A stretch of 59,886 nt of DNA from an archaeon (lineage in GTDB: Archaea > Iainarchaeota > Iainarchaeia > Iainarchaeales > 0-14-0-20-34-12). The stretch lies in the NCBI GenBank assembly GCA_038046645.1, contig JBBSVU010000005.1:1-59886 (forward strand), given 5' to 3'. Under the pieces are notes generated by a model that worked only from the letters and a program-made list of their open reading frames with translations, made no database searches and was not told the DNA's origin. A program made the position numbers and the translations under genes. Of this stretch, positions 1 through 59,886 are shown in pieces (positions within the stretch are counted from its first letter, which is position 1; the number at the start of each line of letters is the position of its first letter).

Positions 1-69
1 AATTCCATGCCAATCCCCAGTACTCTAAAAAAGCAAAGAATTATTATTCATATTCATGCTTATCTAAGT

Positions 70-564
70 ATGATTCATAAATTATCTGTCTTATTTTTTA
101 TTTTTAGTATTTTATTGTTGAGTGGTTGCACATATCAGCCAAATGAAACTCAGCCAATAGGAAAGACTGAAAAAGAATGCGGCAAAGAAGTACAGATAAC
201 TGCAGATTTTGCTTCCAAAATTCATAATGCTATTAACCCAATTATTTCAAATACTTTTAGTAACCCTGCCGTTGTTATCTCAGAAACTATTGAATCAGCC
301 CAACCCGATGGCATAAGGCTTGTTTATTGTCTTCAGGGTGATATAACACAGCAAAAAATTAATTCGTTTAATGAAGAACTTCTTAAAAATAATAAAAATC
401 TCGAATTAATCTCAAATTCAGTGAATACTGCTTCGGCAGAATATACTTACCAAGGAGTTTTTGCAGATGAATCCCTTAACCTGAATTTTAGCTATTATTA
501 TACTTTAGTTATGCCACACAAAATAGAAATAATCGCTAGCCATTTTATGCCTTTAACTAATTAG
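70..564 (+). CDS. Putative lipoprotein, unknown function
   Basis: ORF 7..564. The likelier ATG at 70 gives MIHKLSVLFFIFSILLLSGC, a hydrophobic stretch ending in an LSGC lipobox-like motif. Confidence 0.6.
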   Translation: MIHKLSVLFFIFSILLLSGCTYQPNETQPIGKTEKECGKEVQITADFASKIHNAINPIISNTFSNPAVVISETIESAQPDGIRLVYCLQGDITQQKINSFNEELLKNNKNLELISNSVNTASAEYTYQGVFADESLNLNFSYYYTLVMPHKIEIIASHFMPLTN

Positions 565-644
565 TTTCTTTTTTGGAATATTATTTGTTTCAATTTTGAC
601 ATATGGGCATTTCTATCTTTTGTATTTTTAGCAAATCGCACCGC

Positions 645-1355
645 TTATTTCCCTGCTGGAAGTTCCATCATAGGTTTTGATCCTCCCTGCATATTTTGTA
701 AATTCTGCAAGCATTCCTGTTTTGTGTTAGCGGTTGTTATCTTATTGCAATAGCTAGTATCTTGGAATTTGTTTGCCATATCACGATAACAATAGTCTTT
801 CGAGTTTATCATAGTTATTTTATCGCACAGTGCAGGGTCACCAGTATAATTGGCCACACTTTGGTAGCAGTTGCTTTTATAACTAGCTTCCTTAACCTTC
901 TCGCAAACAGAGGCATCCTTTTTTTCTGTTGCATATTTGTAGTAGCATTCATCTTCCTGGAATTCAGCTTCTAGGCATACATCAGGATCTTTTTTTACGC
1001 TTCCAACTAGAACATAGCATGTCATGCGCTGGTCCTTTGTCAGCTTTTTGCACAATGATGTATCTTTAAGTTTTCCTGCAAGCCCGATTATGCAAATGTC
1101 TTCCAATGAACCTTGCTGGGTTGAAGGCATTCCATAGCAGACTGCCAGTTGTGATTCAAGGGTAGTGCTTGTTTCTTCAAGTGTGCTAGTTGCAGCTTCT
1201 TTATCTTCTGCCACCTTTGTCCCATCAGCTGCTTTGGCTGCAGGGCACAGTGTTTTGTCTGTTACAGTAGTTCCGTCAGAACATACATACTGCGTTATGG
1301 TTTGCGGCTGCTGAACACAGCCAGATAGAATAACAAGAATTGCAGAAATTCCCAA
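645..1355 (-). CDS. Cys-rich repeat lipoprotein
   Basis: ILSGCVQQ lipobox, then about 6 repeats of roughly 25 aa of the form C..I......CY...A....D...C. The start is uncertain (see findings). Confidence 0.7.
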   Translation of the reverse strand: MGISAILVILSGCVQQPQTITQYVCSDGTTVTDKTLCPAAKAADGTKVAEDKEAATSTLEETSTTLESQLAVCYGMPSTQQGSLEDICIIGLAGKLKDTSLCKKLTKDQRMTCYVLVGSVKKDPDVCLEAEFQEDECYYKYATEKKDASVCEKVKEASYKSNCYQSVANYTGDPALCDKITMINSKDYCYRDMANKFQDTSYCNKITTANTKQECLQNLQNMQGGSKPMMELPAGK

Positions 1356-1530
1356 TATTATAAGTATATTTTTTCATGATATTATTAAGCTATTTGTACT
1401 ATAAAAAGATAACGTTTATAAAAAATTAAAGAATTATTATTTATATTTGCAAGCTAAGCATTGGTTATTGATTGACTGTTAATGAACTTGAGGCAGTTTT
1501 TTTGTGTTATTTCCAATCTTCGATTGGAAA

Positions 1531-1614
1531 TGCAGGAGGCAGGATTTGAACCTGCGAAGCCACTAAGGCACCGACCCCTGAAGCCGGCGGAATAGGCCAC
1601 TATCCGACTCCTGC
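1531..1614 (-). tRNA. tRNA-Leu(CAG)
   Basis: Reverse complement GCAGGAGTCGGATAGTGGCCTATTCCGCCGGC-TTCAGGG-GTCGGTGCCTTAGTGGCTTCGCAGGTTCAAATCCTGCCTCCTGCA. Acceptor GCAGGAG/CTCCTGC, CAG anticodon, long variable arm, GGTTCAAATCC T-loop, no encoded CCA. Confidence 0.95.
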
Positions 1615-1651
1615 GTACAAATAAAAATCAGCTTAGAAATAGTTTAAATTA

Positions 1652-2134
1652 TCATCTTTTCTGGATTGCCCATTCTAAAAGATAACGGCCAATTTTTTTA
1701 AGTGTACTTTTTCTTAATCTTGGATTTTCTCTTTTTACCGCTTCATCATGCGCTTCATTCCTTATTTTTATGGCTTGAGCTTGTGAAAGGCCTTCTGTAC
1801 TCCTAACTCTTGCCCATTCTTCATATTCATGCATTGCAGCATTTGCTCTTTCAGCTCTTGTCAATTTGCTGCTTACTAAAATAAGCGGCTGATTAACTCT
1901 TTGCACCGTTACAGCACCGCCCATATGCACATCCGGGAAATTCACAACTTTATAGGGTATGCCATTTGGCAAATGTTCGGTTCTTTTTGCTCTTTTATAT
2001 AATTTAAAATAAAATTTATTGTCTTCATCCAAAGTTCTTGCTCTTTTTCTTACCAATGGAGTAAGCAATGCTTTAACCCGCACGTTTCCGCCAGCATTTC
2101 TCCTCATGCTCTTTGAATATTTTGGCCTAGGCAT
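1652..2134 (-). CDS. Arg/Lys-rich orphan protein with an HExxE-like motif
   Basis: 160-aa ORF with an ATG start. Contains AAMHEYEE. No family recognised. Confidence 0.6.
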   Translation of the reverse strand: MPRPKYSKSMRRNAGGNVRVKALLTPLVRKRARTLDEDNKFYFKLYKRAKRTEHLPNGIPYKVVNFPDVHMGGAVTVQRVNQPLILVSSKLTRAERANAAMHEYEEWARVRSTEGLSQAQAIKIRNEAHDEAVKRENPRLRKSTLKKIGRYLLEWAIQKR

Positions 2135-2190
2135 AATCAGATTAATATCAGAATCAGTTTAATATCTTTATTTATGTCATTTGATGTAAA

Positions 2191-2922
2191 TTAAGGAATC
2201 TCATGGCTCAGGGTTTCTTCATGCTTGCCGGTTTCAATCCTTGCAATCTTGCCATCAACAATGTAAACCCTTTTTGTTGCATATTTTAATAAATTTTGGT
2301 CATGCGTAACCATTACACAAGTTTTGCCTTCTTTTTCATTCAGTTCTCGCAATAAGGAAATTATTTTCAAACCGGTAATTGAATCTAAATTTCCTGTTGG
2401 TTCATCAGCCATTATTATTTGCGGGTCATTAATTAAAGAGCGGGCTATGCTCACTCTTTGCCTTTGCCCTCCTGATAATTCTGATGGCTTATGGAACATC
2501 CTTTCTTCAAGCCCAACAACCTTCAATAGGTATTTTGACCTTTTCAATAAAGTATTTTCATCAATATTCATAGGCTCTGTTGGAATCATAACATTTTCAA
2601 GTGCGGTTAATGTCGGGATAAGGTTAAATGTCTGGAAAATAAACCCAACCATCTTCCTTCTTATTAAAGTTAATTGCCAATCCTCTGCTTTTGTAATGTC
2701 TTTGCCATCAATAAGAACCTTTCCTGAAGTAGGGTGGTCTAGTGCACCTAAAATATGCATTAACGTAGTCTTTCCACTTCCTGATGGCCCAACAATCATT
2801 GCAAAGTCTCCCTTATTGATTGTTAATGAAACGCCCCTAAGTGCGTTTACAGTTACTTTTTCCATTAGGTAATCTTTTTTCACATCAATTGCCTCGATCA
2901 ATGCCTGTGCTTTTTTTGCCAT
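2191..2922 (-). CDS. ABC transporter ATP-binding protein (LolD/MacB family)
   Basis: Walker A GPSGSGKT, signature LSGGQRQRV, Walker B IIMADEPTGNLD, and H-loop MVTHD. Confidence 0.95.
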   Translation of the reverse strand: MAKKAQALIEAIDVKKDYLMEKVTVNALRGVSLTINKGDFAMIVGPSGSGKTTLMHILGALDHPTSGKVLIDGKDITKAEDWQLTLIRRKMVGFIFQTFNLIPTLTALENVMIPTEPMNIDENTLLKRSKYLLKVVGLEERMFHKPSELSGGQRQRVSIARSLINDPQIIMADEPTGNLDSITGLKIISLLRELNEKEGKTCVMVTHDQNLLKYATKRVYIVDGKIARIETGKHEETLSHEIP

Positions 2923-2936
2923 AATTTCATTCCTTT

Positions 2937-4079
2937 TTAATATGTCATTGCTTCAACCGGGTCTAATTTAGCAGCCCTGTACGCTGGATACAATCCAGCA
3001 ATTAAACTCAAGCCAATTGCAAATAATGCAGATTGAATTAACAATTCCTGGGTTATAACAGAATCTAATCCAAATAAAATATTTAAAATATAGGTTAAAC
3101 CCAAACCAAGTAACAAACCTAACAATGCCCCTATAACTCCTATTAATGCAGCTTCAATTAAAATCAGTTTAATTATGTGAAGCGAAGACCATCCGCTTGC
3201 TTTTAACGTTCCAATTTCTCTCTTTCTTTCCATTACATTCATTAGCATGGTATTTATCACGCCGATTGCAGAAACAATTGCTGCCAACAATCCAACCAAG
3301 AAAACAACCATCCTGAAATTTCCCAAAACAGAGTTAAATTGGTCTGAATAATCTGATGAAATTAGTGCATCTACCTTATTGCCATATTTGAATTCAATTA
3401 TTTTTTTTATTTTAGTATCTTCTTTTGCGTTTTCCAGCTCAACATAATATGAGCTAACTTTATCTGTTGTTAACGTGCTCATCTTGCGGGCATCATCCAA
3501 TGTCATAACAATAATTGTTTCCATCATGCTTGATTCATTTTTCATTATCCCTATTACTTCAAATGTTTGGTCATTTATTTTTATTGAAGAACCAATAAAT
3601 TTGTCATATTTATCAGCAATTTTTGCACCAATCATTACTTTCTTAGTGTCTGAAGGTTTTAGTTTATTGCCTTTGTCAAGCTCGCCAATCCAGCCATTGC
3701 CCCTCATTTTGACATATTCTGTTGTGCCTATGCCATATATGAATGGCGGATAGCTTGTCATTCCTTCAAGGCCTATCTTCTTGTTGTCTATTTCAGTAGG
3801 CATAATCCATATTTCAGGCAACACTGTTCTTATTCCAGTAATTTTTTCCAGTTCTTTTTGCAGGCTTACATCTACTTTAGATAATGTCTGGTCTGCAGAA
3901 TCTTTTTCCATTACTGAGATACCTTGAAATTGTGCAATCAGTGAATTAAATTGGGAGTATGTGCCGTCAACAACCGCTACCATGGCAATTAGCGTTCCAA
4001 CCCCTATTGTTATGCCAAGCAATGATAAAAAGGTTCGGCTTTTTCTTCTTAAAAGATTGAGCAAGCTTAGCTTTAGCAT
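2937..4079 (-). CDS. ABC transporter permease (MacB/FtsX family)
   Basis: N-terminal RRKSRTFLSLLGITIGV, an extracellular domain, ERKREIGTLKASGW, and C-terminal YPAYRAAKLDPVEA. Confidence 0.93.
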   Translation of the reverse strand: MLKLSLLNLLRRKSRTFLSLLGITIGVGTLIAMVAVVDGTYSQFNSLIAQFQGISVMEKDSADQTLSKVDVSLQKELEKITGIRTVLPEIWIMPTEIDNKKIGLEGMTSYPPFIYGIGTTEYVKMRGNGWIGELDKGNKLKPSDTKKVMIGAKIADKYDKFIGSSIKINDQTFEVIGIMKNESSMMETIIVMTLDDARKMSTLTTDKVSSYYVELENAKEDTKIKKIIEFKYGNKVDALISSDYSDQFNSVLGNFRMVVFLVGLLAAIVSAIGVINTMLMNVMERKREIGTLKASGWSSLHIIKLILIEAALIGVIGALLGLLLGLGLTYILNILFGLDSVITQELLIQSALFAIGLSLIAGLYPAYRAAKLDPVEAMTY

Positions 4080-4109
4080 AAAATTCCACCAAATAAAAAA
4101 GATGGAAGT

Positions 4110-5336
4110 TTATTCCATCTTCCTAAGCGCAAGCTGCCTGAAAACCATCTTTATTATAAAATAAAGAACTGCCAAAATAATAATTGCCAAAACCATTGGG
4201 ATAACTATTGAAGGTTCAGGTTTCTTGTTGATATATGCAGAATAATTTTCCCCAAATGATTGTTCTTGGCCTAATTCATCCTTGTACTTGATAGTTATTT
4301 TGACCTCATGCTCGCCGTCTTTGGCATTTTCGCTAGTGATTAAATCAAAGATTGCCGCGCCAGAATCATCATCATCTATGTTTCCGACATAAGATTTTTT
4401 TACTCCCACAACTTCAGTATCTGTTTCAAGCAAAACCTCTACTGCCTTTGCTTTTTCTTCTCCGATATTATCCAATTGTATTGAAAGTGAGAATGCGTCT
4501 CCCTGCAATATTTTTTTATCCTGTTTGCCTTCAATTGAAAAATCAATGCCGGATATAATGAGATTAGGCCTTCCCAGTACTTCAAAACTGATTTTTTCAA
4601 TGTCTGTATCTGTGCAATCTGTGCAGTTCGCATCTAGCTGAAAAGTAACTGTTCCAGGGGTAATTTTCTTGCCTGGCATTACCTTGAAAGATACTTCCTT
4701 GCTTTCGCCTACCGAAATATTGCCTACCTGATTTTTAACATCAGATAAAACTATAAAATTCCCGAAATCAGAAGCATCAGCTTTTTTTAATCCAACAGAA
4801 ACATTTCTTGCTTCTGAATTTCCAGTATTTCTCACATTTGCAGTGATTGTAAGAATATCCCCAATATGTGGGCTGATTTCGCTTAACTTTATGCCTTGGA
4901 TATCTAACTTAGTCAATTTTGAAATTGTTACTGTTACTGAGTATTTTTCAGTGAGCTCAGTGCCTTCCCTTTTGTATGTTACATATACTGGCAAGGTATA
5001 ATCTGCAGCTGGTGCATTCTCTTTTGCCTTTATCTCAAATACTACGCTTATGCTCTGCCCTGGCGTAACAATATCAGCATGCGCAGTAGTTTTTATGCCC
5101 TCAAAACTTTCCGGCAGTTCTATTGTTGCATTTACATCTTCAGCATTGTAGGATGTTGCCTTATTTTTCAGGTCTGCTTTAACTGTGAAAGTGTCTCCTC
5201 CATAGACTTTGCTTGGGTTTTGTGATGTCGATTCAACCTTTAACAAATAGGAATATTCAACCACAGCAGAAACTGCTGCCGGAACTAATAATGCTAAAAA
5301 CAATGTTAAAATAAATTTATTAATTATAATATGCAC
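4110..5336 (-). CDS. COG1361-like S-layer domain protein (Ig-like repeats, C-terminal TM anchor)
   Basis: Signal peptide, repeated (V/L)xNxGx-A-xxV beta-sandwich motifs and a C-terminal TM. It precedes a permease and ATPase, the usual arrangement for this family. Confidence 0.8.
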   Translation of the reverse strand: MHIIINKFILTLFLALLVPAAVSAVVEYSYLLKVESTSQNPSKVYGGDTFTVKADLKNKATSYNAEDVNATIELPESFEGIKTTAHADIVTPGQSISVVFEIKAKENAPAADYTLPVYVTYKREGTELTEKYSVTVTISKLTKLDIQGIKLSEISPHIGDILTITANVRNTGNSEARNVSVGLKKADASDFGNFIVLSDVKNQVGNISVGESKEVSFKVMPGKKITPGTVTFQLDANCTDCTDTDIEKISFEVLGRPNLIISGIDFSIEGKQDKKILQGDAFSLSIQLDNIGEEKAKAVEVLLETDTEVVGVKKSYVGNIDDDDSGAAIFDLITSENAKDGEHEVKITIKYKDELGQEQSFGENYSAYINKKPEPSIVIPMVLAIIILAVLYFIIKMVFRQLALRKME

Positions 5337-5419
5337 CTTTGTCTCTTAGTAATATATATTGCCAAATAAATCTGTTTTTTAATCTAACTAGCCCTTCTAT
5401 ATTGCAATTGTGGTGCAAT

Positions 5420-5836
5420 ATGGATTCAAAAAAAGACAAATCACTTATTTTAATAAGGCTGAAGCAGGATGAAGACTTATTTAAATCGCTGGAAGAAATT
5501 TGCCGAAAATATAAAGTTAATTTTGCTGCAGTTGTTTCAGGCATCGGCATGCTGAAAGATTTTGAAATTGCCACCTATGATGGCAAGGATTATGTCAGGG
5601 CAAAAAAGTCTGAACCGCATGAATTATGCTCTTTGCAAGGCAACATAGTAAAAAACGGGGAAGATTATATTTTTCATTTTCATGCAGTTTTATTCGACCA
5701 TGAATTTAAGCCAATAGGCGGCCATCTTTTTTCAGCAAAGGCAAATATTACTAATGAAATTGTGCTTGTTGCCTCAAACATTAATGCTAAAAGAAAGCCT
5801 GAACTCCCAGGCATAAAAGGCCTTTATTTCAAATAG
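5420..5836 (+). CDS. PPC/DUF296 domain DNA-binding protein
   Basis: LIRLKQDEDL...SGIGML...ELCSLQGNI...HFHAVL...GGHL motif set. The start is moved to the ATG at 5420. Confidence 0.88.
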   Translation: MDSKKDKSLILIRLKQDEDLFKSLEEICRKYKVNFAAVVSGIGMLKDFEIATYDGKDYVRAKKSEPHELCSLQGNIVKNGEDYIFHFHAVLFDHEFKPIGGHLFSAKANITNEIVLVASNINAKRKPELPGIKGLYFK

Positions 5837-5854
5837 CATTATGCAAGTGGTAAC

Positions 5855-6580
5855 ATGAATGAATCAAGGAATATTTCACTGAATTTTTCTGATAGGGATT
5901 TGGATGAATTAATTACATTGCTAAAAACAGTCGATTCATTGAAATTGTGCGAATCAAAGAGTGAATATGAATTGGCAAGGTTTAATGGCAATGGCTGTAC
6001 AGTAATAGTTTATTCTTCAGGCAAGGTTTTGATACAGGGCATTAAAGCGCATTCTATTTCAAAGGAATTATTGCATAAATTAAACTTGTCCGAGGAAATT
6101 GTATTAGGCATAGATGAATCTGGCAGAGGGGAAGACTTTGGTGTTTTCACTATCGCTGCGGTCCTTGGTGACAAAAATAAATTAAGGGCTTTGAGGGACA
6201 GCAAAAAAATAGAAAATATGAAGGCGAAAAAAGACATTGTGACAAAGAATGCTTTAGCTTATGTTGTTGTGGCATTTTCTCCGGACTTTGTTGATGAGTG
6301 CAGGATGAAAGGCCTTACACTGGATGAGTTGCAATGCAAGGCAGTAAAATCATTTTCCGAGCTTTTTAATTTTAAAAAGGATTTGAAAATAGCTATTGAT
6401 GGGAAACCACTAAATTTCTGCCCTACAAATGCCGAATACTTAGTAAAAGGCGATGATATTAACCCGGTAATCGGTGCTGCAAGCGTTATTGCAAAATATG
6501 CGAGGGAGCAGAGCAAAAATAAATCCCTTAGACTGAGCTGGGGCAAAATAAAATCTAAAAACCAGAACCAAAAAAAGTAG
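5855..6580 (+). CDS. rnhC: RNase HIII-like protein (TBP-like N-domain plus RNase H2-type catalytic domain)
   Basis: N-terminal CTVIVYSSGKVLIQG, catalytic LGIDESGRGE, RDSKK, IAIDG and IGAASVIAK. Confidence 0.75.
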   Translation: MNESRNISLNFSDRDLDELITLLKTVDSLKLCESKSEYELARFNGNGCTVIVYSSGKVLIQGIKAHSISKELLHKLNLSEEIVLGIDESGRGEDFGVFTIAAVLGDKNKLRALRDSKKIENMKAKKDIVTKNALAYVVVAFSPDFVDECRMKGLTLDELQCKAVKSFSELFNFKKDLKIAIDGKPLNFCPTNAEYLVKGDDINPVIGAASVIAKYAREQSKNKSLRLSWGKIKSKNQNQKK

Positions 6581-6595
6581 CTTATTTCCCAATTA

Positions 6596-7087
6596 TTATT
6601 TTCTGTCAGAATTAAATGCCAGTGCCCTTATTTTGTCTTCCACGGATTTATCCAAGACGGGCTGTTTTGTTTGCTTTGTTATTTGCAATTGCCCTGATTC
6701 TTCAAGCATATCCTTCAATGCCCTTATTTCTATTTCAGTATTCCTCTTGAAGTCTTCAAGCCTTTCAATTTTTTTATAGGCATCCCCGTTTAATTTAGCA
6801 TAACTATTGCCATTTTCATTAAATCCATTTCCATTAACACTAAAGTTAGTCATCTGCTGTTCCATCTTCTGAAGTTTTTTGTGCATCATGTCTGTTTTCT
6901 TGTCCAAATAAACATAGGGGTTTGAAAAACTTTTGAATGCTGGATCTTTAGTATAAATAGTTGTATTGTTGTCAGTGACAATTACAGCATTGCCATTCTG
7001 CCTTTTTGAAATCCTGCCCTTTAAGTAAAAAACGCCGTTGGCAGCTGCTAATGCTACTGCTGCTAGTAATAGTGAAAGGCTTAACAT
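6596..7087 (-). CDS. Single-pass membrane protein with coiled-coil, unknown function
   Basis: The ATG at 7087 follows GGAGAG. N-terminal hydrophobic helix MLSLSLLLAAVALAAANGVF. Confidence 0.6.
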   Translation of the reverse strand: MLSLSLLLAAVALAAANGVFYLKGRISKRQNGNAVIVTDNNTTIYTKDPAFKSFSNPYVYLDKKTDMMHKKLQKMEQQMTNFSVNGNGFNENGNSYAKLNGDAYKKIERLEDFKRNTEIEIRALKDMLEESGQLQITKQTKQPVLDKSVEDKIRALAFNSDRK

Positions 7088-7124
7088 GTTCTGCTCTCCT
7101 AATCTTAATTTATGACAAACCTTT

Positions 7125-7883
7125 TTATATATTGAGCTTACTGCTAAATAGGTTTTTGGCGTTATTTTCCGATATTTTTTCAATTTCCTGCAAGGAAATG
7201 CCCTTTATTTCTGCTACTTTCTGTGCTACCCTAGCTATCCATGTCGGATTCACCCTTTCCCCATCAAATAAAACAGCAGGGCAATCTGTTTCAAAAAGTA
7301 TTTTTTCAATTGGGTATTCTTCAATTATCGGTTTTAGTGATTCATTTGAAATGATACTCGGCCCGACAGAAATAAAGTAATCCATGGAAGCAGCTTTTTT
7401 CACTGTTTTTGTATCCGCATAAAACCAGTGTAGTAAAACATTCCTTGCTTCAGCCTTCTCAAGCATATCAAGCACAACATTCTGCGCCCTTCTTGAATGT
7501 ATTTCTATTGCCAAATTATGTTTTTTTGCAATCTCAATATGCCTTGCAAAACATTGCCTTTGCACTTCTCTTTGTTCTTTTGTTTCTGCATATTTATAAT
7601 CCAAGCCGGTTTCCCCAATGCCTATACATTCTGTTATATTTTTTTCAATGAATTCAAATGCTTCCTCAATTTCGTCCTTTTGCATCTTTATAACTTCTTC
7701 AGGATGCAAACCAAGCAGAATTTTAATCTCTTTATGTTTTTTTGCAATCTCCAAGTTCTTTTCCATGCTTGCAAAATCCACTGAATTGGAGATTAGGAGT
7801 TTGACATTTGCATTTTTTGCATTTTCAATTTCTTTTTCCACATCTTCAAACATTGAAGCATGGCAATGCACGTCAATAAACAT
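7125..7883 (-). CDS. tatD: TatD family metal-dependent DNase
   Basis: MFIDVHCH, GLHP, IGETGLDY, IHSR, LLHWF and LFETDCP. The start is moved to 7883. Confidence 0.93.
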   Translation of the reverse strand: MFIDVHCHASMFEDVEKEIENAKNANVKLLISNSVDFASMEKNLEIAKKHKEIKILLGLHPEEVIKMQKDEIEEAFEFIEKNITECIGIGETGLDYKYAETKEQREVQRQCFARHIEIAKKHNLAIEIHSRRAQNVVLDMLEKAEARNVLLHWFYADTKTVKKAASMDYFISVGPSIISNESLKPIIEEYPIEKILFETDCPAVLFDGERVNPTWIARVAQKVAEIKGISLQEIEKISENNAKNLFSSKLNI

Positions 7884-7921
7884 AGTAATTCTTTTATTTA
7901 GAAGGTATATTATATTGTTGC

Positions 7922-8461
7922 ATGAAGATTTTGGCAATCTCTGCATCGCACAGGAATGGAAACACTGATGCTGCAATTAATTTTTTAGGCAAGCATCTTG
8001 TTTTGAAAGAGCATTCTTTCAAACTGATTGATTTAAAGAAAAAGAATTTGAAATTCAGCACAGGCGATTCTGATGAATATTACACAGGAAAGCCTGCTGT
8101 CCTTGATGCAATGCAGGAAATACAAAAAGAGATTCTGAAATCCAATCTGTTAATTCTTGCAACCCCAAATTATTTTAGCAATGTTTCTGCATTAATGAAG
8201 AATTTCATGGACAGGACAAATCCTTATTATTGCAACCATGATTTTAAAAGCAAAAAAACTGCTCTGCTTGTTGTGAGTGCTTCAAAAGGAAGCTCCCCAA
8301 AAATGTGCTTAGCCTGTTTGAAGGAATTCTGCAGGATACATAAGATGAATGTTATTCAATCAAAAATCTTTATTGCTGAGCATTCGGATGATTTCAAAAA
8401 AAGCAAAAAGCTGCGGAAAGAGATTGAGCAATTTGCTGAAAAATTTCTAGCGGAAAAATAG
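7922..8461 (+). CDS. Flavodoxin-fold NAD(P)H-dependent FMN reductase family protein
   Basis: MKILAISASHRNGNT P-loop and LATPNYFSNVSALMKNFMDR. Confidence 0.85.
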   Translation: MKILAISASHRNGNTDAAINFLGKHLVLKEHSFKLIDLKKKNLKFSTGDSDEYYTGKPAVLDAMQEIQKEILKSNLLILATPNYFSNVSALMKNFMDRTNPYYCNHDFKSKKTALLVVSASKGSSPKMCLACLKEFCRIHKMNVIQSKIFIAEHSDDFKKSKKLRKEIEQFAEKFLAEK

Positions 8462-8510
8462 GAAAAAAGAAAAGGCTGATAAGCCCTTTCTTATTTAATT
8501 TTTTGTTGAT

Positions 8511-9215
8511 TTATAATTTAATTCCCATAAGCAGGTTCTTTGAAAAAACATATTTCTTATTTATGTTAATTTCAACCGCTTTTGTGAATGTTTCAAATCT
8601 GTTTAGGATTGTATTTATGCCAACATAGCTGACAGTGATTCCTAAAGCAAATGCTATTCTTTCAGCCAAGGCTATTGGTATTAATAAAATCCAGAATTCT
8701 GGCGTGCTTGGAATAGTCCAGATCCATAATGCGCCGCCGATTGCATGTGCAGTAAATGTTGTTCCTAAAGATTTCAAAAATAACCTGTTTGAGAATCTTG
8801 CAAAAATAGGAACAAGCCACATTAAACTGAATATCCATGCTTGCTGCCCGACTGGATGCAGCATAAATGCGGCCATGCAGATAATCGGGGCTATTATTCC
8901 TAATTTATTCTTCCCTGTTGTTCCAAAGTAGTATGCTGCAAAAAGCATTGGTGTTAGCCTTATGATATTCACAATCTCAAAAGTCTTTCCTAAGAGGAAG
9001 AAATTTGCAATTTGTGCCATAGCTACTGCAATAATCCCAACAAATGGCCCCAAAAATGCCGCTGGCAATGGCCCGAAGAACTGGAAAAATGTGAAGTATT
9101 GCTTATCCATCCCTAAAAGCTGTGAATAATTTATTCTATCCCCCATGAATGCCAGAACCGCAAACATTAGGATGAATAGAATTCTTTTCTTAGTGAAAAA
9201 TTCCTTAATGCCCAA
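8511..9215 (-). CDS. Multi-pass membrane protein, possibly ECF S-component-like
   Basis: About 6 TM helices. FFGPLPAAFLGPFVG resembles S-component motifs. The function is an inference. Confidence 0.55.
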   Translation of the reverse strand: MGIKEFFTKKRILFILMFAVLAFMGDRINYSQLLGMDKQYFTFFQFFGPLPAAFLGPFVGIIAVAMAQIANFFLLGKTFEIVNIIRLTPMLFAAYYFGTTGKNKLGIIAPIICMAAFMLHPVGQQAWIFSLMWLVPIFARFSNRLFLKSLGTTFTAHAIGGALWIWTIPSTPEFWILLIPIALAERIAFALGITVSYVGINTILNRFETFTKAVEININKKYVFSKNLLMGIKL

Positions 9216-9291
9216 TTAAATCCCTCCATTATTTTAATAGAAACTTTTAATACTGAAGTAATTAAAAAGGTTTACCCCATGATTTTATCAA

Positions 9292-10029
9292 ATGCCTATT
9301 CTAAATAAAGCTGAACGATTCTTTGAATTGGATTTCCTAAGGGGCATAGCCATCTTTATGATGATGGCTTTTCATACTTTATGGGATTTAAATTACTTCA
9401 AAATTACGACTTTTTTGCTTTATGAAGGCTTTTTTGGGATATTCCAGAAGGTTACAGCAGGCCTGTTCATTTTCCTTGTTGGCATCTGTTTGACAATAAG
9501 CTATGAAAGGTGTTTGCAAAGAAATGAAGATTATAAAACACATTTTTTAAAGCGCGGGTTGAAGGTTTTTGGCTATGGCCTTTTAATCACAATTTTCACA
9601 TTTTTTGCTTTCCCCAATAATTTCATTTATTTTGGAATTTTGCATTTTATCAGTATTTCAATTTTGCTTTCAATTTTTTTTATAAAATTAAAAGATAAAA
9701 ATTTACTGTTAGCAATTCTTCTATTTTTAATTTATCCCCTAATCAGGTCAATTTCCCTGCCTTTCCCTTACCTATTAGCCCTTTGGCCGAATTATTATCT
9801 GCCAACATTTGATTATTTTCCTTTGCTTGAATGGTTTCCAATATTTTTGCTAGGCCTGTTTTTCGGCCAGAAACTTTATCCTAATGGAGTTCCAAAAATA
9901 AAATTAGACTTTTCAAAATTCTCCTTTTTTAAGCCAGTGAATTATCTAGGGCGGCATTCCCTTTTCCTTTATTTTATACATCAACCTATTTTGGTTGTTT
10001 TAATCTGGCTTGTTTCCGGTTTTAGTTAG
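9292..10029 (+). CDS. DUF1624 / heparan-alpha-glucosaminide N-acetyltransferase-like membrane protein
   Basis: RFFELDFLRGIAIFMM, FGILHFI, DYFPLLEW and LGRHSLFLYFIHQP. Confidence 0.85.
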   Translation: MPILNKAERFFELDFLRGIAIFMMMAFHTLWDLNYFKITTFLLYEGFFGIFQKVTAGLFIFLVGICLTISYERCLQRNEDYKTHFLKRGLKVFGYGLLITIFTFFAFPNNFIYFGILHFISISILLSIFFIKLKDKNLLLAILLFLIYPLIRSISLPFPYLLALWPNYYLPTFDYFPLLEWFPIFLLGLFFGQKLYPNGVPKIKLDFSKFSFFKPVNYLGRHSLFLYFIHQPILVVLIWLVSGFS

Positions 10030-11347
10030 AATGCCTCACATTCTTCTTCGCAAGAGCTTCCCCAACAACAAAACAGCTGCCGCAGACAAGCACAATATCA
10101 TCTTTTTCTGCTTCTTTTTGCGCTCTTTTCACTGCTAACTTTACATTTCTTTCTAAAATTAGACCAATTCCATCTTTTTTGCCGGTTTTTTTGATTTTAT
10201 TTTTCCCCAAAATCTTCTTAATTTCTTTTCCCAAAATTTTCATATCCAAGCCGCGGTATTTTGCCTGAGTAATATAAACCTTCTTTGGAATTTGTAGAAT
10301 TTCTTTTAGCATTTTCTGGTATTCCTTGTCAGAAGAAACACCAAAAACCAGAATTATTTTTTTATTGCCAAACAGCTGTTTTATTGTATCTGCTAGATTC
10401 TTTATTGCTTCAGGATTGTGCGCATTGTCAAAAATAAGCAACGGATTTTTCCTCCTTATGTCAAATCTGCCAGCCATTTCTGCTTCTTTTAACCCTGTTC
10501 TAATCGCTTTTTCACTTAATCCTATCTGCTGTGCTATTGCGATAGCAATTGCTGCGCTTGCAAACTGCCTTTTCCCAACCAAGGCAATTTTCAAATTCTC
10601 TAAATCCTCAAAATCTGCTTTTTTTGCATTTGCCTTAAAATCAAAATTCATTTTGTGCATTTGCATCTGCTGTTTATTGCAGAAGAAATCTTTTCCATAA
10701 TTAAACAATTCGGCATTTTTCTCCATGCAGATTTTTTTTATTTCTGCAAGTGCACTTTTATTCTCAACAGCAGTAAATATTTTTGTATTTTTGTCAATTA
10801 TCCCTGCTTTCTCCCTAGCGATTTTTCTTGTGGTGCTGCCAAGAATCTGTTTGTGTTCTACAGAAACCGAAGTTATTGCGGAATATTTTGCTTGCAGGAC
10901 ATTAGTTGCATCTAGCCTTCCACCCAATCCGACTTCAAGGACAATTGCTTCACATTTTTTGTCAGAGAAATATTTCAAAGCAAGCAATGTAAGAAATTCA
11001 AAATAGCTTAATTCAACAGAATTTTTTTCCAAAATCTCTTTTAATTCAAGAATTCTTGTGCACAATTCTGCTTCAGAAATGTATTCTCCATCAATCTGGA
11101 TTCTTTCGCCAAAATCCACAATATGCGGGCTTAGGTATAACCCAGTTTTATATCCTGCATTTTCAAAAATTCTTGCGAGCAGGCATGCACAGGAGCCTTT
11201 TCCATTAGTGCCTGCTACCTTTACAACAAGCATTTTCTTTAATTTAATTAGTTTGATGGCTTTTCCCATTCGCTCAAGCCCGAGCCTTATGCCTCTGCCT
11301 TCCAGCTTGCGGAGATAGGCGAATGATGCTCTATTTTTTTCTTTCAT
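10022..11347 (-). CDS. folC: Folylpolyglutamate/dihydrofolate synthase
   Basis: VAGTNGKGS, YLSPHI, LEVGLGGRLDATN, DNAHNP and VCGSCFVVGE. Confidence 0.92.
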   Translation of the reverse strand: MKEKNRASFAYLRKLEGRGIRLGLERMGKAIKLIKLKKMLVVKVAGTNGKGSCACLLARIFENAGYKTGLYLSPHIVDFGERIQIDGEYISEAELCTRILELKEILEKNSVELSYFEFLTLLALKYFSDKKCEAIVLEVGLGGRLDATNVLQAKYSAITSVSVEHKQILGSTTRKIAREKAGIIDKNTKIFTAVENKSALAEIKKICMEKNAELFNYGKDFFCNKQQMQMHKMNFDFKANAKKADFEDLENLKIALVGKRQFASAAIAIAIAQQIGLSEKAIRTGLKEAEMAGRFDIRRKNPLLIFDNAHNPEAIKNLADTIKQLFGNKKIILVFGVSSDKEYQKMLKEILQIPKKVYITQAKYRGLDMKILGKEIKKILGKNKIKKTGKKDGIGLILERNVKLAVKRAQKEAEKDDIVLVCGSCFVVGEALAKKNVRHSN

Positions 11348-11437
11348 ATTAACCTATATGTGATTATTGTCCTAATTAGTTTAATAAACACAAAATAACT
11401 TAATATTATTGAAATTTCTTTTTTTAAGGGTGGAACT

Positions 11438-12163
11438 ATGGATAAGGTTTACATAATATTTGGTTCAAAGTCTGATTTTGAGGTTTATGAATCGGTTTTC
11501 AAGGAATTGAAAGAAAGAAAAGTACAAAGTACATTCAAAACATTTTCAGCGCACCGTGAGCCAAAGCAGCTGTTAGAATATTTATCCATTGAAAATCCGA
11601 AGTTAATTATTGCAGGCGCAGGTTTGTCTGCAGCCCTGCCAGGCTTCCTTGTATCACATTGTGATGCAACTGTTATAGGAATCCCGGTTTCAGCAAATTA
11701 TTCCGGTTTGGATGCACTATTAAGCACTCATCAAATGCCTTCAGGCATTCCTGTTTTGGGTGCAGGAATAAATTGTGCCAAGCAAGCTGCAGAATATGCT
11801 GAATTAATTTTCAAAAGAAAATTTTCAAAGATTATCCTTGTAAAACGAAGCAATGCTGAAGCAATCCAGAATGCAATGAAAAAGGCAGTGGAAAAATTCA
11901 CGGCTGAAAATATGGCTTTTGAAACAATTTCCGAGCCAAAATATTCTGATGAAACTGCTATCTATATTGATTTTGTTGAATTGGATAAGGTTAAGGAAGT
12001 GGACAATAAATGCAAATTTGCCTTGTTTGTGCCAGTAAAGCTTGAAAGCAATGAAAGGGATTCATTGAAATTGCTTGATTTGACAAAGAAAGGGTTGTGG
12101 TTAGGGCTTAATAGGGGAGATAATGCCGCATTAGCAGCAATTAAATTGCTTAAGCAGAAATAG
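11438..12163 (+). CDS. purE: PurE (AIR carboxylase/N5-CAIR mutase) with an extra C-terminal PurE-like half
   Basis: IFGSKSD, SAHREP, IAGAGLSAALPG, GLDALLSTHQMPSGIPV. Lies next to purC and purB. Confidence 0.85.
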   Translation: MDKVYIIFGSKSDFEVYESVFKELKERKVQSTFKTFSAHREPKQLLEYLSIENPKLIIAGAGLSAALPGFLVSHCDATVIGIPVSANYSGLDALLSTHQMPSGIPVLGAGINCAKQAAEYAELIFKRKFSKIILVKRSNAEAIQNAMKKAVEKFTAENMAFETISEPKYSDETAIYIDFVELDKVKEVDNKCKFALFVPVKLESNERDSLKLLDLTKKGLWLGLNRGDNAALAAIKLLKQK

Positions 12164-12210
12164 CTGAAAGCAAGAAAGTATTAAAATACCCTTTTCCCTT
12201 ATTTTCTATT

Positions 12211-13161
12211 ATGGGCTCAGTAAAAGACCTGAAATTATTGGAAAAACCTTCCTCATCTAAAGAAGGTTTGGGTATTTTTTATTTTACTGATGATTATTCT
12301 GTTTTTGATTATGGCAAAATGCCTGATACAATCCCTGATAAAGGCGCTGCTTTGTGCAGAATGTCTGCCTATAATTTTGAACAACTGAAAAGAATTGGGA
12401 TAAAAAGTCATTTCTTGGAATTAGTAAGCAACAATGAAATGAAAGTGAAATTAGTCCGTGTTTTAGACCCTAAAAAATTTGATTTATCAAAAGAAAAAGG
12501 CAATTATTTAGTTCCTTTGGAAGTTATATTCAGGAATTCTTTGCCAAGCGGCTCTTCTCTGTTGAAGAGATTGAACAATAAAGAAGTTACACTTGCGGAT
12601 TTGGGGTTAAAAGAAATGCCAAGAGAAGGCACAAAATTAAAAGACCCTATTCTGGATGTCAGCACAAAGCTTGAGGAAAAAGACCGCTATTTGAAATGGG
12701 CAGAAGCCCAGGCAATGTCAGGTTTGCCGGATAAAAAATTTCAGGAATTAAAAGAAACAGCATTAAAGGTAAATGAATTTCTTACTGAAAAAGCAGATTC
12801 TATCGGTTTGGAGCATGCTGATGGAAAGATTGAATTTGGTGTGAGTGCTAATTCAGATTTAATGATTGTTGATGTTTTAGGCACATTAGATGAAAACCGT
12901 TTCCTGTACAATGGCATTCACCTAAGCAAGCAGGTTTTGAGGGATTATTATAATCTAACTCCATGGAAGGAAGAATACCTGAAAAAAGGCAAATCAATAA
13001 CTCCGCCAAGGCTGCCAAAACAACTAATAACAATTGCATCTAATATGTACAAGGCTGTAGCAGAGGCATGGATAGATAAAAAAATCTGGAATGTCCCAAA
13101 AATTGAAAAAGTCGTAGAGGATTATGAATTATTTTTGGAAAATACGCAAAAAATGATTTGA
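12211..13161 (+). CDS. purC: SAICAR synthetase
   Basis: MGSVKD, FTDDYSVFDYG, PLEVIFRN, STKLEEKD, DGKIEFG and DVLGTLDENRF. Confidence 0.95.
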   Translation: MGSVKDLKLLEKPSSSKEGLGIFYFTDDYSVFDYGKMPDTIPDKGAALCRMSAYNFEQLKRIGIKSHFLELVSNNEMKVKLVRVLDPKKFDLSKEKGNYLVPLEVIFRNSLPSGSSLLKRLNNKEVTLADLGLKEMPREGTKLKDPILDVSTKLEEKDRYLKWAEAQAMSGLPDKKFQELKETALKVNEFLTEKADSIGLEHADGKIEFGVSANSDLMIVDVLGTLDENRFLYNGIHLSKQVLRDYYNLTPWKEEYLKKGKSITPPRLPKQLITIASNMYKAVAEAWIDKKIWNVPKIEKVVEDYELFLENTQKMI

Positions 13162-13184
13162 ATTAATGATTTAAGGAAAAGCCG

Positions 13185-14582
13185 GTGAAAAAGATGGAAG
13201 ATATTTTTGATTTTGTAAACCCACTTGATTTTAGGTATTATGGAAGGAATGAAAAACTGAAACAGGATTTGGGAAAATATTTCTCAGAAAATGCGCGCAT
13301 AAAATACCAGGCAAGGGTTGAATTAGCTTTAATAAAAGCGCTTGCAAAAAGGAAAATATGTTCACAGAAAGCAGTTGATGAAACCAAAAAAGCCATTGAG
13401 AAGGTTACGGCAAAAGAGGTTTATGAGGAAGAAGACAAAATAAAGCATGACATAAGAGCTTTGGTAAATTGCATCAGGAATTATGTTTCTGAAGATTCAA
13501 AAAGATTCATCCATTTGGGCATGACAAGCAATGATGTCATAAATACTGCAGATTCCTTGCGCTTCAAGGATGCTGCTTTTGAGATTTTATTGCCTGAATT
13601 GAAAAGGCTCGAAAAAACTTTGATTGATATTTCATTAAGGGAAAAATCAACCCTGCAGATTGGAAGGACACACGGCCAGCATGCCGAGCCAATCACCTTT
13701 GGCTTTGCCCTATCTTCTTATGTGCACAGGCTAGGGGAAAGAATTTTACAAATTGAAATTGCAGCAAATAACCTTAAAGGGAAAATAGCCGGTGCTGTTG
13801 GTGCTTATAATGCTAGCTTCCTTTTAATTAAAGATCCTGTTGAATTTGAAAAAGATGTTTTGAAAGAGCTTGGTTTAGAAGCAAGCTTGCATTCAACCCA
13901 GATTGTGCCGCCTGAATATTTGCTTGATTTGCTGCATGCAATAAACTCAGCTATGGGCGTTTTGGCAAACCTTGCTGATGATTTAAGGCATTTGCAAAGA
14001 AGTGAAATTTCTGAAGTATATGAATTCTTTGAAGAAAAGCAGGTTGGATCTTCAACTATGCCACATAAAAGAAACCCGATAAATTTTGAGAATGTAAAAA
14101 GCTTCTGGAAGGAGTTCATGCCAAGAGCCATTACATTTTACATGGACCAGATTTCAGAGCATCAAAGGGACCTGACAAACTCAGCTTCTTTGCGTTTTAT
14201 GCAGGAAAATTTTATTGCTTTATATCTGATGTCTTCCCGCCTGAATAAATCCATTGGCAAATTAAAAGTGGATAAGGAAAATATGCTGAAAAATTTCAAT
14301 ATGTCAGTAAAAATGATTCCAGCAGAACCGCTGTATATCCTGCTTTCATTCCACGGGCACAAAAATGCGCATGAGAAAGTAAGGGAATTGACATTGAAAG
14401 CTGAGCAGAACAAAACAGAGTTGCTTGAGGAAGCACGCAAGGATAAGGAGCTTGCAGACTCCTTAAAAAAATTCTCAAAAGAACAGATTGCAGTAATTGA
14501 GAATCCTAAATTGTACACAGGATTGGCTGAAAAGAAAACCGAAATTGTGTGCAATTACTGGAAGAAAAAAATCAATTTGTGA
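13185..14582 (+). CDS. purB: Adenylosuccinate lyase
   Basis: GTG start. HLGMTSND, GRTHGQHAEP and the lyase signature GSSTMPHKRNP. Confidence 0.95.
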   Translation: MKKMEDIFDFVNPLDFRYYGRNEKLKQDLGKYFSENARIKYQARVELALIKALAKRKICSQKAVDETKKAIEKVTAKEVYEEEDKIKHDIRALVNCIRNYVSEDSKRFIHLGMTSNDVINTADSLRFKDAAFEILLPELKRLEKTLIDISLREKSTLQIGRTHGQHAEPITFGFALSSYVHRLGERILQIEIAANNLKGKIAGAVGAYNASFLLIKDPVEFEKDVLKELGLEASLHSTQIVPPEYLLDLLHAINSAMGVLANLADDLRHLQRSEISEVYEFFEEKQVGSSTMPHKRNPINFENVKSFWKEFMPRAITFYMDQISEHQRDLTNSASLRFMQENFIALYLMSSRLNKSIGKLKVDKENMLKNFNMSVKMIPAEPLYILLSFHGHKNAHEKVRELTLKAEQNKTELLEEARKDKELADSLKKFSKEQIAVIENPKLYTGLAEKKTEIVCNYWKKKINL

Positions 14583-14727
14583 GTTTAACACAAGCTTTAT
14601 TTATTCAAATTCATCTTATTCTGCCCATTTTTTATAAAATATTTATTTTCCCTATTATAAATACTCTATTTATTTCACCTATTATCTTTACTGATTTTTT
14701 TTATTTATCAAAAAACAAGTATAATAT

Positions 14728-14859
14728 ATGGCAGCAGCTTTCGTTACGTATTTTCTCTGGTTTACAATCTTTGTGATAGGTTTGCTTATCGGCAGAATAA
14801 CAATGGCAATACAAATGGAAGTTATGAAACGAGATGTTGAAGACTTAAAAAATAATTAG
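14728..14859 (+). CDS. Small single-TM protein (43 aa), missing from the ORF track
   Basis: MAAAFVTYFLWFTIFVIGLLIGRITMAIQMEVMKRDVEDLKNN*, after an AT-rich promoter-like region. Confidence 0.55.
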   Translation: MAAAFVTYFLWFTIFVIGLLIGRITMAIQMEVMKRDVEDLKNN

Positions 14860-15743
14860 TTTTTCTGCTCTAATTTTTTAGTTATTGACCAATCTATAAG
14901 CACTTCAGAAACCCTGATGATGCTTTTTTTAATTCTTTTAGTGTAACATGCCTGTGTTGCTAGTTTTGGTTCTTCCAAATTAAGTGCTTTTTCAATAAAG
15001 CCTATCGCATTTCTGCAGCTTAATTCATTATCCACAGGCAAGGTTTCAAGTATTACATGCAATGCTTCTATTAAATCCAAAACAGATTTGAGAAATTCTT
15101 TTTCTGTACTTTTTATTATAATTAAACTGTCCACCATTGTCTCAAGGCTGCGGGCAATCATTGTCATATAAAACAAATCAATTGACCTTGTTTTTTCGAG
15201 CCTAGCATCTGACAATGCAGTAATCATTGCCTTGTCTATCAATATCTTAGCTTTATCAACTTCCTCCTCATATTTCTCCATAGCTAAGACATCATAATTA
15301 TTTATCATTAAAAAAAGCAGTGCCTTTATTTTCCTGACTAAAGTATTAAGCAGTGAAGAAGGGTTGTTAATTGCAATATTTGATTCGCAGAATATTGCGT
15401 TTTTCTCTATCTCGATGAAATCAACGTTAAACAACCTTTTTTGAGTAAGCAATTTTGACAAATCAATGTTCTTGTCAAAATCAAGCCTGAAAGATTTCAT
15501 TGGATTAATATAACAGGCCATCAAGATTTTTTCAATTACATCTATCTTGTTTGTCCTTATGTCTAATTTCAAGTCCTTTCCTTGTTTAGTTATAATTTGG
15601 GGGTATATAATTAATTCATTGGAAGGCCCTTCATCAAGGCTGACATTTGAATTTGAAGTAATTTTATTCTGCTTGCACCAGCTGGTTGGCAAGTAGACAT
15701 AATGCATGTTCCCTGTCTTTTGAACCTTTCTTATGTCAACCAT
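14856..15743 (-). CDS. Archaeal AbrB-PhoU phosphate-uptake regulator family protein
   Basis: N-terminal RKVQKTGNMHYVYLPTSWCK (AbrB-like), helical PhoU-like C-terminus (EEEVDK...ARSLETMVD). Confidence 0.8.
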   Translation of the reverse strand: MVDIRKVQKTGNMHYVYLPTSWCKQNKITSNSNVSLDEGPSNELIIYPQIITKQGKDLKLDIRTNKIDVIEKILMACYINPMKSFRLDFDKNIDLSKLLTQKRLFNVDFIEIEKNAIFCESNIAINNPSSLLNTLVRKIKALLFLMINNYDVLAMEKYEEEVDKAKILIDKAMITALSDARLEKTRSIDLFYMTMIARSLETMVDSLIIIKSTEKEFLKSVLDLIEALHVILETLPVDNELSCRNAIGFIEKALNLEEPKLATQACYTKRIKKSIIRVSEVLIDWSITKKLEQKN

Positions 15744-15777
15744 ATATAGGTATGCTAAATAGTACTATTTATAAACC

Positions 15778-15832
15778 ATATATTTATGCCTTTATTATAA
15801 ATTTTTGCAATATTTAAAAGGCATATATATAT
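15778..15832. promoter_or_regulatory. 16-bp imperfect inverted repeat in a divergent promoter (back-to-back BRE/TATA or an operator)
   Basis: atatatttatgccttt (15778-15793) versus aaaggcatatatatat (15817-15832), 15/16 complementary. Confidence 0.5.
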
Positions 15833-15897
15833 ATTATTTGGTGTTTGCAAATTATAATCTTTGAAGATTTATTCAGATACTAAAAGGAGGTAATTTT

Positions 15898-16224
15898 ATG
15901 AGAAAAATTGTAGCATTGCTTTTTATTCTAATGATTTTTGGAATGATTACATCTGTGAGTGCATTGATTTGTGAAATAAGGCCAAAAGACAAAGTTGCAA
16001 TTGATGTGGTTCATGCACCGAAAGACAAAGTTGCAATTGATGTGGTTCATACGCCAAAAGATACGCAGAAATTGATGATAGTGAAACCAAAAGATAAGGT
16101 TGCTATAGAAGTTGGATGCAAGCCAAAAGGCAAATCAAACAGCACTATATCAATTACAAAACTACACAAACCAAGCCAAAAAGAAATTAAAGGAATTACT
16201 ATTTGGAAATCGCCTATGGATTAA
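15898..16224 (+). CDS. Small secreted tandem-repeat protein
   Basis: Strong SD AAAGGAGGT, signal peptide (...TSVSA) and PKDKVAIDVVH-type repeats. Confidence 0.8.
   Translation: MRKIVALLFILMIFGMITSVSALICEIRPKDKVAIDVVHAPKDKVAIDVVHTPKDTQKLMIVKPKDKVAIEVGCKPKGKSNSTISITKLHKPSQKEIKGITIWKSPMD
15983..16126 (+). repeat. Coding tandem repeat, 33-36 nt units
   Basis: Two near-identical ccaaaagacaaagttgcaattgatgtggttcat units, followed by two degenerate ccaaaagat... units. Confidence 0.85.
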
Positions 16225-16236
16225 ATGTTAATCTCT

Positions 16237-16270
16237 AGCCTTTGAAAGAAACCAAAGGCTTTTTATTTTT
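16237..16270 (+). terminator. Hairpin plus T-tract terminator
   Basis: agcctttg-aaagaaac-caaaggct followed by ttttattttt. Confidence 0.65.
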
Positions 16271-16290
16271 CTTCTTCTTATTCTTTTATC

Positions 16291-17679
16291 ATGATTTCTG
16301 TTTACAATACCCTTTCAGGCAAAAAGGAAGAATTCAAGCCAATAGAGAAAGGTAAAATTCGGATGTATGTCTGCGGCCCGACTGTTTATGGCCCAGCACA
16401 TTTAGGGCATGCCCGCACATATGTTGCCTTTGACATTATTAGAAGATATTTGGAGTTTATGGGATATGAAGTCAAATTTGTTGTAAATATTACAGATATA
16501 CATGATGATATAATAAAAAGGGCAAATGAGTTGAATATTAATTTCCTGGAACTGACAACGAAATTTACTGAAAATTATTTTAGGAATATGAAATCATTGA
16601 AGATAAAGGATGCTTCTATCTGCCCCAAGGTAACTGATAATATCCCGGAAATCATCCAGATTGTAAAAACCCTGAAGGATAAAGGATATGCCTATGAGAC
16701 TGAAGATGGTGTTTATTTCAATGTTGCAAAAATGGCAGATTATGGAAAGCTTTCTCACATAAAAATTTCAAAGCAGAAAACAGGTACAAGGGTTGAAACA
16801 GATAAGTATGAAAAAGAAGAAGCCAGAGATTTTGCTTTATGGAAGAAACAAAAGCCAAATGAACCTTTCTGGGATTCACCTTTTGGCCAAGGAAGGCCGG
16901 GCTGGCATATTGAATGCTCGGCATTAAGCACAAAATATTTGGGGCTTCAGATAGATATTCATGGCGGCGCAAGGGATTTGATATTCCCGCACCACGAGAA
17001 TGAAATAGCGCAGAGTGAATGCTGCTTTGGGAAAAAGCCATTTGTGAAATATTGGCTGCATTCTGGGTTTTTGACTGTTTCAGGGCAGAAAATGTCAAAG
17101 AGTTTGGGAAATTATATTGTTGTTGAGGATTTGCTAAAGGAATATTCTGCCGAGGAATTCCGTTTCTTTATTGCACAGTCGCATTACCGCAGCCCTATTA
17201 ATTTCTCAAAAGAGGAAATGAAGAAATCAAGAAATGCATTAAATGGGCTGAATGAATTTATTCAAAGGCTTTTGGATCTTCAAAATTCAGGTTCTTTGAG
17301 CATAATTAAGGATGTTAATTTAGCCAGGAAAAATTTCATAAAAGAAATGGATTCGGATTTTAATCTGCCAAAAGCATGGGTGCATTTGTTTAAGCTAGAA
17401 TCCTTAATTAACAAAAAAATAGCCGAAGGAAAATTTACAAAGGAAGATTCTACCTGTGCTATCCAATTCTTCAAGGATGTTGATAAATTCCTGCAGGTTT
17501 TTTCATTTGAGAAAAAAGAGTTTGAATTATCGGCTGAAGAGAAATCCTCGGTAGAAAAAAGGAATGAATTAAGGAACCAGAAAAAATGGGAAGAATCTGA
17601 TGAAATAAGGCAGGAATTGCTGAAAAAAGGCATTGAATTGGATGATACCAAGGAAGGCACTAAGTGGAAAAGGATTTAA
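16291..17679 (+). CDS. cysS: Cysteinyl-tRNA synthetase
   Basis: MYVCGPTVY, HLGH, GRPGWHIECS, DIHGGARDLIFPHHENE and KMSKS. Confidence 0.98.
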   Translation: MISVYNTLSGKKEEFKPIEKGKIRMYVCGPTVYGPAHLGHARTYVAFDIIRRYLEFMGYEVKFVVNITDIHDDIIKRANELNINFLELTTKFTENYFRNMKSLKIKDASICPKVTDNIPEIIQIVKTLKDKGYAYETEDGVYFNVAKMADYGKLSHIKISKQKTGTRVETDKYEKEEARDFALWKKQKPNEPFWDSPFGQGRPGWHIECSALSTKYLGLQIDIHGGARDLIFPHHENEIAQSECCFGKKPFVKYWLHSGFLTVSGQKMSKSLGNYIVVEDLLKEYSAEEFRFFIAQSHYRSPINFSKEEMKKSRNALNGLNEFIQRLLDLQNSGSLSIIKDVNLARKNFIKEMDSDFNLPKAWVHLFKLESLINKKIAEGKFTKEDSTCAIQFFKDVDKFLQVFSFEKKEFELSAEEKSSVEKRNELRNQKKWEESDEIRQELLKKGIELDDTKEGTKWKRI

Positions 17680-17751
17680 CCTAAATGAATTGTATATTTT
17701 ATTAATTTGTTTTAAATTTAATGGTTTAATTTTAAGAAAGAAGGGTATTTT

Positions 17752-18165
17752 ATGAATAAAATTTTTGCATTAGTGATATTATTTATCTTAGCCTTGCTTC
17801 TTTCCGGTTGCGTGCAGCAGCCAAGTTCACAGGAAAATAGCCAAAACAGCGCTGTTGCTGACCAGAAACAAGGCACAGTTGTTGCACAGTCTGGAGAAGT
17901 TATTGTAACCATAAAAGAGTTTGTATTTGAGCCAAAAGAAATAGTAATCAAAAAAGGGTCAACAGTAAAATGGGTAAATGAAGATGCTTCTCCACACCTT
18001 ATTGCATCTAATCCCCATCCAGTCCATACTGACTTGCCTGAATTGGTATCAAATGAATTAAATAAAGGGGAAGAACACAGCTTTACATTTACGAAAACAG
18101 GAACATTTGGCTATCATTGTCACATACACCCGGCAATGAAAGGTTCAGTAACTGTTGTGGATTAG
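17752..18165 (+). CDS. Cupredoxin (plastocyanin/azurin-like) lipoprotein
   Basis: LSGC lipobox. Type-1 copper ligands in ASPH and YHCHIHPAM. Confidence 0.9.
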   Translation: MNKIFALVILFILALLLSGCVQQPSSQENSQNSAVADQKQGTVVAQSGEVIVTIKEFVFEPKEIVIKKGSTVKWVNEDASPHLIASNPHPVHTDLPELVSNELNKGEEHSFTFTKTGTFGYHCHIHPAMKGSVTVVD

Positions 18166-18172
18166 ATTATAT

Positions 18173-18385
18173 ATGTTTGAAGATATTTCTTATATGCCAA
18201 TATTTGGGATACCTCTAATTGTTTATTTAGGTATCCTTACCCTTACTTCCTTTGCCATAACTGCCTGTTTAGGCATGCTTGTATTGCGGGGAAAAGTAAA
18301 ATTTAAGTACCATAAATTAATGGCTATTATTTCAATTAGCATTGCAGTTATCCATGGATCATTAGGGTTGCTGGCATATCTCTAA
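18173..18385 (+). CDS. Small two-TM membrane protein with His residues
   Basis: MFEDIS start, two hydrophobic helices, KYHKLM and VIHGSL. Confidence 0.65.
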   Translation: MFEDISYMPIFGIPLIVYLGILTLTSFAITACLGMLVLRGKVKFKYHKLMAIISISIAVIHGSLGLLAYL

Positions 18386-18768
18386 TATTTATTTAATCTA
18401 TCTATTTGATGGCATCTTTTTGCATTTTTATTGTATTTTTTTGCCCAGTTTAATATTTCATTCGTAACATTTATCAATTCTCGGCCTTTTTTTGCCAGTG
18501 TGTATTCTACTGAAGGAGTAGGCATAGGCATTATCAGCTTCTTTTCAATAATGCCGAATTTTGCCAGCTCAGAAAGCCTTTTTGAAAGTATTCTTGGGGT
18601 TATTGGAAAAAGTTCTTTTTGCAATTCATTAAAACCAAGCTTCTTTTTCTGCAGCAATTCAAGTATTATCGGCAGAACCCATTTCTTGCTGATTATGCGT
18701 AGGGTTTGGTTTATTATGCAGGAATCTATTTCATATTTTGATTTATTCCTGCAAAGAGAGCATTTCAT
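18382..18768 (-). CDS. HxlR-family winged-helix regulator
   Basis: C(x)...IISKKWVLPIILEL...GFNEL...ITPRILSKRLSEL...VEYTLAKKG. Confidence 0.9.
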   Translation of the reverse strand: MKCSLCRNKSKYEIDSCIINQTLRIISKKWVLPIILELLQKKKLGFNELQKELFPITPRILSKRLSELAKFGIIEKKLIMPMPTPSVEYTLAKKGRELINVTNEILNWAKKYNKNAKRCHQIDRLNKY

Positions 18769-18806
18769 GCACTATCCTCTTGGATATTGGCCATTAATAA
18801 GCAGCC

Positions 18807-18829
18807 AACGCTATATTTAGTATAGCGTT
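18807..18829. promoter_or_regulatory. Palindromic candidate operator between divergent HxlR and hemerythrin genes
   Basis: aacgctata-tttag-tatagcgtt, perfect 9-bp arms. Confidence 0.6.
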
Positions 18830-18857
18830 ATTGTTTATAATTTTAATGGTGATTTTT

Positions 18858-19388
18858 ATGGGAAAAGCAACAGAACTGCTTTCAGAAGAGCACAAATATA
18901 TTTTGAAGGTAATCGATTCCATGATAAAGGAATGTTCACTGGTGAAATCAGGAAAGAGCATTGACAAAACTTTCTTTTTGAATGCGATAGATTTCATAAG
19001 GAATTTTGCCGATAAATTTCATCATGCTAAAGAAGAAGATATTCTGTTTGTTGAGCTGTGTAGTGATGAATTAAACCTGCATTGCAACCCAATAGAGCAG
19101 ATGCTTTATGAGCACGGCCTTGGCAGGAATTTTGTCAAGGGTTTAGAACAGGCAATAAATTCTAATGATGCAAAAAAAGTGGTTGAAAATGCCCTGGGCT
19201 ATTCACAATTGCTGCAGGAGCACATATGGAAAGAAGACAATATCCTATATCCCATGGCTGATCAAGCCTTGCCTGAGAAGACTCAAAAATCAATTTTTGA
19301 GAGGTTTAAAAAAGTTGAATCAGAAAAATTTGCCAAAAATAGCATTAAAAATTATTGGGATTTTGCCGAGGAGTGCAAAAGGAGATGA
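18858..19388 (+). CDS. Hemerythrin HHE-domain protein
   Basis: LSEEH, FHHAKEEDILF, MLYEH and EHIWKEDNILYP. The start is moved to 18858. Confidence 0.92.
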   Translation: MGKATELLSEEHKYILKVIDSMIKECSLVKSGKSIDKTFFLNAIDFIRNFADKFHHAKEEDILFVELCSDELNLHCNPIEQMLYEHGLGRNFVKGLEQAINSNDAKKVVENALGYSQLLQEHIWKEDNILYPMADQALPEKTQKSIFERFKKVESEKFAKNSIKNYWDFAEECKRR

Positions 19389-19392
19389 TTTT

Positions 19393-19698
19393 ATGCATGA
19401 AACTTGGGTGAATGCAGAAAAGCAGATAGCATATTCAAAAAATGGAATCCTTAGCAAAGAACTTTTCAAAAGCAAAAGAATTAATATAACTTTATTTTGC
19501 ATGCATGCGGGCACAGAGATGTCTGAGCATACATCCACAAAGCAAGGTTTTGTTTATGTGCTTGAAGGTAAAGGCATTTTTGTTTTAAAAGGAGAGGAAA
19601 TCCCCATGAAAAAAGGCGTATTAGTGCATTTGGAAAAGAAAGCCATTCATGCTTTGAAAGCCGATAAAAATACGAGTTTTATACTTTATCTGTTCTGA
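19393..19698 (+). CDS. Cupin-domain protein
   Basis: GTEMSEHTS...VYVLEGKG...HLEKKAIHAL. The ATG at 19393 follows GGAG. Confidence 0.85.
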   Translation: MHETWVNAEKQIAYSKNGILSKELFKSKRINITLFCMHAGTEMSEHTSTKQGFVYVLEGKGIFVLKGEEIPMKKGVLVHLEKKAIHALKADKNTSFILYLF

Positions 19699-19758
19699 AT
19701 CATAGTTATTTTTCAAACATACTTTTTTAAATTGCAAATATTTTCTTATTATGATCAA

Positions 19759-21555
19759 ATGGTAATGGATTTTGCTTTAGTGTTTGATATTGGCTTGATA
19801 ATTATATTTGCAGGCTTGTTTAACATAATCGCGAGATTGCTGAAGCAGCCGCCTTTGCTTTCCTATATCATTGCAGGTATTGTTTTAGGGTCTATCTTTG
19901 TTGGGTCATTAAAGCTACAGCTTTTTGGCATGCCCTTAAGTGTTACAAACAAGGAAGAAATAATGCTTCTTTCGGAATTAGGCGTGGCATTCCTTTTGTT
20001 TTCTGTCGGAATAGAAACAAATTTTTCAAAAATAATCAGCTTTGCAAAAACCATATTGATTGGCACATTATTGCAGGTAGCTCTTACAGCGTTATTCTTT
20101 TATATTTTAGCAGTGCAATTTGCATTGTTGCCTTTTTACGAGGCATTGCTTGTCGGCTTAATACTTTCATTTTCTTCAACAATGCTCGTAGTAAAGATAC
20201 TGAGCGATAGCCATTCATTAGACACATTGCATGGCAGGTTGATGCTAGGCTTTCTTATCGTGCAGGATTGTATTGTAATCCTGCTGATGCCCGTATTTTC
20301 TTCATCTTCAGGTATTTTTAATCAAGCAATGCTAACTAATTTTGCTTTCTCTGGGTTAACTCTTTTGGTTTTGACTTATGTCCTCCTGAAGTATATATTT
20401 CCGCCATTGTTCAAATATGCCGTGCGTGATAAGAACAGCCTTTTCCTTCTTGCATTATCAATCTGCTTCGGCTTTATTTTTCTGTCAAAATATGTTTTTG
20501 ATATTCCTATGGTAATAGGTGCTTTTGTTGCCGGCTTATCGCTATCAACATTGCCTTATACTTATGAAATTTATGCAGAGATCCGAGGAGTAAGAGATTT
20601 ATTTGTAACAATATTTTTTGTCATGCTTGGCATGCAAATAAATTTTGTTTCAATTCTGCAAGAGCAGTATCTGTTGCTTATACTTCTCTGCTTGATTGTA
20701 ATATTTTTAGTCAAGCCTTTGATTCTGACAGGCCTTACTTTATTTGCAGGCTATGGCACCAGAATAGCATTGCTTGTGGGCTTCGGGTTAGCCCAATTGT
20801 CCGAATTTTCATTTGTGCTTGCCGGTGAAGGCCTAAAATCAGGGCTGCTTTCACAAGGAACCTTTTCAGTAGTTCTTATTGTTGTTGCAATTTCCATGGT
20901 TGTTACGCCATATATTTTCAATTATAAAAAAGCAATTGTTGGATTGTTTGATTCATTTTTTACTAAATTTAATATGTTTAATAATCAGAATTTTGAGAGG
21001 AAGATTGGCGAGTTGCAGGATTTTGAAAAAGTGTCTGATCATTTGGTGATTATTGGCGCAGGCACAATGGGGAATATTTTGTTAAACGGCCTCAAGGATA
21101 TACCTCTTGTGGTTTTAGACCATAATTCAGATCTTATACGCATGTTAAAGGCAAAAGGGGTAAATGCTGTTTACGGTGAAGCCCAAAATGACGAATTGTG
21201 GAAAAAATTAAATCTTAAGGCAGCCAGGGCTTTAATTGTTGTGATTCCAGAGGCAGATGTTTCTGCAGAAATAATAAAGTATGCCAAGACGGAAAATCAT
21301 AGGTTGCCCATATTCGGAAGAGCCCATTATTATACTGAAGGTTTGCAATTATATGACGCTGGCTGCGACTTTGTAATTATGCCGCATGTTGTTGGCTCAA
21401 ATGTCCTGCTCAAGAATCTGCTTTGTTTTATAAAAACAAAAAAACTGACTGAATGCAATGCCCTGCAGGATGAATTCATAAACTATTTGAAGGAAGCATC
21501 AAAGGATGAGCAGATGAAAAGCATTTTCAAATTCAGGAATAACCTGTTTGACTGA
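19759..21555 (+). CDS. CPA2/Kef-type cation:proton antiporter with C-terminal KTN(TrkA-N) domain
   Basis: About 13 TM helices with ELGVAFLLFSVGIE, SFSSTMLVVKIL, LIVQD and LAQLSEFSFV. C-terminal IIGAGTMG. Confidence 0.93.
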   Translation: MVMDFALVFDIGLIIIFAGLFNIIARLLKQPPLLSYIIAGIVLGSIFVGSLKLQLFGMPLSVTNKEEIMLLSELGVAFLLFSVGIETNFSKIISFAKTILIGTLLQVALTALFFYILAVQFALLPFYEALLVGLILSFSSTMLVVKILSDSHSLDTLHGRLMLGFLIVQDCIVILLMPVFSSSSGIFNQAMLTNFAFSGLTLLVLTYVLLKYIFPPLFKYAVRDKNSLFLLALSICFGFIFLSKYVFDIPMVIGAFVAGLSLSTLPYTYEIYAEIRGVRDLFVTIFFVMLGMQINFVSILQEQYLLLILLCLIVIFLVKPLILTGLTLFAGYGTRIALLVGFGLAQLSEFSFVLAGEGLKSGLLSQGTFSVVLIVVAISMVVTPYIFNYKKAIVGLFDSFFTKFNMFNNQNFERKIGELQDFEKVSDHLVIIGAGTMGNILLNGLKDIPLVVLDHNSDLIRMLKAKGVNAVYGEAQNDELWKKLNLKAARALIVVIPEADVSAEIIKYAKTENHRLPIFGRAHYYTEGLQLYDAGCDFVIMPHVVGSNVLLKNLLCFIKTKKLTECNALQDEFINYLKEASKDEQMKSIFKFRNNLFD

Positions 21556-21567
21556 AACAGAAATATG

Positions 21568-21602
21568 AAAAAATAAGAAAAAGAGAAGGGATTATCCCTT
21601 CT
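21568..21602 (-). terminator. Hairpin plus T-rich tail downstream of S-layer-like paralog 1
   Basis: agaaggga-tta-tcccttct beside aaaaataagaaaaag. A near-identical copy lies at 29456-29490. Confidence 0.65.
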
Positions 21603-21612
21603 GAAAACTAAT

Positions 21613-22431
21613 TTACTTTGTCAATGTTATTGTTTTGATTACTTTTCCATCTGGGTTAGTTGCGTTTATTGCATTTTCAAATGTAACAAACCAGTTTTGA
21701 GACCCTTTAGATACAATTCCTTTCCAACTGCTGTTATTTTTAAGGGTTATTACTTTTGGATTTTTAGATAATGTTACAAATACTTTACCATCCTCAGCTT
21801 GAATCCCAATCATTGACACATATACACTTGTCCCAAGCACTTTCTTGCTATTTTTACCTTCATTAAATATGTTTTCCATGAAAGTCCCTGTTGCAATAGT
21901 ATTCTCATCAATTTGCTTTCCAGTAACTTTTTCTTTTAGAGTGAGCGTAGCAACATATGCTTCATAACCGCCAAAGTTGTCTAATGTTATATCTTTTACT
22001 TTTATAACTAACTGCCTGTTAGCATACTTACCCGTTCCAATTAATTCGTTTAATACCTCGCCTTTATATAAAGTGACTTTGTCTGATTCGTTAATAAACA
22101 TATAAGTATGTGTAGAAGGCTTAGAGCCATACTTAGGGCTATATATACTTGAGTATAATCTATATGACGTTCCAAAAAATGGCACTGTTATATTATTGGC
22201 ATAATATGATTTTAAGCCGTAAAAATTTTCTGCTGGCAATCCCTGCCCAAATTCTATCTTATAGGTTATCAAACCATTATCTGTGTAATTTAAACTTTCT
22301 TTAACATTTTCAGTATATGCTGTATTGTTATATTTCTGCGCAATTGTCTGGTTTGATATTTCAAATGCACCCAAGCTTGAAAATAAAAACAAAAGCGCAA
22401 AACAAATCATAAAAAAATTATTAATTTTCAT
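21613..22431 (-). CDS. Secreted S-layer-like protein, paralog 1
   Basis: The second ATG (MKINN) follows a GGAGGT SD. Signal peptide, ITVPFFG motif, C-terminal WFVTF...KVIKTITLTK. Confidence 0.7.
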   Translation of the reverse strand: MKINNFFMICFALLFLFSSLGAFEISNQTIAQKYNNTAYTENVKESLNYTDNGLITYKIEFGQGLPAENFYGLKSYYANNITVPFFGTSYRLYSSIYSPKYGSKPSTHTYMFINESDKVTLYKGEVLNELIGTGKYANRQLVIKVKDITLDNFGGYEAYVATLTLKEKVTGKQIDENTIATGTFMENIFNEGKNSKKVLGTSVYVSMIGIQAEDGKVFVTLSKNPKVITLKNNSSWKGIVSKGSQNWFVTFENAINATNPDGKVIKTITLTK

Positions 22432-22440
22432 CTTATTTAC

Positions 22441-22507
22441 CTCCATTTTTTTAATTTGGTTGTGTTATATAATGAAGAATTAAGAGCGGTATATATATAT
22501 TGCTTAA
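22441..22507 (-). promoter_or_regulatory. Conserved leader/promoter with a (TA)n tract, shared with paralog 3
   Basis: 22441-22489 matches 30338-30386 at 48/49 nt, followed by an 11-nt TA tract and gcttaa. Confidence 0.8.
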
Positions 22508-22546
22508 GTATGCAATGAAAAGATAATGCACAGGTAGTGATATATT

Positions 22547-22574
22547 TAAATAATCTGGCTGCCAAGATTATTTA
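22547..22574. promoter_or_regulatory. Inverted repeat just upstream of the TA operon (candidate autoregulatory operator)
   Basis: taaataatct-ggctgcca-agattattta. Confidence 0.55.
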
Positions 22575-22581
22575 GATACAA

Positions 22582-22842
22582 ATGGATATTGTCTGGACTA
22601 GGCATGCAAGGGAAAAGTTCCTTGAACGCTCCCTAAAATATGACATAAACTATGCTGAAGTTGACATTCAAATAAAAGCGCAGAAGGTAAAGCAAAAACA
22701 GTTACACGGTACAATTAAAACAGTGTTTGAATTAAAGGACACTATTTTTACTGTGATAAAAGAAGAAACAAAAAAGTTGATTAATGTTGTGAGTATTTGG
22801 GAATCAAATGAGGCGGAGGTTGAATTATGGAAGAAAAAATAG
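22582..22842 (+). CDS. DUF4258/RelE-like toxin
   Basis: MDIVWTRHAREK N-terminus and VVSIW C-terminus. Overlaps the downstream zinc-finger gene. Confidence 0.7.
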   Translation: MDIVWTRHAREKFLERSLKYDINYAEVDIQIKAQKVKQKQLHGTIKTVFELKDTIFTVIKEETKKLINVVSIWESNEAEVELWKKK

Positions 22843-23156
22843 CCTGTGTTTTTTGTAAAGGGGAAGCTAATGTTGCTTTTGAAGAATTGAACCTTTTGAA
22901 TGGGAAAATAACCTTGAGGAATCAGCCATATTACAGATGCAACAAATGTAAAAAAGAATTTGTGACTCCAGAACAAATGCTACAAGCAGAAAAAGAGCTG
23001 AAAACACATTTTGCTTTCAATAGGCCAGTCATTTCTACTGGGAGAAGCCTTGCAATAACCTTGCCCACAGACCTTGTGGCTTTTTATAAATTAAAGAAAG
23101 GGACTACTGTGAAATTAGTTCCAGAGGATAACAAAACAGTAAAACTAGTCATTTAG
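22827..23156 (+). CDS. YgiT/MqsA-type zinc finger fused to an AbrB-like domain (antitoxin)
   Basis: CVFC...YRCNKCKKEF, then ISTGRSLAITLPTDLVAFYKLKKG. Confidence 0.75.
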   Translation: MEEKIACVFCKGEANVAFEELNLLNGKITLRNQPYYRCNKCKKEFVTPEQMLQAEKELKTHFAFNRPVISTGRSLAITLPTDLVAFYKLKKGTTVKLVPEDNKTVKLVI

Positions 23157-23157
23157 A

Positions 23158-23808
23158 TTAAGTTTTCATTTTTTCAACAGTTTTTTTCATATCCCCTGCC
23201 TTGAATAAAGCAGAGCCTGAGATGAGCATTGTTGCCCCTGCTTTTTTGCTGCCTTCAGCATTTTCTTCATTTATTCCGCCGTCGATTGCAATTTCAACAT
23301 TTAATTTTTGCCTTTCAATCTCTTTTTTTATGTTTTTTACTTTCTGCAATGCCTTTGCATTGAATTCTTGGCCAGAAAATCCGGCATTGACTGACATTAC
23401 CAATATAAAATCAGCATATTTCAAATAAGGGTAAACTTTTTTCTCATTTACCTTTGCATTTACGACCAAGCCGGCCTTGCAGCCTGTTGATTTTATTTTT
23501 TGAAGCAATTTTTTTGGATTTTTTGAGGTTTCCACATGGAAACTTAAATAATCAGCCCCGCTTTTTATGAATTTATCCAAATATTTTTCAGGGTTTGAAA
23601 TCATCAAATGGACATCAAAGGGCAATTTTGTTTTATCCCTAATTTTTTCAATAATTGGGAATCCAAAGCTAATATTTGGCACATAGTTGCCGTCCATTAT
23701 GTCTAAATGCAAGCCATCAACATTTGCTTCTTCCAATCTTTTTATCTCTTTTTCCAAGCAGGAAAAATCTGCTGAAAGCAATGATGCAAAAACTTTTATT
23801 TTTCCCAT
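23158..23808 (-). CDS. rpe: Ribulose-phosphate 3-epimerase
   Basis: ASLLSADF, HLDIMDGNYVPN, DVHLM, VMSVNAGFSGQ and IDGGIN. Confidence 0.96.
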   Translation of the reverse strand: MGKIKVFASLLSADFSCLEKEIKRLEEANVDGLHLDIMDGNYVPNISFGFPIIEKIRDKTKLPFDVHLMISNPEKYLDKFIKSGADYLSFHVETSKNPKKLLQKIKSTGCKAGLVVNAKVNEKKVYPYLKYADFILVMSVNAGFSGQEFNAKALQKVKNIKKEIERQKLNVEIAIDGGINEENAEGSKKAGATMLISGSALFKAGDMKKTVEKMKT

Positions 23809-23830
23809 TTTACCATCTTTCTAATGTTAT

Positions 23831-24787
23831 TTATTGCAGTTTTCTGTTTTTCAATTCTTCTTTTATGGAATCAACAATCCAATTATACGAAAGGCCATAC
23901 TTTTTATATAAATCATCGCCTGTGGCTGATTCAGTGAATTTGTCCTGAATCCCGATTCTTACAACCCTGCAAGGATTGTTTTCTGAAAGCACTTCACAAA
24001 CAGCTCCGCCTAATCCACAGTTTACCTGATGGTCTTCAGCAGTAATAATTAATCCGGTTTCCTTGGCTTTCTGCACAATAAGTTTTTCATCTATTGGTTT
24101 TATTGAAGCCATATCAATTACACAAGCGTCAATTTTCTCTTTTTTTAATTCTTCCCTAGCTTTTAATGCTTCAAACAGTATTTTTCCTGTTGCAATTATT
24201 GTTACATCTTTCCCTTCTTCCGCAATTGTTCCTTTGCCTAACTTAAATTCATAATTTTTTCCAAAATAAACAGGTGTTTTTGCCCTGCACAATCTCAAAT
24301 AGAAAGGACCCTTAGAATTAATCATGCATTCTGTTGCCTGCATAGCCTCAGTTTTATCTGCAGGGCATATAACTTTCATGTTTGGAATGACCCTCATTAA
24401 TGCAATGTCCTCTGTTGCATGGTGGCTTGGCCCATCCTCTCCTGTTGCTAAACCAGCATGGCTTGCCCCGATTTTAACATTTAAATTTGCATAGCATACG
24501 CTTGTTCTTATCTGGTCAAAAGCCCTGCCTGATGCAAATATGGCAAATGTTGAAGCAACAGCAATTTTTCCGCTAGCAGCTAAACCCGCAGCTATTCCTA
24601 TCATATTCTGCTCTGCTATGCCTACATTAAAAAAGCGGTCAGGGAATTTCTTTGCAAAGTATGCTGTGCATGTTGAACCTGAAAGGTCTGCATCCAAAAC
24701 AACAATGTTTTTATTTTCAGCGCCAAGCTCAGCAAGCTTTAATCCATATGCTTCCCTTGTGCTCATTTCTTCAATCTTTTCTGCCAT
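23831..24787 (-). CDS. Transketolase, C-terminal subunit
   Basis: LDADLSGST, NVGIAEQNM, GEDGPSHHATED and TAEDH. Confidence 0.96.
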   Translation of the reverse strand: MAEKIEEMSTREAYGLKLAELGAENKNIVVLDADLSGSTCTAYFAKKFPDRFFNVGIAEQNMIGIAAGLAASGKIAVASTFAIFASGRAFDQIRTSVCYANLNVKIGASHAGLATGEDGPSHHATEDIALMRVIPNMKVICPADKTEAMQATECMINSKGPFYLRLCRAKTPVYFGKNYEFKLGKGTIAEEGKDVTIIATGKILFEALKAREELKKEKIDACVIDMASIKPIDEKLIVQKAKETGLIITAEDHQVNCGLGGAVCEVLSENNPCRVVRIGIQDKFTESATGDDLYKKYGLSYNWIVDSIKEELKNRKLQ

Positions 24788-24809
24788 TTTTACACAACCT
24801 TTTTAAAAA

Positions 24810-25682
24810 TTAACCAATTTCCTTTATTATAATATCAATTTCTTTCAATGCTTTTTCCAGCATTTCCTTATTCAGTGCTTTTCCGTGCCAATCGCAGGAA
24901 TTTTCCATGAAAGAAACTCCTTTGCTTTTTATCGTTTCAAGCAATATCATTGTAGGCCTTGAGGCATTTTTAGTAAATTCTAACGTATCAAGGATTTGTT
25001 CAACATTATGGCCATTTATTTTGTAAACATTCCATCAGAATGATTTAAATTTGTCTTCAATCGGCTCGACATTCATGATGTCTTTTACGCAGCCATCTAT
25101 TTGCAATCTATTATGGTCTACAAATGCGATTAAATTATTCAGTTTGAAATGGCTAGCCGCCATTGCAGCTTCCCATATCTGGCCTTCCTGTATTTCTCCA
25201 TCTCCCAAAATCACAAAAGTTCTGTAATTCAATTTATCTATTTTTCCTGCCAAAGCAATTCCTACAGCCTGTGAAAATCCCTGACCTAATGAACCAGTGT
25301 TAACTTCAATTCCTGCGGTTTTGTTTCTGTCAGGGTGCCCTTGCAGCATATGATCTATTTTTCTCAAATAATCCAATTCTTCTTTTGGAATTATCCCTAA
25401 TTTGGCAAGAGCAGCATATTGTATCGGAGCGCAATGCCCCTTGCTTAAAACTAAGCGATCTCTTTCCTTGCTTTTCAATAAATCTTTGTTGAAATTCATC
25501 TCATGAAAATATAAACAAGTAATTATTTCCGCAATGGATAATGAACCACCAGGATGCCCTGAATTTGCTAAAGTAATCATTCTTAAGGAATCTTTCCTTA
25601 ATTCATTAGCTATTATTTTCAGTTTTTTTATTTCAACTGCTTTTTCTTCTACCTTATTCATAATGATCTTAAAAATATTCAA
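24810..25682 (-). pseudogene. Transketolase N-terminal subunit with an in-frame TGA at 25035-25037
   Basis: HPGGSLS, SKGH, GSLGQG and GDGE...EG are intact. KSF*WNV (normally FGW) continues in frame through ETIKSKGVSFME..WHGKA to a TAA at 24810. Confidence 0.85.
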
Positions 25683-26336
25683 TTAAATTGTTGCGCCTTT
25701 TACTTTCTTCCAGTCTTCAAGGAATTTCGCTATTCCCTCGTCTGTCTTCTGGTGTTTTAACATTTCTTCAATTATTTCTGGCGGAACAGTGATTGCATCC
25801 GCTCCATAAATTGCTGCCCTTCTTATATGTTCCAATTTTCTCACTGATGCAACTAATATTTTTGTTTTAAATCCGTAATTTTTATATGCTTTTACCATAT
25901 CTTCAATCAAAAGCATTCCATCTTGTCCAATATCGTCCAAGCGGCCAACAAACGGACTTATAAAAGTAGCGCCGGCTTTTGCAACAAGCAATGCCTGTGT
26001 TAATGAGAATACTAAAGTACAATTAGTTTTGATCCCTAATTTTGAACATTCTTTTATTGCAATTAGGCCTTCAGCAGTGCATGGTACTTTAACAACAATA
26101 TTTTTGTGAATCTTGCTTATTTTTTTTGCTTCCTCAATCATGCCTTTTGCATCTAATGCAATTACCTCAACGCTAATTGGGCCATCTACAACCTTGCAAA
26201 TGGCGTTTACTGCATCTTTAAAGCTTAAAGACTGTTTAGCCATTAATGATGGATTTGTTGTTACCCCATCAATACAGCCCATGCTGTTTAATCTTTTAAT
26301 CTTTTCAACATCAGCAGAATCCACAAAAAGCAACAT
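25683..26336 (-). CDS. tal: Transaldolase (TalC/FSA family)
   Basis: FVDSAD, GVTTNPSL, VVKVPCT, NCTLVFS and SPFVGRLDD. Confidence 0.95.
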   Translation of the reverse strand: MLLFVDSADVEKIKRLNSMGCIDGVTTNPSLMAKQSLSFKDAVNAICKVVDGPISVEVIALDAKGMIEEAKKISKIHKNIVVKVPCTAEGLIAIKECSKLGIKTNCTLVFSLTQALLVAKAGATFISPFVGRLDDIGQDGMLLIEDMVKAYKNYGFKTKILVASVRKLEHIRRAAIYGADAITVPPEIIEEMLKHQKTDEGIAKFLEDWKKVKGATI

Positions 26337-26460
26337 AATTAACCCCCAAACGCATTAACCCAATCATAAATGAATGAAAAATTTATTTAAATACTATGTT
26401 AATTTAAAATATTAGGTAATAAGAGTATATTGTGGTAATAACGCTATAAAGAGGGATAAC

Positions 26461-26640
26461 ATGGATTTTTCAGATTATTTGAAAAAAGGCAATAGGAAAT
26501 TAGGCGGAGTAAGGCCTGTTAGACGGTGTTTGTATTGCAGCAAGGAGCTTGATAGGCAATTAGATCATCTCTACTTGCAAGGATTCTGCACAACTTCATG
26601 CAAAAGCAAGTATATTGATGAAGTGCAGAATCAGCAGTAA
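26461..26640 (+). CDS. Small TRASH-like zinc-binding protein (59 aa), missing from the ORF track
   Basis: MDFSDYLKKGNRKLGGVRPVRRCLYCSKELDRQLDHLYLQGFCTTSCKSKYIDEVQNQQ*, with CxxC...FCxxxC and GAGGG upstream. Confidence 0.65.
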   Translation: MDFSDYLKKGNRKLGGVRPVRRCLYCSKELDRQLDHLYLQGFCTTSCKSKYIDEVQNQQ

Positions 26641-26649
26641 CTTTTAATT

Positions 26650-26685
26650 AAAAATAAGAAAAAAAGATGGAATAAATCCATCTTT
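26650..26685 (-). terminator. Hairpin plus T-rich tail downstream of paralog 2
   Basis: aaagatgga-ataaa-tccatcttt beside aaaataagaaaa. Confidence 0.6.
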
Positions 26686-26691
26686 ACTATT

Positions 26692-27501
26692 TTATTTTGT
26701 TAATATTATTGTTTTTATTACTTTCACCTGTGGAGTAGTTCCCTGTGTTACTGCACCAAATTCAATGTTCCATCCTGGAATAGATCCACTACCTGATTTT
26801 AGAGTGTATATTTTGTCGTTAGTTTGCTGAAGTTCTTTGCCTAGGTCTGTCCCACTCACTGCACTGTTTATTTTATCAATTACATTACCCTTAATATCTT
26901 GTAATTGAAACTCTGCAAACCATATAACGTCATCTCCATCCCCTTCATCATATACATTAGTGAGTACAATAACTAGTTTTTGACCTGCATAAGTTCCAGT
27001 TCCATCTACCATAAGAGATTCATCATCATAAATTGTTTTGCTTACTCCATTCACTTTTAACCAAGCAGCATATTTATTATTCTCCATTCCAACATCAACT
27101 ACTTTAACATCATTCGAAATAACTTTGCTTTCTCCAATTTTTTTGTAAACTTTTATTTCTTGAGCCATATTACTAGTTTCATCCCCATATGCTTCCATAA
27201 GGGTAAATGTTGTCCCAAATAAAGGAATTGTGATATTGTCCATTTCCTTATCCCATTTGAATTTATTTGCTTGAGACATGGTTTGATTAGCCTTTTCAGT
27301 TAAAGGAATGCCATTTTTGAATGTTATTTTATATTTCATAATTATGTCACTTGAAAAGTTAAGTTCTCCCCTTATCTTATCCGAGTAAGTTGTGCCATTA
27401 AATTTTTGGGCATATGTCTTATTTGTTAGAGTAAATGCACTTACGCTTGAAATTAAAACCAAAAGCGCAAAAGAAATCAGTAAAATATTTCTAATTTTCA
27501 T
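26692..27501 (-). CDS. Secreted S-layer-like protein, paralog 2
   Basis: MKIRNILLISF signal peptide, ITIPLFG motif, C-terminal WNIEFG...KVIKTIILTK. Confidence 0.7.
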   Translation of the reverse strand: MKIRNILLISFALLVLISSVSAFTLTNKTYAQKFNGTTYSDKIRGELNFSSDIIMKYKITFKNGIPLTEKANQTMSQANKFKWDKEMDNITIPLFGTTFTLMEAYGDETSNMAQEIKVYKKIGESKVISNDVKVVDVGMENNKYAAWLKVNGVSKTIYDDESLMVDGTGTYAGQKLVIVLTNVYDEGDGDDVIWFAEFQLQDIKGNVIDKINSAVSGTDLGKELQQTNDKIYTLKSGSGSIPGWNIEFGAVTQGTTPQVKVIKTIILTK

Positions 27502-27597
27502 TTTATTTCCCTCCATTTTTAATTTTGTTGTGTTATATAGTAAAGAATTAGGTTCAGCTTATATTTGTTTTGATATGCTAATCTGAGAAAATTGCGA

Positions 27598-28116
27598 TTA
27601 CTTTTTCTTATTTAGAGTAATCTCAAGGATTCCGTTCTTAAAACTGGTTCTCAAGCTTTTTTTGTCAATATCCGCAGGAAGCTCAACATTTTTGGAAAAG
27701 GTTCTTGTGCCGTCATTTGCATTGATTGCAATAAGCGAATCATTTTCAACATTTATTTTTACATCTTTTTCAGTCATTCCCTGCATATCTGCGATTATTG
27801 ATAGTTTATCTCCCAAATCATGAATATCTGCAAGAGGTTCATTAACATCTGTTGTTTTGTTAGGCATAACCCTTGATTTTTGCACATTGGCCTGGCTTCC
27901 GTCCATTGTCCTGATAGTTTTATTCCCGTTTTTATCAACCTTTATTGAAACACTGAAAAAATTTGGCTTTCCGGATTGCATACTTTGTGAAGACATCATG
28001 TCTTTCATTAACGTATCCATCTGCTTTTCAATTTCCTCAAGGTTTATGTTGAACCTGAAGATATTTTCCTTATCCTCAATGCCATTCTTTTTCTTTTTCT
28101 CAAAAAAATCAAACAT
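27598..28116 (-). CDS. Archaeal small heat-shock protein (Hsp20)
   Basis: EPLADIHD...IADMQGM...FSKNVELP...SFKNGILEITLNK alpha-crystallin domain. Confidence 0.9.
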   Translation of the reverse strand: MFDFFEKKKKNGIEDKENIFRFNINLEEIEKQMDTLMKDMMSSQSMQSGKPNFFSVSIKVDKNGNKTIRTMDGSQANVQKSRVMPNKTTDVNEPLADIHDLGDKLSIIADMQGMTEKDVKINVENDSLIAINANDGTRTFSKNVELPADIDKKSLRTSFKNGILEITLNKKK

Positions 28117-28127
28117 ATTAATCAACT

Positions 28128-28204
28128 TAAAGTGTCGAACATCTATTAATATATGTTGTCAAACTATTAAATTATTTATTTATTGATAATTATTCGACAC
28201 TTTA
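28128..28204. promoter_or_regulatory. Perfect 12-bp inverted repeat upstream of hsp20
   Basis: taaagtgtcgaa (28128-28139) and ttcgacacttta (28193-28204), with a partial copy tgtcaaa between them. Confidence 0.6.
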
Positions 28205-28268
28205 TAAGGGTTTACTTATTAAAAACGTTTTTACCACGTACATAATTCAAAATTCCCTTGTGCATTTT

Positions 28269-28919
28269 TCAAAACAATTTTGTCTGATACTTGCGGTTCA
28301 AAATAGCATCTGTTGTACTCCATTTTTTTCTTACGATATCCGGCAATTTGTCATTTTTGTCCAAAAAATCCTTAATGAATTTAATAGTTCTTTCATCATG
28401 CGGGTAGCCTGTTCCAAAATTACCATACTTTTTGTGCATTTCTTCAATTTCATTGTCTCTTTCAACCTTTGCAAGTATGCTTGCAGCCCCGACAACAACA
28501 TAATTGAAATCTGCCTTGTGCTCGCTTTTGATATTTATCTTGAAACTTAAATATCTCTTGATTCTTTCAGCATAATTGCTTTCTAAAGTATCTGGGGAAT
28601 CCGCAAGCACAATATTTGGCTTTATTTTCAGCTGATTTATAAGAATTGCTGCTTTCATTGCTTCGATTTCATTCAATGAATGCCTATTCATTAAAGAATC
28701 AATTTCATTTGCAGGGATTTTTATTGTATAGTATTCTTTTGCAAGCTTTTTGACTTCAGGATAAAGTTTTTCTCTTACTTCTTTTTCAAGCAATTTTGAA
28801 TCTTTTACGCCTATCTCAATCAGTTCCTCTTCCTTATCCTTGTCTATGCTGACAAGCCCAATAACTAATGGGCCAATGCAGGGCCCTCTTCCTGCTTCAT
28901 CAATGCCTGCAATTATCAT
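28269..28919 (-). CDS. rnhB: Ribonuclease HII
   Basis: IAGIDEAGRGPCIGP, VKDSK, LNEIE, HKAD, GAASILAKVERD and GTGYP. Confidence 0.96.
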   Translation of the reverse strand: MIIAGIDEAGRGPCIGPLVIGLVSIDKDKEEELIEIGVKDSKLLEKEVREKLYPEVKKLAKEYYTIKIPANEIDSLMNRHSLNEIEAMKAAILINQLKIKPNIVLADSPDTLESNYAERIKRYLSFKINIKSEHKADFNYVVVGAASILAKVERDNEIEEMHKKYGNFGTGYPHDERTIKFIKDFLDKNDKLPDIVRKKWSTTDAILNRKYQTKLF

Positions 28920-29025
28920 ACTTATCATTACGTAAATTAATATTAATAAACAGAATTGAATAAATTCACTTACCTTTATTAAGAGCTTCTAGCAGCGTTA
29001 TTTTAATGCTGATTTGAATGCCTAT

Positions 29026-29331
29026 TTATTTTATTCTGGTTAATCCCCTGTTTATGCAATCCACTGATTTGTCGCAGGTTTTGCATTCATCCATGACATC
29101 CCTGCAGGTCATCTTGTTTTCAATTGCCAGATTCATTTCTGCGCTTGAGCTATCATCCCTTCTCATCCTATTATGAAGTTCTGCGTAGAAATTCTGCAAC
29201 TCGAGGACACCATCTACAGCTTTTGCTTTCTCATCATCCTTATTCTTTATGCTCTTCCTTGCATGGCATAAGAGGCAATTTCTTTTTGCAGCTCTTATTG
29301 TCATGTCTGTATTATACTCAGATATATCCAT
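29026..29331 (-). CDS. Small Cys-containing hypothetical protein
   Basis: 101 aa with two CxxC pairs and no signal peptide. Confidence 0.6.
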   Translation of the reverse strand: MDISEYNTDMTIRAAKRNCLLCHARKSIKNKDDEKAKAVDGVLELQNFYAELHNRMRRDDSSSAEMNLAIENKMTCRDVMDECKTCDKSVDCINRGLTRIK

Positions 29332-29455
29332 GTTACCCCTCTGCAGCTTTCGGCTGCATACTAATATACATCAAAATTAGTTTAATAAAGGTTATTTTAG
29401 GGGAAGGTTTAAAAATAGGGGAAAACGGCTGGAAAATTAATAAAAATAAGATAGA

Positions 29456-29490
29456 AAAAAATAAGAAAAAGAGAAGGGATTACCCCTTCT
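29456..29490 (-). terminator. Hairpin plus T-rich tail downstream of paralog 3
   Basis: agaaggga-tta-ccccttct. Nearly identical to 21568-21602. Confidence 0.65.
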
Positions 29491-29500
29491 GAAGACTATT

Positions 29501-30328
29501 TTACTTTCTTAACGTTATTACCTTTATTACTTCAATTCCGTCATCTGTGGTTGTTAATTCTCCAAATTGGACTATCCATGGATAATTAGCAGGTATTAAC
29601 TGATTCGGTAATTTAAATTTTTTCTTATCCTCTAAAAATATTTGCTTTTTTGAAGCATTAGGTATGATCATTGCATAATCCGCTGTAGCTGTATTTTTTT
29701 TGACATCGTTCACGTAGAAGGTAGTTCCTTTTAAATCAAAGTATTCAAAACCGCCGGCCATAACTGTTTTTACATCTAATGTTTTGGTCTCTGTTTTATC
29801 CAGTATTGTAAATTTTACTGAGTAAGGCGGATAAAGATCACTTTTATACTCATTATCTACAAAATCAGTTACTTCAATAACAACGGGTGTTTTCTTGCTT
29901 AAATTATTTTGAGTCAGATATAATGACAATCCTTTTATTTTATCCCCTTTTTTGTATTTCTTGGCTTGTTTTGGGTCAAGTAATCCTATTTTTGATATCT
30001 TAGAGCTTTGTGTAGTAACCAAACTCCCATTAATTGAATATAGAAGATAGTCTTTGCCTAACAAAGGCACAGTAATTAAACTAACCATGTTTTTAATATA
30101 TTTTAGGGGTATGCCAAAATTAGTGCCAATAAAATAGGAAATGTCTCCATTGTCTTGTAATGTTATCGTTTCGGTTATCACGGCATCTTTAATTATGTTG
30201 TAATTGCCCAATCCATATCCTTGAATTAGTACTTTATTCGACAAGCTAAATGCATTGTCTGAATATGCATTTAAACTTAAAAATAAAATAAACATTAATG
30301 AAATAAAAACAATATTTCTAATTTTCAT
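29501..30328 (-). CDS. Secreted S-layer-like protein, paralog 3
   Basis: MKIRNIVFISL signal peptide, ITVPLLG motif, C-terminal WIVQFG...EVIKVITLRK. Confidence 0.7.
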   Translation of the reverse strand: MKIRNIVFISLMFILFLSLNAYSDNAFSLSNKVLIQGYGLGNYNIIKDAVITETITLQDNGDISYFIGTNFGIPLKYIKNMVSLITVPLLGKDYLLYSINGSLVTTQSSKISKIGLLDPKQAKKYKKGDKIKGLSLYLTQNNLSKKTPVVIEVTDFVDNEYKSDLYPPYSVKFTILDKTETKTLDVKTVMAGGFEYFDLKGTTFYVNDVKKNTATADYAMIIPNASKKQIFLEDKKKFKLPNQLIPANYPWIVQFGELTTTDDGIEVIKVITLRK

Positions 30329-30337
30329 TTTAGTTCC

Positions 30338-30410
30338 CTCCATTTTTTTAATTTGATTGTGTTATATAATGAAGAATTAAGAGCGGTATATATATATATA
30401 TATCGCTTAA
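30338..30410 (-). promoter_or_regulatory. Conserved leader/promoter with a longer (TA)n tract
   Basis: Copy of 22441-22507, but with a 17-nt TA tract (30387-30403). Confidence 0.8.
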
Positions 30411-30435
30411 TTAAAAAATGGAAATAAGCGGAAAG

Positions 30436-30786
30436 TTAAATATTGTACAATTCCCGGATTTTTTGTTTTACTTCATTCATTTTATTGGCATTTATTTTGT
30501 CAGGCCTAGCTACAATATTTTCTTTTACAATTACAACTGGAAAATCTGCCATAATTGTGCTATCAGTTTTTAGTGTCTTGTTGGCAGTATCTTTATTGGT
30601 AAGGGAAATATCAAATTTGGTATCGCTTCCATGTGATGTTACTTTTAATACAATAATATCTTCTGAATTTTTATTATAACTGCTATTGCTAATCACTAAA
30701 GCAAGGCGTCTTTTTGCCCCAACTTGCTCAGCAAATAAGATATCTGCAACAATCAATTCGCCCTGTTCAATATTCAATGAGCTCAT
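30436..30786 (-). CDS. PemK/MazF family toxin
   Basis: GELIVADILF...AKRRLALVISNSSYN...DIIVLKVTS. Confidence 0.85.
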   Translation of the reverse strand: MSSLNIEQGELIVADILFAEQVGAKRRLALVISNSSYNKNSEDIIVLKVTSHGSDTKFDISLTNKDTANKTLKTDSTIMADFPVVIVKENIVARPDKINANKMNEVKQKIRELYNI

Positions 30787-30970
30787 CTGCCTCATCCCAA
30801 TTGTCTAATGCATGTTTTAGTGCATACTTTCTCCATGAATCTTTTTGTGGAGCAATTTCTCTAACTTTTTTTACTATTGCTTGCCTTGCTATTTCGCTCC
30901 ATCTTATTTCATTATGTTGCTTCATTATTCCATGGACCTGTTCAGGAATTGCGATAGTCATGTTGACCAT
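30767..30970 (-). CDS. Ribbon-helix-helix antitoxin
   Basis: MVNMTIAIPEQVH...IRWSEIARQAI. Lies directly upstream of the toxin and overlaps it. Confidence 0.8.
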   Translation of the reverse strand: MVNMTIAIPEQVHGIMKQHNEIRWSEIARQAIVKKVREIAPQKDSWRKYALKHALDNWDEADELIEY

Positions 30971-31063
30971 TGAATCACCTTAAATAAGTATAATAAGTAA
31001 AATATTTAAATGAATTAGTTATTGAATGCTTAATTAAAAAAATAAGAAAAAGAAGCAGCAAAA

Positions 31064-31984
31064 TTATGCTGCCACATCAATCTTCAATTCCTTTCTTAAT
31101 TCCCTATACCTATTCCTGATTGTTACTTCTGTAACACCAGCAACATTTGCAACTTCCTTCTGTGTCCTTCTTTCATCCTTCAGCAATCCTGCAATATACA
31201 CTGCGGCTGCCGCGACTCCAGTTGGGCCTCTCCCACTGATCAATCCTTTCTTGATTGCATCCTCAATTATTTCGCGGCCTTTTTCTTGGACTTCTCCGCT
31301 TAGATTTAGCTCAGCTGCAAATCTAGGAATATAGTGAATCGGGTTTGTCATTGGGATTTCCAATTTCAATTCCCTTACTAAAAATCTGTATGTTCTTCCA
31401 ATCTCTTTTTTTGTCAATCCAGAGGCTTCTGCCATTTCATTTAAGGTTCTTGGCACATGGTAGATCCTGCAAATAGTGTAGAGGATAGCTGCAACAACAG
31501 CTTCAATTAATCTTCCCCTAATTAACCCTTTTTCTACAGTCTTCCTGTAAAGCAATGCACCAGCTTCAACCAATGATTCTGGAATGTTCAAATAGGAAGC
31601 GATCCTTCTTAATTCTGTTAATGCAATGCTCAAATTTCTTTGCATTGAAGAACTGACTGAAGCTCTTTTGTGCCATTTTACCAAACGATACATCTGAGCC
31701 TTATTTCTTGTGGATAATTTATCCCCGCGTAAGTCTCTTCCCCTTCTGTCAATCATTGTTACTAATCCTTTATTCAATTTGACATATTTCTTTGGAGAAC
31801 CAGTTCTTGCAACTTCATCAAACTGATCTGAATCAAAACTTCTCCATTCTTTTCCCATATCTACTATGTCTTCACTTAATACTAATCCACATTTTTCGCA
31901 GATTATTTCCCCTTTTGAATCATCTCTTCTGATTCTATTGGACCCACATTCAGGACATTTTGTAGCCAAAAAATCACCAACCAT
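31064..31984 (-). CDS. tfb: Transcription initiation factor IIB
   Basis: Zn ribbon CPEC...CEKCG, EWRSF, and two cyclin repeats ending in VTEVTIRNRY. Confidence 0.98.
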   Translation of the reverse strand: MVGDFLATKCPECGSNRIRRDDSKGEIICEKCGLVLSEDIVDMGKEWRSFDSDQFDEVARTGSPKKYVKLNKGLVTMIDRRGRDLRGDKLSTRNKAQMYRLVKWHKRASVSSSMQRNLSIALTELRRIASYLNIPESLVEAGALLYRKTVEKGLIRGRLIEAVVAAILYTICRIYHVPRTLNEMAEASGLTKKEIGRTYRFLVRELKLEIPMTNPIHYIPRFAAELNLSGEVQEKGREIIEDAIKKGLISGRGPTGVAAAAVYIAGLLKDERRTQKEVANVAGVTEVTIRNRYRELRKELKIDVAA

Positions 31985-32115
31985 TAAATACGTGCCTTAC
32001 TCTCCAGTTAACATCAAAAGTTAAAATAAGAAAACAGCATCTATATAAATACCCCTACCAGGTTATATTTAAATACTTGCCTTTTTATGTATAAATAGAT
32101 TTTAGAGGTAAAAGT

Positions 32116-32454
32116 TCAACGAGCGTAGGGATTACCCTCTAATTCCCTTGTTTTCTTCATTTCTTCCATTTTTGTCTTGTATTTCCTGAACTCATCCCAG
32201 ATCTCTTTTCCTGCCTTTCCCCTAAGAAGTTTTACTATGACCTGTTTTGGGGGGGAAGGTCCATTTGTAACTATGGGATAATAATCAACAATAGCATAAT
32301 CCCCAACTTTTATGTGCTCGGCAATTGAATCCTCTACTTTAAGGATAAATCTTACTTCGTCCCACATTTCAACCATTGCTTGCACAATATTGTCTGAAGA
32401 AATAGTTTCTTTGTCCTTTTTAATGACCTTTAAAACATGGCCTATATGGTACAT
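32116..32454 (-). CDS. Hypothetical protein (beta-rich)
   Basis: 112-aa ORF, co-oriented between rps8e and tfb. Confidence 0.7.
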   Translation of the reverse strand: MYHIGHVLKVIKKDKETISSDNIVQAMVEMWDEVRFILKVEDSIAEHIKVGDYAIVDYYPIVTNGPSPPKQVIVKLLRGKAGKEIWDEFRKYKTKMEEMKKTRELEGNPYAR

Positions 32455-32475
32455 AAAATCATCTCAAATTAAATT

Positions 32476-33054
32476 TTATTTCTTGTGTGTTTTTGCAGGC
32501 TTTTTTTCCTTATGCCCTTTTTCTTCAGGCTTTTCTTCCTTAGCTGCATGGTGTTCTTCCTTGTGCTCCTGCTCTTTCTTTGCTTCAGCGTGCTTTTCCT
32601 CTGATTTCTTGCTTTTCTTTAATCCTTTTTTGGTTTCAAGAGCACTTATTTCTGCTTCTTTTAAGAATACCCCTTGCGCAACTCCGCTCTGGCCAGGCCT
32701 GCTTGTTATCTTTACAAGAATCTTTTTCCCATTCATCAAGCCTTCAATCAATGCGCCTTTAGTAACAATCTGCATCCTAGCATAATGCCTGTTTGCAGTA
32801 TTCTCTAAAACATTCTTTAATTCGACCTTATGCACTTTTCCTTTATCATCAGAAACATTTGCAAATTTAACTTCCCTTAATTTTACCTTGGTTGTATTTC
32901 CTCTTCCCTTTACAACCTTTCTTTTTTCTTCTGCTGAAAGCTTGGTGTGTGAAAATTCGCCACCGCGCCAAGCTAATTTTTTATCACTTCGCCTGAGTGA
33001 ATACCTTAATCCGCCAGTTGATTTTCTTTTTGATTTCATGTGCCATTGAGTCAT
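32476..33054 (-). CDS. rps8e: 30S ribosomal protein S8e with a K/E/H-rich C-terminal tail
   Basis: WHMKSKRKSTGG, RGNTTKVKL, VTKGALIE and VKITSRPGQSG. Confidence 0.96.
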   Translation of the reverse strand: MTQWHMKSKRKSTGGLRYSLRRSDKKLAWRGGEFSHTKLSAEEKRKVVKGRGNTTKVKLREVKFANVSDDKGKVHKVELKNVLENTANRHYARMQIVTKGALIEGLMNGKKILVKITSRPGQSGVAQGVFLKEAEISALETKKGLKKSKKSEEKHAEAKKEQEHKEEHHAAKEEKPEEKGHKEKKPAKTHKK

Positions 33055-33172
33055 CTTTCACACCATTAAAATTTAATTTTAGCAAATAAAAATAACAATC
33101 CTTAATTAGGATTTATAATTAATATTAAAACCCTGAGATAAGTATTAAAAGCTATCTTCTTATGGGCTGTTT

Positions 33173-34483
33173 TCAAGTATACACTATTTTGGTCCTTTTT
33201 GTTATCTCTCCCCGTAAATTCTGGGCAAGCATCACTTTTGCTTCTTCTTTCTTGAAGTTTCCTAATAACCAGCTTAATTTTATGAATGCTGTTTCAGGGA
33301 TCATGTCTTCACAGTAAATCACGCCAGCATTTTTTATCTTTCTTGCAGTAGAATACACAGCACTGTGCACTCTCCCATATAAACATTGTGAAGTCATCGC
33401 AACAATGCAGCCGGATTTTGTAAGTTCCTGCAATGCTTTGAGATTTTTTGCATTTTCGCCATTTATTGCAATATGCCCTAACCCAGTCCCTTCAATTACT
33501 AATCCAGCATACTTCTGCTTTTTGTAAAAAAGAATTTCTTCAGTGCTCAATCCAGGATGGGTTTTTAAAATTCCCACTTTTTTCTCGAATTTATTTTTGC
33601 ATACAACTTTCCTTTCAGCCCTTTTTGGATAATTCTTCTTCAGGAAATGTATCTGCCTTTTTAAATAGTCCACCCTTGCGATAGGCACATAATTTATTGG
33701 TTTAAATGCATCCCTTTTGCTTGTGTGCATCTTCCTTGTTTTTGTAGCAGGCAGTATTACACAAAAATCGTCAGAAGTTGTTTCATGCATGCAGATTGCT
33801 ACACTTGAAAAATCGCTTTTTGCTATAAATTCTGTTGCACATATAAGATTCATGGCTACCTCGCTGCTCGGCCTGTCAGAACTTCTTTGCGCACCGACAA
33901 GGATAACAGGAATAGGCAAGCCTTCAAGCGCAAAGGCCATTGCTGAAGCAGAATAATGCATTGTGTCCGTACCGTGCGTTATAATTATCCCATAAGCCCC
34001 GTTTTTTATCTCATTCTCAATTGCTTTGGCGAGTATGCTGTAATGTGAAAGAGTCATATCCTCAGAAAAAATATTAAAAACTGTCTGCGTTTTTATGTTT
34101 GCAATGCTGTTTAATTCAGGAACCATTTCAAGCAGGTCATTAGCATCAAATAAAGGTACTACCCCGCCGGTTTCATAATCAACTTTGCTTGCAATTGTGC
34201 CACCGCAATGCAATATTGTTATATTTGGCAAATTAGAGTTTTTCACATTTTGGATTATTTTCTTTTCTTTTGGTTCAACCTTGCCCAAATTTTTAATTCC
34301 TTCAACCTTGCTGATTTTAATCCCTATGTTATACCCGTTATTGAGTTTTAGGGTAAGTATCTCCTGTTTTTGTGAAGGCATAATTATGCCCTCATATGTG
34401 CTATCCTTTGTCTTAATCGAAGCTTTGCTCTTTTCTTCAATTTTGTATTTTTTAAGCAGCTCTTTATAGTCTTTCATTAGCAT
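33173..34483 (-). CDS. gatD: Glu-tRNA(Gln) amidotransferase subunit D
   Basis: N-terminal LKLNNGYNIG, CGGTIAS, HGTDT, GAQRSSDRPSS, RKMHTSKRDAF and MIPETAFIKLSW. Confidence 0.96.
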   Translation of the reverse strand: MLMKDYKELLKKYKIEEKSKASIKTKDSTYEGIIMPSQKQEILTLKLNNGYNIGIKISKVEGIKNLGKVEPKEKKIIQNVKNSNLPNITILHCGGTIASKVDYETGGVVPLFDANDLLEMVPELNSIANIKTQTVFNIFSEDMTLSHYSILAKAIENEIKNGAYGIIITHGTDTMHYSASAMAFALEGLPIPVILVGAQRSSDRPSSEVAMNLICATEFIAKSDFSSVAICMHETTSDDFCVILPATKTRKMHTSKRDAFKPINYVPIARVDYLKRQIHFLKKNYPKRAERKVVCKNKFEKKVGILKTHPGLSTEEILFYKKQKYAGLVIEGTGLGHIAINGENAKNLKALQELTKSGCIVAMTSQCLYGRVHSAVYSTARKIKNAGVIYCEDMIPETAFIKLSWLLGNFKKEEAKVMLAQNLRGEITKRTKIVYT

Positions 34484-34659
34484 CAGCGTGTCACATAATA
34501 TTTATGAACCCATTTAAACTATGCTTGTTTTTTTTTGATGTGACCCACTGCTATATAAAGCAATAATTGTTTTTAATCTAATCCTTGCTTTTTTAAGATT
34601 GTTGCTTAACGCAATATATAAAAACCTAATTAATATTAAATTTACTATTAATTTTACTA

Positions 34660-34953
34660 TTGATTGGTGATTTGTTGAAGCAATATGTGATGAATGTTGA
34701 GCCAGCACTCATAAAAAAGGTTGATTTGCTTGTGAAACAATTAGGGGAGTATTCTTCAAGAAATGATTTTATGCGGGATGCGATTCGTTCAAAGATTGCC
34801 GAATTTGAAAGAGCCCAAATTCGGAAAGATTTGAAAAAGCTGGCTAAGTTAGGCCTAGAACGAGGCTGGGATGGGGAAATGCCAACTCAAGAACAAAGAG
34901 ATAAAGCATTAAAAGAATTTATTAAAGAGAAAGGATTCTCAGTCGAGATTTGA
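34660..34953 (+). CDS. Ribbon-helix-helix (CopG-like) protein
   Basis: YVMNVEPALIKKVD...YSSRNDFMRDAIR. The exact start is uncertain. Confidence 0.75.
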   Translation: MIGDLLKQYVMNVEPALIKKVDLLVKQLGEYSSRNDFMRDAIRSKIAEFERAQIRKDLKKLAKLGLERGWDGEMPTQEQRDKALKEFIKEKGFSVEI

Positions 34954-35355
34954 AGGCTCTTTTATTTCAATAACCTCTTTTGCTGATTTAAAATCTTTTA
35001 TGTTGAATGTTAAAAAGATTGAACATTTGCTTTTTAGGGCAAGCACTAAATGAAGCGCATCAGTTGTATGAATGTCTTTGAAATTATTTTTAGCATTTAT
35101 TAAATCTATTTCAGTAGCATCAATAATTTCATACTGAATTTTTTTCTTTGAGAGTAATTCCAACACTTCTTGTTTTGAGTAATAACCATTCTTTTCTACT
35201 TCTTTAAAGAACCATTCGGACAAAATAAGCACATAGTTCTTAGGGCATTTTCTGAAGAAATCTTCAACATCTTGTGCCATTAACTTGAATCCTTTGCCTA
35301 ATTCACTTTTAATAAATGCGATAAATATGTTTGAATCTAAATAAATCCTTTGCAT
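34939..35355 (-). CDS. PIN-domain (VapC-like) protein
   Basis: IYLDSNIFI, E in FFKEV, TDALHLVLA and FLTFNIKDF. Confidence 0.85.
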   Translation of the reverse strand: MQRIYLDSNIFIAFIKSELGKGFKLMAQDVEDFFRKCPKNYVLILSEWFFKEVEKNGYYSKQEVLELLSKKKIQYEIIDATEIDLINAKNNFKDIHTTDALHLVLALKSKCSIFLTFNIKDFKSAKEVIEIKEPSNLD

Positions 35356-35412
35356 CTCTAACCAACCCTCTTTTAAATATTCAACAGATAATTATTTTTA
35401 AAGTGATGCATT

Positions 35413-36099
35413 ATGAAATTAGTTTCATTGTTTTCCGGAGGCAAAGATTCTACTTTTGCAATCCATAAGGCAAGGCGGGAAGGCCATGAAATTGTTTGCC
35501 TGCTTACTATGCTTTCAGAAAATGATGCTTCCTACATGTTCCATACTTCAAACATAAAAATTGCAGAATACTCTGCCGCTTGTTTGGATTTGCCGATTAT
35601 TTTTGCAGAAACAAAAGGGGAGAAAGAAAAAGAGCTCTCTGATTTGAGTGAAATATTGCATGATTTGAAAAAATCTATCGGCATTGAAGGTGTTTTGACC
35701 GGTGCGATTAAAAGCAATTACCAGAAAGAAAGGGTTGACAATATTTGTGAAAAATTAAATCTCAAATCAGTAGCCCCCTTGTGGCACACGGATGAAAGAA
35801 AACTGATTGAAGAAATGCTTGCAGAAGGATTTCAGATAATCTTTGTTGGGGTTGCAGCTGCTGGCTTGGATGAATCCTGGCTTGGCCGGATGCTGGATGA
35901 AGATTCTTTGAAGGATTTGATTGCATTGAATAAAAAATATGGTATTTCTATTGTTGGAGAAGGCGGTGAGACGGAGAGTTTTGTCTTAGACTGTCCGATA
36001 TTTAAAAAGAGTATTATAGTTTTAGAGGGTAAAAAGAAGTGGAATGGTATACGTGGCGAGTACGAAATAATACGAATTGAACTTAAGGGTAAGAGATGA
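35413..36099 (+). CDS. dph6: Diphthine-ammonia ligase (Dph6, PP-loop), 3' end apparently replaced
   Basis: SLFSGGKDS, SYMFH, GAIKSNYQ, PLWH and GEGGE. Confidence 0.92.
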   Translation: MKLVSLFSGGKDSTFAIHKARREGHEIVCLLTMLSENDASYMFHTSNIKIAEYSAACLDLPIIFAETKGEKEKELSDLSEILHDLKKSIGIEGVLTGAIKSNYQKERVDNICEKLNLKSVAPLWHTDERKLIEEMLAEGFQIIFVGVAAAGLDESWLGRMLDEDSLKDLIALNKKYGISIVGEGGETESFVLDCPIFKKSIIVLEGKKKWNGIRGEYEIIRIELKGKR

Positions 36100-37282
36100 T
36101 TTCGTATCTGCCGTATTCTACTTTTTTTATAAGTCCTTTTTTGTAATATCTGCTCATAAATGCTCTCGGAGATACATATCGCATTTTTTTCATTTCTTTT
36201 ACAAAATCTTTAACATAGAAAAAGCCATCTTCTGAAATTGTTTTAATAATATCAAAAGCAGAATATTGTGGGTTGTGAGCATTAAAGTATTTCATTTTTT
36301 TGCAGATTTCTTGTTTACTCTTGCTAATAAAATTGATTTCTTTTATAAATTTATCAATGTTGTTTGCATATATCAATAAAGTCCATCTTGCGCTATAAAA
36401 GCCCCTTCTTATTGAGGTTTTATTTATTCTTAATGCTTCGAATGTTAACTTGCTTTGAATATTGAAATAATGCTTTAAAAGCAAGTGTTCTCCTATAAGA
36501 GTTATTGGTGCGTAAGTAATTAACTTTGAATATATATTGGGATAGTCTTGTTTTAATTTGGCTATATAAATTCTTTCGCTTTCTTTGTATTTTAATTTTT
36601 CATTAATTAATTCGCTTATGTCTACACTTCGACTAAGTTTAATGTATCTTTTATTTTGTTTTCTGTTAAGAATGGGGCTGCCTTCCGCATCGAAAGCAAT
36701 TCTTAAATATTCTTTAGCAAACTCTTTCTTTTTTAGTATTATTCTTGGGATGTGTTCTGATATTGGGATCAAAAATCGTACGTTTGTAGGAGCTCTTGAT
36801 CTGGCAAAACCTTTATTTTCTTTACAAATGATTTTTTGCCCAAAAGACTTACCTAATAAATTAATAAGGCTTTTTTTAAATATTCTGTGAAATTCTTTTT
36901 CAGGACAGTGTATAGAGAACTCTGTTCTAGTCGATCCTTCTGAAACCATTAAAGAGTAGAGTCGAACATAATCAGAATTATCTAGTTTTATTGGAAAAGA
37001 TATTTTTACTTTGTTATTTTTCTTAATTGAAATGCTTCTGATCTTTTTCTCAATTGATTTGTTTTTTCCAAATTCAGTAAGTAATCTTCCAAGTTTTATT
37101 CTATCTCTTGCTCTTTTAATCTTTTTAGGAAAAGGAACTACCTCTAAGAGAGTTCCTTTAGGTAAATTCCACCAATTTGTTTCGTTGACTTTTGGAGATT
37201 CTTTTAAATATGTTTTGAAATCCCAATCTTTAAGTAGCATATTAACAATAAATAAACAAAATTAATATAAACCTTTTTAGCA
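35965..37282. mobile_element. Homing-endonuclease cassette inserted in dph6, carrying a replacement 3' end
   Basis: Bounded by two colinear versions of the dph6 3' end (35965-36099 and 37283-37414). Encloses a LAGLIDADG-like ORF with its own TATA-like TTTATATT. Confidence 0.7.
36083..37240 (-). CDS. Free-standing double-motif LAGLIDADG homing-endonuclease-like protein
   Basis: Motif 1 LYSLMVSEGS, motif 2 YLRIAFDAEGS, C-terminal wHTH-like segment. No intein ends. Confidence 0.75.
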   Translation of the reverse strand: MLLKDWDFKTYLKESPKVNETNWWNLPKGTLLEVVPFPKKIKRARDRIKLGRLLTEFGKNKSIEKKIRSISIKKNNKVKISFPIKLDNSDYVRLYSLMVSEGSTRTEFSIHCPEKEFHRIFKKSLINLLGKSFGQKIICKENKGFARSRAPTNVRFLIPISEHIPRIILKKKEFAKEYLRIAFDAEGSPILNRKQNKRYIKLSRSVDISELINEKLKYKESERIYIAKLKQDYPNIYSKLITYAPITLIGEHLLLKHYFNIQSKLTFEALRINKTSIRRGFYSARWTLLIYANNIDKFIKEINFISKSKQEICKKMKYFNAHNPQYSAFDIIKTISEDGFFYVKDFVKEMKKMRYVSPRAFMSRYYKKGLIKKVEYGRYEIISYP

Positions 37283-37414
37283 GGGGAATTTGAAACATTT
37301 GTTTTGGATGCACCTTTATTTAAAAAACAGATAAAAATCGAAAAAGCCGAGAGAAAATAGGAAGGTTCCCGTGGCGAATTGATAATTAAAAAAGTAGGCT
37401 TGATGGAAAAATAA
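37283..37414 (+). pseudogene. Orphaned original 3' end of dph6
   Basis: Translates GEFETFVLDAPLFKKQIKIEKAERK*EGSRGELIIKKVGLMEK*. The TAG at 37358-37360 aligns with the Trp (TGG) of the expressed copy. Confidence 0.85.
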
Positions 37415-37678
37415 TTATTGTTTTTTTATCCTTCTTCTTATTCTTGTTGGCTCGAGCGTTTCAGCCCTTACCTGCCATTTTAGTATTAATTTTAAGAGCA
37501 TGCTGAATCCGTAAGTAACAATAATGACAAAGAATAATTCAAGCCATTTATCCGATCTCCAAAAATACTGTATCCAATCATTGCTTATGAATTTTACTTG
37601 AATGAGTATGAATACTACTATTAGAAAGCTTATTGCAAATAAAAATACCTTCCATAACAGTTCTTTGGTTTCTCCCAT
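37415..37678 (-). CDS. Small two-TM membrane protein
   Basis: Two hydrophobic helices and a basic C-tail. Lies directly downstream of lig. Confidence 0.65.
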   Translation of the reverse strand: MGETKELLWKVFLFAISFLIVVFILIQVKFISNDWIQYFWRSDKWLELFFVIIVTYGFSMLLKLILKWQVRAETLEPTRIRRRIKKQ

Positions 37679-37684
37679 ATTGCT

Positions 37685-39508
37685 TCATTCTCCTTTAACG
37701 TGTTTCTGCAAAGAATACATCTTTTTTATCTCTTCAACAGTTGTTGCATCTTCAGGTTTTTTATCAGTCCTTAATTTTACCATGCGCGGGAACCTTAAAG
37801 CTAAACCTTCATCCCCTTTTTTTGCGCATGCATGTATAGGGCTTTTAGTTATCTCATCTGCATTTATCTCAATCACATATTTTGGCATTACCCACACATC
37901 TGTTTCCAGTTCTGAAATATAATTGTTAGGCTTTTTATTAACCTTTATGCTGCCTAGCATTTCATTTAATTCTGACAATTGCTGTTCGCTTAACCCAGTG
38001 CCAATCTTTGCAATGCTTTCAAATCTGTCTTTTTCTTTGTTATATACGCCAACAAGCAATGCGCCTAGCCCAAATTGTGTTCTTTGCCCTCTCCCTTTGT
38101 AATAACCTAAAATTAAAGTGTCAATTGTGTCAGATAATTCTCCCTGATAAGACCTTTTCAGCTTTATCCATGAAAATTTCCTGGCTCCAGCGATATATTT
38201 TGAATTCAGATCCTTTGCAATTATTCCTTCTAACCCCTTTTCAACACATTCATCAAAGTATTCTGTTATCCTTTTAGGGTCATCAGTGATTATTCCTTCA
38301 ATCCTGCTAATTGAATTCCCTTCTTTTATGAGTTTCCCGAGCAGATTGTTCCTTTCCGTAAATTTTAAATCCATCACATTTTTCCCATCAACAAACATTA
38401 CATCAAAAACAAATAATTTAAGTGGGTATCTCTTAGAAAAATCCTTTATATCGTATTTTCTCTTCCTTTGAATTGTTACCTGAAAAGAATAAAATTCATT
38501 TGTTTCCTCATTTATTGCAACAGCTTCTCCCTCAAATATTGCCTGCTTTGCATTTATTTTCTCCTGCACAGCTTTTACAATTTCCGGAAACATTGGAGTC
38601 ATTTCTTCCTGGTTTCTGCTGAATATCGCAACTTTATCTTTATCCTTGTGGATCTGCATCCTGAATCCATCAATTTTCGGTTCAATTGAGCATTTCCCGA
38701 TTTTCTTTACAATCTCTTCAGCATTTTCCAAGCGTTCTGCCAATGTCGGCCTTATGGGAATCCCTAAGTCAATATCTATTGCATCCAGCCCTTTCAATCC
38801 CTGTTCTTTTAGTTTGCAAGAAATGCCCCCTAAATCAGAAAATATGTTGTATTTTTCCTCAATCTTTTCCCTTAATTTAAATTTCATGTGCTTTCTAGCT
38901 TCTTCCTCTGTTTTATATTCTGCAAGCATTTCTTTGTGCAATTTATTTTCTTTTTTTATGAATTCATCAAGGTAATTTAAAGATAGAGAATCCATTATTG
39001 TTGGATCCCCTGATCCTAACCTTAATTTTCCTATTGGAATCCTTACTATGAATTTTGCTTCAATAGGGTTTGCGGAATTTAAAAGTTCTGCAAGCAGTTT
39101 TATCTTTGTTTCCTGCGATCCAGGCCCGGAAGATTTTGAAATTTTAATCAAATTGTCAAATACTTTTGTTATTGTTAATTGTTCAGAGAACAATGCCTTC
39201 TGTTTCTTTTTTTTGGAAAGCATTTCAGCCACTAATCCCAAATCGCCTTTTTCCTTGTAAATCTTTTCAACATCATTTTCTTTATAACCCGTAACTGTTG
39301 CAATTGCCTTTATTACAAATTTTTCCCCCATCCCCACTTCCAAATTTTTATACTGCGGAGCTATTCTTCCTTGGCACAAATAAATTAGCTTTTCAATTTC
39401 TTTGGTTTCGGTCTTTTCAAAAAGTTCAGCTAAAATATCGGTCATTTCCAAGCGTGAGCTTTTCTCCTCAATTCTGTTGAAATAATCCGCCACATTCTGA
39501 AAGAGCAT
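37685..39508 (-). CDS. lig: ATP-dependent DNA ligase
   Basis: Motif I EPKIDGFR, FEGE, FDVM, EGIIAK, WIKLKR and ALRFPR. Confidence 0.97.
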   Translation of the reverse strand: MLFQNVADYFNRIEEKSSRLEMTDILAELFEKTETKEIEKLIYLCQGRIAPQYKNLEVGMGEKFVIKAIATVTGYKENDVEKIYKEKGDLGLVAEMLSKKKKQKALFSEQLTITKVFDNLIKISKSSGPGSQETKIKLLAELLNSANPIEAKFIVRIPIGKLRLGSGDPTIMDSLSLNYLDEFIKKENKLHKEMLAEYKTEEEARKHMKFKLREKIEEKYNIFSDLGGISCKLKEQGLKGLDAIDIDLGIPIRPTLAERLENAEEIVKKIGKCSIEPKIDGFRMQIHKDKDKVAIFSRNQEEMTPMFPEIVKAVQEKINAKQAIFEGEAVAINEETNEFYSFQVTIQRKRKYDIKDFSKRYPLKLFVFDVMFVDGKNVMDLKFTERNNLLGKLIKEGNSISRIEGIITDDPKRITEYFDECVEKGLEGIIAKDLNSKYIAGARKFSWIKLKRSYQGELSDTIDTLILGYYKGRGQRTQFGLGALLVGVYNKEKDRFESIAKIGTGLSEQQLSELNEMLGSIKVNKKPNNYISELETDVWVMPKYVIEINADEITKSPIHACAKKGDEGLALRFPRMVKLRTDKKPEDATTVEEIKKMYSLQKHVKGE

Positions 39509-39599
39509 ACTATGTTTAGGATAAAGATTTATTTAAAAGTATCCATGGATAACACGCAGCCAATACTGTTTTTAAGCAATTCTTTTGTTTAATTTTAAT

Positions 39600-40790
39600 A
39601 TGGTGGGCTTTGACGAACGCGGAAGGGCGCATGTTTCTTTTAGCAAGGAAACAATGGAGCCGATTGCTGATGCTATTTTGGATATGCTTGAGGACATTGA
39701 AACAGAAGTAATGAAAGGCAAGCCTGTTTATGTATTGCATTTTCCAAGGGGAGCCACACCTATTGTAGATTCAATAGAATATGCAAGAACTAAATTAAGG
39801 GCATGGACTAAGAGAAGTTTTAATGTGATTAAAGTGCCGGTAAGCAGGGAAAATATGGATACCTGGGAAGCTGATGCCAAGATTAGGGAAGCATTGGCTG
39901 ATGTGCCTAATGGTGCAACTGTTTTTTATTTGGATGAAACAGTTTCAGGCAGAAATTCAAAAGGGAATATTAAATCCGTGATTGGCGCAACAAAAAATAA
40001 AGGAATTTCGTTAAGGGCGAATCTTCTTGTTTCAAGTGATGCCAAATACCTTGAATATGCGCAACTTAAGCAATTTAGAAATTTCCAGAGAAATCCCGTA
40101 GTTAAGATAAGATTGCATATTGTGCCTTTTGATATCCCTTGGAGTGATTTTACTGCAGCATTAGGTTTTAATTGGGGCCTGATGCATAAATTCCCGAGAA
40201 AGGTTTTGGAATTAGGTTTGGCTGATAAATTAACGCCGAAAGAGTTAGGCGCATTATTAAAAAAATGGGAAAGAGAATTTGAAGCAATTTATTTTGAAAG
40301 AATAGGCAAAAAGCGCGGGAAGGTTCTTCAGGTGAAGCATGATGACCCAAGATATTCTGACAGGGAAAAGATTGCCACAGATTGCATGTATGAAGCAGCA
40401 AGAAGATTAGGGTATGCTGAAGAGTATAATATAAGACGTTTAGGGGATCATGGGCTTAGCGTACTTGGCACAAATGTTATCTTCCATAGGCTTTCGAGAT
40501 ATTTATTTGATGACCATCCTAGCCATATCCTTTTAGGGGATAAAGCACCGCAATCTAAAAGAAGGGCATATCAGGAGATGGTTACCCCGGATAATCTTAC
40601 TTTAGTGGATATTAGGGGCCTTTCAGATAAAAGTGTTATTCTTACAAAAGCATTGCAGGCAGCAGTCGGCGCTGAGGTTCATAAAAGAAGGGCTGATTTT
40701 TTGAGAAAATTTGCCGTCCCAGTTACACACAAGAGAACAACATTGCCCAGCCCAAGAAGATTAAGGCTAAGAAGCCCAAGACGAAGGTAA
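39600..40790 (+). CDS. Orphan protein with a PRTase-like N-terminal half and an Arg-rich tail
   Basis: VLHFPRGATP and VFYLDETVSGRN resemble PRT-fold motifs. C-terminus PSPRRLRLRSPRRR. Confidence 0.55.
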   Translation: MVGFDERGRAHVSFSKETMEPIADAILDMLEDIETEVMKGKPVYVLHFPRGATPIVDSIEYARTKLRAWTKRSFNVIKVPVSRENMDTWEADAKIREALADVPNGATVFYLDETVSGRNSKGNIKSVIGATKNKGISLRANLLVSSDAKYLEYAQLKQFRNFQRNPVVKIRLHIVPFDIPWSDFTAALGFNWGLMHKFPRKVLELGLADKLTPKELGALLKKWEREFEAIYFERIGKKRGKVLQVKHDDPRYSDREKIATDCMYEAARRLGYAEEYNIRRLGDHGLSVLGTNVIFHRLSRYLFDDHPSHILLGDKAPQSKRRAYQEMVTPDNLTLVDIRGLSDKSVILTKALQAAVGAEVHKRRADFLRKFAVPVTHKRTTLPSPRRLRLRSPRRR

Positions 40791-40870
40791 TTCCTTTATA
40801 TTTGCCATACTAATTATATTATAAATTTTTTCAAATGCTTATCTATATCAAAAGGACGCAACACGCTGTT

Positions 40871-41049
40871 GGGGCTGTGGTGTAGCCTGGTCTAGCATAT
40901 AAGCTTTGGGGCCAAACTTTTCTTTTTTGAAAAGAAAAGTTTAGGCGTATCAAAAGAAAATAAGTTTTAGGATTATCAAAAGAAAACAATTTTCTTTTAG
41001 GTAACTGGCAAATTAGCTTACGACCCCGGTTCAAATCCGGGCAGCCTCA
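40871..41049 (+). tRNA. tRNA-Pro(TGG) with a 104-nt intron at 37/38 (40911-41014)
   Basis: Acceptor GGGGCTG/CAGCCTC, anticodon stem TAAGC/GCTTA, BHB helix TTTG/CAAA with 3-nt bulges, GGTTCAAATCC T-arm. Confidence 0.93.
40912..40960 (+). repeat. Dispersed A/T hairpin repeat module inside the tRNA-Pro intron
   Basis: ccaaacttttctttt-ttg-aaaagaaaagtttaggcgtatcaaaagaaaa. A close copy lies at 50061-50114. Confidence 0.8.
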
Positions 41050-41053
41050 AACC

Positions 41054-41110
41054 CCTTTTCTCTTTTTAAAGAGAAAAGGCGTTTACGGTCAAAAGAGAAA
41101 AAGAAAAGTT
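41054..41110 (+). repeat. Related hairpin repeat module directly 3' of tRNA-Pro
   Basis: ccttttctctt-ttta-aagagaaaagg, then gtcaaaagagaaaaagaaaagtt. Confidence 0.65.
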
Positions 41111-41118
41111 AGTATCAC

Positions 41119-41255
41119 TGACGCTCCATGGGTGCGCGGAAGCCCAAACTTTTAAGTTTGGGAGGAGCGCACCCATTTCATTCCTTTCTGTATTGGGCTT
41201 CCGCCTGAAGCCCACTCTACTAAAGACGCCATGGGCTTCAGCCCATGGAGCGTCA
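41119..41255. mobile_element. GC-rich non-coding mini-element resembling IS200/IS605 ends (PATE/MITE-like)
   Basis: 14-bp terminal inverted repeats tgacgctccatggg/cccatggagcgtca, and internal gaagcccaaac-tttta-agtttgggagga and ccatgggcttcagcccatgg hairpins. Confidence 0.6.
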
Positions 41256-41305
41256 CAAAAGAAAAAGAGAAAGCTAGTTGCACCAAAAAGAAAGAGGAAC
41301 TATTT

Positions 41306-41662
41306 TTAAATTCCTAAAAATTTTATAATAAAACCAAGCAAGATCAAATTAAGCGTTATTGGGATAATGGTGTGCTTTGCAATTTTTGCCCCTGCTGTGA
41401 AAAAAGAAAAGGTGCAGGCAAATGGGAAATAAATTAATGGGTTATTTGTTGCTGGCGATATTATTCCCAGTAAAGTAAATATGTCAGCAAGGCTGATTAA
41501 CCAGATTGAAATTACAAAAAGCCCTTTGAGTGATATCTTGTTGTAGGCTATTTGCGTTGCCAGTAGGAATATGAATGCCCAGCCCAAATTGTTCAATAAA
41601 AGGTTGTTTATCACGTAATCAAAATCCCCTATTGCTAGCCTTGCCAGAAGTTCTATTAACAT
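41306..41662 (-). CDS. Membrane protein, unknown function
   Basis: 118 aa, about 4 TM helices. Confidence 0.6.
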   Translation of the reverse strand: MLIELLARLAIGDFDYVINNLLLNNLGWAFIFLLATQIAYNKISLKGLFVISIWLISLADIFTLLGIISPATNNPLIYFPFACTFSFFTAGAKIAKHTIIPITLNLILLGFIIKFLGI

Positions 41663-41756
41663 ATATAAAATGCCCCCAAGTTAGCTTATTTGTATTATTG
41701 TTCCCCAAGGGGGTCGCAATAGATAGATTTTTATTATTTTTAGTGCATCTTTAAGT

Positions 41757-42527
41757 ATGGAACTGAAGCGTTTGGGTGAAATAGGCCTGACAGAGGGTGA
41801 AGTTAAGGTATATCTGGCATTGTTGCGGCTCGGCCTGACCAAGACAGGGCAGCTTGCATTAAAAGCAGGGGTTTCAAGCTCAAAGGTTTATAAGATTTTA
41901 GGTCGCCTGGAAAAGAAGGGGTTGGCAGGTCATGTGATTAAAGGCAAGATAAAATATTACAAGCCAATGGAACCAGAACGCTTGCTTGATTATTTGAATG
42001 AAAAAGAAAAGGAATTTTCAGAAAAAAGGGCTATTGTTGAAACACTAATGCCTGAATTAAAGAATGAGCAGGCGTCTGCTGCTAAGTTAAATGAAGCAGT
42101 TATTTACCAGGGCTTTAAAGGGGTGTCTAATTTTTTCAAAAATCTTATTGATGAATTGCAGAAAGGCGATTGTTATTATGTTATTGGGGCATATTATGGC
42201 AATGAGGCACAGGATGAAGTGACGGCAAGATGGAGGGATTTTTTCTTCAAGCACCACCTAAGAAGAACAAGCAAGGGCATTAAGGTAAAGATGCTTGCCA
42301 ATTATGACATAAAAGGAAAAATGGTCAAGACAACCCAGAAAAATTCAGAGATACGGTTTTTGCCGCAGTATTTAGTAACAAATATGGAAATTGTTTTTTA
42401 CAAAAATAAATCATTTATTGCAATTTTTACCTCAGAACCTGTTGGGTTTTTGATAGAAAACGAGGAAGCTACTTTGGGTTTTAAGAAATATTTTGAAGCA
42501 TTTTGGAAGATAGCGGAAAAAAGTTAA
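41757..42527 (+). CDS. TrmB-family transcriptional regulator
   Basis: IGLTEGEVKVYLALL...SKVYKILGRLEKKGL wHTH, VIYQGFKGV and a PLD-like C-domain. Confidence 0.9.
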   Translation: MELKRLGEIGLTEGEVKVYLALLRLGLTKTGQLALKAGVSSSKVYKILGRLEKKGLAGHVIKGKIKYYKPMEPERLLDYLNEKEKEFSEKRAIVETLMPELKNEQASAAKLNEAVIYQGFKGVSNFFKNLIDELQKGDCYYVIGAYYGNEAQDEVTARWRDFFFKHHLRRTSKGIKVKMLANYDIKGKMVKTTQKNSEIRFLPQYLVTNMEIVFYKNKSFIAIFTSEPVGFLIENEEATLGFKKYFEAFWKIAEKS

Positions 42528-42558
42528 TTATTTATTCTAAAGTGCCTTAATTATAACG

Positions 42559-43131
42559 ATGTCCCACAGGATTTTGCTAGAAGGCCTAATAAAAATTAAG
42601 AAATCATTTGTTGCCGAACAGGTAATGGTCCTAAGAAGCGTCTCAAATGAGTTGATGAGAGAAGCTTCAATAAAAAATGATTCCTTATTGGCGCATGCAG
42701 CAATTATTGCCTATTGTTTGCACAAATTTTTGACAAAAGAACATGTTGTAACATCAGGTTTCTGGCTTGAATATAAAATGGCAGTTCTTTCATCACTGGA
42801 AAATTCAATAAAGCTGATTGAAAAGAATAACTTAAAAGATTACAAGGAAGAGCTTGATTCAATCTCTGCCCATCTTGAAAAGCTTGATAGGGAGATAGGG
42901 CGTTATGTGCAAGGGTTATACACTAAAGCAAAAGTAAAATACGCTGCAGATGCTTATTATTACGGGCTTTCACTGAGCAAGGCTGCGGCCTTGACTAATG
43001 CAGATTTAAGTGCGCTGCAGCAATACATCGGTGTTACAACACAGCACGATATTGATGCAGACAAGAAAGGCATTAGCGTAAGGCTTAATGAATTCAAGAA
43101 AGCAATAAATTATGTTTCTAGGGTGGATTAA
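42559..43131 (+). CDS. Helical hypothetical protein with a C-terminal HTH-like segment
   Basis: 190 aa, GLSLSKAAALT. First gene of a three-gene run. Confidence 0.65.
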   Translation: MSHRILLEGLIKIKKSFVAEQVMVLRSVSNELMREASIKNDSLLAHAAIIAYCLHKFLTKEHVVTSGFWLEYKMAVLSSLENSIKLIEKNNLKDYKEELDSISAHLEKLDREIGRYVQGLYTKAKVKYAADAYYYGLSLSKAAALTNADLSALQQYIGVTTQHDIDADKKGISVRLNEFKKAINYVSRVD

Positions 43132-43132
43132 A

Positions 43133-43819
43133 ATGGCTGAATCAACAAAAGTAATTATTGATTCTAGCACTTTAATTGCATTGTCCGGAAGCTGCCTTTT
43201 CAACATTTTGCACAGGCTGAAGGAAAAAAACAGCCTAGATTTCCTGATTTCAGAAAAGGTGAGAAAGGAATCTGTAGATACGCCTCTTTCAATAAACAGG
43301 TTTGAGCTTAATGCATTAAGGATCAGGGAGGCAATAAATAAAGGCACAATATTTGTTGTAAAGCAAAGTAAGGATCTTGGCGATTTGATGAAGCAGATGG
43401 GCAATGCTGCCGAGAATGTTTTTACCTCTGAAGGCACAGGCTCTTTAAGCTTGGTCCATGCTGGTGAGTTAGAATCCATAGCTTTGGTGAAATTATTAAA
43501 TGCTAAAGTTCTTGCAATTGATGAGCGCATAACAAGGTTTTTTGTGGAAAATCCTGAGGAATTGAGGACTCTGCTAGAAACAAGAAGGGATGAAAAAATA
43601 TCTTTTGATGAAAAAGCATATCTCAAATTTGCTGAATTAATGCCTGAAATGTCAATAATACGGTCTAGCGAATTGATTGCGCTGTCCTATGAACAGGGAT
43701 TTTTGGAAGCTGATTTAGGCAAGGGAAAGGAAACATTGAAGGCAGCATTATTTGCACTTAAAAATAATGGCTGCGCGCTTTCAGGATATGAGATAAAATC
43801 TTTTGTGAATAAATTATGA
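43133..43819 (+). CDS. PIN-like domain protein
   Basis: VIIDSSTLIAL, VHAGELESIAL and VLAIDERITR. Confidence 0.75.
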   Translation: MAESTKVIIDSSTLIALSGSCLFNILHRLKEKNSLDFLISEKVRKESVDTPLSINRFELNALRIREAINKGTIFVVKQSKDLGDLMKQMGNAAENVFTSEGTGSLSLVHAGELESIALVKLLNAKVLAIDERITRFFVENPEELRTLLETRRDEKISFDEKAYLKFAELMPEMSIIRSSELIALSYEQGFLEADLGKGKETLKAALFALKNNGCALSGYEIKSFVNKL

Positions 43820-44274
43820 TGGCTTTTTCTGCAGTTGAACTCTCTGATTTAAGAAAAATACTGCCTTTGATAAAAAAAGAGTTCTCGTACACAAAAATGA
43901 CCCTGATTAACCTCAGGATGCGCTTCAAAGATACAAAAAAATTTCTTTTTCTGAAGGTTTTAAACGATTCCGAGTTAGCTGGTTTTGCAGAAGTAGAATT
44001 CCTGGAAAAAAACCTCGCGAGAATAAACGGGATAGCAATTCTGGAAAGCTTCAGGAGAAAAGGTTATGGCAAATTCCTGCTTGAGAATGTTTTGTGTCTG
44101 CTTACTGAGATGGGTGCGCTTAAAGTGATATTGCTGGTGAGGGAGAATAATGAAAATGCAAGGGCATTATATGAAAAATTCGGTTTCAAGAAGTATTACG
44201 CCGATAAAATAAGCAAAGTGGATTCTTTTTCGCTTGATTTAAATCCTTTTGATCAATACTCTTTTGCTGCATAA
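43816..44274 (+). CDS. GNAT family N-acetyltransferase
   Basis: IAILESFRRKGYGK and NENARALYEKFGF. Confidence 0.9.
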   Translation: MMAFSAVELSDLRKILPLIKKEFSYTKMTLINLRMRFKDTKKFLFLKVLNDSELAGFAEVEFLEKNLARINGIAILESFRRKGYGKFLLENVLCLLTEMGALKVILLVRENNENARALYEKFGFKKYYADKISKVDSFSLDLNPFDQYSFAA

Positions 44275-45749
44275 GCAACAACAGTTGCTTTTTTTCCGCA
44301 AACAATGCAATTTCCAGAGGCTTTTTCCTGAATATCTGCCCTTTTGCCCCTTATTCTTGCCATCATGTTTTTTTCAATTACTGTTGCGCATTCTTCCCCG
44401 TCTTTCTCAAGCGAGCAGAAATTTACTTTCACAAGATTGCGTTCCTCAAGGTATTTTTTCAGTTCTTCAATATCCTTTGCAGATTTTATTTTTTCCTTAA
44501 ACCGTGCATCTGCCTTTTCCCTCAAATTATTTATAATTTCTTTCTTTGCTCTTTCAATATGCTCAATTAAATCGGCAGGATTTAATACCTCTTTTTTCTT
44601 TGTATCCCTTCTGAATATTACTATGTGATTTTCCTTCAATTCCTTTGGGCCTATTTCTATTCTTAATGGGACGCCTTTCATTTCCCAATAATAGAATTTT
44701 TCGCCCATTGTCCTGTCGGATGCATCTATCTCAACCCTATAGCCTTTCTCAAATAATTCATCCTTCAATTTATTTGCCATTTTCAAAACAGCGGGGTCTT
44801 TTTCTGCTGCTATTGGGATTATTGCTATCTGCACAGGAGCAATTTCAAAAGGGAATATTAAGCCAGAAGCATCACCATGTGTTGCTATTACACCTGCAAA
44901 TATCCTGCTTATGCAAGGCCCATAACAATTCAAATATGCTAATTTTTCATTTCCATCCTTGTCTTTAAACAATACATTAAATGGCTTGGAAAAATTCTGC
45001 CCAAGAATGTGTGTAGAAGGCAGCTGCAATGTCCTGCCATCCGGTGTTAATGTATCCGCACCAAATGTTGAGACTGCCCCGGCAAATTTATCCCAGGCAG
45101 GCCTTTCAAAGAAAATATACGGAACACCTAATTTTTCATGCAGTATTGTTTCTGTCGTTTCCATATCTTCCTTTACCTGATTTTTGGACTCTTCCAAAGA
45201 AGAAAAAGCATTATGTGTTTCAATCCAGTAAAATTCCCTGCTCCTTAAAAAAGGCCTTGTTGCCTTTGTTTCATACCTCCAAACCTGCGCTCTTTGATAT
45301 GTCTTGAATGGCAAATCCCTGTATGAGCGAATCCATAAAGCAAACATCTGGTAAAAAGCGGTTTCGCTTGTTGGCCTTAATGCAAGTTTTTCCTCGAATT
45401 TTTCACCATTGCCATGTTCTGTAACCCAGAAAACCTCAGGGGCAAACCCCTCAACATGTTCTTTTTCAAGCATAAAATTGCTTTCAGGTATCAATGAAGG
45501 GTACCAATATGGCTTATGCCCTTTTTTTTGCAGTTCTTTCTCAAATAAATCATACATTGCTTCCATTGCCAGAACAGACCATGGCTGGAAAACTAAAAAG
45601 CCCTTTACGTTGTATCTGATGTCAGCTAACTCTGCTGTTTTTATAATATCAGTAAACCAGTCTGAAAAATTCTTGTCCTTGTCAATATTGAAGGTTACTT
45701 TTTCCGAGTCTTTTCCTTCATTCTTTGCCTGGTTTTTTTCATTAGCCAT
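44253..45749 (-). CDS. proS: Prolyl-tRNA synthetase (archaeal/eukaryotic type)
   Basis: LRPTSET, RYETKATRPFLRSREF, HILGQNFS and a C-terminal Zn-binding CIVCG. Confidence 0.97.
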   Translation of the reverse strand: MANEKNQAKNEGKDSEKVTFNIDKDKNFSDWFTDIIKTAELADIRYNVKGFLVFQPWSVLAMEAMYDLFEKELQKKGHKPYWYPSLIPESNFMLEKEHVEGFAPEVFWVTEHGNGEKFEEKLALRPTSETAFYQMFALWIRSYRDLPFKTYQRAQVWRYETKATRPFLRSREFYWIETHNAFSSLEESKNQVKEDMETTETILHEKLGVPYIFFERPAWDKFAGAVSTFGADTLTPDGRTLQLPSTHILGQNFSKPFNVLFKDKDGNEKLAYLNCYGPCISRIFAGVIATHGDASGLIFPFEIAPVQIAIIPIAAEKDPAVLKMANKLKDELFEKGYRVEIDASDRTMGEKFYYWEMKGVPLRIEIGPKELKENHIVIFRRDTKKKEVLNPADLIEHIERAKKEIINNLREKADARFKEKIKSAKDIEELKKYLEERNLVKVNFCSLEKDGEECATVIEKNMMARIRGKRADIQEKASGNCIVCGKKATVVAYAAKEY

Positions 45750-45800
45750 TATATTAGCATCTGAATAAGCCTTTTTAATGGTTATTAATGTTTATTACAT

Positions 45801-46391
45801 ATGCGCCTGCCATTTAGAAGATTTTTTAGGGCTGTTGCCGATAGGGCAAGAATGCTTGGCCAAAGAAAAGGAAAAAGTGAAAGAAAGGCGCCTGTTAGAA
45901 CAGAACCTGCTGATTTTGATGAGCCGCCAACTGTTTCAATAGGGTTGGATGATAATATGCAAAGAGAGATGGCAGGAAATTTGCATAGGCTGGCATCAGC
46001 TAAAGGTTTTAGGATAAATAGAAAACCAGAAGAAGTACAAATAGTCAGGGCAGATGGTCGCACTTTAATTATTTCCGCCAGGTCTGACCCTAGGATTTCA
46101 CTTAAATTCTCAGTTAACGTAGAAGAAGAACCAACAGAATCAGGGAAAAATCCAAGCCTTTATGTTAAACTGCCCGGAAAAGATTCATTATTATTTTTAA
46201 CCAAGAAAAGCCCAGGTGTTTTTATCTCCGAGCCTTTTGGGCGTTTGCATGTGGCAGCTGCAAACCTACCTAGTGAATTCATTTCAAAATTCCAGGGCCA
46301 TTTTGAAGTAAGGTATGAAGGCGCCGACAAAAAACCAAGGGTTTATTTTTATAATTTTGGCAGGCCAAATTGCACCAGCAGCCTAGGGTAA
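45801..46391 (+). CDS. Arg-rich orphan protein
   Basis: 196 aa, MRLPFRRFFRAVADRAR N-terminus. No family recognised. Confidence 0.6.
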   Translation: MRLPFRRFFRAVADRARMLGQRKGKSERKAPVRTEPADFDEPPTVSIGLDDNMQREMAGNLHRLASAKGFRINRKPEEVQIVRADGRTLIISARSDPRISLKFSVNVEEEPTESGKNPSLYVKLPGKDSLLFLTKKSPGVFISEPFGRLHVAAANLPSEFISKFQGHFEVRYEGADKKPRVYFYNFGRPNCTSSLG

Positions 46392-46450
46392 TACATTAAC
46401 CTTTTATTAACAAAATAATACTATTTTTATATGCGTTTTATATTGCTTTT

Positions 46451-46960
46451 TTGGTTTATTTTTCGTATGACTTGAATTCAGGTTCTTTCTCTTTTAATTC
46501 TGTGAAAATAATTGAAGCAGAAAATATTGGTTATGATATGGGCAGTGAAGAAGGCTATTCTCTGAAATTGTTTAATAAAAAGGAATCGCACGAAATAAAG
46601 TTTCAGCCATCTGGCGTAATATACATTGATTTGCCATCAAAAGACTTGTTTGATGAAAACGGAGAACAAATTTACTTTCCGACAATAGAAGAAACAATTC
46701 AGGTAAAAGAAAAAACAGGACATACACTGTTGTTGCCATACCTTGAAAACGCAGAAATGCAAATAATGGATGACAAAGGGAAAACGAAATTAAAAATAAA
46801 TTTACAGGAAGAAGTAGAAAAACAATTTTCAGATATGGAAAAAGAACCGCAGCAAGAGAAAATGCCACTAAGCAACCAAATAATTTTTGGAGTAGGACTT
46901 TTACTTATTCTGTTAATTATTTATTCTTTCATAAAAAAATCAGTAAAAGGAAAAAAATAA
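46451..46960 (+). CDS. Exported protein with a C-terminal TM anchor
   Basis: C-terminal IIFGVGLLLILLIIYSFIKK. The frame is open upstream to ATT at 46406 (INKIILFLYAFYIAFL, signal-like), so the start is uncertain. Confidence 0.55.
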   Translation: MVYFSYDLNSGSFSFNSVKIIEAENIGYDMGSEEGYSLKLFNKKESHEIKFQPSGVIYIDLPSKDLFDENGEQIYFPTIEETIQVKEKTGHTLLLPYLENAEMQIMDDKGKTKLKINLQEEVEKQFSDMEKEPQQEKMPLSNQIIFGVGLLLILLIIYSFIKKSVKGKK

Positions 46961-46989
46961 TATTATCGCCCCTACTTTATATAGTTAAG

Positions 46990-47787
46990 TTAACTAACAA
47001 AAATAGTCCCCATATCTTCGCCCTTAATAATCCTTAACAAAACATTTTCTGCAGAATGGTTTGCAATAACCATCTTTGCACCAGCTTCCATAACTAATTT
47101 AGCTGCATTTATTTTTGATATCATGCCGCCTTTGCCCAATTCTGATTTTCCGGAAGCCAAATCTTCAATTTCTTTTGTTATTTTGTCAACATGTTCAATT
47201 AATTTTGCATCCTTATTTTCAATTGGATTCTTATCAAACAATCCATTAGTGTTTGTAAGCATTACCAATAGTTGAGCATCAAGATGTATTGCAACTAATG
47301 CAGATAATTTGTCATTATCCCCGAAAGTTGGGCCGATTTCGTCAACAGCAACGACATCATTTTCATTAATTATTGGAATTGTTTGCTTACTAACTAATGT
47401 TAGGATAGCCTGTTTCAAATTCGCAAGTTTTTTCTTTTCTGTTAATGCATCATATGTCAAAAGTATCTGCGCAATGCTTAATCCGTATTTTTTAAATGCC
47501 CTGCCATATTCAGCCATTAATAAATGCTGGCCAATAGCTGCGCAAGCTTGCTGCATTTCAGTCGTTTTTGGCCTTTCAGTCAAGCCTAGTTCTTGCATCC
47601 CTATCCCAATTGCCCCACTTGTCACTAAAATTGATTCAATTCCTTTTTTCTTTAATTCATTTATTTGATTTGCTAATGAGTATATAAAATTCAGGTTCAA
47701 AGCATTTGAATTTTGGGTAATTGAAGTTGTGCCTACCTTTATTACAATTCTTTTTACATCCTTCAAACATTCTTTTCTTGTAATCAT
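46990..47787 (-). CDS. proB: Glutamate 5-kinase (no PUA domain)
   Basis: IVIKVGTTS, VTSGAIGIG, AAIGQ, INENDVV, FGDNDKLSA and GKGGMISKI. Confidence 0.95.
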   Translation of the reverse strand: MITRKECLKDVKRIVIKVGTTSITQNSNALNLNFIYSLANQINELKKKGIESILVTSGAIGIGMQELGLTERPKTTEMQQACAAIGQHLLMAEYGRAFKKYGLSIAQILLTYDALTEKKKLANLKQAILTLVSKQTIPIINENDVVAVDEIGPTFGDNDKLSALVAIHLDAQLLVMLTNTNGLFDKNPIENKDAKLIEHVDKITKEIEDLASGKSELGKGGMISKINAAKLVMEAGAKMVIANHSAENVLLRIIKGEDMGTIFVS

Positions 47788-47813
47788 ACCTATACCTTTG
47801 ACATAAAATATTA

Positions 47814-49067
47814 TTAACCCCTTATTTGGCCATTTCCTTCTATTATGTACTTGTAAGTAGTTAATTCCCTCACGCCCATCGGACCTCTTGCATGTATCTT
47901 TTGTGTTGAAATTCCAACTTCCATGCCTAACCCAAATTCGCCGCCATCAGTAAACCTTGTTGATGCATTAGAATAAACTGCGGCAGCATCAACATTCTTG
48001 AAGAAATATCCGATTGCTTTTTTTGATTCTGAAACTATTGCTTCAGAATGCCTTGTGCCATATTGCCTAATATGTTTAACAGCTTCTTCAACCGAAGAAA
48101 CAGTTTTTATTGAAATTATATAATCCAAATATTCTGTTTCCCAGTCTTTTTCATCTGCCAATTTCCATTTTTTCAAATATTTCCCAGCTTTTGCATCTGC
48201 CCTAATTTCACAATTTTTTGCATTTAGTTCTTTTTCCAGCAAAGGCAAGAATTTTTCAGAAATCTTTTCATGCACAATCAATGTTTCCAAAGCATTGCAT
48301 ACTGAAGGCCTTTGTGTTTTTGCATTCACAACAATTTTCACTGCTTTTTCCAAATCCGCAAATTCATCAACATAAGTATGGCATACCCCTGCACCTGCAC
48401 CAATAAATGGTACTTGAGAATTTTCCCTCATGAACTTCATTAAACCCAGGCCGCCTCTTGGAATGATTAAATCAACAGAGTCATTTGCCCTTAACATTGT
48501 TAAAACATCTTCCTTTTTTGTTGGGTCAATGCCTTGCACAGTAAATTCATCCAACCCTGCTTTTTGAATGCCTTCCTTTATTGTTTCAATAATTGCAATA
48601 TTGCTGTAAAAGGCAGTTTCATCCCCTTTCAATAAAACAACATTCCCTGATTTCAAGCATAAAGCAGCAGTATCCAATGTTACATTTGGCCTTGCTTCAT
48701 ATATTACCCCAATTACCCCAATTGGGACGCTGATTTTTTTCAAGTTTAATCCATTATTTAATGTTTTTTCTTCCAAGACCCTGCCAATAGGGTCATTAAA
48801 CCCAATTACTTCATCCAAAGCTGTAACCATTCCATTAACCCTTGAATCATTTAATTCCAAGCGGTCAAGCAAAGCATTAGTCAATCCTTTTTTCTTCCCA
48901 TTTTCCAAATCCTTTTTGTTTGCATCAAGAATTTTTTCCTTGTTTTTCAGCATGCTTTTCTTTATTTCCTGCAATGCCTTATTTTTCTGTTCTGCCGAAT
49001 AGCTCATTGCAGAATATGAAGCTTCTTTTGCTTTTTGCAATTGTTCGTTTATATTCATAAAAATCAT
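47814..49067 (-). CDS. proA: Gamma-glutamyl phosphate reductase
   Basis: VPIGVIGVIYEARPNVT, IIPRGG, SVCNALET and NASTRFTDGGEFGLG.EVGISTQK.HARGP. Confidence 0.97.
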   Translation of the reverse strand: MIFMNINEQLQKAKEASYSAMSYSAEQKNKALQEIKKSMLKNKEKILDANKKDLENGKKKGLTNALLDRLELNDSRVNGMVTALDEVIGFNDPIGRVLEEKTLNNGLNLKKISVPIGVIGVIYEARPNVTLDTAALCLKSGNVVLLKGDETAFYSNIAIIETIKEGIQKAGLDEFTVQGIDPTKKEDVLTMLRANDSVDLIIPRGGLGLMKFMRENSQVPFIGAGAGVCHTYVDEFADLEKAVKIVVNAKTQRPSVCNALETLIVHEKISEKFLPLLEKELNAKNCEIRADAKAGKYLKKWKLADEKDWETEYLDYIISIKTVSSVEEAVKHIRQYGTRHSEAIVSESKKAIGYFFKNVDAAAVYSNASTRFTDGGEFGLGMEVGISTQKIHARGPMGVRELTTYKYIIEGNGQIRG

Positions 49068-49859
49068 TTATTTGAGCTGGCTTACTTCTTTTGATTTATC
49101 AATAGCTTCCCTGATTGTTTTATTTATTATTTCTTCAATTTCAGAATTATTCAATGCAATTAATCCAGCTTCAGTTATCCCGCCTTTTGTTGCAACTTTT
49201 TCAATAAAACTTTCAGGCAGGGCTTTCTGCTGAATTAATAATTTAGCAGAGCCATAGAATGTTTGCTCAGCTAATAATAATGCTTGTTTCTCATCAAGGC
49301 CATATTCTTTAGCAGCTTTTGCGAATTTTCCAATAAAATAAGCAACAAATGCAGGCCCGCACCCAGACAACGCGGTAACAACATGCATTTTATCTTCAGA
49401 AACCTCAATCAGTTTTGCATTCTTTCCAAATAAAATGCCTAATGATTCAATATCTTTCCTTGCGGCATTTTTCCCAAAGCAGTATGCCCCGGCCATTTCC
49501 CCTACTATCAATGCAAGATTTGGCATTACCCTGATTATTTTTGCAATAACCTTAGAATCATAAAAAGATGTTTCTAAACCAGCTGCAACAGTTACAATGG
49601 TTTTTTTCAAATCACAGGATTCTTTTATCTCTTCAAGCACAGATTTCATGTCCTGCGGCTTTACCGCCAATATAATAACATCGCAATTCTTTGCCACATC
49701 AGCATTTTTCCTTGAAACATTTATGCTTTTTTTTGCAAGTTCCCCCAAGGAACAATTTTTATCCGAAACATAAATATCAGCTTTAGCTATGCCTGAATTA
49801 ATTAAATTGTCCAATATTGCACTGCCCAAATGCCCGCAACCAATTATTCCATATCTCAT
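49068..49859 (-). CDS. proC: Pyrroline-5-carboxylate reductase
   Basis: IIGCGHLG, LAVKPQ, IRVMPN, LSGCGPAF and VATKGGIT. Confidence 0.95.
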   Translation of the reverse strand: MRYGIIGCGHLGSAILDNLINSGIAKADIYVSDKNCSLGELAKKSINVSRKNADVAKNCDVIILAVKPQDMKSVLEEIKESCDLKKTIVTVAAGLETSFYDSKVIAKIIRVMPNLALIVGEMAGAYCFGKNAARKDIESLGILFGKNAKLIEVSEDKMHVVTALSGCGPAFVAYFIGKFAKAAKEYGLDEKQALLLAEQTFYGSAKLLIQQKALPESFIEKVATKGGITEAGLIALNNSEIEEIINKTIREAIDKSKEVSQLK

Positions 49860-49861
49860 AA

Positions 49862-50016
49862 TCTCAGTTTTTTCTATTTTTCTTTTGTGATACTCTCAGT
49901 TTTTTCTCTTTTCAATAGTTTTTCTTTTGATAAAATTTTTCTTTTTTTAAACCTAGTAAAATTCTTTTGAATTTTACTGGTCCTTTCAAGCTTCGCTTGA
50001 AATGGAAAAGAAAAGG
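49862..50016 (-). repeat. A-rich repeat and hairpin cluster downstream of tRNA-Trp
   Basis: On the minus strand: TTTCAAGC-GAA-GCTTGAAA, AGTAAAATTC-AAAA-GAATTTTACT, TATCAAAAGAAAA, TATCACAAAAGAAAA and two AAAAAACTGAGA. Confidence 0.6.
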
Positions 50017-50018
50017 TT

Positions 50019-50312
50019 TGGGGTTGCTGGGATTTGAACCCAGATCAGCAGGTACCTTCCCCAAGCCTTTTTCTTTCTTAAAAGAAAAAGTCTAGGGCTT
50101 ATCCAAAAAGAAAGAACTCCCTTCTTTTTACTACCTGCTATTCATCATTGTTTCTTGCGAAACTCTGCGCTCCAATCGAATATGCCCTAGAGAAAATGTG
50201 ATTAATTATAACCAGCTTCTTTTCTCTTACAAACCTATTTTCTCTTTTCTTATAAAGAAAAGAGAAAACGGTGACTGGAGCCTGCTGTGCTGCCGGGTTA
50301 CACCACAACCCC
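50019..50312 (-). tRNA. tRNA-Trp(CCA) with a 221-nt intron at 37/38 (50054-50274)
   Basis: 5' exon GGGGTTGTGGTGTAACCCGGCAGCACAGCAGG-CTCCAG, 3' exon ACCTGCTGATCTGGGTTCAAATCCCAGCAACCCCA. The BHB is imperfect (CTCC/GAAG). Confidence 0.92.
50091..50191 (-). ncRNA. Intron-encoded box C/D guide RNA (partial)
   Basis: Guide GATTGGAGCG plus D'-like CAGA, GTTTC-GCAA-GAAAC hairpin, C' box ATGATGA, guide AGCAGGTA, closed by a TCTAGGGC/GCCCTAGA stem. Confidence 0.75.
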
Positions 50313-50374
50313 ATTACTTCCTTTCTGTAACCTAATTAGATGCCTAAAATCATTTTTATACGTTGCTATTTGTT

Positions 50375-51175
50375 TTATTTCTCGGAATCTTGGCAGTCCT
50401 TGTAATCTTCAGGTTTTGCATTAGGCATTATTTTTGTAACCGTGTTTGTGAACATTACCAAATTAGTCCCATAGGTTTCTTCCCTGTACTGCTTCAGAAT
50501 TCTTCCGTTTTCATAATCAAAAAGATAATAACCGGTAATTATTACATTCTTGTTTGTTCCGCCGAATGTAATTTTAAGTGCATTGAATTCCTTTCCTTCC
50601 AACTTTAATTTTTCAACGCCTATAGCAGCATAATTCAGGCCGTTGTATTCCCAGCCATTGTTTATTGATACCTTTTCCTTAGGCAGTATGAGGTTTGATA
50701 ATTGTGCTTCAGTTCCCTCTGCAATTATTGACCCGTTTTCATAAGCACGGTACTGTTTCTTTTTGTTTATGATTGATTGTTCTTCACAGGTGCTTGATTT
50801 GTTCCCATCAACCAAGTTATATGCATCAAGCATGATTACATCCACTAAGGCAGAGTTTTCATCAACACTTTCTGCAATTGTTATTGTTTTCATGTAATTT
50901 TTCAAAGATTCTGGCAACCCATTTGTTATTATTTCAACATCATTTACCAAGCCTTCATTTTTATTGTATTTTATTGCAAGTTTTGTTGGCTCAAAATTTT
51001 GTGCATTGCCTACTTCAGTATCTGCTTTTTTCAGCAAATCATCAGTGCCCACAAGTACCTTAGAATTATCAGTCATATTTGCATTTTCGTCTTCAGTTTG
51101 TGGCTGTTGCTGGACGCAGCCGCTTAATATAATTACCAATAAAATTGCCAAAATAATAAAGAATTTTAATTTCAT
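50375..51175 (-). CDS. Putative lipoprotein
   Basis: MKLKFFIILAILLVIILSGCVQQQPQT lipobox, beta-rich body. Confidence 0.7.
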   Translation of the reverse strand: MKLKFFIILAILLVIILSGCVQQQPQTEDENANMTDNSKVLVGTDDLLKKADTEVGNAQNFEPTKLAIKYNKNEGLVNDVEIITNGLPESLKNYMKTITIAESVDENSALVDVIMLDAYNLVDGNKSSTCEEQSIINKKKQYRAYENGSIIAEGTEAQLSNLILPKEKVSINNGWEYNGLNYAAIGVEKLKLEGKEFNALKITFGGTNKNVIITGYYLFDYENGRILKQYREETYGTNLVMFTNTVTKIMPNAKPEDYKDCQDSEK

Positions 51176-51266
51176 AATAGTCCCCTTTTAACAAACTTAG
51201 TTATTTGTAATAAATTTAATTATAATGAGACCAATTCCTTTAAATTCATTCCTTTTTGCACTATTT

Positions 51267-52205
51267 TTATCTGGCTGCTTTTGGGCTAAGTGCATTAATT
51301 CTCAAGCCTATCTCCCCTGCATCCAATCCAGCATATCCTCGTGCCCTTAACATCTTTGCTATTTCATTAGGGCTTTTCCTTGCTTGTAAACCTTCAACAA
51401 TAACTGCATTTTGTGCCAGAATTTCAGTATGTGTATGCCCTGTCAAACTTTTTATCCTGTCAGAAATTAATTTCCTGTTTAAGTCTGTACTAGATAATAT
51501 CCTAATATTTCTTCTTATGTTTGGAATTGTCAAGCTTCTTCTTACGCCCATTACTATTGCTGTATTTTGCTGTCCTCTTTGCTTTGCTGAAAATCCATGC
51601 CATACTCTGTCTGCTTTTAACTGCCTTGAAATCCTGTTTTCTAACATATAGGATAATTCCCTTTTACCAACCCCGGCAATTTTTGCTAATTTTGCATTCG
51701 AAATCGTGGGATCTTTCATTATTGCCCTTTTTACCTTTTGTATCTTGCCTTCATTTGATGATTCAGGAATAATTTTCATTAATAATTTAGGGTCTAATCT
51801 CCAAAGGTCTAGTGTAATAGTGTCTATCGGATTCTTGAGTTTGCCATAATGTTCAGCAAGCATTCTGACAATCTCTGCCCGTTTTAGTTTCCTTTTTGAT
51901 GTTCTAAGCAATTGTTCTAAGGCAGATCTTCTTAAAACAGATTTTTGATCTACTGCCCTTGCGGATATATGATATTTGATTTGTCCACGGTCTGCCAACA
52001 TTCTTACTGCTGGCTTAATTATATCCCAAGGCGTGTAAGGAAAAGCTTCCTTTACCATATCAAGAGTAACCCTGCTTTCTGATCTTCCAAACCTGGACTT
52101 TATTGCCCTAGCCTCATTTTTAATTCTTTGCTCCCTTTGCTGCCTTGCATGCAAAGACCTTTGTTCTAGGCTCATCCTGAGTCTTCTGGTTTTTATTGCA
52201 GGCAT
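51267..52205 (-). CDS. Arg-rich orphan protein with several HTH-like segments
   Basis: ATG at 52205 (MPAIKTRRLR). DPTISNAKLAKIAGVGKRELSYML and KSPNEIAKML look like HTH motifs. Confidence 0.6.
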   Translation of the reverse strand: MPAIKTRRLRMSLEQRSLHARQQREQRIKNEARAIKSRFGRSESRVTLDMVKEAFPYTPWDIIKPAVRMLADRGQIKYHISARAVDQKSVLRRSALEQLLRTSKRKLKRAEIVRMLAEHYGKLKNPIDTITLDLWRLDPKLLMKIIPESSNEGKIQKVKRAIMKDPTISNAKLAKIAGVGKRELSYMLENRISRQLKADRVWHGFSAKQRGQQNTAIVMGVRRSLTIPNIRRNIRILSSTDLNRKLISDRIKSLTGHTHTEILAQNAVIVEGLQARKSPNEIAKMLRARGYAGLDAGEIGLRINALSPKAAR

Positions 52206-52261
52206 AATTGAATCATAGGGAATAATATCCAAACCAGTTTAAATAGTTATTAATAAATCAG

Positions 52262-52942
52262 TTATTTCGGTTTTCCAAAAAAAGCGCTAAGCAATGCGCA
52301 GCATTCCTTTTCAGTTATTAATGATCTGTTTATCAAGCCTTTGAAAGAATCAATTACAGCTTTTTTATTGTCCAAATTGCTTCTCGCATTAACCATTGCT
52401 GTGAATTTTTTCAAAAGAATCTGCCTTGTTTTTTTGCCGGCAGTTTTGAATTTGGATTTTTTCTGTGCCAAGAAAATCTGCGAGAATAAAACAATGGCAG
52501 CATGCGATACATTTAATGTTTTATATTCCTTGCTTGTTGGAATATGCACAAGGAGATCACATTGCTGTATCTCTTCATTGTTCAGGCCAGAACTTTCCCT
52601 TCCCAAAACAATTGCTACTTTTGCATCAGAATTTGAGAATCTTTTTGCAAATTGCTGAACCGAAACAGCATTCCTGAACATGGTGTTAGACCTAGTTGTT
52701 TTTGCAGAGGTAGCAGCCGAATAATCTGCATCTTTTAATGCTTCCCCTATTGTTTTGACTATTTTCGCTTTTTCAAGGATGTCCTGTGCATGCACTGCCC
52801 GGCTTCTTGCCTTGTCGGTCAAATGATCTACTAGGGGATTTACCAATATTAAATCGTAAATTGCAAAATTTTTCATTGCCCTTGCAATAAGCCCTAAATT
52901 TTCCTCATATTCTGGTTCGACCAGTATTACGATAGTTTTCAT
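52262..52942 (-). CDS. trmJ: TrmJ/LasT-family SPOUT RNA methyltransferase
   Basis: ILVEPEYEENLGLIARAMKNF, VLGRESSGLNNEE and TLNVSHA. Confidence 0.88.
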   Translation of the reverse strand: MKTIVILVEPEYEENLGLIARAMKNFAIYDLILVNPLVDHLTDKARSRAVHAQDILEKAKIVKTIGEALKDADYSAATSAKTTRSNTMFRNAVSVQQFAKRFSNSDAKVAIVLGRESSGLNNEEIQQCDLLVHIPTSKEYKTLNVSHAAIVLFSQIFLAQKKSKFKTAGKKTRQILLKKFTAMVNARSNLDNKKAVIDSFKGLINRSLITEKECCALLSAFFGKPK

Positions 52943-53049
52943 ATAAATCCACTAAATTTCCATTATTTTATAAATAGCGATTTTTGGCAACATTATATAT
53001 TAAAGGTAGGGAATAAGTATTAATAATCTCAATATATTAAAGATATTAA

Positions 53050-54348
53050 ATGAATTATAAATCAATTCCATTGTTTTTTGCCTTTCTGCTTTTTTTAGCA
53101 TCAGCACATGCTTACGACCCTACTTTATATCTTACTGCTGAAAGGCATCTTTTGAATAAAGGCGAAGTCCTTGGAACAATTGTAGAAATAAACCATGACA
53201 TGGCAGGTTATTATGTTGTGAGAATAAATTCCGGTGATAAATTAGCTGGCTTGATTCCGCTGAAAAAAGATAAGCAGGAGATTGTTTCAGGCAAGGCAAG
53301 CATACAGCAGCTTTTCCAGGTTACTGAATTTTTAATAAAATACAAAGAATACCTTGATGGCCTTAAGGAAACTTCAACCCCCTGGTATATTTCAAATTAT
53401 ACTGTAATGTCAAACCTTACTGTTTTTCTTGATGAAAAATATGACAATTTGACATTAGTGGAATCAACAATAAAATCAAGCGAATCACTGATTCTTGCGG
53501 AGAAATTAAAGGCAGATACCTTAAATTTGAAAAACAAAACATTGGAAGTTTCAAACATGCTAAAAGAAGCCACTGATGCAGAATCTTCTTTCATCAATAA
53601 TCCAGAAACAGGCGGTGAACAAAGCTTAGCAGATTCTTTGGCTAATGCCTTTGATGCTATCCTTGAATTGGATTCTTTAATTCTTGAATATAAGGTTTCA
53701 TTGAATAAACTTAAAGGCCTTATTGCTTCAGAAGATTTAGATTTATCCACAAAGCAGTCACTTACTGCAACATTAAAATTCCCGCAGGATCTTTCAATAA
53801 TCGGCAATTGGGCGTCATATACTCCGCAGTTAAAATCAGGCATTGCTTCAGTTTCAGGGGAATCAATAACCGAGGCAGACACAGTTTCAAAAAATCTTGA
53901 CTTAAGGCTGAAGATGGAATTTGCATTTAATGAAATATATTCAGAGGACCCAAAATTAAAGAAAGGCATAGGGGATGATTACCTAAATCTGGAAAAAACC
54001 GCAAATTTAATACTTTCAAAGGATTATTTTGAAAAGTGGAAAAATCAGGAGCTTGCAAAGAAATTCAAAACAAGCTGGGAAAAGGTAACTGTTTACAATA
54101 ATAAAATGCAGTATGATGATGCAATAAAATCAGCAAAGGAAGCAAAGCAAACTGCTATTTCAATTGTTGCTGAAGGCTATATTGTAATAGACCCTACAGC
54201 TAAACCAAATTACACGCTTTTGATTGAAGGATTAGCTGCATTGCTCATACTTGTTGCAATCTTGTATGCACTAAGGAACAGGAAGAAATTTTCAGGATTT
54301 TTTAATAAGGAGGAGGGGGAAGATGTCCAAGTCTATAATTTCAAGTAA
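53050..54348 (+). CDS. Exported helical protein with a C-terminal TM anchor
   Basis: Signal peptide ending ASAHA, coiled-coil body, C-terminal GLAALLILVAILYALRNRKK. Confidence 0.7.
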   Translation: MNYKSIPLFFAFLLFLASAHAYDPTLYLTAERHLLNKGEVLGTIVEINHDMAGYYVVRINSGDKLAGLIPLKKDKQEIVSGKASIQQLFQVTEFLIKYKEYLDGLKETSTPWYISNYTVMSNLTVFLDEKYDNLTLVESTIKSSESLILAEKLKADTLNLKNKTLEVSNMLKEATDAESSFINNPETGGEQSLADSLANAFDAILELDSLILEYKVSLNKLKGLIASEDLDLSTKQSLTATLKFPQDLSIIGNWASYTPQLKSGIASVSGESITEADTVSKNLDLRLKMEFAFNEIYSEDPKLKKGIGDDYLNLEKTANLILSKDYFEKWKNQELAKKFKTSWEKVTVYNNKMQYDDAIKSAKEAKQTAISIVAEGYIVIDPTAKPNYTLLIEGLAALLILVAILYALRNRKKFSGFFNKEEGEDVQVYNFK

Positions 54349-55429
54349 ATTGTTTTTTGTTTTTCTATTGCTCTTAATCCTGCCAAGCATTTTTTCCCTG
54401 TCTGTTTCAATCCAGCCGAAAAATGGAAGTTCACCTGCAGCAGTTTATCAATATGAGGTAACTGATTACGTGATTAAAGTAAGAAATGATGCTGATGCTG
54501 AAATAACTGATGTCGGGTTAAAGGTTTCTGTTGGCCCAGAATTAAAAATTGTTGAAGGCTATGATGAACTAGAATATAAAATATTCAAATTGCCTGTGAT
54601 GGGCCCGAAAGAATTAAGGGAAGAAGAAATAAAGATAAAGCCGATAATTAATGCAGAGGATGCGGAAGGAAAAAAATTGCAAATAACAGTTGATTACGGG
54701 ATTTCCTCGTTGACTGATTATTCTGGGACATATTTATTGAGTATTGAACCATCGCTGCTTGTTGATTCAAAATTATCCTCTGAAAAAGTAACTGCAGGGG
54801 AAGATGCTTCCATAACTATTACTGCTTCAAACAATTCCGATTATGATATTTCTGACATTAAATTTGAATTAATGGGGAATGAGGATTTCTACCTGAAAGA
54901 AACTTCTTTTTTAAATGTTGCACTGCTGAAAAAAAATGAAAAGATTGAGGAAAAGCAACTTGAGTTCAAGCTTGTCATTTCAAAGAAAGAACAAAGGCTC
55001 ATATTGAATGCAAGCTTTGTTGATTCTGTTGGCTATCATCTCTTGCAGAAAAATTTCGCGATAAAGGAACAGCCAAAAACAATGACCTTTGTTTATGTTT
55101 TAATTGCAGTTGTGCTTGTGCTGATTGTTTTCACGCTGATGAAAATTCTTAAAGGGAAGAAGGCTTCATCCTTGCATGATTCGCATGCAGAGCACGCGCA
55201 AGTAGGGCATTCTGGCAGTAACCATCAAAAACATGTGCATGAATTGCCTGAAGAATCGGAAGATTCAGGTGAGGACTCTGAGGATGAAGAATTAAGCGAA
55301 GAAGATGAATCCGATTTAGGCGAGGAAGAATTGGCTGAGGAAGAATCAGATGAAGATTTTGAAGGGGAAGATGAAGAATCAGAGCCTGATTCTGAAGAAA
55401 AGCAAGGGCATGCAGGCAAACATCATTAA
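54323..55429 (+). CDS. Exported Ig-like/DUF11-like protein with TM anchor and His-rich plus acidic cytoplasmic tail
   Basis: Signal peptide, two beta-sandwich-like units, TM at about aa 257-275, tail EESEDSGEDSEDEELSEEDES... Confidence 0.7.
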   Translation: MSKSIISSKLFFVFLLLLILPSIFSLSVSIQPKNGSSPAAVYQYEVTDYVIKVRNDADAEITDVGLKVSVGPELKIVEGYDELEYKIFKLPVMGPKELREEEIKIKPIINAEDAEGKKLQITVDYGISSLTDYSGTYLLSIEPSLLVDSKLSSEKVTAGEDASITITASNNSDYDISDIKFELMGNEDFYLKETSFLNVALLKKNEKIEEKQLEFKLVISKKEQRLILNASFVDSVGYHLLQKNFAIKEQPKTMTFVYVLIAVVLVLIVFTLMKILKGKKASSLHDSHAEHAQVGHSGSNHQKHVHELPEESEDSGEDSEDEELSEEDESDLGEEELAEEESDEDFEGEDEESEPDSEEKQGHAGKHH

Positions 55430-55513
55430 TTAATTTCTTAAAGCATACTTGGATAACTTACTTTTTTTAATTATTTTTCCTATTGTTCTCCATCAATTAA
55501 AGCACCTAAAAAA

Positions 55514-56419
55514 TTAATTAAGCCTTGTTATGTGAAGAAAGAAAACATTATCTAGGTCAAATATGTTTTTTGGTGCAGGAATAGCCTTGCCTAGTTCATC
55601 AAAGAATTCAAGCCTCATTTTATTTGCAGCAGTTCTTTGCAATTCCCCTAATTCCAGCAAAAATGCCTTTTTCATCATATGCAGGCACATACTGGATTCT
55701 GAAATATCCCTGCCGCACGCCTTTAATGTATCTATTTCTTCATGCGTCAATCTGCTTTTTTTCCTGCTTTTATAATATGTTTTAATTTTCTCGGTCAATC
55801 GTCCGGCTTCCTTATCTAATGAACTAATTACATGTAAATCCCCGAACCCGCCTCCGATTAAGTGAATGTCTAATATTGCCTTTCCTTTTGGTGCTAATGC
55901 ATTTACCGTGTTTCTTAAAGCCAGGTCAGGCAAGATAGTTAGATAAAATGTCATATCTGATGTTATTAATTTGAATCGTCCTAAAAAATTTTTTGGAAGG
56001 GCTTCTGCTAATAAAAAATGCTGGACATCAGCGTGAACATTTCCTGCCCAGTTTGTTGTTCCATGTGTGACTATATTTGGATATCTTTGTTTTAATCTTT
56101 CCAGATGCGGGCTTGTTTCAGTTCCAATATCAAGCACCTCAATTCTCTCACCCTTTCTTTGTTTTGATAAGAAATCACTTGCTTGCTGAAATGAGGCACC
56201 AACATCTGTCCTGCGTTCTGTTCTGCCGCTCTCTTTTAATAGAGCTAATTCAAGCCTCATAACCTCTAGCAACAGTCTCTTTTGCTGGGAATCTAGCCTT
56301 GTTAATGGTTCATGTGCAAGAAGCTGCCTTGCTAGCCTAGGGGAAGCAGGAAATCTTTGCATTGCCTTTAATGCAGAAGGATGAACTCCTTCCCACACCG
56401 CTCTTATTGGTTTTCTCAT
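55514..56419 (-). CDS. Arg-rich orphan with a class I SAM-methyltransferase-like core
   Basis: EVLDIGTET (motif I-like), FKLITSDMTFY and ALRNTVNALAPKGKAIL. Confidence 0.6.
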   Translation of the reverse strand: MRKPIRAVWEGVHPSALKAMQRFPASPRLARQLLAHEPLTRLDSQQKRLLLEVMRLELALLKESGRTERRTDVGASFQQASDFLSKQRKGERIEVLDIGTETSPHLERLKQRYPNIVTHGTTNWAGNVHADVQHFLLAEALPKNFLGRFKLITSDMTFYLTILPDLALRNTVNALAPKGKAILDIHLIGGGFGDLHVISSLDKEAGRLTEKIKTYYKSRKKSRLTHEEIDTLKACGRDISESSMCLHMMKKAFLLELGELQRTAANKMRLEFFDELGKAIPAPKNIFDLDNVFFLHITRLN

Positions 56420-56486
56420 AATAATTCATTCGCAAATATATTAACTATTTTCCATTGATCTGCAGAGCAGTATTTTTCATGTTCTA

Positions 56487-57635
56487 TCAAATATAAATCT
56501 CAACAGTATCCTGGTCTCTCAAAACATAATCTTTTGAAACCCTTTGACCAGCAAACTTTGTTGAACCCCAAACACGGGCAAATTTAAATTTTTTGTACAA
56601 ATCTTTGTGCACAATTTTTGCAACATCTTCAACAGTTGCATTTTCAGGAATAGCCAATGGTTCTATTGCTGCTTCCTCAGATGGTTTTTTTGTAAATATT
56701 AAAATTTTCCCCAATAATTGGAAGATTTCCTCCCTTATCCTATTCAATTCCTTTTCATCTAGCGTTTTGTATTTAATAAAATGAATTCTTTGCTTTATAT
56801 CCTGCAATTCATCCCCTTCAAGGGCGCAAGAACGTTCATTTATCAGTGCAATGCCCCTTTTATAGCATAAGCGATTGTTCAATGCCTCAGAAATATCCTT
56901 CAAACTGCAGGGCTGTTCAATAACTAAGGAAGCATTATGATAGCCGTTTGCTTTTAGGAAATTTACAACCTCCTCTTCAGTAACTTTAAGGTAATTCTTC
57001 CCTGAAAATGTTATTCCCTTGAAATCCGATTTATTTACTGAAATCCTTGGCCTTATTTTATTTATTAAAATATCAACAAATTTCAATTCATTATTTACAA
57101 TATCATACTCTTTAACAGCATTGCAGGCATTCAAAACAAAAACAACTGCATCAGCATTTCTTACTATTGCCAATAATTCCAATCCAGCTGCTTTTCCCTG
57201 CCCTGAACCCTGCACCAAGGGAGGGATTTCAACTAACTGTACCTGTGCCTTTTTATAATCCATCATCCCTATCTCAGGCTTTTTTGTGGTGAATGCATAT
57301 GGTGCAATTAAAATGTCCTTATTATTTGTCAGTGTTTTGATTAAGGTGCTTTTCCCTGAATTAGTCATCCCGATTAAAACTACCTGGGCTACTCCCTCTT
57401 TTTTTATTGCAAGGGATTTCGCAGAAGCCTTTTTTCTCTGCGCTTCTATCTTTTCCATCTGGTTTTTTATTCTTTTTATTTTGTTTGTAATCTCAGCAAG
57501 AAGATTTTCAGAACCTTTGTGCTTTGGCGCAGTCCTTAACATTTCCTGCAGGCATTTCAGTTTTTCTTCAGGGGTTTTTGCAGCCTGATACCTAGCTTCT
57601 GCTGTCAAATATTCATGGCCTGCATTAATTGGCAT
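56487..57635 (-). CDS. DRG/OBG-family GTPase with TGS domain
   Basis: APKHKGSENL, GMTNSGKST, PYAFTT, QLVEIPP, and TGS FARVWGSTKFAGQRV. Confidence 0.92.
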   Translation of the reverse strand: MPINAGHEYLTAEARYQAAKTPEEKLKCLQEMLRTAPKHKGSENLLAEITNKIKRIKNQMEKIEAQRKKASAKSLAIKKEGVAQVVLIGMTNSGKSTLIKTLTNNKDILIAPYAFTTKKPEIGMMDYKKAQVQLVEIPPLVQGSGQGKAAGLELLAIVRNADAVVFVLNACNAVKEYDIVNNELKFVDILINKIRPRISVNKSDFKGITFSGKNYLKVTEEEVVNFLKANGYHNASLVIEQPCSLKDISEALNNRLCYKRGIALINERSCALEGDELQDIKQRIHFIKYKTLDEKELNRIREEIFQLLGKILIFTKKPSEEAAIEPLAIPENATVEDVAKIVHKDLYKKFKFARVWGSTKFAGQRVSKDYVLRDQDTVEIYI

Positions 57636-57846
57636 ATCTTCATTAAGAAAAAGAATGCTTTTAAAACCATTTTTTTATCTGAACTGCTTGCTGCCAGTAA
57701 AATTCCTCCTAACTGCAGTTGGGAGAAGTAAGAATTTGATGAAAAGGTTTTCACTGTTGCTGTTGATGGCACAATAATTTCAACAGCATGCGGGGTTTAA
57801 TTTTTTCCCATACCTCTTTTAAACTATTTTATCCATTTTTTTCATT

Positions 57847-59250
57847 ATGGCGGTTGCTGTACACAAATATAAAAAGCCTGACACTGGGGCACTAAAAAGG
57901 GCACAAAGAAAGCCTGTTGAAAGAATTCCTTTTACTTTTGATATGATTAGAGGAAGGGTACACAAGTATCCTATGCCAACCCCTGCGGATAATGCGCAAT
58001 TATATACTCGGATAGCTGCTGCAAGGATTGCAGGAAAAGGGCAATTGGCTGAAAGGCTTCTAGGTGATTTGGCATTAAGGAATCAGGAGAGTATATTGAT
58101 GATTATTTCTCAGCCTTGGGTGCAATATTATGCCAGGGCGTATAATATACCAATGGCAGATCTTTTCCAGAATGGTTTTATTGGGCTGGCAAGAGCGTTA
58201 AAATATTGGAGCCCTGAAAAGGGGACTGTTGGTGCATACTGCAGTAAAGGAATAAAGCAAGATTTGTGGGAAAGAATTGCTGAAGATGCACCAATCCCCC
58301 ATAGTGTTGACAGCCACAAGAGAAAGAATGATTATGAAGGCGTCCTCAAGTTTGTTGAAGGAAAAAAATTGCCATTGAGTAACGCAGTTATTGAAAACTC
58401 TGGGTTAACAAGAAGGCAAAGAAAGGAACTGTGCAGGCTTAAATCAGAAGCGGATGTATCGAAATTAAAAATGCGTGTTGAGAATCTAAGGCATTATTTG
58501 ACAGGGGCAGCAAAACCCCATGCTTCACTTGATGCTGAAGCGGAAGGCCGTACACTGCACGAAAAGATTCCCGGAAAGACTTATGTGCGCACTGCCCTGC
58601 CAAGAGAGAGCCTTAAGCCTAATGCCACCCTATATCTTGCTGAAAGACTCGCCCCAAAGAAAAGAATGATTGTATTGTTGGCAAATCTTCAATTAGTCCA
58701 CAATGACAAAAGGCTGAAAGGCCTTGCTGAAAGAACAGTAAAAGAATTGGGCCCAAAGGTAGATGAACAAGGAATTTTAAAATGCTTGAGCGGGGATGCA
58801 AAGCCAATATTTGCCGAGATTGGGGTTCTTATGGGTTATCCAAAAAAATCAGCGGCACAGGGCTGTCATGTGGCCTATAAAACTGCAATAAAACAATTGG
58901 AAAGACTTGCAGGGGCTACTAGTGAAGTTGGCTCAACATTTAGAAGAAGGCTCAAGAGGCAATATTCTGACGTGAGTGCTGCTTCAGTGCAGTATAGATG
59001 GGCTTCTCTTTATGAAAAAAAAGCCATGCTTAGGAGGCTCGGGGTTTCAGACACAATTATTCAGCAATTCTCAGATAAACGATTGCAGAAATTGCCCTCT
59101 GCAGAGCTTGAAAGAATTGTGCCAAGGTTGATGAAAGCCGGTTTGGAAGAGGGAGTGCCACTCTTAACAACGCATTCATTATATAGTGATGCAAACCGGG
59201 CTGTTTCAGTTATTAGGGAAAAATTAGGGAAAGAAAATAAAAAAAGCTGA
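57847..59250 (+). CDS. Sigma70-like protein (regions 1.2, 2, 3.2, 4 recognisable) with basic N-terminal extension
   Basis: HKYPMPTPADNAQLYTRI (1.2), DLFQNGFIGLARALKYWSPEKG (2.2), HASLDAEAEGRTLHEKIP (3.2), IFAEIGVLMG...YKTAIKQL (4.2). Confidence 0.7.
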   Translation: MAVAVHKYKKPDTGALKRAQRKPVERIPFTFDMIRGRVHKYPMPTPADNAQLYTRIAAARIAGKGQLAERLLGDLALRNQESILMIISQPWVQYYARAYNIPMADLFQNGFIGLARALKYWSPEKGTVGAYCSKGIKQDLWERIAEDAPIPHSVDSHKRKNDYEGVLKFVEGKKLPLSNAVIENSGLTRRQRKELCRLKSEADVSKLKMRVENLRHYLTGAAKPHASLDAEAEGRTLHEKIPGKTYVRTALPRESLKPNATLYLAERLAPKKRMIVLLANLQLVHNDKRLKGLAERTVKELGPKVDEQGILKCLSGDAKPIFAEIGVLMGYPKKSAAQGCHVAYKTAIKQLERLAGATSEVGSTFRRRLKRQYSDVSAASVQYRWASLYEKKAMLRRLGVSDTIIQQFSDKRLQKLPSAELERIVPRLMKAGLEEGVPLLTTHSLYSDANRAVSVIREKLGKENKKS

Positions 59251-59291
59251 TAAAATAATTGCTTTTTATTGGGCAGTAAAATTAATCCCTT

Positions 59292-59885
59292 TTATTTTTT
59301 TGTCGCTTTGAAGACAACAATTTCTTCAAAGAAAATCCTCTGCTTTCCCACAATTTCAAAATCTAACCCTGACTTCTTTAATTTTTCTTCTGTTTTTTTT
59401 ATTCCGTTCAAGGAGCTTTGCAGGAAATAGCAGATGCCATTTTTGTTTAAATATTCAGGGAATTCTGCCATAAACCTGTCCAAAACAATTCGGCCATTTT
59501 TTCCACCGTCTAATTCTAGGTATTTTATTTTATTGCTTGGCACATACGGCGGATTGAAAACAATACAGTCAAATTTTTCAGATTTTTTTATGTTTGAGAA
59601 TAAATCGCTTTTTCTTGTTTTCACAGATTTTTCAACAGCAAAGCTTTTGGCCATTACTTCAGTGTTCTTTAATGCTGCCTCATTTATGTCTACAGCCAAA
59701 ACCTCTGCACCCTGCAGCGCCATATTTACTGACTGAATGCCTGTGCCGCTTCCCAAATCAAGGGTTTTATCCCCTTTTTTCACTTTTACCGAGTTAACAA
59801 GCAGCATTGAATCTTCCTGCGGGTCATAAACCCCGTCAAACCTCACTAATTCCTTATCCTTGAAGAAGAATTTCCTTATTTCCAT
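59292..59885 (-). CDS. HemK2/N6AMT1-like methyltransferase (putative eRF1 Gln methylase)
   Basis: VYDPQEDS, LDLGSGTGI, VDIN, SDLF, FNPPY and DGGKNGR. Confidence 0.9.
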   Translation of the reverse strand: MEIRKFFFKDKELVRFDGVYDPQEDSMLLVNSVKVKKGDKTLDLGSGTGIQSVNMALQGAEVLAVDINEAALKNTEVMAKSFAVEKSVKTRKSDLFSNIKKSEKFDCIVFNPPYVPSNKIKYLELDGGKNGRIVLDRFMAEFPEYLNKNGICYFLQSSLNGIKKTEEKLKKSGLDFEIVGKQRIFFEEIVVFKATKK

Positions 59886-59886
59886 T

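What the first reader, a model, noticed from the sequence alone, without database searches (positions are those of the whole stretch)
35965..37414. LAGLIDADG cassette that inserts into dph6 and supplies a recoded replacement 3' end, stranding the original 3' end
Seen: the expressed dph6 ends GETESFVLDCPIFKKSIIVLEGKKKWNGIRGEYEIIRIELKGKR* (35965-36099). About 1.3 kb downstream, in unannotated intergenic DNA, 37283-37414 translates GEFETFVLDAPLFKKQIKIEKAERK*EGSRGELIIKKVGLMEK*. The two align without gaps, and the TAG sits exactly on the Trp codon. Between them is one antisense free-standing ORF with two LAGLIDADG-like motifs and its own TATA-like box. The stranded copy has the more canonical GGE-F-E-T-FVLDAPLF motif. 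Established: free-standing homing endonucleases spread by cutting a conserved site in a neighbouring gene and co-converting a resistant allele. Inference: this is an intron-less, intein-less, integrase-less element that targets the conserved GEGGE codons. It keeps the host gene intact by carrying a diverged C-terminal exon, which also immunises the site against recutting. I do not know of this arrangement being described for an archaeal housekeeping gene.
Basis: partly seen in the sequence, partly recalled or inferred. Interest (0 to 1): 0.9.

Follow-up and report, generated by a model that had tools for sequence, protein, structure and literature searches.

The report
Homing-endonuclease cassette replacing archaeal dph6 tail
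A selfish 1.3-kb DNA cassette has inserted into the diphthamide-synthesis gene dph6 of a groundwater DPANN archaeon, bringing a DNA-cutting-enzyme gene and a foreign replacement gene end and leaving the original end stranded downstream; this lifestyle is published for fungal mitochondria, and I found no published archaeal case.

Summary
dph6 (35413-36099) is a hybrid gene. Codons 1-184 are native. Codons 185-228 (35965-36099) are foreign. The native 3' end lies stranded at 37283-37414, where one TGG has become TAG.

The nearest relative (L063) has an empty site with the same neighbouring genes. Its dph6 tail is 89% identical in DNA to the stranded tail and 53% to the expressed tail. The 5' part of the gene is 80-81% identical.

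The insert is 1318 bp. It holds the replacement tail, an antisense 385-aa ORF overlapping that tail by 17 nt, and a TATA-like promoter. The ORF folds with high confidence (pLDDT 92) as a two-motif LAGLIDADG endonuclease with both acidic residues conserved.

All 20 distinct related loci examined carry the same arrangement at the same dph6 codon. Carrier hosts are scattered on the dph6 tree, and only 1 of 215 genomes in the window's phylum has the gene. A second lineage (L005) repeats the pattern and adds a co-conversion tract of about 60 codons. Two close relatives without the endonuclease gene carry the cassette-type patch, which looks like a scar.

Five independent assemblies exclude mis-assembly. 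The closest known analogue is the fungal mitochondrial mORF gene hybrid (Allomyces atp6, Glomus). Cleavage and expression remain untested.

The parts
35413..35964 (+). Native 5' part of dph6 (codons 1-184, up to ...VGEG)
   Evidence: It is 80-81% identical in DNA to the empty-site orthologue L063. In the N-part tree the window groups with P0039, P0040 and P0041 at 100/99 support.
35965..36099 (+). Cassette-borne foreign replacement 3' end of dph6 (44 codons plus stop, GETESFVLDCPIF...GKR*). It is in frame and completes the Dph6 domain.
   Evidence: It is only 53% (ungapped) or 56% identical in DNA to the L063 tail. The best protein match to any tail is 63%, to P0042. The Pfam profile is covered over positions 1-217 of 219. 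The boundary is ambiguous by 6 nt (GGNGAR is shared by both tails).
36083..37240 (-). Free-standing homing endonuclease gene (385 aa). It has an N-terminal domain, a two-motif LAGLIDADG core and a C-terminal winged helix. Its 3' end overlaps the dph6 stop region by 17 nt.
   Evidence: The AF2 model has pLDDT 91.9. All top Foldseek PDB hits are LAGLIDADG proteins: WhiA, PI-PfuI, PI-SceI, TliVMA, I-Tsp061I and I-DmoI, the last with target-normalised TM about 0.6. E101/G102 and E186/G187 lie at the ends of helices 89-101 and 172-186 and are invariant or nearly so across 34 homologues. Family member P0037 passes the Pfam LAGLIDADG_3 cut-off. GC is 28.5% against 35.1% for the window.
37241..37282 (-). 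Right end of the cassette: the endonuclease gene's promoter region, with a TATA-like TTTATATTAA at 37262-37271 on the minus strand
   Evidence: Read directly from the sequence. Homologous loci carry TTTAAATA at the same distance, and in most of them the stranded remnant starts 39-54 nt upstream of the ATG. The promoter function is inferred.
37283..37414 (+). Stranded native 3' end of dph6 (43 codons plus stop), with TGG changed to TAG at 37358-37360
   Evidence: It is 89.4% identical in DNA and 88% in protein to the tail of the intact dph6 of L063/P0039. It ends immediately before the stop of the conserved 87-aa neighbour ORF; in the empty allele three bases separate them.
37415..39508 (-). 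Conserved right flank: the 87-aa ORF (37415-37678) and the DNA ligase gene (37685-39508), which anchor the synteny with the empty site
   Evidence: L063 and L064 have the order GatD, dph6, an 84-86-aa ORF, DNA ligase. The ligase is 87.8% and GatD 87.7% identical in DNA to L063.

Best explanation
This is a mobile homing-endonuclease cassette of the mORF gene-hybrid type, 1318 bp long (35965-37282), lodged in dph6 at the Gly184/Glu185 codons.

The cassette has three parts:
- a foreign, recoded copy of the last 44 dph6 codons, fused in frame to the host's own 5' part so that Dph6 stays complete;
- an antisense LAGLIDADG endonuclease gene whose last codons overlap that tail, which locks the two together physically;
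- the endonuclease gene's own promoter.

The host's original tail is pushed downstream, is no longer joined to the gene, and has begun to decay (one stop codon).

Shown by sequence comparison: the insertion, the foreign origin of the expressed tail, the native origin of the stranded tail, the fold and conserved active-site residues of the ORF, recurrence at the same codon in many unrelated hosts, a co-conversion tract in one host, and related alleles that are empty or scarred.

Inferred mechanism: the enzyme cuts the intact ...GGN GAR TTY/TAY GAR ACN... site of a naive dph6. The break is repaired by homologous recombination from a cassette-bearing allele. The dph6 5' region serves as the left homology arm and the donor's stranded remnant as the right arm. 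Both new junctions are immune: the left because the codons just 3' of the junction are recoded (F/Y to A or T), the right because the left half-site is replaced by the cassette end. The cassette can later be lost by recombination between the two tail copies, leaving a resistant patch.
For: 1. Empty site. L063 (dph6 75% aa identical) has GatD, dph6, an 86-aa ORF and ligase, with no insert. DNA identity to L063 is 81% for the N-part, 89.4% for the stranded tail, 53-56% for the expressed tail and about 88% for the flanking genes.
2. Trees. The N-part and the stranded tail both place the window next to P0039. The expressed tail does not.
3. Fold. pLDDT is 91.9, all top PDB matches are LAGLIDADG enzymes, and the acidic residues are conserved.
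4. Recurrence. In all 20 distinct loci holding a homologue, the gene is convergent to dph6 and overlaps its 3' end by 9-32 nt. In 14 of 19 loci a GGNGAR-NNN-GAAAC remnant lies upstream of the ATG, at 39-54 nt in 12 of them. Five of the remnants are full-length open tails.
5. Patchy spread. Only 1 of 215 genomes of the window's phylum has the gene, and none of 60 same-order relatives has a full-length copy. There are at least 10 changes of state on the dph6 N-part tree, and monophyly of carriers is rejected (AU p 0.0002).
6. Site recoding. 14 of 18 carrier alleles lack the F/Y/I/L residue after GGE (13 have A, the window has T), against 2 of 40 alleles without the endonuclease gene.
7. Second lineage, L005. 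Residues 1-125 are 83-87% identical to short-tail natives. Residues 140-200 are 40-50% identical to them but 87-93% identical to a carrier-class allele. The stranded remnant matches the native tail of P0180 at 37 of 38 residues.
8. Scars. P0040 and P0041 have no endonuclease gene but carry GETESFVLDCP followed by a native-type tail.
9. No RNA family, integrase or terminal inverted repeats are present.
10. Five independent assemblies are identical.
Against: - No cleavage, expression or transfer was tested.
- The window's ORF itself gets no Pfam or PDB sequence hit. The assignment rests on the predicted fold, the motifs and one family member that passes the Pfam cut-off.
- Three carrier alleles (L013, L014, L023) keep a canonical GE(F/Y)E(T/S) protein motif, so any immunity there must lie at the DNA level or the enzyme is inactive.
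- Averaged over carriers, expressed tails are no more alike than the N-parts (47% against 49%), so co-travel of tail and endonuclease is shown case by case, not globally.
- The closest endonuclease homologue is only about 50% identical, so no donor is identified.
- The top structural hit, WhiA, is a non-nuclease LAGLIDADG protein.
Confidence: 0.85

Rival explanations
1. The cassette arrived as described but is now a fossil. The ORF has been domesticated as a DNA-binding protein (WhiA-like) or as an antisense partner of dph6, and it no longer drives homing.
For: The best structural match is WhiA, a LAGLIDADG-plus-HTH regulator. The family is well conserved in length and sequence, with 40-50% identity and many invariant positions. 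The convergent overlap with dph6 is universal.
Against: Both catalytic acidic residues are conserved. The distribution is extremely patchy and polyphyletic. Fresh, still-open native remnants in several hosts and a recent co-conversion tract point to recent invasions. Degenerate copies also exist (L023), as expected for a selfish element.
Confidence: 0.08
2. The cassette spreads by ordinary horizontal transfer and homologous recombination of a dph6 region. The endonuclease does not create the break; it is a passenger.
For: No cleavage data exist. The flanking homology alone could support recombination.
Against: The junction falls at the same codon in about 20 loci from different phyla. The codons next to the junction are recoded in most carriers. 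The nuclease gene and the tail overlap physically. All of this is expected for nuclease-driven homing and not for random recombination.
Confidence: 0.05
3. A local tandem duplication of the dph6 3' end, followed by insertion of an unrelated ORF. On this view the expressed tail is the vertically inherited one.
For: The two tails are direct repeats in register.
Against: The stranded tail, not the expressed one, matches the orthologue (89% against 53%). The two tails are only about 46% identical in protein. The same structure recurs in unrelated hosts, some with tails of a different type (L005, L017 and L020: a short NSW-type remnant against a long expressed tail).
Confidence: 0.01
4. An assembly chimera that joins two strains.
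For: The window comes from a metagenome-assembled genome.
Against: Five contigs from five separate assemblies or runs show the same 2.5 kb with 0-2 mismatches.
Confidence: 0.01

Closest known systems
Fungal mitochondrial mobile endonuclease ORFs (mORFs) that create gene hybrids: Allomyces macrogynus atp6; Glomus sp. atp6, atp9, cox2 and nad3; Rhizopus atp9; Mortierella cox2 (PMC3630166 and the works it cites)
   Same: An endonuclease ORF is inserted in the 3' part of a conserved gene and carries a foreign C-terminal segment in frame with the host 5' part. The native C-terminus is displaced downstream and is much closer to that of the nearest relative than the inserted one is. In Glomus the figures are 91-98% against 64-81%; here they are 89% against 53%. 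In both cases there is no intron or intein.
   Different: The host here is an archaeal chromosome and the target is dph6, a gene that modifies a translation factor. The endonuclease gene is antisense and its 3' end overlaps the replacement tail, whereas the fungal ORFs described in PMC3630166 are transcribed with the hybrid gene, and two of the four are in frame with it. The enzyme is a new three-domain family. Spread crosses archaeal phyla.
Free-standing homing endonucleases of phages and intronless homing (T4 SegF, SegG and MobE; cyanophage F-CphI, PMC6083498). Named from my own knowledge.
   Same: A free-standing nuclease gene next to the gene it targets, spreading by break repair with co-conversion of flanking markers.
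   Different: Those genes lie between genes or split them. They do not supply a replacement gene end or leave a stranded duplicate, and they belong to the GIY-YIG, HNH or EndoVII families rather than LAGLIDADG.
Archaeal monomeric LAGLIDADG enzymes I-DmoI and I-Tsp061I (rRNA introns) and PI-PfuI/TliVMA (inteins)
   Same: The same two-motif single-chain core fold, with target-normalised TM 0.57-0.62, and acidic residues at the ends of both motif helices.
   Different: Those enzymes are embedded in a splicing element. This one is free-standing, has about 85 extra N-terminal residues and a C-terminal winged helix of about 65 residues, and shares only 10-14% sequence identity with them.
WhiA (3hyi)
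   Same: A LAGLIDADG scaffold followed by a helix-turn-helix domain. It is the top Foldseek hit (E 7e-6).
   Different: WhiA is a vertically inherited bacterial regulator that lacks the catalytic residues. This family keeps them and is patchily distributed at a single insertion site.

Membership tests
LAGLIDADG homing endonucleases (two-motif, monomeric) | Two LAGLIDADG helices, each ending in an acidic residue followed by Gly | tested here: met
   The motifs are LYSLMVSE101G and LRIAFDAE186G. They lie at the ends of helices 89-101 and 172-186. E101 is at least 90% conserved; G102, E186 and G187 are invariant in 34 sequences.
LAGLIDADG homing endonucleases (two-motif, monomeric) | Paired alpha-beta-beta-alpha-beta-beta-alpha core fold | tested here: met
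   The model has pLDDT 91.9. The eight PDB hits with E below 1e-3 are all LAGLIDADG proteins.
LAGLIDADG homing endonucleases (two-motif, monomeric) | Sequence match to a curated family model above its threshold | tested here: inconclusive
   The window's protein has no Pfam, NCBIfam or PDB sequence hit. Family member P0037 scores 31.7 bits on PF14528, whose cut-off is 22.5.
LAGLIDADG homing endonucleases (two-motif, monomeric) | Site-specific double-strand cleavage of the allele that lacks the element | not testable with these tools
   This needs a purified protein and a cleavage assay.
mORF-type gene-hybrid cassette | Endonuclease ORF plus a foreign C-terminal segment inserted in frame into the 3' part of a host gene | tested here: met
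   The hybrid covers the whole Dph6 profile.
mORF-type gene-hybrid cassette | The native C-terminus is displaced downstream and is closer to relatives than the inserted one | tested here: met
   DNA identity to L063 is 89.4% against 53%. The pattern is repeated in L005, where the remnant matches P0180 at 37 of 38 residues.
mORF-type gene-hybrid cassette | An empty allele exists in related genomes at the same locus | tested here: met
   L063 is empty. L064 and L067 lack the endonuclease gene but are patched. All three were checked.
mORF-type gene-hybrid cassette | The hybrid gene is expressed and the native tail is not | not tested
Group I/II intron or intein | A ribozyme core or in-frame protein-splicing blocks around the endonuclease | tested here: not met
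   There is no Rfam match at E up to 1 in 35300-37800. The ORF is antisense to dph6 and has its own start and stop codons.
Insertion sequence or integrase-borne island | A transposase or integrase, with terminal inverted repeats or att duplication | tested here: not met
   The insert holds a single ORF, which has a LAGLIDADG fold. No terminal inverted repeats were found.

The most novel reading that the evidence does not exclude
This would be an actively homing, intron-free and intein-free LAGLIDADG cassette that moves between DPANN phyla and invades a chromosomal housekeeping gene by carrying its own recoded gene end. All stages of the homing cycle (empty, occupied, scarred-resistant) would be preserved among near relatives. 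The first roughly 20 nt of the 'stranded' remnant (GGGGAATTTGAAACATTTGT, identical in the window, L005 and L017) would be part of the element, serving as its right homology arm and possibly as an operator for the endonuclease next to its own promoter. Together with this scan's earlier notes on sod and top6A, it would point to a general class of archaeal mobile elements that I could not find described.
Probability: 0.5. Interest if true: 0.72.

Novelty: new variant of a known kind. Interest (0 to 1): 0.62.

Why it matters
- It shows that the third way for a homing endonuclease to enter a coding gene without harming it works in archaeal chromosomes and across phyla. That way is to bring a replacement gene end, instead of an intron or an intein, and it has so far been documented in fungal mitochondria.
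- It explains hybrid, phylogenetically discordant 3' ends, and tracts up to about 100 codons long, in a conserved marker-like gene. This matters for gene trees and for annotating metagenome-assembled genomes. The endonuclease gene is annotated only as hypothetical and the remnant is not annotated at all.
- It offers a new three-domain LAGLIDADG scaffold with a target that can be read from natural empty sites, so cleavage tests can be set up directly.
- The set of empty, occupied and scarred alleles in near relatives is a natural system for studying the homing cycle in DPANN archaea, whose routes of DNA exchange are poorly known.

Tried and rejected
- Pfam, NCBIfam and PDB sequence searches gave nothing significant for the window's ORF, either alone or as a profile. 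The assignment needed structure prediction and Foldseek.
I used independent assemblies instead.
- I looked for a global signal that expressed tails of carriers are more alike than their N-parts. There is none: 47% against 49%. The evidence is case by case (the window and L005).
- I searched the window's own genome for further cassettes. The genome holds one copy of this family. Six other free-standing LAGLIDADG_3 ORFs show no flank-to-flank duplication at E below 1e-3, while the dph6 locus served as a positive control. Short remnants would have been missed.
- I looked up distant sister families. P0313 is not on record. P0325 lies beside RTC, not dph6, and I did not follow it.
- Literature searches for an archaeal or DPANN precedent found none in the held library. 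Absence from that library does not prove absence from the literature.
- Tandem duplication, mis-assembly, intron, intein and IS or integrase readings were rejected (see the rival explanations and membership tests).
Full report
**Observation**

The window holds dph6 at 35413-36099 (+), 228 aa. It matches Pfam Diphthami_syn_2 at E 2e-71 over profile positions 1-217 of 219, and NCBIfam TIGR03679 Dph6_archaeal at 287 bits. An antisense ORF of 385 aa lies at 36083-37240. At 37283-37414 an unannotated stretch translates as a second Dph6 C-terminus with one internal TAG. The two tails align without gaps. I count 20 of 43 residues by hand; tblastx of the two flanks gives 46.5% and E 3e-8. The DNA repeat in register has a spacing of 1318 nt.

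**Which tail is native**

The closest dph6 in 5.8 billion proteins is P0039, at 75% aa identity. Its contig L063 has the gene order GatD, dph6, an 86-aa ORF and DNA ligase, with nothing inserted. The window has the same order, plus the insert and a separate RHH-PIN pair.

DNA identity between the window and L063:

| Region | Identity |
|---|---|
| GatD | 87.7% |
| dph6 codons 1-184 | 80-81% |
| Stranded tail | 89.4% |
| Expressed tail | 53% ungapped, 56% gapped |
| DNA ligase | 87.8% |

Similarity continues past the stop codon of the stranded tail. L063 reads TGG where the window reads TAG.

In a maximum-likelihood tree of the N-terminal part, the window groups with P0039, P0040 and P0041 (100/99) and is sister to P0039. 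In the tail tree the stranded tail is nearest to P0039 (88%, path 0.14). The expressed tail sits on a long branch, with a best identity of 63% to P0042.

So the stranded copy is the vertically inherited end and the expressed one is foreign. The insert is 35965-37282, 1318 bp. Its edges are ambiguous by the 6 nt GGNGAR that both tails share.

**What the ORF is**

Sequence searches alone gave nothing for the window's protein. It does have 36 homologues at 37-51% identity in DPANN metagenomes and MAGs labelled Nanoarchaeota, Woesearchaeota and Aenigmatarchaeota.

The alignment shows LYSLMxSEGS and IAFEAEGSPI with invariant or nearly invariant E-G pairs. One member passes the Pfam LAGLIDADG_3 cut-off. 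AlphaFold2 with this alignment gives pLDDT 91.9 and pTM 0.84. All eight Foldseek PDB hits below E 1e-3 are LAGLIDADG proteins: WhiA, the TliVMA, PI-PfuI and PI-SceI inteins, I-Tsp061I and I-DmoI.

The two acidic residues sit at the C-terminal ends of helices 89-101 and 172-186, where LAGLIDADG active sites lie. About 85 N-terminal residues and a C-terminal winged-helix-like domain are extra. There is no Rfam family in the region, no terminal inverted repeats and no second ORF. The ORF's GC content is 28.5%, against 35.1% for the window.

**Recurrence**

- In every locus where a homologue could be read with its context, the gene is convergent to dph6 and overlaps its 3' end by 9-32 nt. That is 20 distinct loci.
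- The genes on the other side differ from locus to locus.
- In 14 of 19 loci a remnant beginning GGNGAR-(TTT/TAC/CTT)-GAAAC lies upstream of the endonuclease ATG. In 12 of these it starts 39-54 nt upstream.
- Five remnants (L005, L009, L016, L017, L020) are full-length and still open. Eight are cut down to 6-11 codons. Three loci (L010, L019, L022) show none. In L013 and L015 only tblastn finds one (diverged, or about 1 kb upstream).
- In L005, L017 and L020 the remnant is of a short '...NSW...' tail type, while the expressed tail is of the long type. The two therefore cannot be local duplicates.

**Second worked example**

L005's Dph6 (P0158) is 83-87% identical over residues 1-125 to relatives with short tails (P0180, P0188; their gene context was not checked). 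Over residues 140-200 it is only 40-50% identical to them but 87-93% identical to a carrier-class allele (P0159). Its stranded remnant matches the native tail of P0180 at 37 of 38 residues. This is the signature of homing with a co-conversion tract of about 60 codons upstream of the site.

**Distribution**

- The window's genome has a single copy.
- None of 60 relatives in the same order has a full-length copy. The only hits are weak and partial and lie inside longer ORFs of 352-1496 aa, most over 1000 aa; these could be intein nuclease domains, which I did not check.
- Only 1 of 215 genomes of its phylum has it at E below 1e-20.
- Across 185,579 species genomes, 17 loci were found.
- A profile search of 1.84 billion cluster representatives finds a small family of about 12 full-length clusters.
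- On the dph6 N-part tree, carriers are interspersed with non-carriers. There are at least 10 state changes, and monophyly of carriers is rejected (AU p 0.0002). The non-carrier sample is biased towards the window's order. Co-conversion would, if anything, pull carriers together.

**Site recoding and scars**

Of 40 alleles without the endonuclease gene, 38 read GE(G/S)GE[FYIL]E[ST]. Of 18 carrier alleles, 13 have Ala and the window has Thr at the hydrophobic position. Twelve of these read FEGGEAE[TS], one reads FEGGQADT and the window reads GEGGETES.

The two exceptions among alleles without the endonuclease gene are P0040 and P0041. They are the window's next-closest relatives (74% and 70%) and have empty-site synteny. 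They carry the window's cassette-type patch GETESFVLDCP(I/L)FKK: over these 35 nt I count by eye 32-33 identities in the alignment, against 73-76% for the rest of the gene. A native-type tail follows the patch.

The simplest reading is loss of the cassette by recombination between the two tail copies near the shared ATTTAAAAA, or conversion without uptake of the endonuclease gene. Either would leave a resistant allele. I cannot exclude that the patch is an older polymorphism from which the cassette tail was built.

**Artefact check**

Five contigs from five assemblies or runs (ERZ1292621, ERZ1292620, ERR3858129, ERR3858128, SRR32696700) reproduce the 2.5 kb across both junctions with 0-2 mismatches.

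**Mechanism: what is shown and what is inferred**

Shown: the insertion, the origin of each tail, the fold, the recurrence, the co-conversion tract and the three allele states.

Inferred from the established biology of LAGLIDADG homing and of mORF elements:
- the enzyme cuts the intact GGN GAR TTY GAR ACN site;
- repair copies the cassette from a carrier allele;
- the recoded left junction and the disrupted right junction are immune;
- the donor's remnant supplies the right homology arm, which explains why each new host keeps most of its own tail as a fresh remnant.

How DNA moves between DPANN cells is unknown.

**Comparison with what is known**

The architecture matches the mORF gene hybrids of fungal mitochondria. 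PMC3630166 describes Glomus atp6, atp9, cox2 and nad3 with inserted C-termini carried by LAGLIDADG or GIY-YIG ORFs. There the native C-termini are 91-98% identical to a close relative and the inserted ones 64-81%. The paper cites the original Allomyces macrogynus atp6 case and cases in Rhizopus and Mortierella.

The differences here are:
- an archaeal chromosome;
- a new target gene;
- an antisense nuclease gene that overlaps the tail;
- a new three-domain enzyme family;
- spread across phyla.

I found no paper describing this in archaea. Earlier notes of this scan describe similar cassettes in archaeal sod and top6A. Those are unchecked leads, not evidence.

**Verdict**

It is a new variant of a known kind. 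Confidence in the structural account is high. Confidence in nuclease-driven homing is good, but it has not been tested at the bench.

Noticed in passing
window 34660-35355: An RHH (34660-34953, +) and PIN (34939-35355, -) pair lies between GatD and dph6. L063 and L064 have only about 55-130 nt there. This looks like a separate small insertion next to the cassette. L067 also has an RHH_8 gene upstream of dph6.
   Followed up: partly
genome G000: C1:70941-72143, C1:76448-77458, C6:55855-56658, C6:120302-121267, C17:25690-26604, C24:11757-12905: The 1.17-Mb genome holds six further LAGLIDADG_3 hits in open frames of 267-400 aa (free-standing size). About seven more loci lie inside open frames of 836-1626 aa and may be inteins. 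No flank-to-flank duplication was seen around the six at E below 1e-3, but short remnants would be missed.
   Followed up: partly
L074 3001-4254: A distant sister of the endonuclease family (P0325, 417 aa, E 2e-12 to the profile) lies between a Pyr_excise gene and an RNA 3'-phosphate cyclase gene (RTC). It runs in the same direction as RTC and overlaps the first 23 nt of the called RTC gene. It may be a cassette at a different target.
   Followed up: no
L001 5174-7291; L008; L019; many relatives (open frames of about 700 aa): In many DPANN genomes Dph6 is the C-terminal domain of a fusion of about 700 aa. In L001 the N-terminal part matches GATase and asparagine synthase. The endonuclease cassette invades these fused genes too.
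   Followed up: no
window 37283-37302; L005 and L017 remnants: The first 20 nt of the stranded remnant (GGGGAATTTGAAACATTTGT) are identical in the window, L005 and L017, which are very different hosts. The window's nearest relative L063 differs at three of these positions. This hints that the start of the remnant travels with the cassette.
   Followed up: partly
L014 1640-1699 and 1717-2208: Besides a short remnant 41 nt from the endonuclease ATG, L014 has a second dph6-tail-like piece (GAPAESFVLDCPLFKRPLKV) about 600 nt further on, behind a 163-aa gene. It could be the trace of an older event.
   Followed up: no
L015 2296-4128: The endonuclease reading frame is open for 610 codons. Its upstream part carries an HTH_3 domain (residues 58-105). 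This is either a fusion or an unrecognised upstream gene in the same frame. The dph6 remnant lies about 1 kb upstream here.
   Followed up: no

Follow-up and report, generated by a model that had tools for sequence, protein, structure and literature searches.

REP elements stabilise the mRNA upstream of them, and archaeal BHB tRNA introns of the Thermoproteales reportedly move between tRNA genes. The pre-tRNA-Trp intron of Haloferax and other Euryarchaeota contains a box C/D guide RNA. Among triplexes, the A-rich purine-motif forms are weak and the pyrimidine motif requires protonated C. The closest described elements are the bacterial PIT, BoxC and TMECO repeats and the ITxF class II/IV motifs (Hoyne et al. 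2000; Holder et al. 2015, PMC4666352). Loops are limited to 1–6 nt by ITxF and to 0–10 nt by Hoyne et al.; RNA is reported to be able to adopt the class IV arrangement (U·A-U) but not the purine motif, and bacterial PIT elements showed neither promoter nor terminator activity (PMC4666352).

The window, the whole 59,886-nucleotide stretch of DNA analyzed here, belongs to the 1.17 Mb genome (35% G+C) of a DPANN (Diapherotrites-like) archaeon, the host genome, whose assembly is 89% complete. The A/T-rich hairpins in two tRNA introns of this window belong to a genuine repeat family, not described before, that is found in small groundwater archaea. The order of their tracts places the modules, which behave as cassettes, with the class II/IV repeats of intrastrand-triplex type, earlier described solely in bacteria. 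The full reading, a family of triplex-type cassettes that serve as boundaries at the DNA level, has a probability of about 0.55. Its descriptive part, that a real family of triplex-type cassettes exists and keeps to exon edges, is highly probable.

Three-tract modules at two tRNA genes

Each hairpin of the family is part of a three-tract module with the order 5'-Y, loop, R1, linker, R2-3'. Y is a pyrimidine (T/C) tract of 9–16 nt, R1 is its purine reverse complement joined via a 3-nt loop, and R2 is a purine tract that follows a linker of ~11 nt and is the mirror image of R1. The modules and related units of the tRNA-Pro(UGG) and tRNA-Trp(CCA) loci are collected in Table 1.

Table 1. Modules and associated features of the two tRNA loci; tRNA genes located by aragorn -i and exon matches, guide core read from sequence.
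Feature	Position	Strand	Description
tRNA-Pro(UGG) gene	40871..41049	+	Exon 1 40871-40910; intron 40911-41014 (104 nt); exon 2 41015-41049
Module P1	40917..40960	+	5' side of Pro intron, sense to tRNA; Y CTTTTCTTTT 40917-40926; loop TTG; R1 AAAAGAAAAG 40930-40939; linker TTTAGGCGTATC 40940-40951; R2 AAAAGAAAA 40952-40960
Solo linker-plus-R unit	40967..41001	+	Pro intron; TTAGGATTATC-AAAAGAAAA pairing with downstream TTTTCTTTT, small R/Y hairpin
Module P2	41054..41108	+	3' trailer, 4 nt beyond tRNA-Pro end, same sense; Y CCTTTTCTCTT; loop TTTA; R1 AAGAGAAAAGG 41069-41079; linker CGTTTACGGTC; R2 AAAAGAGAA 41091-41099, purine run to 41108
Degenerate unit	41257..41299	+	Purine tract, linker CTAGTTGCACC, purine tract, without pyrimidine partner; probably a decayed module
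tRNA-Trp(CCA) gene	50019..50312	-	Exon 1 50275-50312; intron 50054-50274 (221 nt); exon 2 50019-50053
Module W1	50217..50268	-	5' side of Trp intron, sense to tRNA; Y TTTTCTCTTTTCTT 50268-50255; loop TAT; R1 AAGAAAAGAGAAAA 50251-50238; linker TAGGTTTGT 50237-50229; R2 AAGAGAAAAGAA 50228-50217
C'/D'-like guide core	50131..50177	-	Trp intron; GATTGGAGCG-CAGA ... AATGATGA-ATAGCAGGTAG
Module W2	50067..50116	+	3' side of Trp intron, antisense to tRNA, hairpin toward exon 2; Y CTTTTTCTTT 50067-50076; loop CTTA; R1 50081-50090; linker TCTAGGGCTTATCC; R2 AAAAAGAAA 50105-50113 (to 50116)
tRNA-Trp 3' trailer	49861..50016	-	Remnant, hairpins and purine-tract array
Pyrimidine-tract remnant	50016-50004	-	Trp trailer; CCTTTTCTTTTCC
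GCGAAGC-centred hairpin	50002-49984	-	Trp trailer
TAAAATT-type hairpin	49980-49952	-	Trp trailer
Purine-tract array	49948-49861	-	Trp trailer; includes TATCAAAAGAAAA

The preliminary description had matched an element in the Pro intron, sense to the tRNA, with one in the Trp intron, antisense to it; both sequences are present, as are the related hairpins at 41054-41079 (11-bp stem) and 50238-50268 (14-bp stem). It had also reported a recurring tail, TATCAAAAGAAAA, which is exact at 40948, 40974 and 49920-49932, the last on the minus strand and one base away from the position first given. Allowing one mismatch, TATCAAAAGAAAA has 6 matches compared to 1.4 expected, and this number was reached in 0 of 100 shuffles. 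The tail is in fact the third tract, which mirrors the purine arm of the hairpin, and the three-way co-variation had been overlooked.

A genome-wide search identified 61 pyrimidine/purine hairpins, 49 of which have a matching third tract; four of these 49 modules lie in the window. Five Markov shuffles of the genome gave 4–11 hairpins and 0–1 with a third tract. Within the 49 modules, stem positions are Watson-Crick in 651 of 654 cases with no G·T pairs, and 607 of 610 third-tract positions fit the mirror of R1. The mirror describes the third tract better than a direct repeat of R1 in 32 modules and worse in 2, with 14 ties, and a letter-permutation test gave p ≤ 0.03 in about 36 of 48 modules. 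Loop 1 is 3 nt long in 44 of the 49 modules, and loop 2, the linker, is 11–12 nt in 30 (range 8–19 nt, with a few of 70–92 nt). There are no G·U-type pairs at any of the 141 G positions. Third tracts of the host genome contain no GG compared to 20 expected, an argument from isolated G residues that is limited to this genome because GG or GGG is present in the third tracts of the module-rich genome G110.

The tracts co-vary near-perfectly inside each copy, and their sequences differ from copy to copy. This near-perfection could stem from young copies instead of strong selection. The linkers are conserved across families and often mini-palindromic; those of G110 are the 8-nt palindromes CGTTGACG, CGTCGACG and CGTTAACG. 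A palindromic linker would return the start of R2 to the end of R1, giving a fold-back geometry. ViennaRNA predicted the hairpin of the modules and nothing beyond it. The DNA fold of P1 has an energy of -10.5 kcal/mol (z = -4.2), and that of W1 has z = -5.4.

The tRNA-Pro intron has the archaeal BHB form of two 3-nt bulges (GG|G and TT|A) and a 4-bp central helix (TTTG/CAAA), with the outer helix CCA/TGG; the hBHBh' motif reads TAAGC-TTTG-GG|G-CCA ... TGG-CAAA-TT|A-GCTTA. P1 lies within the loop closed by this canonical motif, and splicing should therefore be undisturbed, in agreement with the proposal that the hairpins preserve BHB geometry. The 3' bulge of tRNA-Trp at the exon-intron junction is non-canonical. 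In the Trp intron, the base five positions upstream of the D'-like box pairs with C34 of the tRNA, and the C'/D'-like core is conserved in the same-genus genome G001 and in G012 and G028. G001 has an intact module at the tRNA-Trp 3' trailer position.

Placement and polarity at exon edges

The modules are concentrated at tRNA genes, as the preliminary description had noted: 35 of the 49 lie no more than 12 nt from a tRNA end or inside a tRNA intron (binomial p = 3e-39 compared to non-coding DNA). This space is ~4% of the non-coding DNA, and the module excess there is roughly 20-fold over other non-coding DNA. In the sense of the tRNA there are 14 modules in 3' flanks and 10 near the 5' ends of introns; antisense to it there are eight in 5' flanks and one near the 3' end of an intron. 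An unannotated tRNA-Arg(CCU) has two further modules. The distance from the edge of the mature tRNA segment is fixed at 3–10 nt in leaders, trailers and both intron ends. The hairpin points toward the exon and the third tract away from it in 77 of 77 cases including relatives, and the same polarity is found in 30/30 tRNA-associated copies from >10 other genera and in 12/12 copies of G110. The geometry is symmetric on either side of exons regardless of transcript sense. At the RNase P RNA gene, a module is directly downstream in genome G003, and one is inside the gene in G001, followed by T8. The preliminary description saw no module near protein-coding genes, which is correct for the window; genome-wide, three copies immediately follow stop codons in sense orientation, one of them after the ATP-synthase K/c gene (atpK) within the ATP-synthase operon. 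Y tracts with T4–T7 runs occur after 14 tRNA 3' ends and these 3 stop codons, and also inside read-through introns. The earlier idea that tRNA introns are safe havens for the repeat is only partly borne out: a passive haven is inadequate to explain the roughly 20-fold excess, the fixed spacing and the uniform polarity.

These data also bear on whether there is an element at all. Purine/pyrimidine tracts of at least 11 nt are common in the genome, mostly in Lys/Glu-rich coding sequence, and a fourth exact TATCAAAAGAAAA, at 12485, lies within an ORF, as expected if the similarity came from chance resemblance of low-complexity tracts. Ordinary oligo-T terminators are a second way to dispense with an element, but termination requires no complement or mirror tract. 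The similarity is far above that of shuffled sequence, with 49 modules compared to 0–1, and a reversed control pattern gave 0–4 matches per genome compared to up to 67 with the real pattern. Together with the permutation test, the mirror-versus-direct test and the tRNA enrichment, these results refute the view that no element exists, and its probability is negligible.

The same placement would also fit a role in RNA, in which the hairpin would aid the processing or stability of precursor RNAs. As an inert helix next to the mature domain it could lock up a discarded leader, trailer or intron; it could also be a stabiliser of upstream mRNA as in REP, to which the module following atpK is comparable, or an outer helix near the splice-site bulge, and the third tract would bind a protein or offer an alternative pairing. 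All positions are transcribed but discarded parts of stable-RNA precursors or sense mRNA 3' ends, such as that after atpK, and the hairpin always lies against the mature segment. R2 is able to pair with a later pyrimidine tract in several introns, and 5' leaders and 3' intron sides have the class IV (U·A-U) arrangement in sense RNA. However, the mirror tract has no Watson-Crick meaning, and a helix switch needs a direct repeat, over which the mirror is ahead 32 to 2. Most copies, those in 3' trailers and at 5' intron sides, have the purine-motif order in sense RNA, and the absence of G·U pairs at 141 G positions and the 3-nt loops likewise argue against an RNA helix. T5–T7 runs within introns look hazardous to archaeal RNA polymerase. 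We consider a role at the RNA level improbable.

Turnover among relatives and mobility

Comparison of the introns among relatives, which the preliminary description had proposed, revealed rapid exchange. The Trp intron 5' module is TTTTCTCTTTTCTT / AAGAAAAGAGAAAA / AAGAGAAAAGAA in the host and TTCTCTTTCTTTT / AAAAGAAAGAGAA / AAGAGAAAGAAA in G001; all three tracts of the W1 ortholog changed together, and it belongs to a different subfamily. W2 is absent from the orthologous Trp intron of G001, and the tRNA-Pro intron of L001 likewise differs from that of the host. The tRNA-Pro introns of other families are 16–88 nt long and have no module, which indicates that the modules entered pre-existing introns. 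The Trp and Pro genes are intronless in most relatives. Congeners have exchanged, acquired and lost modules within introns that predate them. A search of 121 genomes of the order found modules in 41, the number of matches in a genome ranging from 0 to about 67.

This turnover would fit a selfish, non-autonomous REP/MITE-like element that is mobilised in trans by a structure-specific enzyme and inserts beside stable-RNA genes. The enzyme would recognise single-stranded DNA that has folded back, possibly into a triplex, and copies would simply survive in tRNA introns and flanks. Some subfamilies have members with identical tracts at several loci, for instance seven copies bearing the tract TTTTCTTTTTCTCTT, and subfamily swaps and presence/absence differences separate congeners. 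Other small hairpins are nested within module loops and linkers, and solo linker-plus-purine-tract remnants suggest decay. The patchy occurrence across the order points the same way, as do Y1 transposases, present in 6 of 12 module-bearing and 1 of 8 module-free genomes examined. Against this reading, a PF01797 profile search for RAYT/TnpA-Y1, which the preliminary description had proposed to look for, gave no match in the host genome and detected the control genomes; this absence is not absolute because the genome is 89% complete. Five module-rich relatives (G107, G059, G042, G064 and G106) likewise lack a Y1/RAYT gene. The only transposon genes found in the host are TnpB-only copies with ends unrelated to the modules, and at the W2 presence/absence site, the one clean site examined against G001, neither terminal inverted repeats nor a target-site duplication is evident. 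Modules are found on the same tRNAs in different families, and the 77/77 polarity and 3–10 nt spacing demand very precise targeting. Of the REP/MITE-like reading first proposed, a dispersed non-coding repeat that behaves as an exchangeable cassette is borne out; a RAYT/TnpA-Y1 transposase is not. A selfish origin is unlikely, though less so than a role in RNA.

Triplex-type cassettes and known systems

The written strand of the modules has the class II (purine-motif) arrangement and the complementary strand the class IV (pyrimidine-motif) arrangement. The tract order of these classes, a pyrimidine tract, its purine complement and a mirror third tract, is that of the modules; their 9–16 nt tracts compare with a minimum of at least 8 triplets, and they are more frequent than in scrambled genomes (49 compared to 0–1). 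Loop 2 exceeds the short loops of the ITxF/Hoyne definition, and ITxF settings would miss the modules.

The three-way constraint may reflect a genuine fold-back triple helix, which would be likelier in DNA that is single-stranded or unwound than in the sense RNA. DNA is favoured because most copies have, in the sense RNA, the purine-motif order that RNA reportedly does not adopt; the lack of G·U-type pairs, the 3-nt loops and the transcript-independent symmetry also favour DNA. The modules may spread as cassettes by recombination or gene conversion, and may be retained, or arise preferentially, at the borders of stable-RNA genes with very heavy transcription. At these borders they could act as a structural boundary, either an unwinding sink or a barrier to polymerases from outside, and normal tRNA processing would remove them because they are located in discarded RNA segments. 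The boundary function is tentative. A barrier or terminator role fits badly with the modules in introns and in the RNase P RNA gene of G001, which must be transcribed through.

The modules are like PIT/BoxC/TMECO in having a pyrimidine tract, a complementary purine tract and a mirror purine tract on one strand (class II, or class IV when the other strand is read). Both are multi-copy, intergenic and tied to genome variability, related genomes differ strongly in how many copies they have, and neither has an associated transposase or demonstrated function. In contrast to the G/C-rich bacterial elements, the modules are archaeal and A/T-rich (about 18% G) and have no fixed consensus, the tracts varying per copy; the TMECO/BoxC consensus CCCTCNCCC-N3-6-GGGNGAGGG-N3-GGGNGAGGG was rejected on these grounds. 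Their second loop is 9–15 nt, conserved and often palindromic, compared to 3 nt in TMECO and 1–6 nt in ITxF searches. They are located strictly at tRNA and RNase P RNA segment edges with a fixed polarity, and they are found in BHB introns. The modules share with REP/BIME the form of short extragenic palindromes in many copies, single or in mosaics with other small hairpins, and a location at gene 3' ends and within operons, such as after atpK, but the host lacks a RAYT/Y1 gene, and the mirror third tract and the tie to tRNA exon edges are not REP features. Like the mobile BHB introns of the Thermoproteales, they place related sequences in the introns of unrelated tRNAs with rapid turnover of content. 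However, the module is a sub-intron cassette that also occurs in leaders, in trailers and after protein genes, and the introns that carry it were there before it. Finally, the Trp intron resembles the Haloferax type in its C'/D'-like core, which relatives conserve and whose guide puts C34 five positions from the D' box, but its terminal C and D boxes are unrecognisable and the core is bracketed by two triplex-type modules in the host genome.

Architecture of the module

The hairpin sequences quoted in the preliminary description were each confirmed in place, and the recurrence of the tail TATCAAAAGAAAA held: it is exact at 40948, 40974 and 49920-49932 (minus strand). A fourth exact copy lies at 12485, inside an ORF. 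Allowing one mismatch gave six matches against 1.4 expected, a count reached in 0 of 100 shuffles. The four elements of the window, P1 and P2 of tRNA-Pro(UGG) and W1 and W2 of tRNA-Trp(CCA), can be aligned with one another, and their shared three-part unit opens 10 of the 11 long introns. The unit runs from a pyrimidine tract (Y) through a loop of 3-4 nt to a purine tract (R1) reverse-complementary to Y, then through a linker of about 11 nt, often with TAGG, to a second purine tract (R2). R2 is the mirror image of R1, not a direct repeat, and so reads as the complement of Y in parallel orientation. Among 48 perfect hairpins the mirror match was better than the direct match in 32, worse in 2 and tied in 14, and permutation of the query letters gave p <= 0.03 for about 36 of them.

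A more sensitive census of the genome found 61 Y/R hairpins. In 49 of them a third tract mirrors R1 over 8 nt or more, and the linker is at most 25 nt in 44 of these 49. The similarity is well beyond chance, since five first-order Markov shuffles of the genome gave 4-11 hairpins, 0-1 with a third tract. Over the 49 modules, the stem is Watson-Crick paired at 651 of 654 positions (510 T-A and 141 C-G) with zero G·T pairs, and the third tract mirrors R1 at 607 of 610 aligned positions. The loop is 3 nt in 44 and the linker 11-12 nt in 30. Small hairpins of a second family (TTAAAATYnnnnnRATTTTAA and CCAGTAAAATT...AATTTTACTGG) are nested in module loops and linkers and explain those stretched to 70-92 nt.

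Placement around tRNA genes

The assembly comprises 1.17 Mb in 25 contigs at about 35% G+C and 89% completeness, and the window corresponds to positions 1-59886 of contig C5. The DNA ligase shares 90% identity with the enzyme of 'Candidatus Diapherotrites archaeon CG08_land_8_20_14_0_20_34_12', which places the host among the DPANN archaea. Aragorn, run with the intron search on, found 43 tRNA genes, 11 with introns of 69-221 nt; it misses some interrupted tRNAs, and the ORF calls are our own, crude ones on an incomplete assembly. Rfam gave no matches in the window at the gathering threshold or in 40500-50600 at E <= 1. Negative Rfam results are to be read with caution because even the intron-less tRNA-Leu found by aragorn was undetected, which makes the scan uninformative. 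The modules offer an explanation for several tRNA genes escaping standard tRNA and Rfam scans in these genomes. The 'tRNA-Thr(tgt)' called by aragorn on contig C16 has exons near-identical to those of tRNA-Ser(GGA) and is probably, from its sequence, tRNA-Ser(UGA).

Features of the window and of other contigs (C) and loci (L)
Feature	Position	Strand	Remark
tRNA-Leu	window 1531-1614	-	aragorn; intron-less
tRNA-Pro(UGG)	window 40871-41049	+	aragorn; intron-bearing
tRNA-Trp(CCA)	window 50019-50312	-	aragorn; intron-bearing
Module P1	window 40917-40960	+	tRNA-Pro intron
Module P2	window 41054-41108	+	tRNA-Pro trailer
Module W1	window 50217-50268	-	tRNA-Trp intron, 5' side
Module W2	window 50067-50116	+	tRNA-Trp intron, 3' side
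tRNA-Arg(CCU)	C14: about 22560-22860		unannotated, missed by aragorn; intron of about 147 nt formed by two inverted modules, as in tRNA-Trp
'tRNA-Thr(tgt)'	C16:81751		aragorn
Modules outside tRNA space	C3, C19, C20 (ATP-synthase K/c gene, within its operon)		immediately 3' of stop codons
Module outside tRNA space	C1:2173		6 nt ahead of start codon
Second hairpin family	window 49952-49980	-
Second hairpin family	L001:2790-2870; C6:153944 region
C-GAA-G hairpins	window 1509-1531, 49984-50002	-
C-GAA-G hairpins	C1:72426, C1:72529, C11:41892, C14:36877
Promoter-like unit	C6:8336, C6:27728, C14:33136, C25:9410		examples
Trp guide core	window 50131-50177	-	box C'/D'-like
Structured 137-nt segment	window 41119-41257	+
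401-aa ORF	window 39585-40790	+	no Pfam match
TnpB-like (Cas12f1-like_TNB) genes	C14:32033, C25:10322, C10:27, C2:6, C6:6		C2:6 and C6:6 at contig ends
RNase P RNA gene and module, G003	C4:96407-96737		locus L070
RNase P RNA gene with internal module, G001	C31:15322-15693		locus L068

Modules lie 1-12 nt past the tRNA 3' end in the tRNA sense (14 of 49), 5-7 nt ahead of the 5' end in antisense (8), on the 5' side of an intron in the tRNA sense (10), on the 3' side of an intron in antisense (1, W2) and at both intron ends of tRNA-Arg(CCU) (2). The polarity is the same in all 35 tRNA-associated cases, with the hairpin toward the mature segment and the third tract away from it. This tRNA-associated space makes up 0.5% of the genome and 4% of its non-coding DNA, and the enrichment near tRNAs that the preliminary description had suspected is pronounced (binomial p = 3e-39 for at least 36 of 49, with a similar value for 35). 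At least one module is found on 27 of the 43 tRNAs. All four modules of the window belong to its two intron-bearing tRNAs; the 3' end of tRNA-Leu has a hairpin of a different type. No modules surround the 16S and 23S rRNA genes in this genome, where the spacer tRNA-Ala is the only carrier. Of the remaining modules, some flank protein-coding genes (Table) and others lie 3' of a recurrent promoter-like unit. The idea that tRNA introns act as passive safe havens accounts for neither the surplus relative to the rest of the non-coding DNA nor the spacing and polarity. The companion idea that the hairpins spare the BHB splice motif holds for tRNA-Pro, where a canonical hBHBh' is readable and the module begins 3 nt past the outer helix.

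The recurrent unit, TTTATAAA-N10-GAGTAGATTTCC(CC)TGAA, occurs at 18 sites in the genome, none of them in the window, and judged by its sequence looks like a promoter with a conserved transcript start. Six copies extend into ...GTAGATTTCCCGCTCACACGGTTAA, two of them (C14 and C25) divergent and beside full-length TnpB genes; 4-5 other units lead directly into a triplex module array. Separately, a C-GAA-G loop is closed by a perfect stem of 8-10 bp at six sites, all intergenic. Several of these hairpins read GCGAAGC, known as an exceptionally stable mini-hairpin of DNA, and 4 of the 6 lie in tRNA 3' trailers, where the sense strand carries GAA.

Turnover and distribution in relatives

Comparison of intron length and content among relatives revealed that modules are swapped, or absent, at orthologous Trp and Pro introns. 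The tRNA-Trp of the same-genus genome G001 has exons identical to those in the window and an intron of 152 nt. Its 5' module is TTCTCTTTCTTTT / AAAAGAAAGAGAA / AAGAGAAAGAAA with linker TGTAGATTGCC, compared to TTTTCTCTTTTCTT / AAGAAAAGAGAAAA / AAGAGAAAAGAA with linker TAGGTTTGT in the window. All three tracts differ and yet match within each copy, and thus changed jointly, most simply by what would be replacement with another subfamily. G001 lacks W2, and its 3' trailer has an intact module at the position of the disrupted one in the window. The tRNA-Pro(UGG) ortholog (L001/G001) has a 155-nt intron with a module of another subfamily, into whose loop two unrelated hairpins are inserted. Other families have a module-less intron of 16, 44, 57, 80 or 88 nt at the same position in tRNA-Pro, so the introns predate the modules, which colonised them. 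In most relatives the Pro and Trp genes are intronless, or the Trp intron has the guide core only.

This box C'/D'-like core reads ATTGGAGCG-CAGA ... AATGATGA-ATAGCAGGTAG. In the first guide, the fifth position counted from the D'-like box corresponds to C34, and the second guide is complementary to the exon-2 junction; neither a terminal C box nor a terminal D box was recognised in the Trp intron. The core is kept in G001 (D' box CTGA), G012 and G028. Two other features lie next to tRNA-Pro. The strongly structured 137-nt segment between its trailer module and the following purine tracts has a terminal stem of 14 bp, TGACGCTCCATGGG / CCCATGGAGCGTCA, with ACA immediately after it, and an RNA fold of -72.4 kcal/mol (z = -8.6). 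It is a candidate small RNA, possibly of H/ACA-like type; it had no match in the Rfam scan that also missed tRNA-Leu, and it is absent from the same position in L001. The 401-aa ORF separates the DNA ligase gene from tRNA-Pro. The ligase gene and the tRNA start are 88 nt apart in L001, a close relative, and the ORF is thus an insertion/deletion difference.

Relatives were searched with a pattern of composition only (12 Y, 3 N, 12 R, 11 N, 10 R). It matched 12 of the 41 nearest genomes and 41 of 121 sampled across the phylum, with 0 to about 67 matches per genome, the maximum in one family (f23), compared to 0-4 for the reversed pattern. The three-way match is kept in 36 further modules taken from 3-kb loci of more than 10 other genera, and 30 of 30 of those in or beside a tRNA have the same polarity, as do 12 of 12 tRNA-associated modules in the module-rich genome G110. 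Linkers are conserved between families (nTAnGTTGCC; CCCTTGGGTTC). Those of G110 are 8-nt palindromes, e.g. CGTTGACG, CGTCGACG and CGTTAACG, which a tight turn returning R2 along R1 would need. Modules also occur at RNase P RNA genes: G003 has one with extra linker-plus-purine units 3' of the gene, and G001 has a module plus T8 within the gene, just past the GAGGAAAGTCC box. RNase P RNA was not detected in the assembly studied, probably because the assembly is incomplete; its presence in 11 of 11 high-quality relatives, same genus included, rejects the notion that these tRNAs are leaderless for want of RNase P.

The mobiliser proposed earlier did not materialise. No RAYT or Y1 transposase was detectable in this genome (89% complete), and the control genomes were detected. 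Y1 matches occur in 6 of 12 module-bearing relatives, mostly as multi-copy IS200/IS605-type elements or fragments. They are absent from five of the richest module-bearing relatives, and 1 of 8 module-free genomes has one. RAYT/Y1 was rejected as mobiliser on this absence and inconsistency. TnpB-only insertion sequences are present in the genome, but their ends are unrelated to the modules. Contig ends carry TnpB fragments, a likely sign that the assembly breaks at these repeats. The modules behave like cassettes, as a non-autonomous repeat should, and the REP/RAYT or MITE mechanism is unsupported.

Proposed three-stranded folding and possible function

The mirror tract has no Watson-Crick meaning and is not producible by templated copying. 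R2 mirrors R1 near-perfectly in about 100 copies that differ in their letters, which argues for selection acting on a putative three-stranded fold. By the class II/IV definitions of intrastrand triplexes made for bacterial PIT/BoxC/TMECO repeats (PMC4666352), the modules as written have the class II (purine-motif) order, and the complementary strand has the class IV (pyrimidine-motif) order. Several points would favor DNA as the folding molecule. None of the 141 G positions forms a wobble pair, loops measure 3 nt, and the arrangement around exons is mirror-symmetric and looks identical from either DNA strand. The sense RNA of most copies has the purine-motif order, which is reported not to form in RNA (PMC4666352). 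Third tracts in this genome contain no GG against 20 expected. The rule that G is never adjacent was considered as proof of the pyrimidine motif; it holds here but is contradicted by GG and GGG in G110 third tracts.

Several further readings of the modules were tried and either rejected or left as weak. The hairpin loop as the TATA box of tRNAs with 5' modules fails because loops like GCG are not TATA-like, and there are no TATA-like hexamers within modules. A TATA box immediately 5' of the distal tract, excluding the tract from the RNA, is a weak candidate, with a strict TATA-like hexamer in only 4 of 8 cases. Separate transcription of tRNA halves from an intron promoter would draw on ATATTTAAAA-like boxes in some introns, and their distances to exon 2 are inconsistent. 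Closure of the Trp intron by pairing of the W1 R2 with the distal tract of W2 is contradicted by mismatched sequences; partial pairing is possible in tRNA-Arg(CCU) only.

The role that we infer is tentative. We put at about one in four the probability that the module is a functional triple-helix device with which these archaea punctuate all discarded segments of their stable-RNA genes. Heavy transcription would unwind the DNA and let both strands fold together, one as class II and the other as class IV, keeping about 60 bp open. In a second version, the pyrimidine tract of the nascent transcript could form an RNA·DNA-DNA triplex with the mirror duplex lying two blocks downstream, an arrangement that would be permitted in either direction of travel because Y is the parallel complement of R2. 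In either version the module would mark and insulate the tRNA exons, and because it is copied as a cassette it would also make BHB introns grow. Two points count against a role as simple barrier or terminator: introns, which must be transcribed through, contain modules (in some cases with T5-T7 runs), and bacterial PIT elements had neither promoter nor terminator activity (PMC4666352).

With dozens of copies per genome in many genera, the tracts stay matched while their letters vary. This three-tract matching is covariation-type evidence for a three-stranded fold, of a kind normally available for Watson-Crick helices alone. To our knowledge, very few natural triple helices bear a clear evolutionary signature. 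Position and polarity are strict beside tRNA exons and RNase P RNA and point to a role, or a targeting rule, tied to stable-RNA genes, and the modules are a tractable system for how archaeal tRNA introns grow longer and swap content. The full-text literature yielded bacterial work only and no report of such elements in archaea or tRNA introns; the class II/IV arrangement is common to the bacterial PIT, BoxC and TMECO repeats and the archaeal modules.

Follow-up and report, generated by a model that had tools for sequence, protein, structure and literature searches.

The intron of euryarchaeal pre-tRNA-Trp guides the formation of Cm34 and Um39, as outlined in PMC4090602 and PMC7994747 for Haloferax volcanii and for Pyrococcus sR50 (Clouet d'Orval 2001; Singh 2004). 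In Nanoarchaeum equitans, the intron RNA of elongator tRNA-Met is 66 nt long and combines one box C/box D pair with a GC hairpin, and a role in guiding methylation has been proposed for it (Randau 2012, PMC3491384). Crystallographic work has used engineered half-mer box C/D RNPs assembled with full-length Nop5 (PMC6239191, citing Ye 2009 and Xue 2010).

We describe here a tRNA-Trp intron from a DPANN archaeon whose core shares features with each of these systems. Like the euryarchaeal guide, it lies at position 37/38 of the same host gene, carries antisense elements to the regions of positions 34 and 39, places C34 in the N+5 register, and takes part in competing folds. Unlike the euryarchaeal guide, it has only one K-turn and no terminal boxes C and D, a co-varying hairpin takes the place of the short loop between D' and C', the arm on the 39 side lacks a box D, and the lineage is DPANN. 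At 221 nt, it is also well beyond the 11 to 129 nt quoted for archaeal tRNA introns, whose median is 65 nt, in a 2014 review (PMC4090602). Like the N. equitans intron, it is a DPANN tRNA intron in which one C/D-type box pair comes with a stable hairpin, but the tRNA differs, and PMC3491384 reports no target register or comparative evidence, whereas here two arms co-vary with the precursor. With the half-mers it has in common one K-turn and one guide per RNA, two of which a Nop5 dimer is able to hold. Unlike them, it is natural, lies within its own substrate, and accompanies a Nop5 without the fibrillarin-binding domain. Because the terminal boxes C and D are absent from all 15 introns of this kind that we found, the module falls outside the canonical two-K-turn C/D class; it plausibly works like one half of it. 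On balance, we think it probable that the core serves as a natural guide with one K-turn, directing Cm34 to the precursor that contains it, with its second arm as a clamp, set within a filler of repeat modules.

The tRNA-Trp gene and its intron

The window, by which we mean the whole 59,886-nt stretch of DNA analyzed here, contains a tRNA-Trp(CCA) gene that ARAGORN calls at c[50018,50313] when long introns are allowed (-i300). The call has a normal cloverleaf and an intron between CUCCAG, which ends with G37, and ACCUGC, which starts with A38. The precursor of 294 nt (50312-50019) lies on the minus strand, as do all features of the locus described below. It consists of a 5' exon with positions 1 to 37 and one extra D-loop nucleotide (50275-50312), a 221-nt intron at the canonical position 37/38 (50054-50274), and a 3' exon with positions 38 to 73 (50019-50053), boundaries that also rest on comparison with relatives. 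Removing the intron restores the 7-nt anticodon loop CUCCAGA, which is the loop of the intronless tRNA-Trp genes of relatives. The predicted spliced junction between the exons is ...GGCUCCAG/ACCUGCUG..., and that of a circular intron is ...GGGGAAGGU/UCACCGUU....

The default ARAGORN scan makes no call at the locus. Rfam models give no match within the window at the gathering score, and at an E-value threshold they return only sub-threshold noise there (tRNA, 18.4 bits; sR3, 12 bits). No other tRNA-Trp gene was found in the whole assembly (1.17 Mb, 25 contigs, 35.5% G+C, 89% complete). The host is a tiny DPANN archaeon that carries a Diapherotrites label. In G001, a genome of the same genus, the exons of tRNA-Trp, including the 5' exon sequence, are identical, whereas the intron, where it can be aligned, shows 73% identity, with indels outside the K-turn module. 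The sequence TATAAAAATG (50351-50360), about 40 to 50 nt upstream of the gene, is a putative TATA box and belongs to an upstream block that is kept in G001.

Anatomy of the proposed guide module

Read 5' to 3', the module begins with guide 1, GAUUGGAGC (DNA GATTGGAGC; 50169-50177), which is antisense to G31-G37 and to intron nucleotides 1 and 2, one of the pairs being G.U. Box D', CAGA (50164-50167; consensus CNGA across 15 genomes), follows after 1 nt, and C34 lies opposite the fifth nucleotide upstream of it. The next element is the hairpin GUUUC-GCAA-GAAAC (50150-50163), the predicted capped canonical stem of a K-turn, which has a perfect counterpart in all 15 genomes. Box C', AAUGAUGA (DNA AATGATGA; 50142-50149), reads AAU-GA-U-GA with a 3-nt bulge and has the consensus RAUGAYGA. 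A second antisense arm, UAGCAGGUA (DNA (T)AGCAGGTA; 50132-50140), pairs with the last intron nucleotide and A38-G45, an assignment based on pairing and covariation. The A-rich hairpin AAAAAGAAGGGAGTTCTTTCTTTTT (hairpin 3; 50129-50105) comes next, and its initial AAAA occupies positions 13 to 16 after C', the expected place of box D. No box C of the form RUGAUGA is present upstream of guide 1 in this intron.

A preliminary description of this locus had named these motifs (guide 1, CAGA, the GCAA hairpin, the C' box, the second arm, the A-rich hairpin, and an 8-bp stem treated below), and all were found in place. Its assignment of C34 to the fifth nucleotide before CAGA was correct, as were its statements that an outer box C is missing and that the A-rich hairpin starts where box D should be. 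The second guide that it proposed for exon positions 38-44 does pair there, and the pairing extends over the last intron nucleotide and positions 38-45.

Conservation and covariation across the order

We searched 215 genomes of the phylum with the strict pattern TGGAGN{1,2}CNGAGN{2,22}CRATGAYGA and used the reversed pattern as a control. The pattern matched 15 genomes and the control none, and every match lies inside a tRNA-Trp intron, in nine genera and seven families of the window's order. The match is far beyond chance, and the guide motifs seen here are conserved in the Trp introns of relatives. A looser pattern gave 41 matches in the order, but the additional ones are coding-like and not tRNA-Trp loci (G003, G014, G016, G104, G138, G069, G033, G153, G158, G156, and G108). 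Two further "K-turn hairpin" matches in the present genome (contigs C9 and C20) were likewise rejected, as they lie inside protein-coding sequence. The 15 carrier introns measure 68, 82, 94, 105, 145, 152, 167, 169, 179, 183, 194, 205, 216, 221, and 234 nt and share one module order, namely, guide, CNGA, perfect hairpin, RAUGAYGA, and second antisense.

The fifth nucleotide before D' faces C34 in 14 of the 15 genomes, while the letters of the spacer between guide 1 and D' vary (CG, CA, CU, or UU). The exception, G012, is off by one and counts against the guide reading. Between D' and C', all genomes have a perfect hairpin of 2 to 7 bp, with 15 different sequences; these stems total 71 bp, whereas 2,000 shuffles averaged 9.9 and never exceeded 28. 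In every case, the GA of D' borders directly on the stem, with the opposite strand running stem, RAU, GA, Y, GA, an arrangement from which we infer the G.A geometry of the motif. Since the 15 hairpins all differ and yet pair perfectly, the D'/C' pair is best read as a K-turn with the capped hairpin as its canonical stem and not as a K-loop. The preliminary description had proposed a single-K-loop guide that may direct Cm34. A single-box-pair intron guide on C34 stands and is conserved in the 14 genomes, and the K-loop gives way to a K-turn with a capped stem.

The guides and their target segments in 14 genomes, aligned without gaps, were scored for covariation, with 500 shuffles and slid registers for comparison. 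The score was 0.270; shuffled pairings gave 0.144 +/- 0.016, with none as high as the observed value, and slid registers did not exceed 0.069. Compensatory pairs occur at intron nucleotides +1, -1, and -2 and at position 43. The pair of intron nucleotide +1 with the guide is UA in eight sequences and AU in six and is never unpaired; that of intron nucleotide -1 is GC in eight, AU in three, and UA in two; and position 43 pairs with the second arm as GC in 10 and AU in four. The arms thus co-vary with nucleotides at the intron ends, and therefore the target is the precursor itself: both antisense arms read unspliced pre-tRNA and not mature tRNA.

These data also bear on the idea that a full C/D intron is decaying here and that the module is a remnant drifting without function. 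Boxes C and D are gone, and the intron has been lost in many relatives, as a remnant would suggest. Against this, the stem and both arms keep pairing by compensatory changes over seven families amid flanking intron sequence that cannot be aligned between families, which indicates purifying selection, and the 15 different hairpins argue against recent transfers of one copy as the source of the similarity. We consider a functionless remnant hardly credible. The intronless tRNA-Trp genes of G005, G008, G023, G027, G042, and G043 do indicate that the guide is dispensable within the order.

The missing boxes are a property of the whole set. Box C and box D are absent from all 15 carrier introns, including those of 68, 82, and 94 nt. 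The place of box D is taken by AAAA, CAAA, AGAA, UGUU, AACA, AACG, AAUA, AAUG (twice), AGCC (twice), AAUU, AUGA (twice), or CUGC, and the shortest introns have only 10 to 13 nt before guide 1, mostly target or guide itself, and therefore have no space for a box C. The preliminary description had attributed the state of the position-39 guide to repeat insertion, which would have disabled or rewired it. This explanation is not supported: in G001, where hairpins 3 and 4 are missing, the box D place is occupied by CAAA all the same, and none of the 15 introns has a box D. The missing boxes are therefore ancestral and not caused by local repeat insertion; the one-K-turn layout is ancestral to these families and predates the insertion.

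The second arm has a register of its own. The nucleotide opposite C39 is the eighth after C' in 12 of the 15 genomes and the ninth in the other three, which is where a canonical 12-nt spacer would place the target. The register of an ancestral position-39 guide thus seems to be preserved in this arm, and a mere clamp does not explain why. One reading is that both arms are active and C39 is methylated as well. A Nop5 dimer bridging two precursors would measure the site from C' (the eighth nucleotide), which would make box D unneeded. The register and the covariation of the second arm with its target are as that reading predicts. However, the conserved register may be inherited from a two-K-turn ancestor, and we know of no C/D RNP that methylates without a box D or D' adjoining the guide. 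Methylation through both arms is a reading that we hold to be very unlikely, and we continue with the second arm as a probable clamp for a guide to C34.

Competing folds of the precursor

The pairings of the guides and the K-turn hairpin are part of the minimum-energy structure predicted by RNAfold for 13 of the 15 precursors, including the present one (-112.8 kcal/mol). Forcing the anticodon stem together with the central helix of the bulge-helix-bulge (BHB) gives predicted structures that are 6 to 18 kcal/mol less stable across the precursors and that reach -98.3 kcal/mol here. The two folds meet at CUCC of the anticodon loop, whose partner is GGAG of guide 1 in one fold and a GGAG or GAAG close to the 3' end of the intron in the other. 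All relatives have GGAG or GAAG 3 to 6 nt before the 3' splice site, the canonical BHB register, and a perfect CUCC/GGAG central helix can form in 9 of the 15 genomes in the same register. In this genome, the 3' strand is GAAG (50056-50059), which pairs with C32-C35 with a C34.A mismatch, a variant that G001 and G097 share. With a weak outer intron helix (2 bp and a mismatch) in addition, the BHB is imperfect, in agreement with its earlier characterization.

Because guide 1 and GAAG need the same CUCC, the methylation-type and splicing-type folds are predicted to be mutually exclusive, and the precursor would have to be remodeled between them. The euryarchaeal tRNA-Trp precursor is likewise described with competing methylation and splicing folds.

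Protein machinery

Genes for all four proteins whose presence bears on the guide model, fibrillarin, Nop5, L7Ae, and the splicing endonuclease EndA, were found in the genome, as the preliminary description had proposed to check. An intact fibrillarin gene (G000:C14:26483-27172) adjoins that of Nop5, a Nop-domain protein of 264 aa (G000:C14:27180-27971), and L7Ae is encoded at C10:10858-11112. The Nop5 protein aligns only to residues 123-372 of Pyrococcus furiosus Nop5, which comprise the coiled-coil and C-terminal domains, and it lacks the N-terminal domain. The same holds for 30 of 30 relatives. The N-terminal domain of Nop5 is the part that binds fibrillarin (PMC6239191). A search for a separate N-terminal domain with PF08156 (NOP5NT) was uninformative, as the profile is too insensitive and misses the domain even in control archaea. 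We also considered whether the long Nop5 frames of some relatives are Nop5-fibrillarin fusions and rejected this, since the extensions are C-terminal tails rich in K, R, and D.

A regex census of the genome for RUGAUGA...CUGA gave 46 matches versus 3 in the control, most of them within genes. Two intergenic-looking candidate sRNAs have the layout with two box pairs: one of 52 nt with 12-nt spacers at C21:7663 and one of 69 nt with a hairpin between D' and C' at C1:79936. When their guides were used to look for targets, the AT-rich genome gave too much noise. With two candidate two-K-turn C/D sRNAs elsewhere in the genome, the C/D machinery appears to be in use.

A single gene (C21:17092-17622) encodes EndA, whose 171 aa include both an N and a C domain. 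The protein aligns colinearly with the strict alpha4 EndA from Methanocaldococcus jannaschii, without an insert loop, and keeps the catalytic Tyr and His, while Thr replaces the catalytic Lys of the M. jannaschii enzyme. Genomes of the order, including the closed genomes G004 and G017, encode at most one EndA of 166 to 197 aa, and an alpha-type enzyme of this size is the only EndA in the present genome and in 17 of 20 relatives. A survey has linked DPANN alpha4-type EndAs with an L3 loop to disrupted tRNA genes (PMC5829648). No L3 loop was found in the EndA of this genome, so that the relaxed-specificity endonuclease which the preliminary description had read from the imperfect BHB is a conjecture.

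The main doubt about the guide model is whether an RNP containing the truncated Nop5 would methylate at all. The truncation also favors a structural or regulatory role without methylation, in which L7Ae, with or without Nop5, would bind the K-turn while the arms lock the anticodon region, so that the module chaperones folding or gates splicing against the BHB. Boxes C and D are absent, as such a role would allow, and a guide fold that beats the BHB fold by 6 to 18 kcal/mol must influence splicing. A simple clamp, however, needs no exact spacing, and the N+5 register on C34 is kept in 14 of 15 genomes despite variable spacer letters; the intact fibrillarin gene next to nop5 speaks against this role as well. 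We therefore regard a purely structural or regulatory module as unlikely. A further reading makes more of the same observations: the whole order may have a differently built C/D machine, in which Nop5 has no fibrillarin docking, the K-turn is single and capped, and the arm without box D perhaps directs Cm39 through a Nop5 dimer. If this is true, it would amount to RNA-guided methylation without box D, and we give it only a slim chance.

Proposed mechanism

Our preferred reading remains a guide for Cm34. The 221-nt intron would be a splicing-endonuclease intron at position 37/38 whose conserved core is a "half" box C/D guide, with one K-turn formed by D' (CNGA), the capped hairpin as canonical stem, and C' (RAU-GA-Y-GA). 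The two arms that flank the K-turn would pair with both strands of the anticodon stem-loop of the pre-tRNA, and the upstream arm would set C34 opposite the fifth nucleotide before D'. L7Ae, Nop5, and fibrillarin may assemble on the K-turn and produce Cm34 on the unspliced precursor, either in cis or between two precursors joined by a Nop5 dimer. The second arm, which has no box D, would most likely act as a clamp that sequesters the 3' strand of the anticodon stem and thereby lets guide 1 pair. Later, CUCC would re-pair with GAAG at the 3' end of the intron to form the BHB, with remodeling of the precursor between methylation and splicing.

Tran and colleagues are said to have found in 2003 (EMBO J) that efficient archaeal C/D methylation needs both juxtaposed box pairs, and a guide with one K-turn departs from that. 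What would be new here is a natural guide with one K-turn that is under selection, lies within its own substrate, shows compensatory conservation over seven families, and occurs with a Nop5 that has no fibrillarin-binding domain. If the module makes Cm34, it would be a minimal natural C/D guide, and the 139-nt precursor of G022 would offer a compact system for the order of methylation and splicing on one RNA. If it does not, the module would be a K-turn/antisense device that controls the folding of a pre-tRNA.

Repeat hairpins around the core

The genome contains about 90 hairpins with an all-pyrimidine and an all-purine arm, compared with 6 in locally shuffled sequence, and most are located just beside tRNA genes or within tRNA introns. 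Every long tRNA intron (86 to 221 nt; Trp, two of Pro, Gly, Tyr, Asp, two of Ser, Thr, and Ala) starts with a three-tract module that runs pyrimidine arm, loop, purine arm, TAGG-type linker, and a purine tract mirroring the purine arm. For nine long introns, the mirror score averages 12.3 with the intron's own tract; tracts taken from other introns give 7.7, and direct repeats give 10.0. In the literature, the nearest parallel is provided by the transposed tRNA introns of Thermoproteales (cited in PMC4090602).

Hairpins 1 to 4 of the Trp intron have the layout of these DPANN tRNA-intron repeats, and here two opposite copies flank the core. The sense copy (50189-50268) comprises a pyrimidine/purine hairpin (50268-50238), the linker UAGGUUUGU, and a mirror purine tract (50228-50216), with which hairpin 2 begins as well, and a homologous block is found in G001, G059, G097, and G100. 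The inverted copy of 63 nt (50067-50129) consists of hairpin 3, the linker GGAUAAGCCCUAGA, and hairpin 4 and is absent from G001. Its reverse complement reads pyrimidine arm, purine arm, TCTAGGGCTTATCC, and mirror tract, and each tract has a matching counterpart in the module of the tRNA-Gly(UCC) intron. Since only 31 to 34 nt follow the second arm in G001 and the f27 relatives, the inverted copy is most simply an insertion in this lineage after its split from the sister species. The intron outside the core would thus be filler made of two opposite copies of the hairpin module, of which the copy after the second arm would be the later arrival.

The 8-bp stem pairs UCUAGGGC (DNA TCTAGGGC; 50184-50191) with GCCCUAGA (DNA GCCCTAGA; 50091-50098) in the inverted linker. 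Its halves lie within the 14-nt block TCTAGGGCATATTC and the reverse-complement block TCTAGGGCTTATCC, which are identical at 12 of 14 positions. This stem had been taken to close the guide domain; it can indeed form, but it is absent from G001 and thus not conserved, and we regard it as a by-product of two inverted linker copies rather than as the replacement of a C/D stem.

A functional core and a spreading hairpin module may therefore stand side by side in one intron, which bears on how archaeal tRNA introns grow. The two are separable in other genomes: the K-turn core occurs unaccompanied by the hairpin module in G022, G015, G092, and G019, and the 48-nt tRNA-Trp intron of G052 is the hairpin module alone.

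Distribution of the three-tract module among tRNA genes

The three-tract module, comprising a hairpin of a pyrimidine and a purine arm, a linker and a mirror purine tract, is not confined to the tRNA-Trp intron. It also makes up the 102-nt intron of tRNA-Pro(GGG), called by ARAGORN within positions 40870-41080 of the window, with hairpins at 40917-40939 and 40978-40998 and a further one immediately after the gene (41053-41080). Outside the window, the 58-nt 3' flank of tRNA-Asn (contig C6:60730-60787 of the source genome) is 91% identical to nt 3-58 of the tRNA-Trp intron, so one and the same copy of the module forms the start of the intron in tRNA-Trp and the trailer in tRNA-Asn. In G052, the genome of a relative from the same order, the tRNA-Trp locus (C22:15080-15330) carries a 48-nt intron that consists of the module alone (UUUUUUCCC-UUCG-GGGAAAAAA-CCCUUGGG-AAAAAGAGGGG), and the one-K-turn box D'/C' guide proposed for Cm34 is absent from it.

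C/D guide machinery and splicing endonuclease

The following loci of the source genome all lie outside the window. Its Nop5 (264 aa; C14:27180-27971) aligns with residues 123-372 of Pyrococcus furiosus Nop5 and thus lacks the fibrillarin-binding N-terminal domain. All 30 relatives searched share this short form; longer frames in relatives do not contain fibrillarin as an additional part, as their extensions are K/R/D-rich C-terminal tails. A candidate C/D sRNA at C1:79936-80004 has boxes C and D enclosed by a 5-bp terminal stem, and an internal hairpin separates its D' box (CCGA) from a C' box that is degenerate. The D' guide of this candidate is complementary, with one mismatch, to the D arm of the adjacent tRNA-Ala. 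The sole EndA gene (C21:17092-17622) encodes an alpha4-like protein colinear with Methanocaldococcus jannaschii EndA (PDB 1a79), in which the catalytic Lys is replaced by Thr at the matching position. No genome in the order holds more than one EndA copy.

Genomic neighborhood of the tRNA-Trp gene

Directly downstream of the tRNA-Trp gene lies a proB/proA/proC-like row (window 46990-49859) encoding an amino acid kinase, an aldehyde dehydrogenase and a pyrroline-5-carboxylate reductase. The best ProC relatives found outside the genus are bacterial proteins (32-37% identity), which hints at a transfer from bacteria. Two kilobases from the tRNA-Trp gene, a 226-aa SpoU-family RNA 2'-O-methyltransferase is encoded at 52262-52942, possibly a TrmJ-like, protein-only tRNA methylase.
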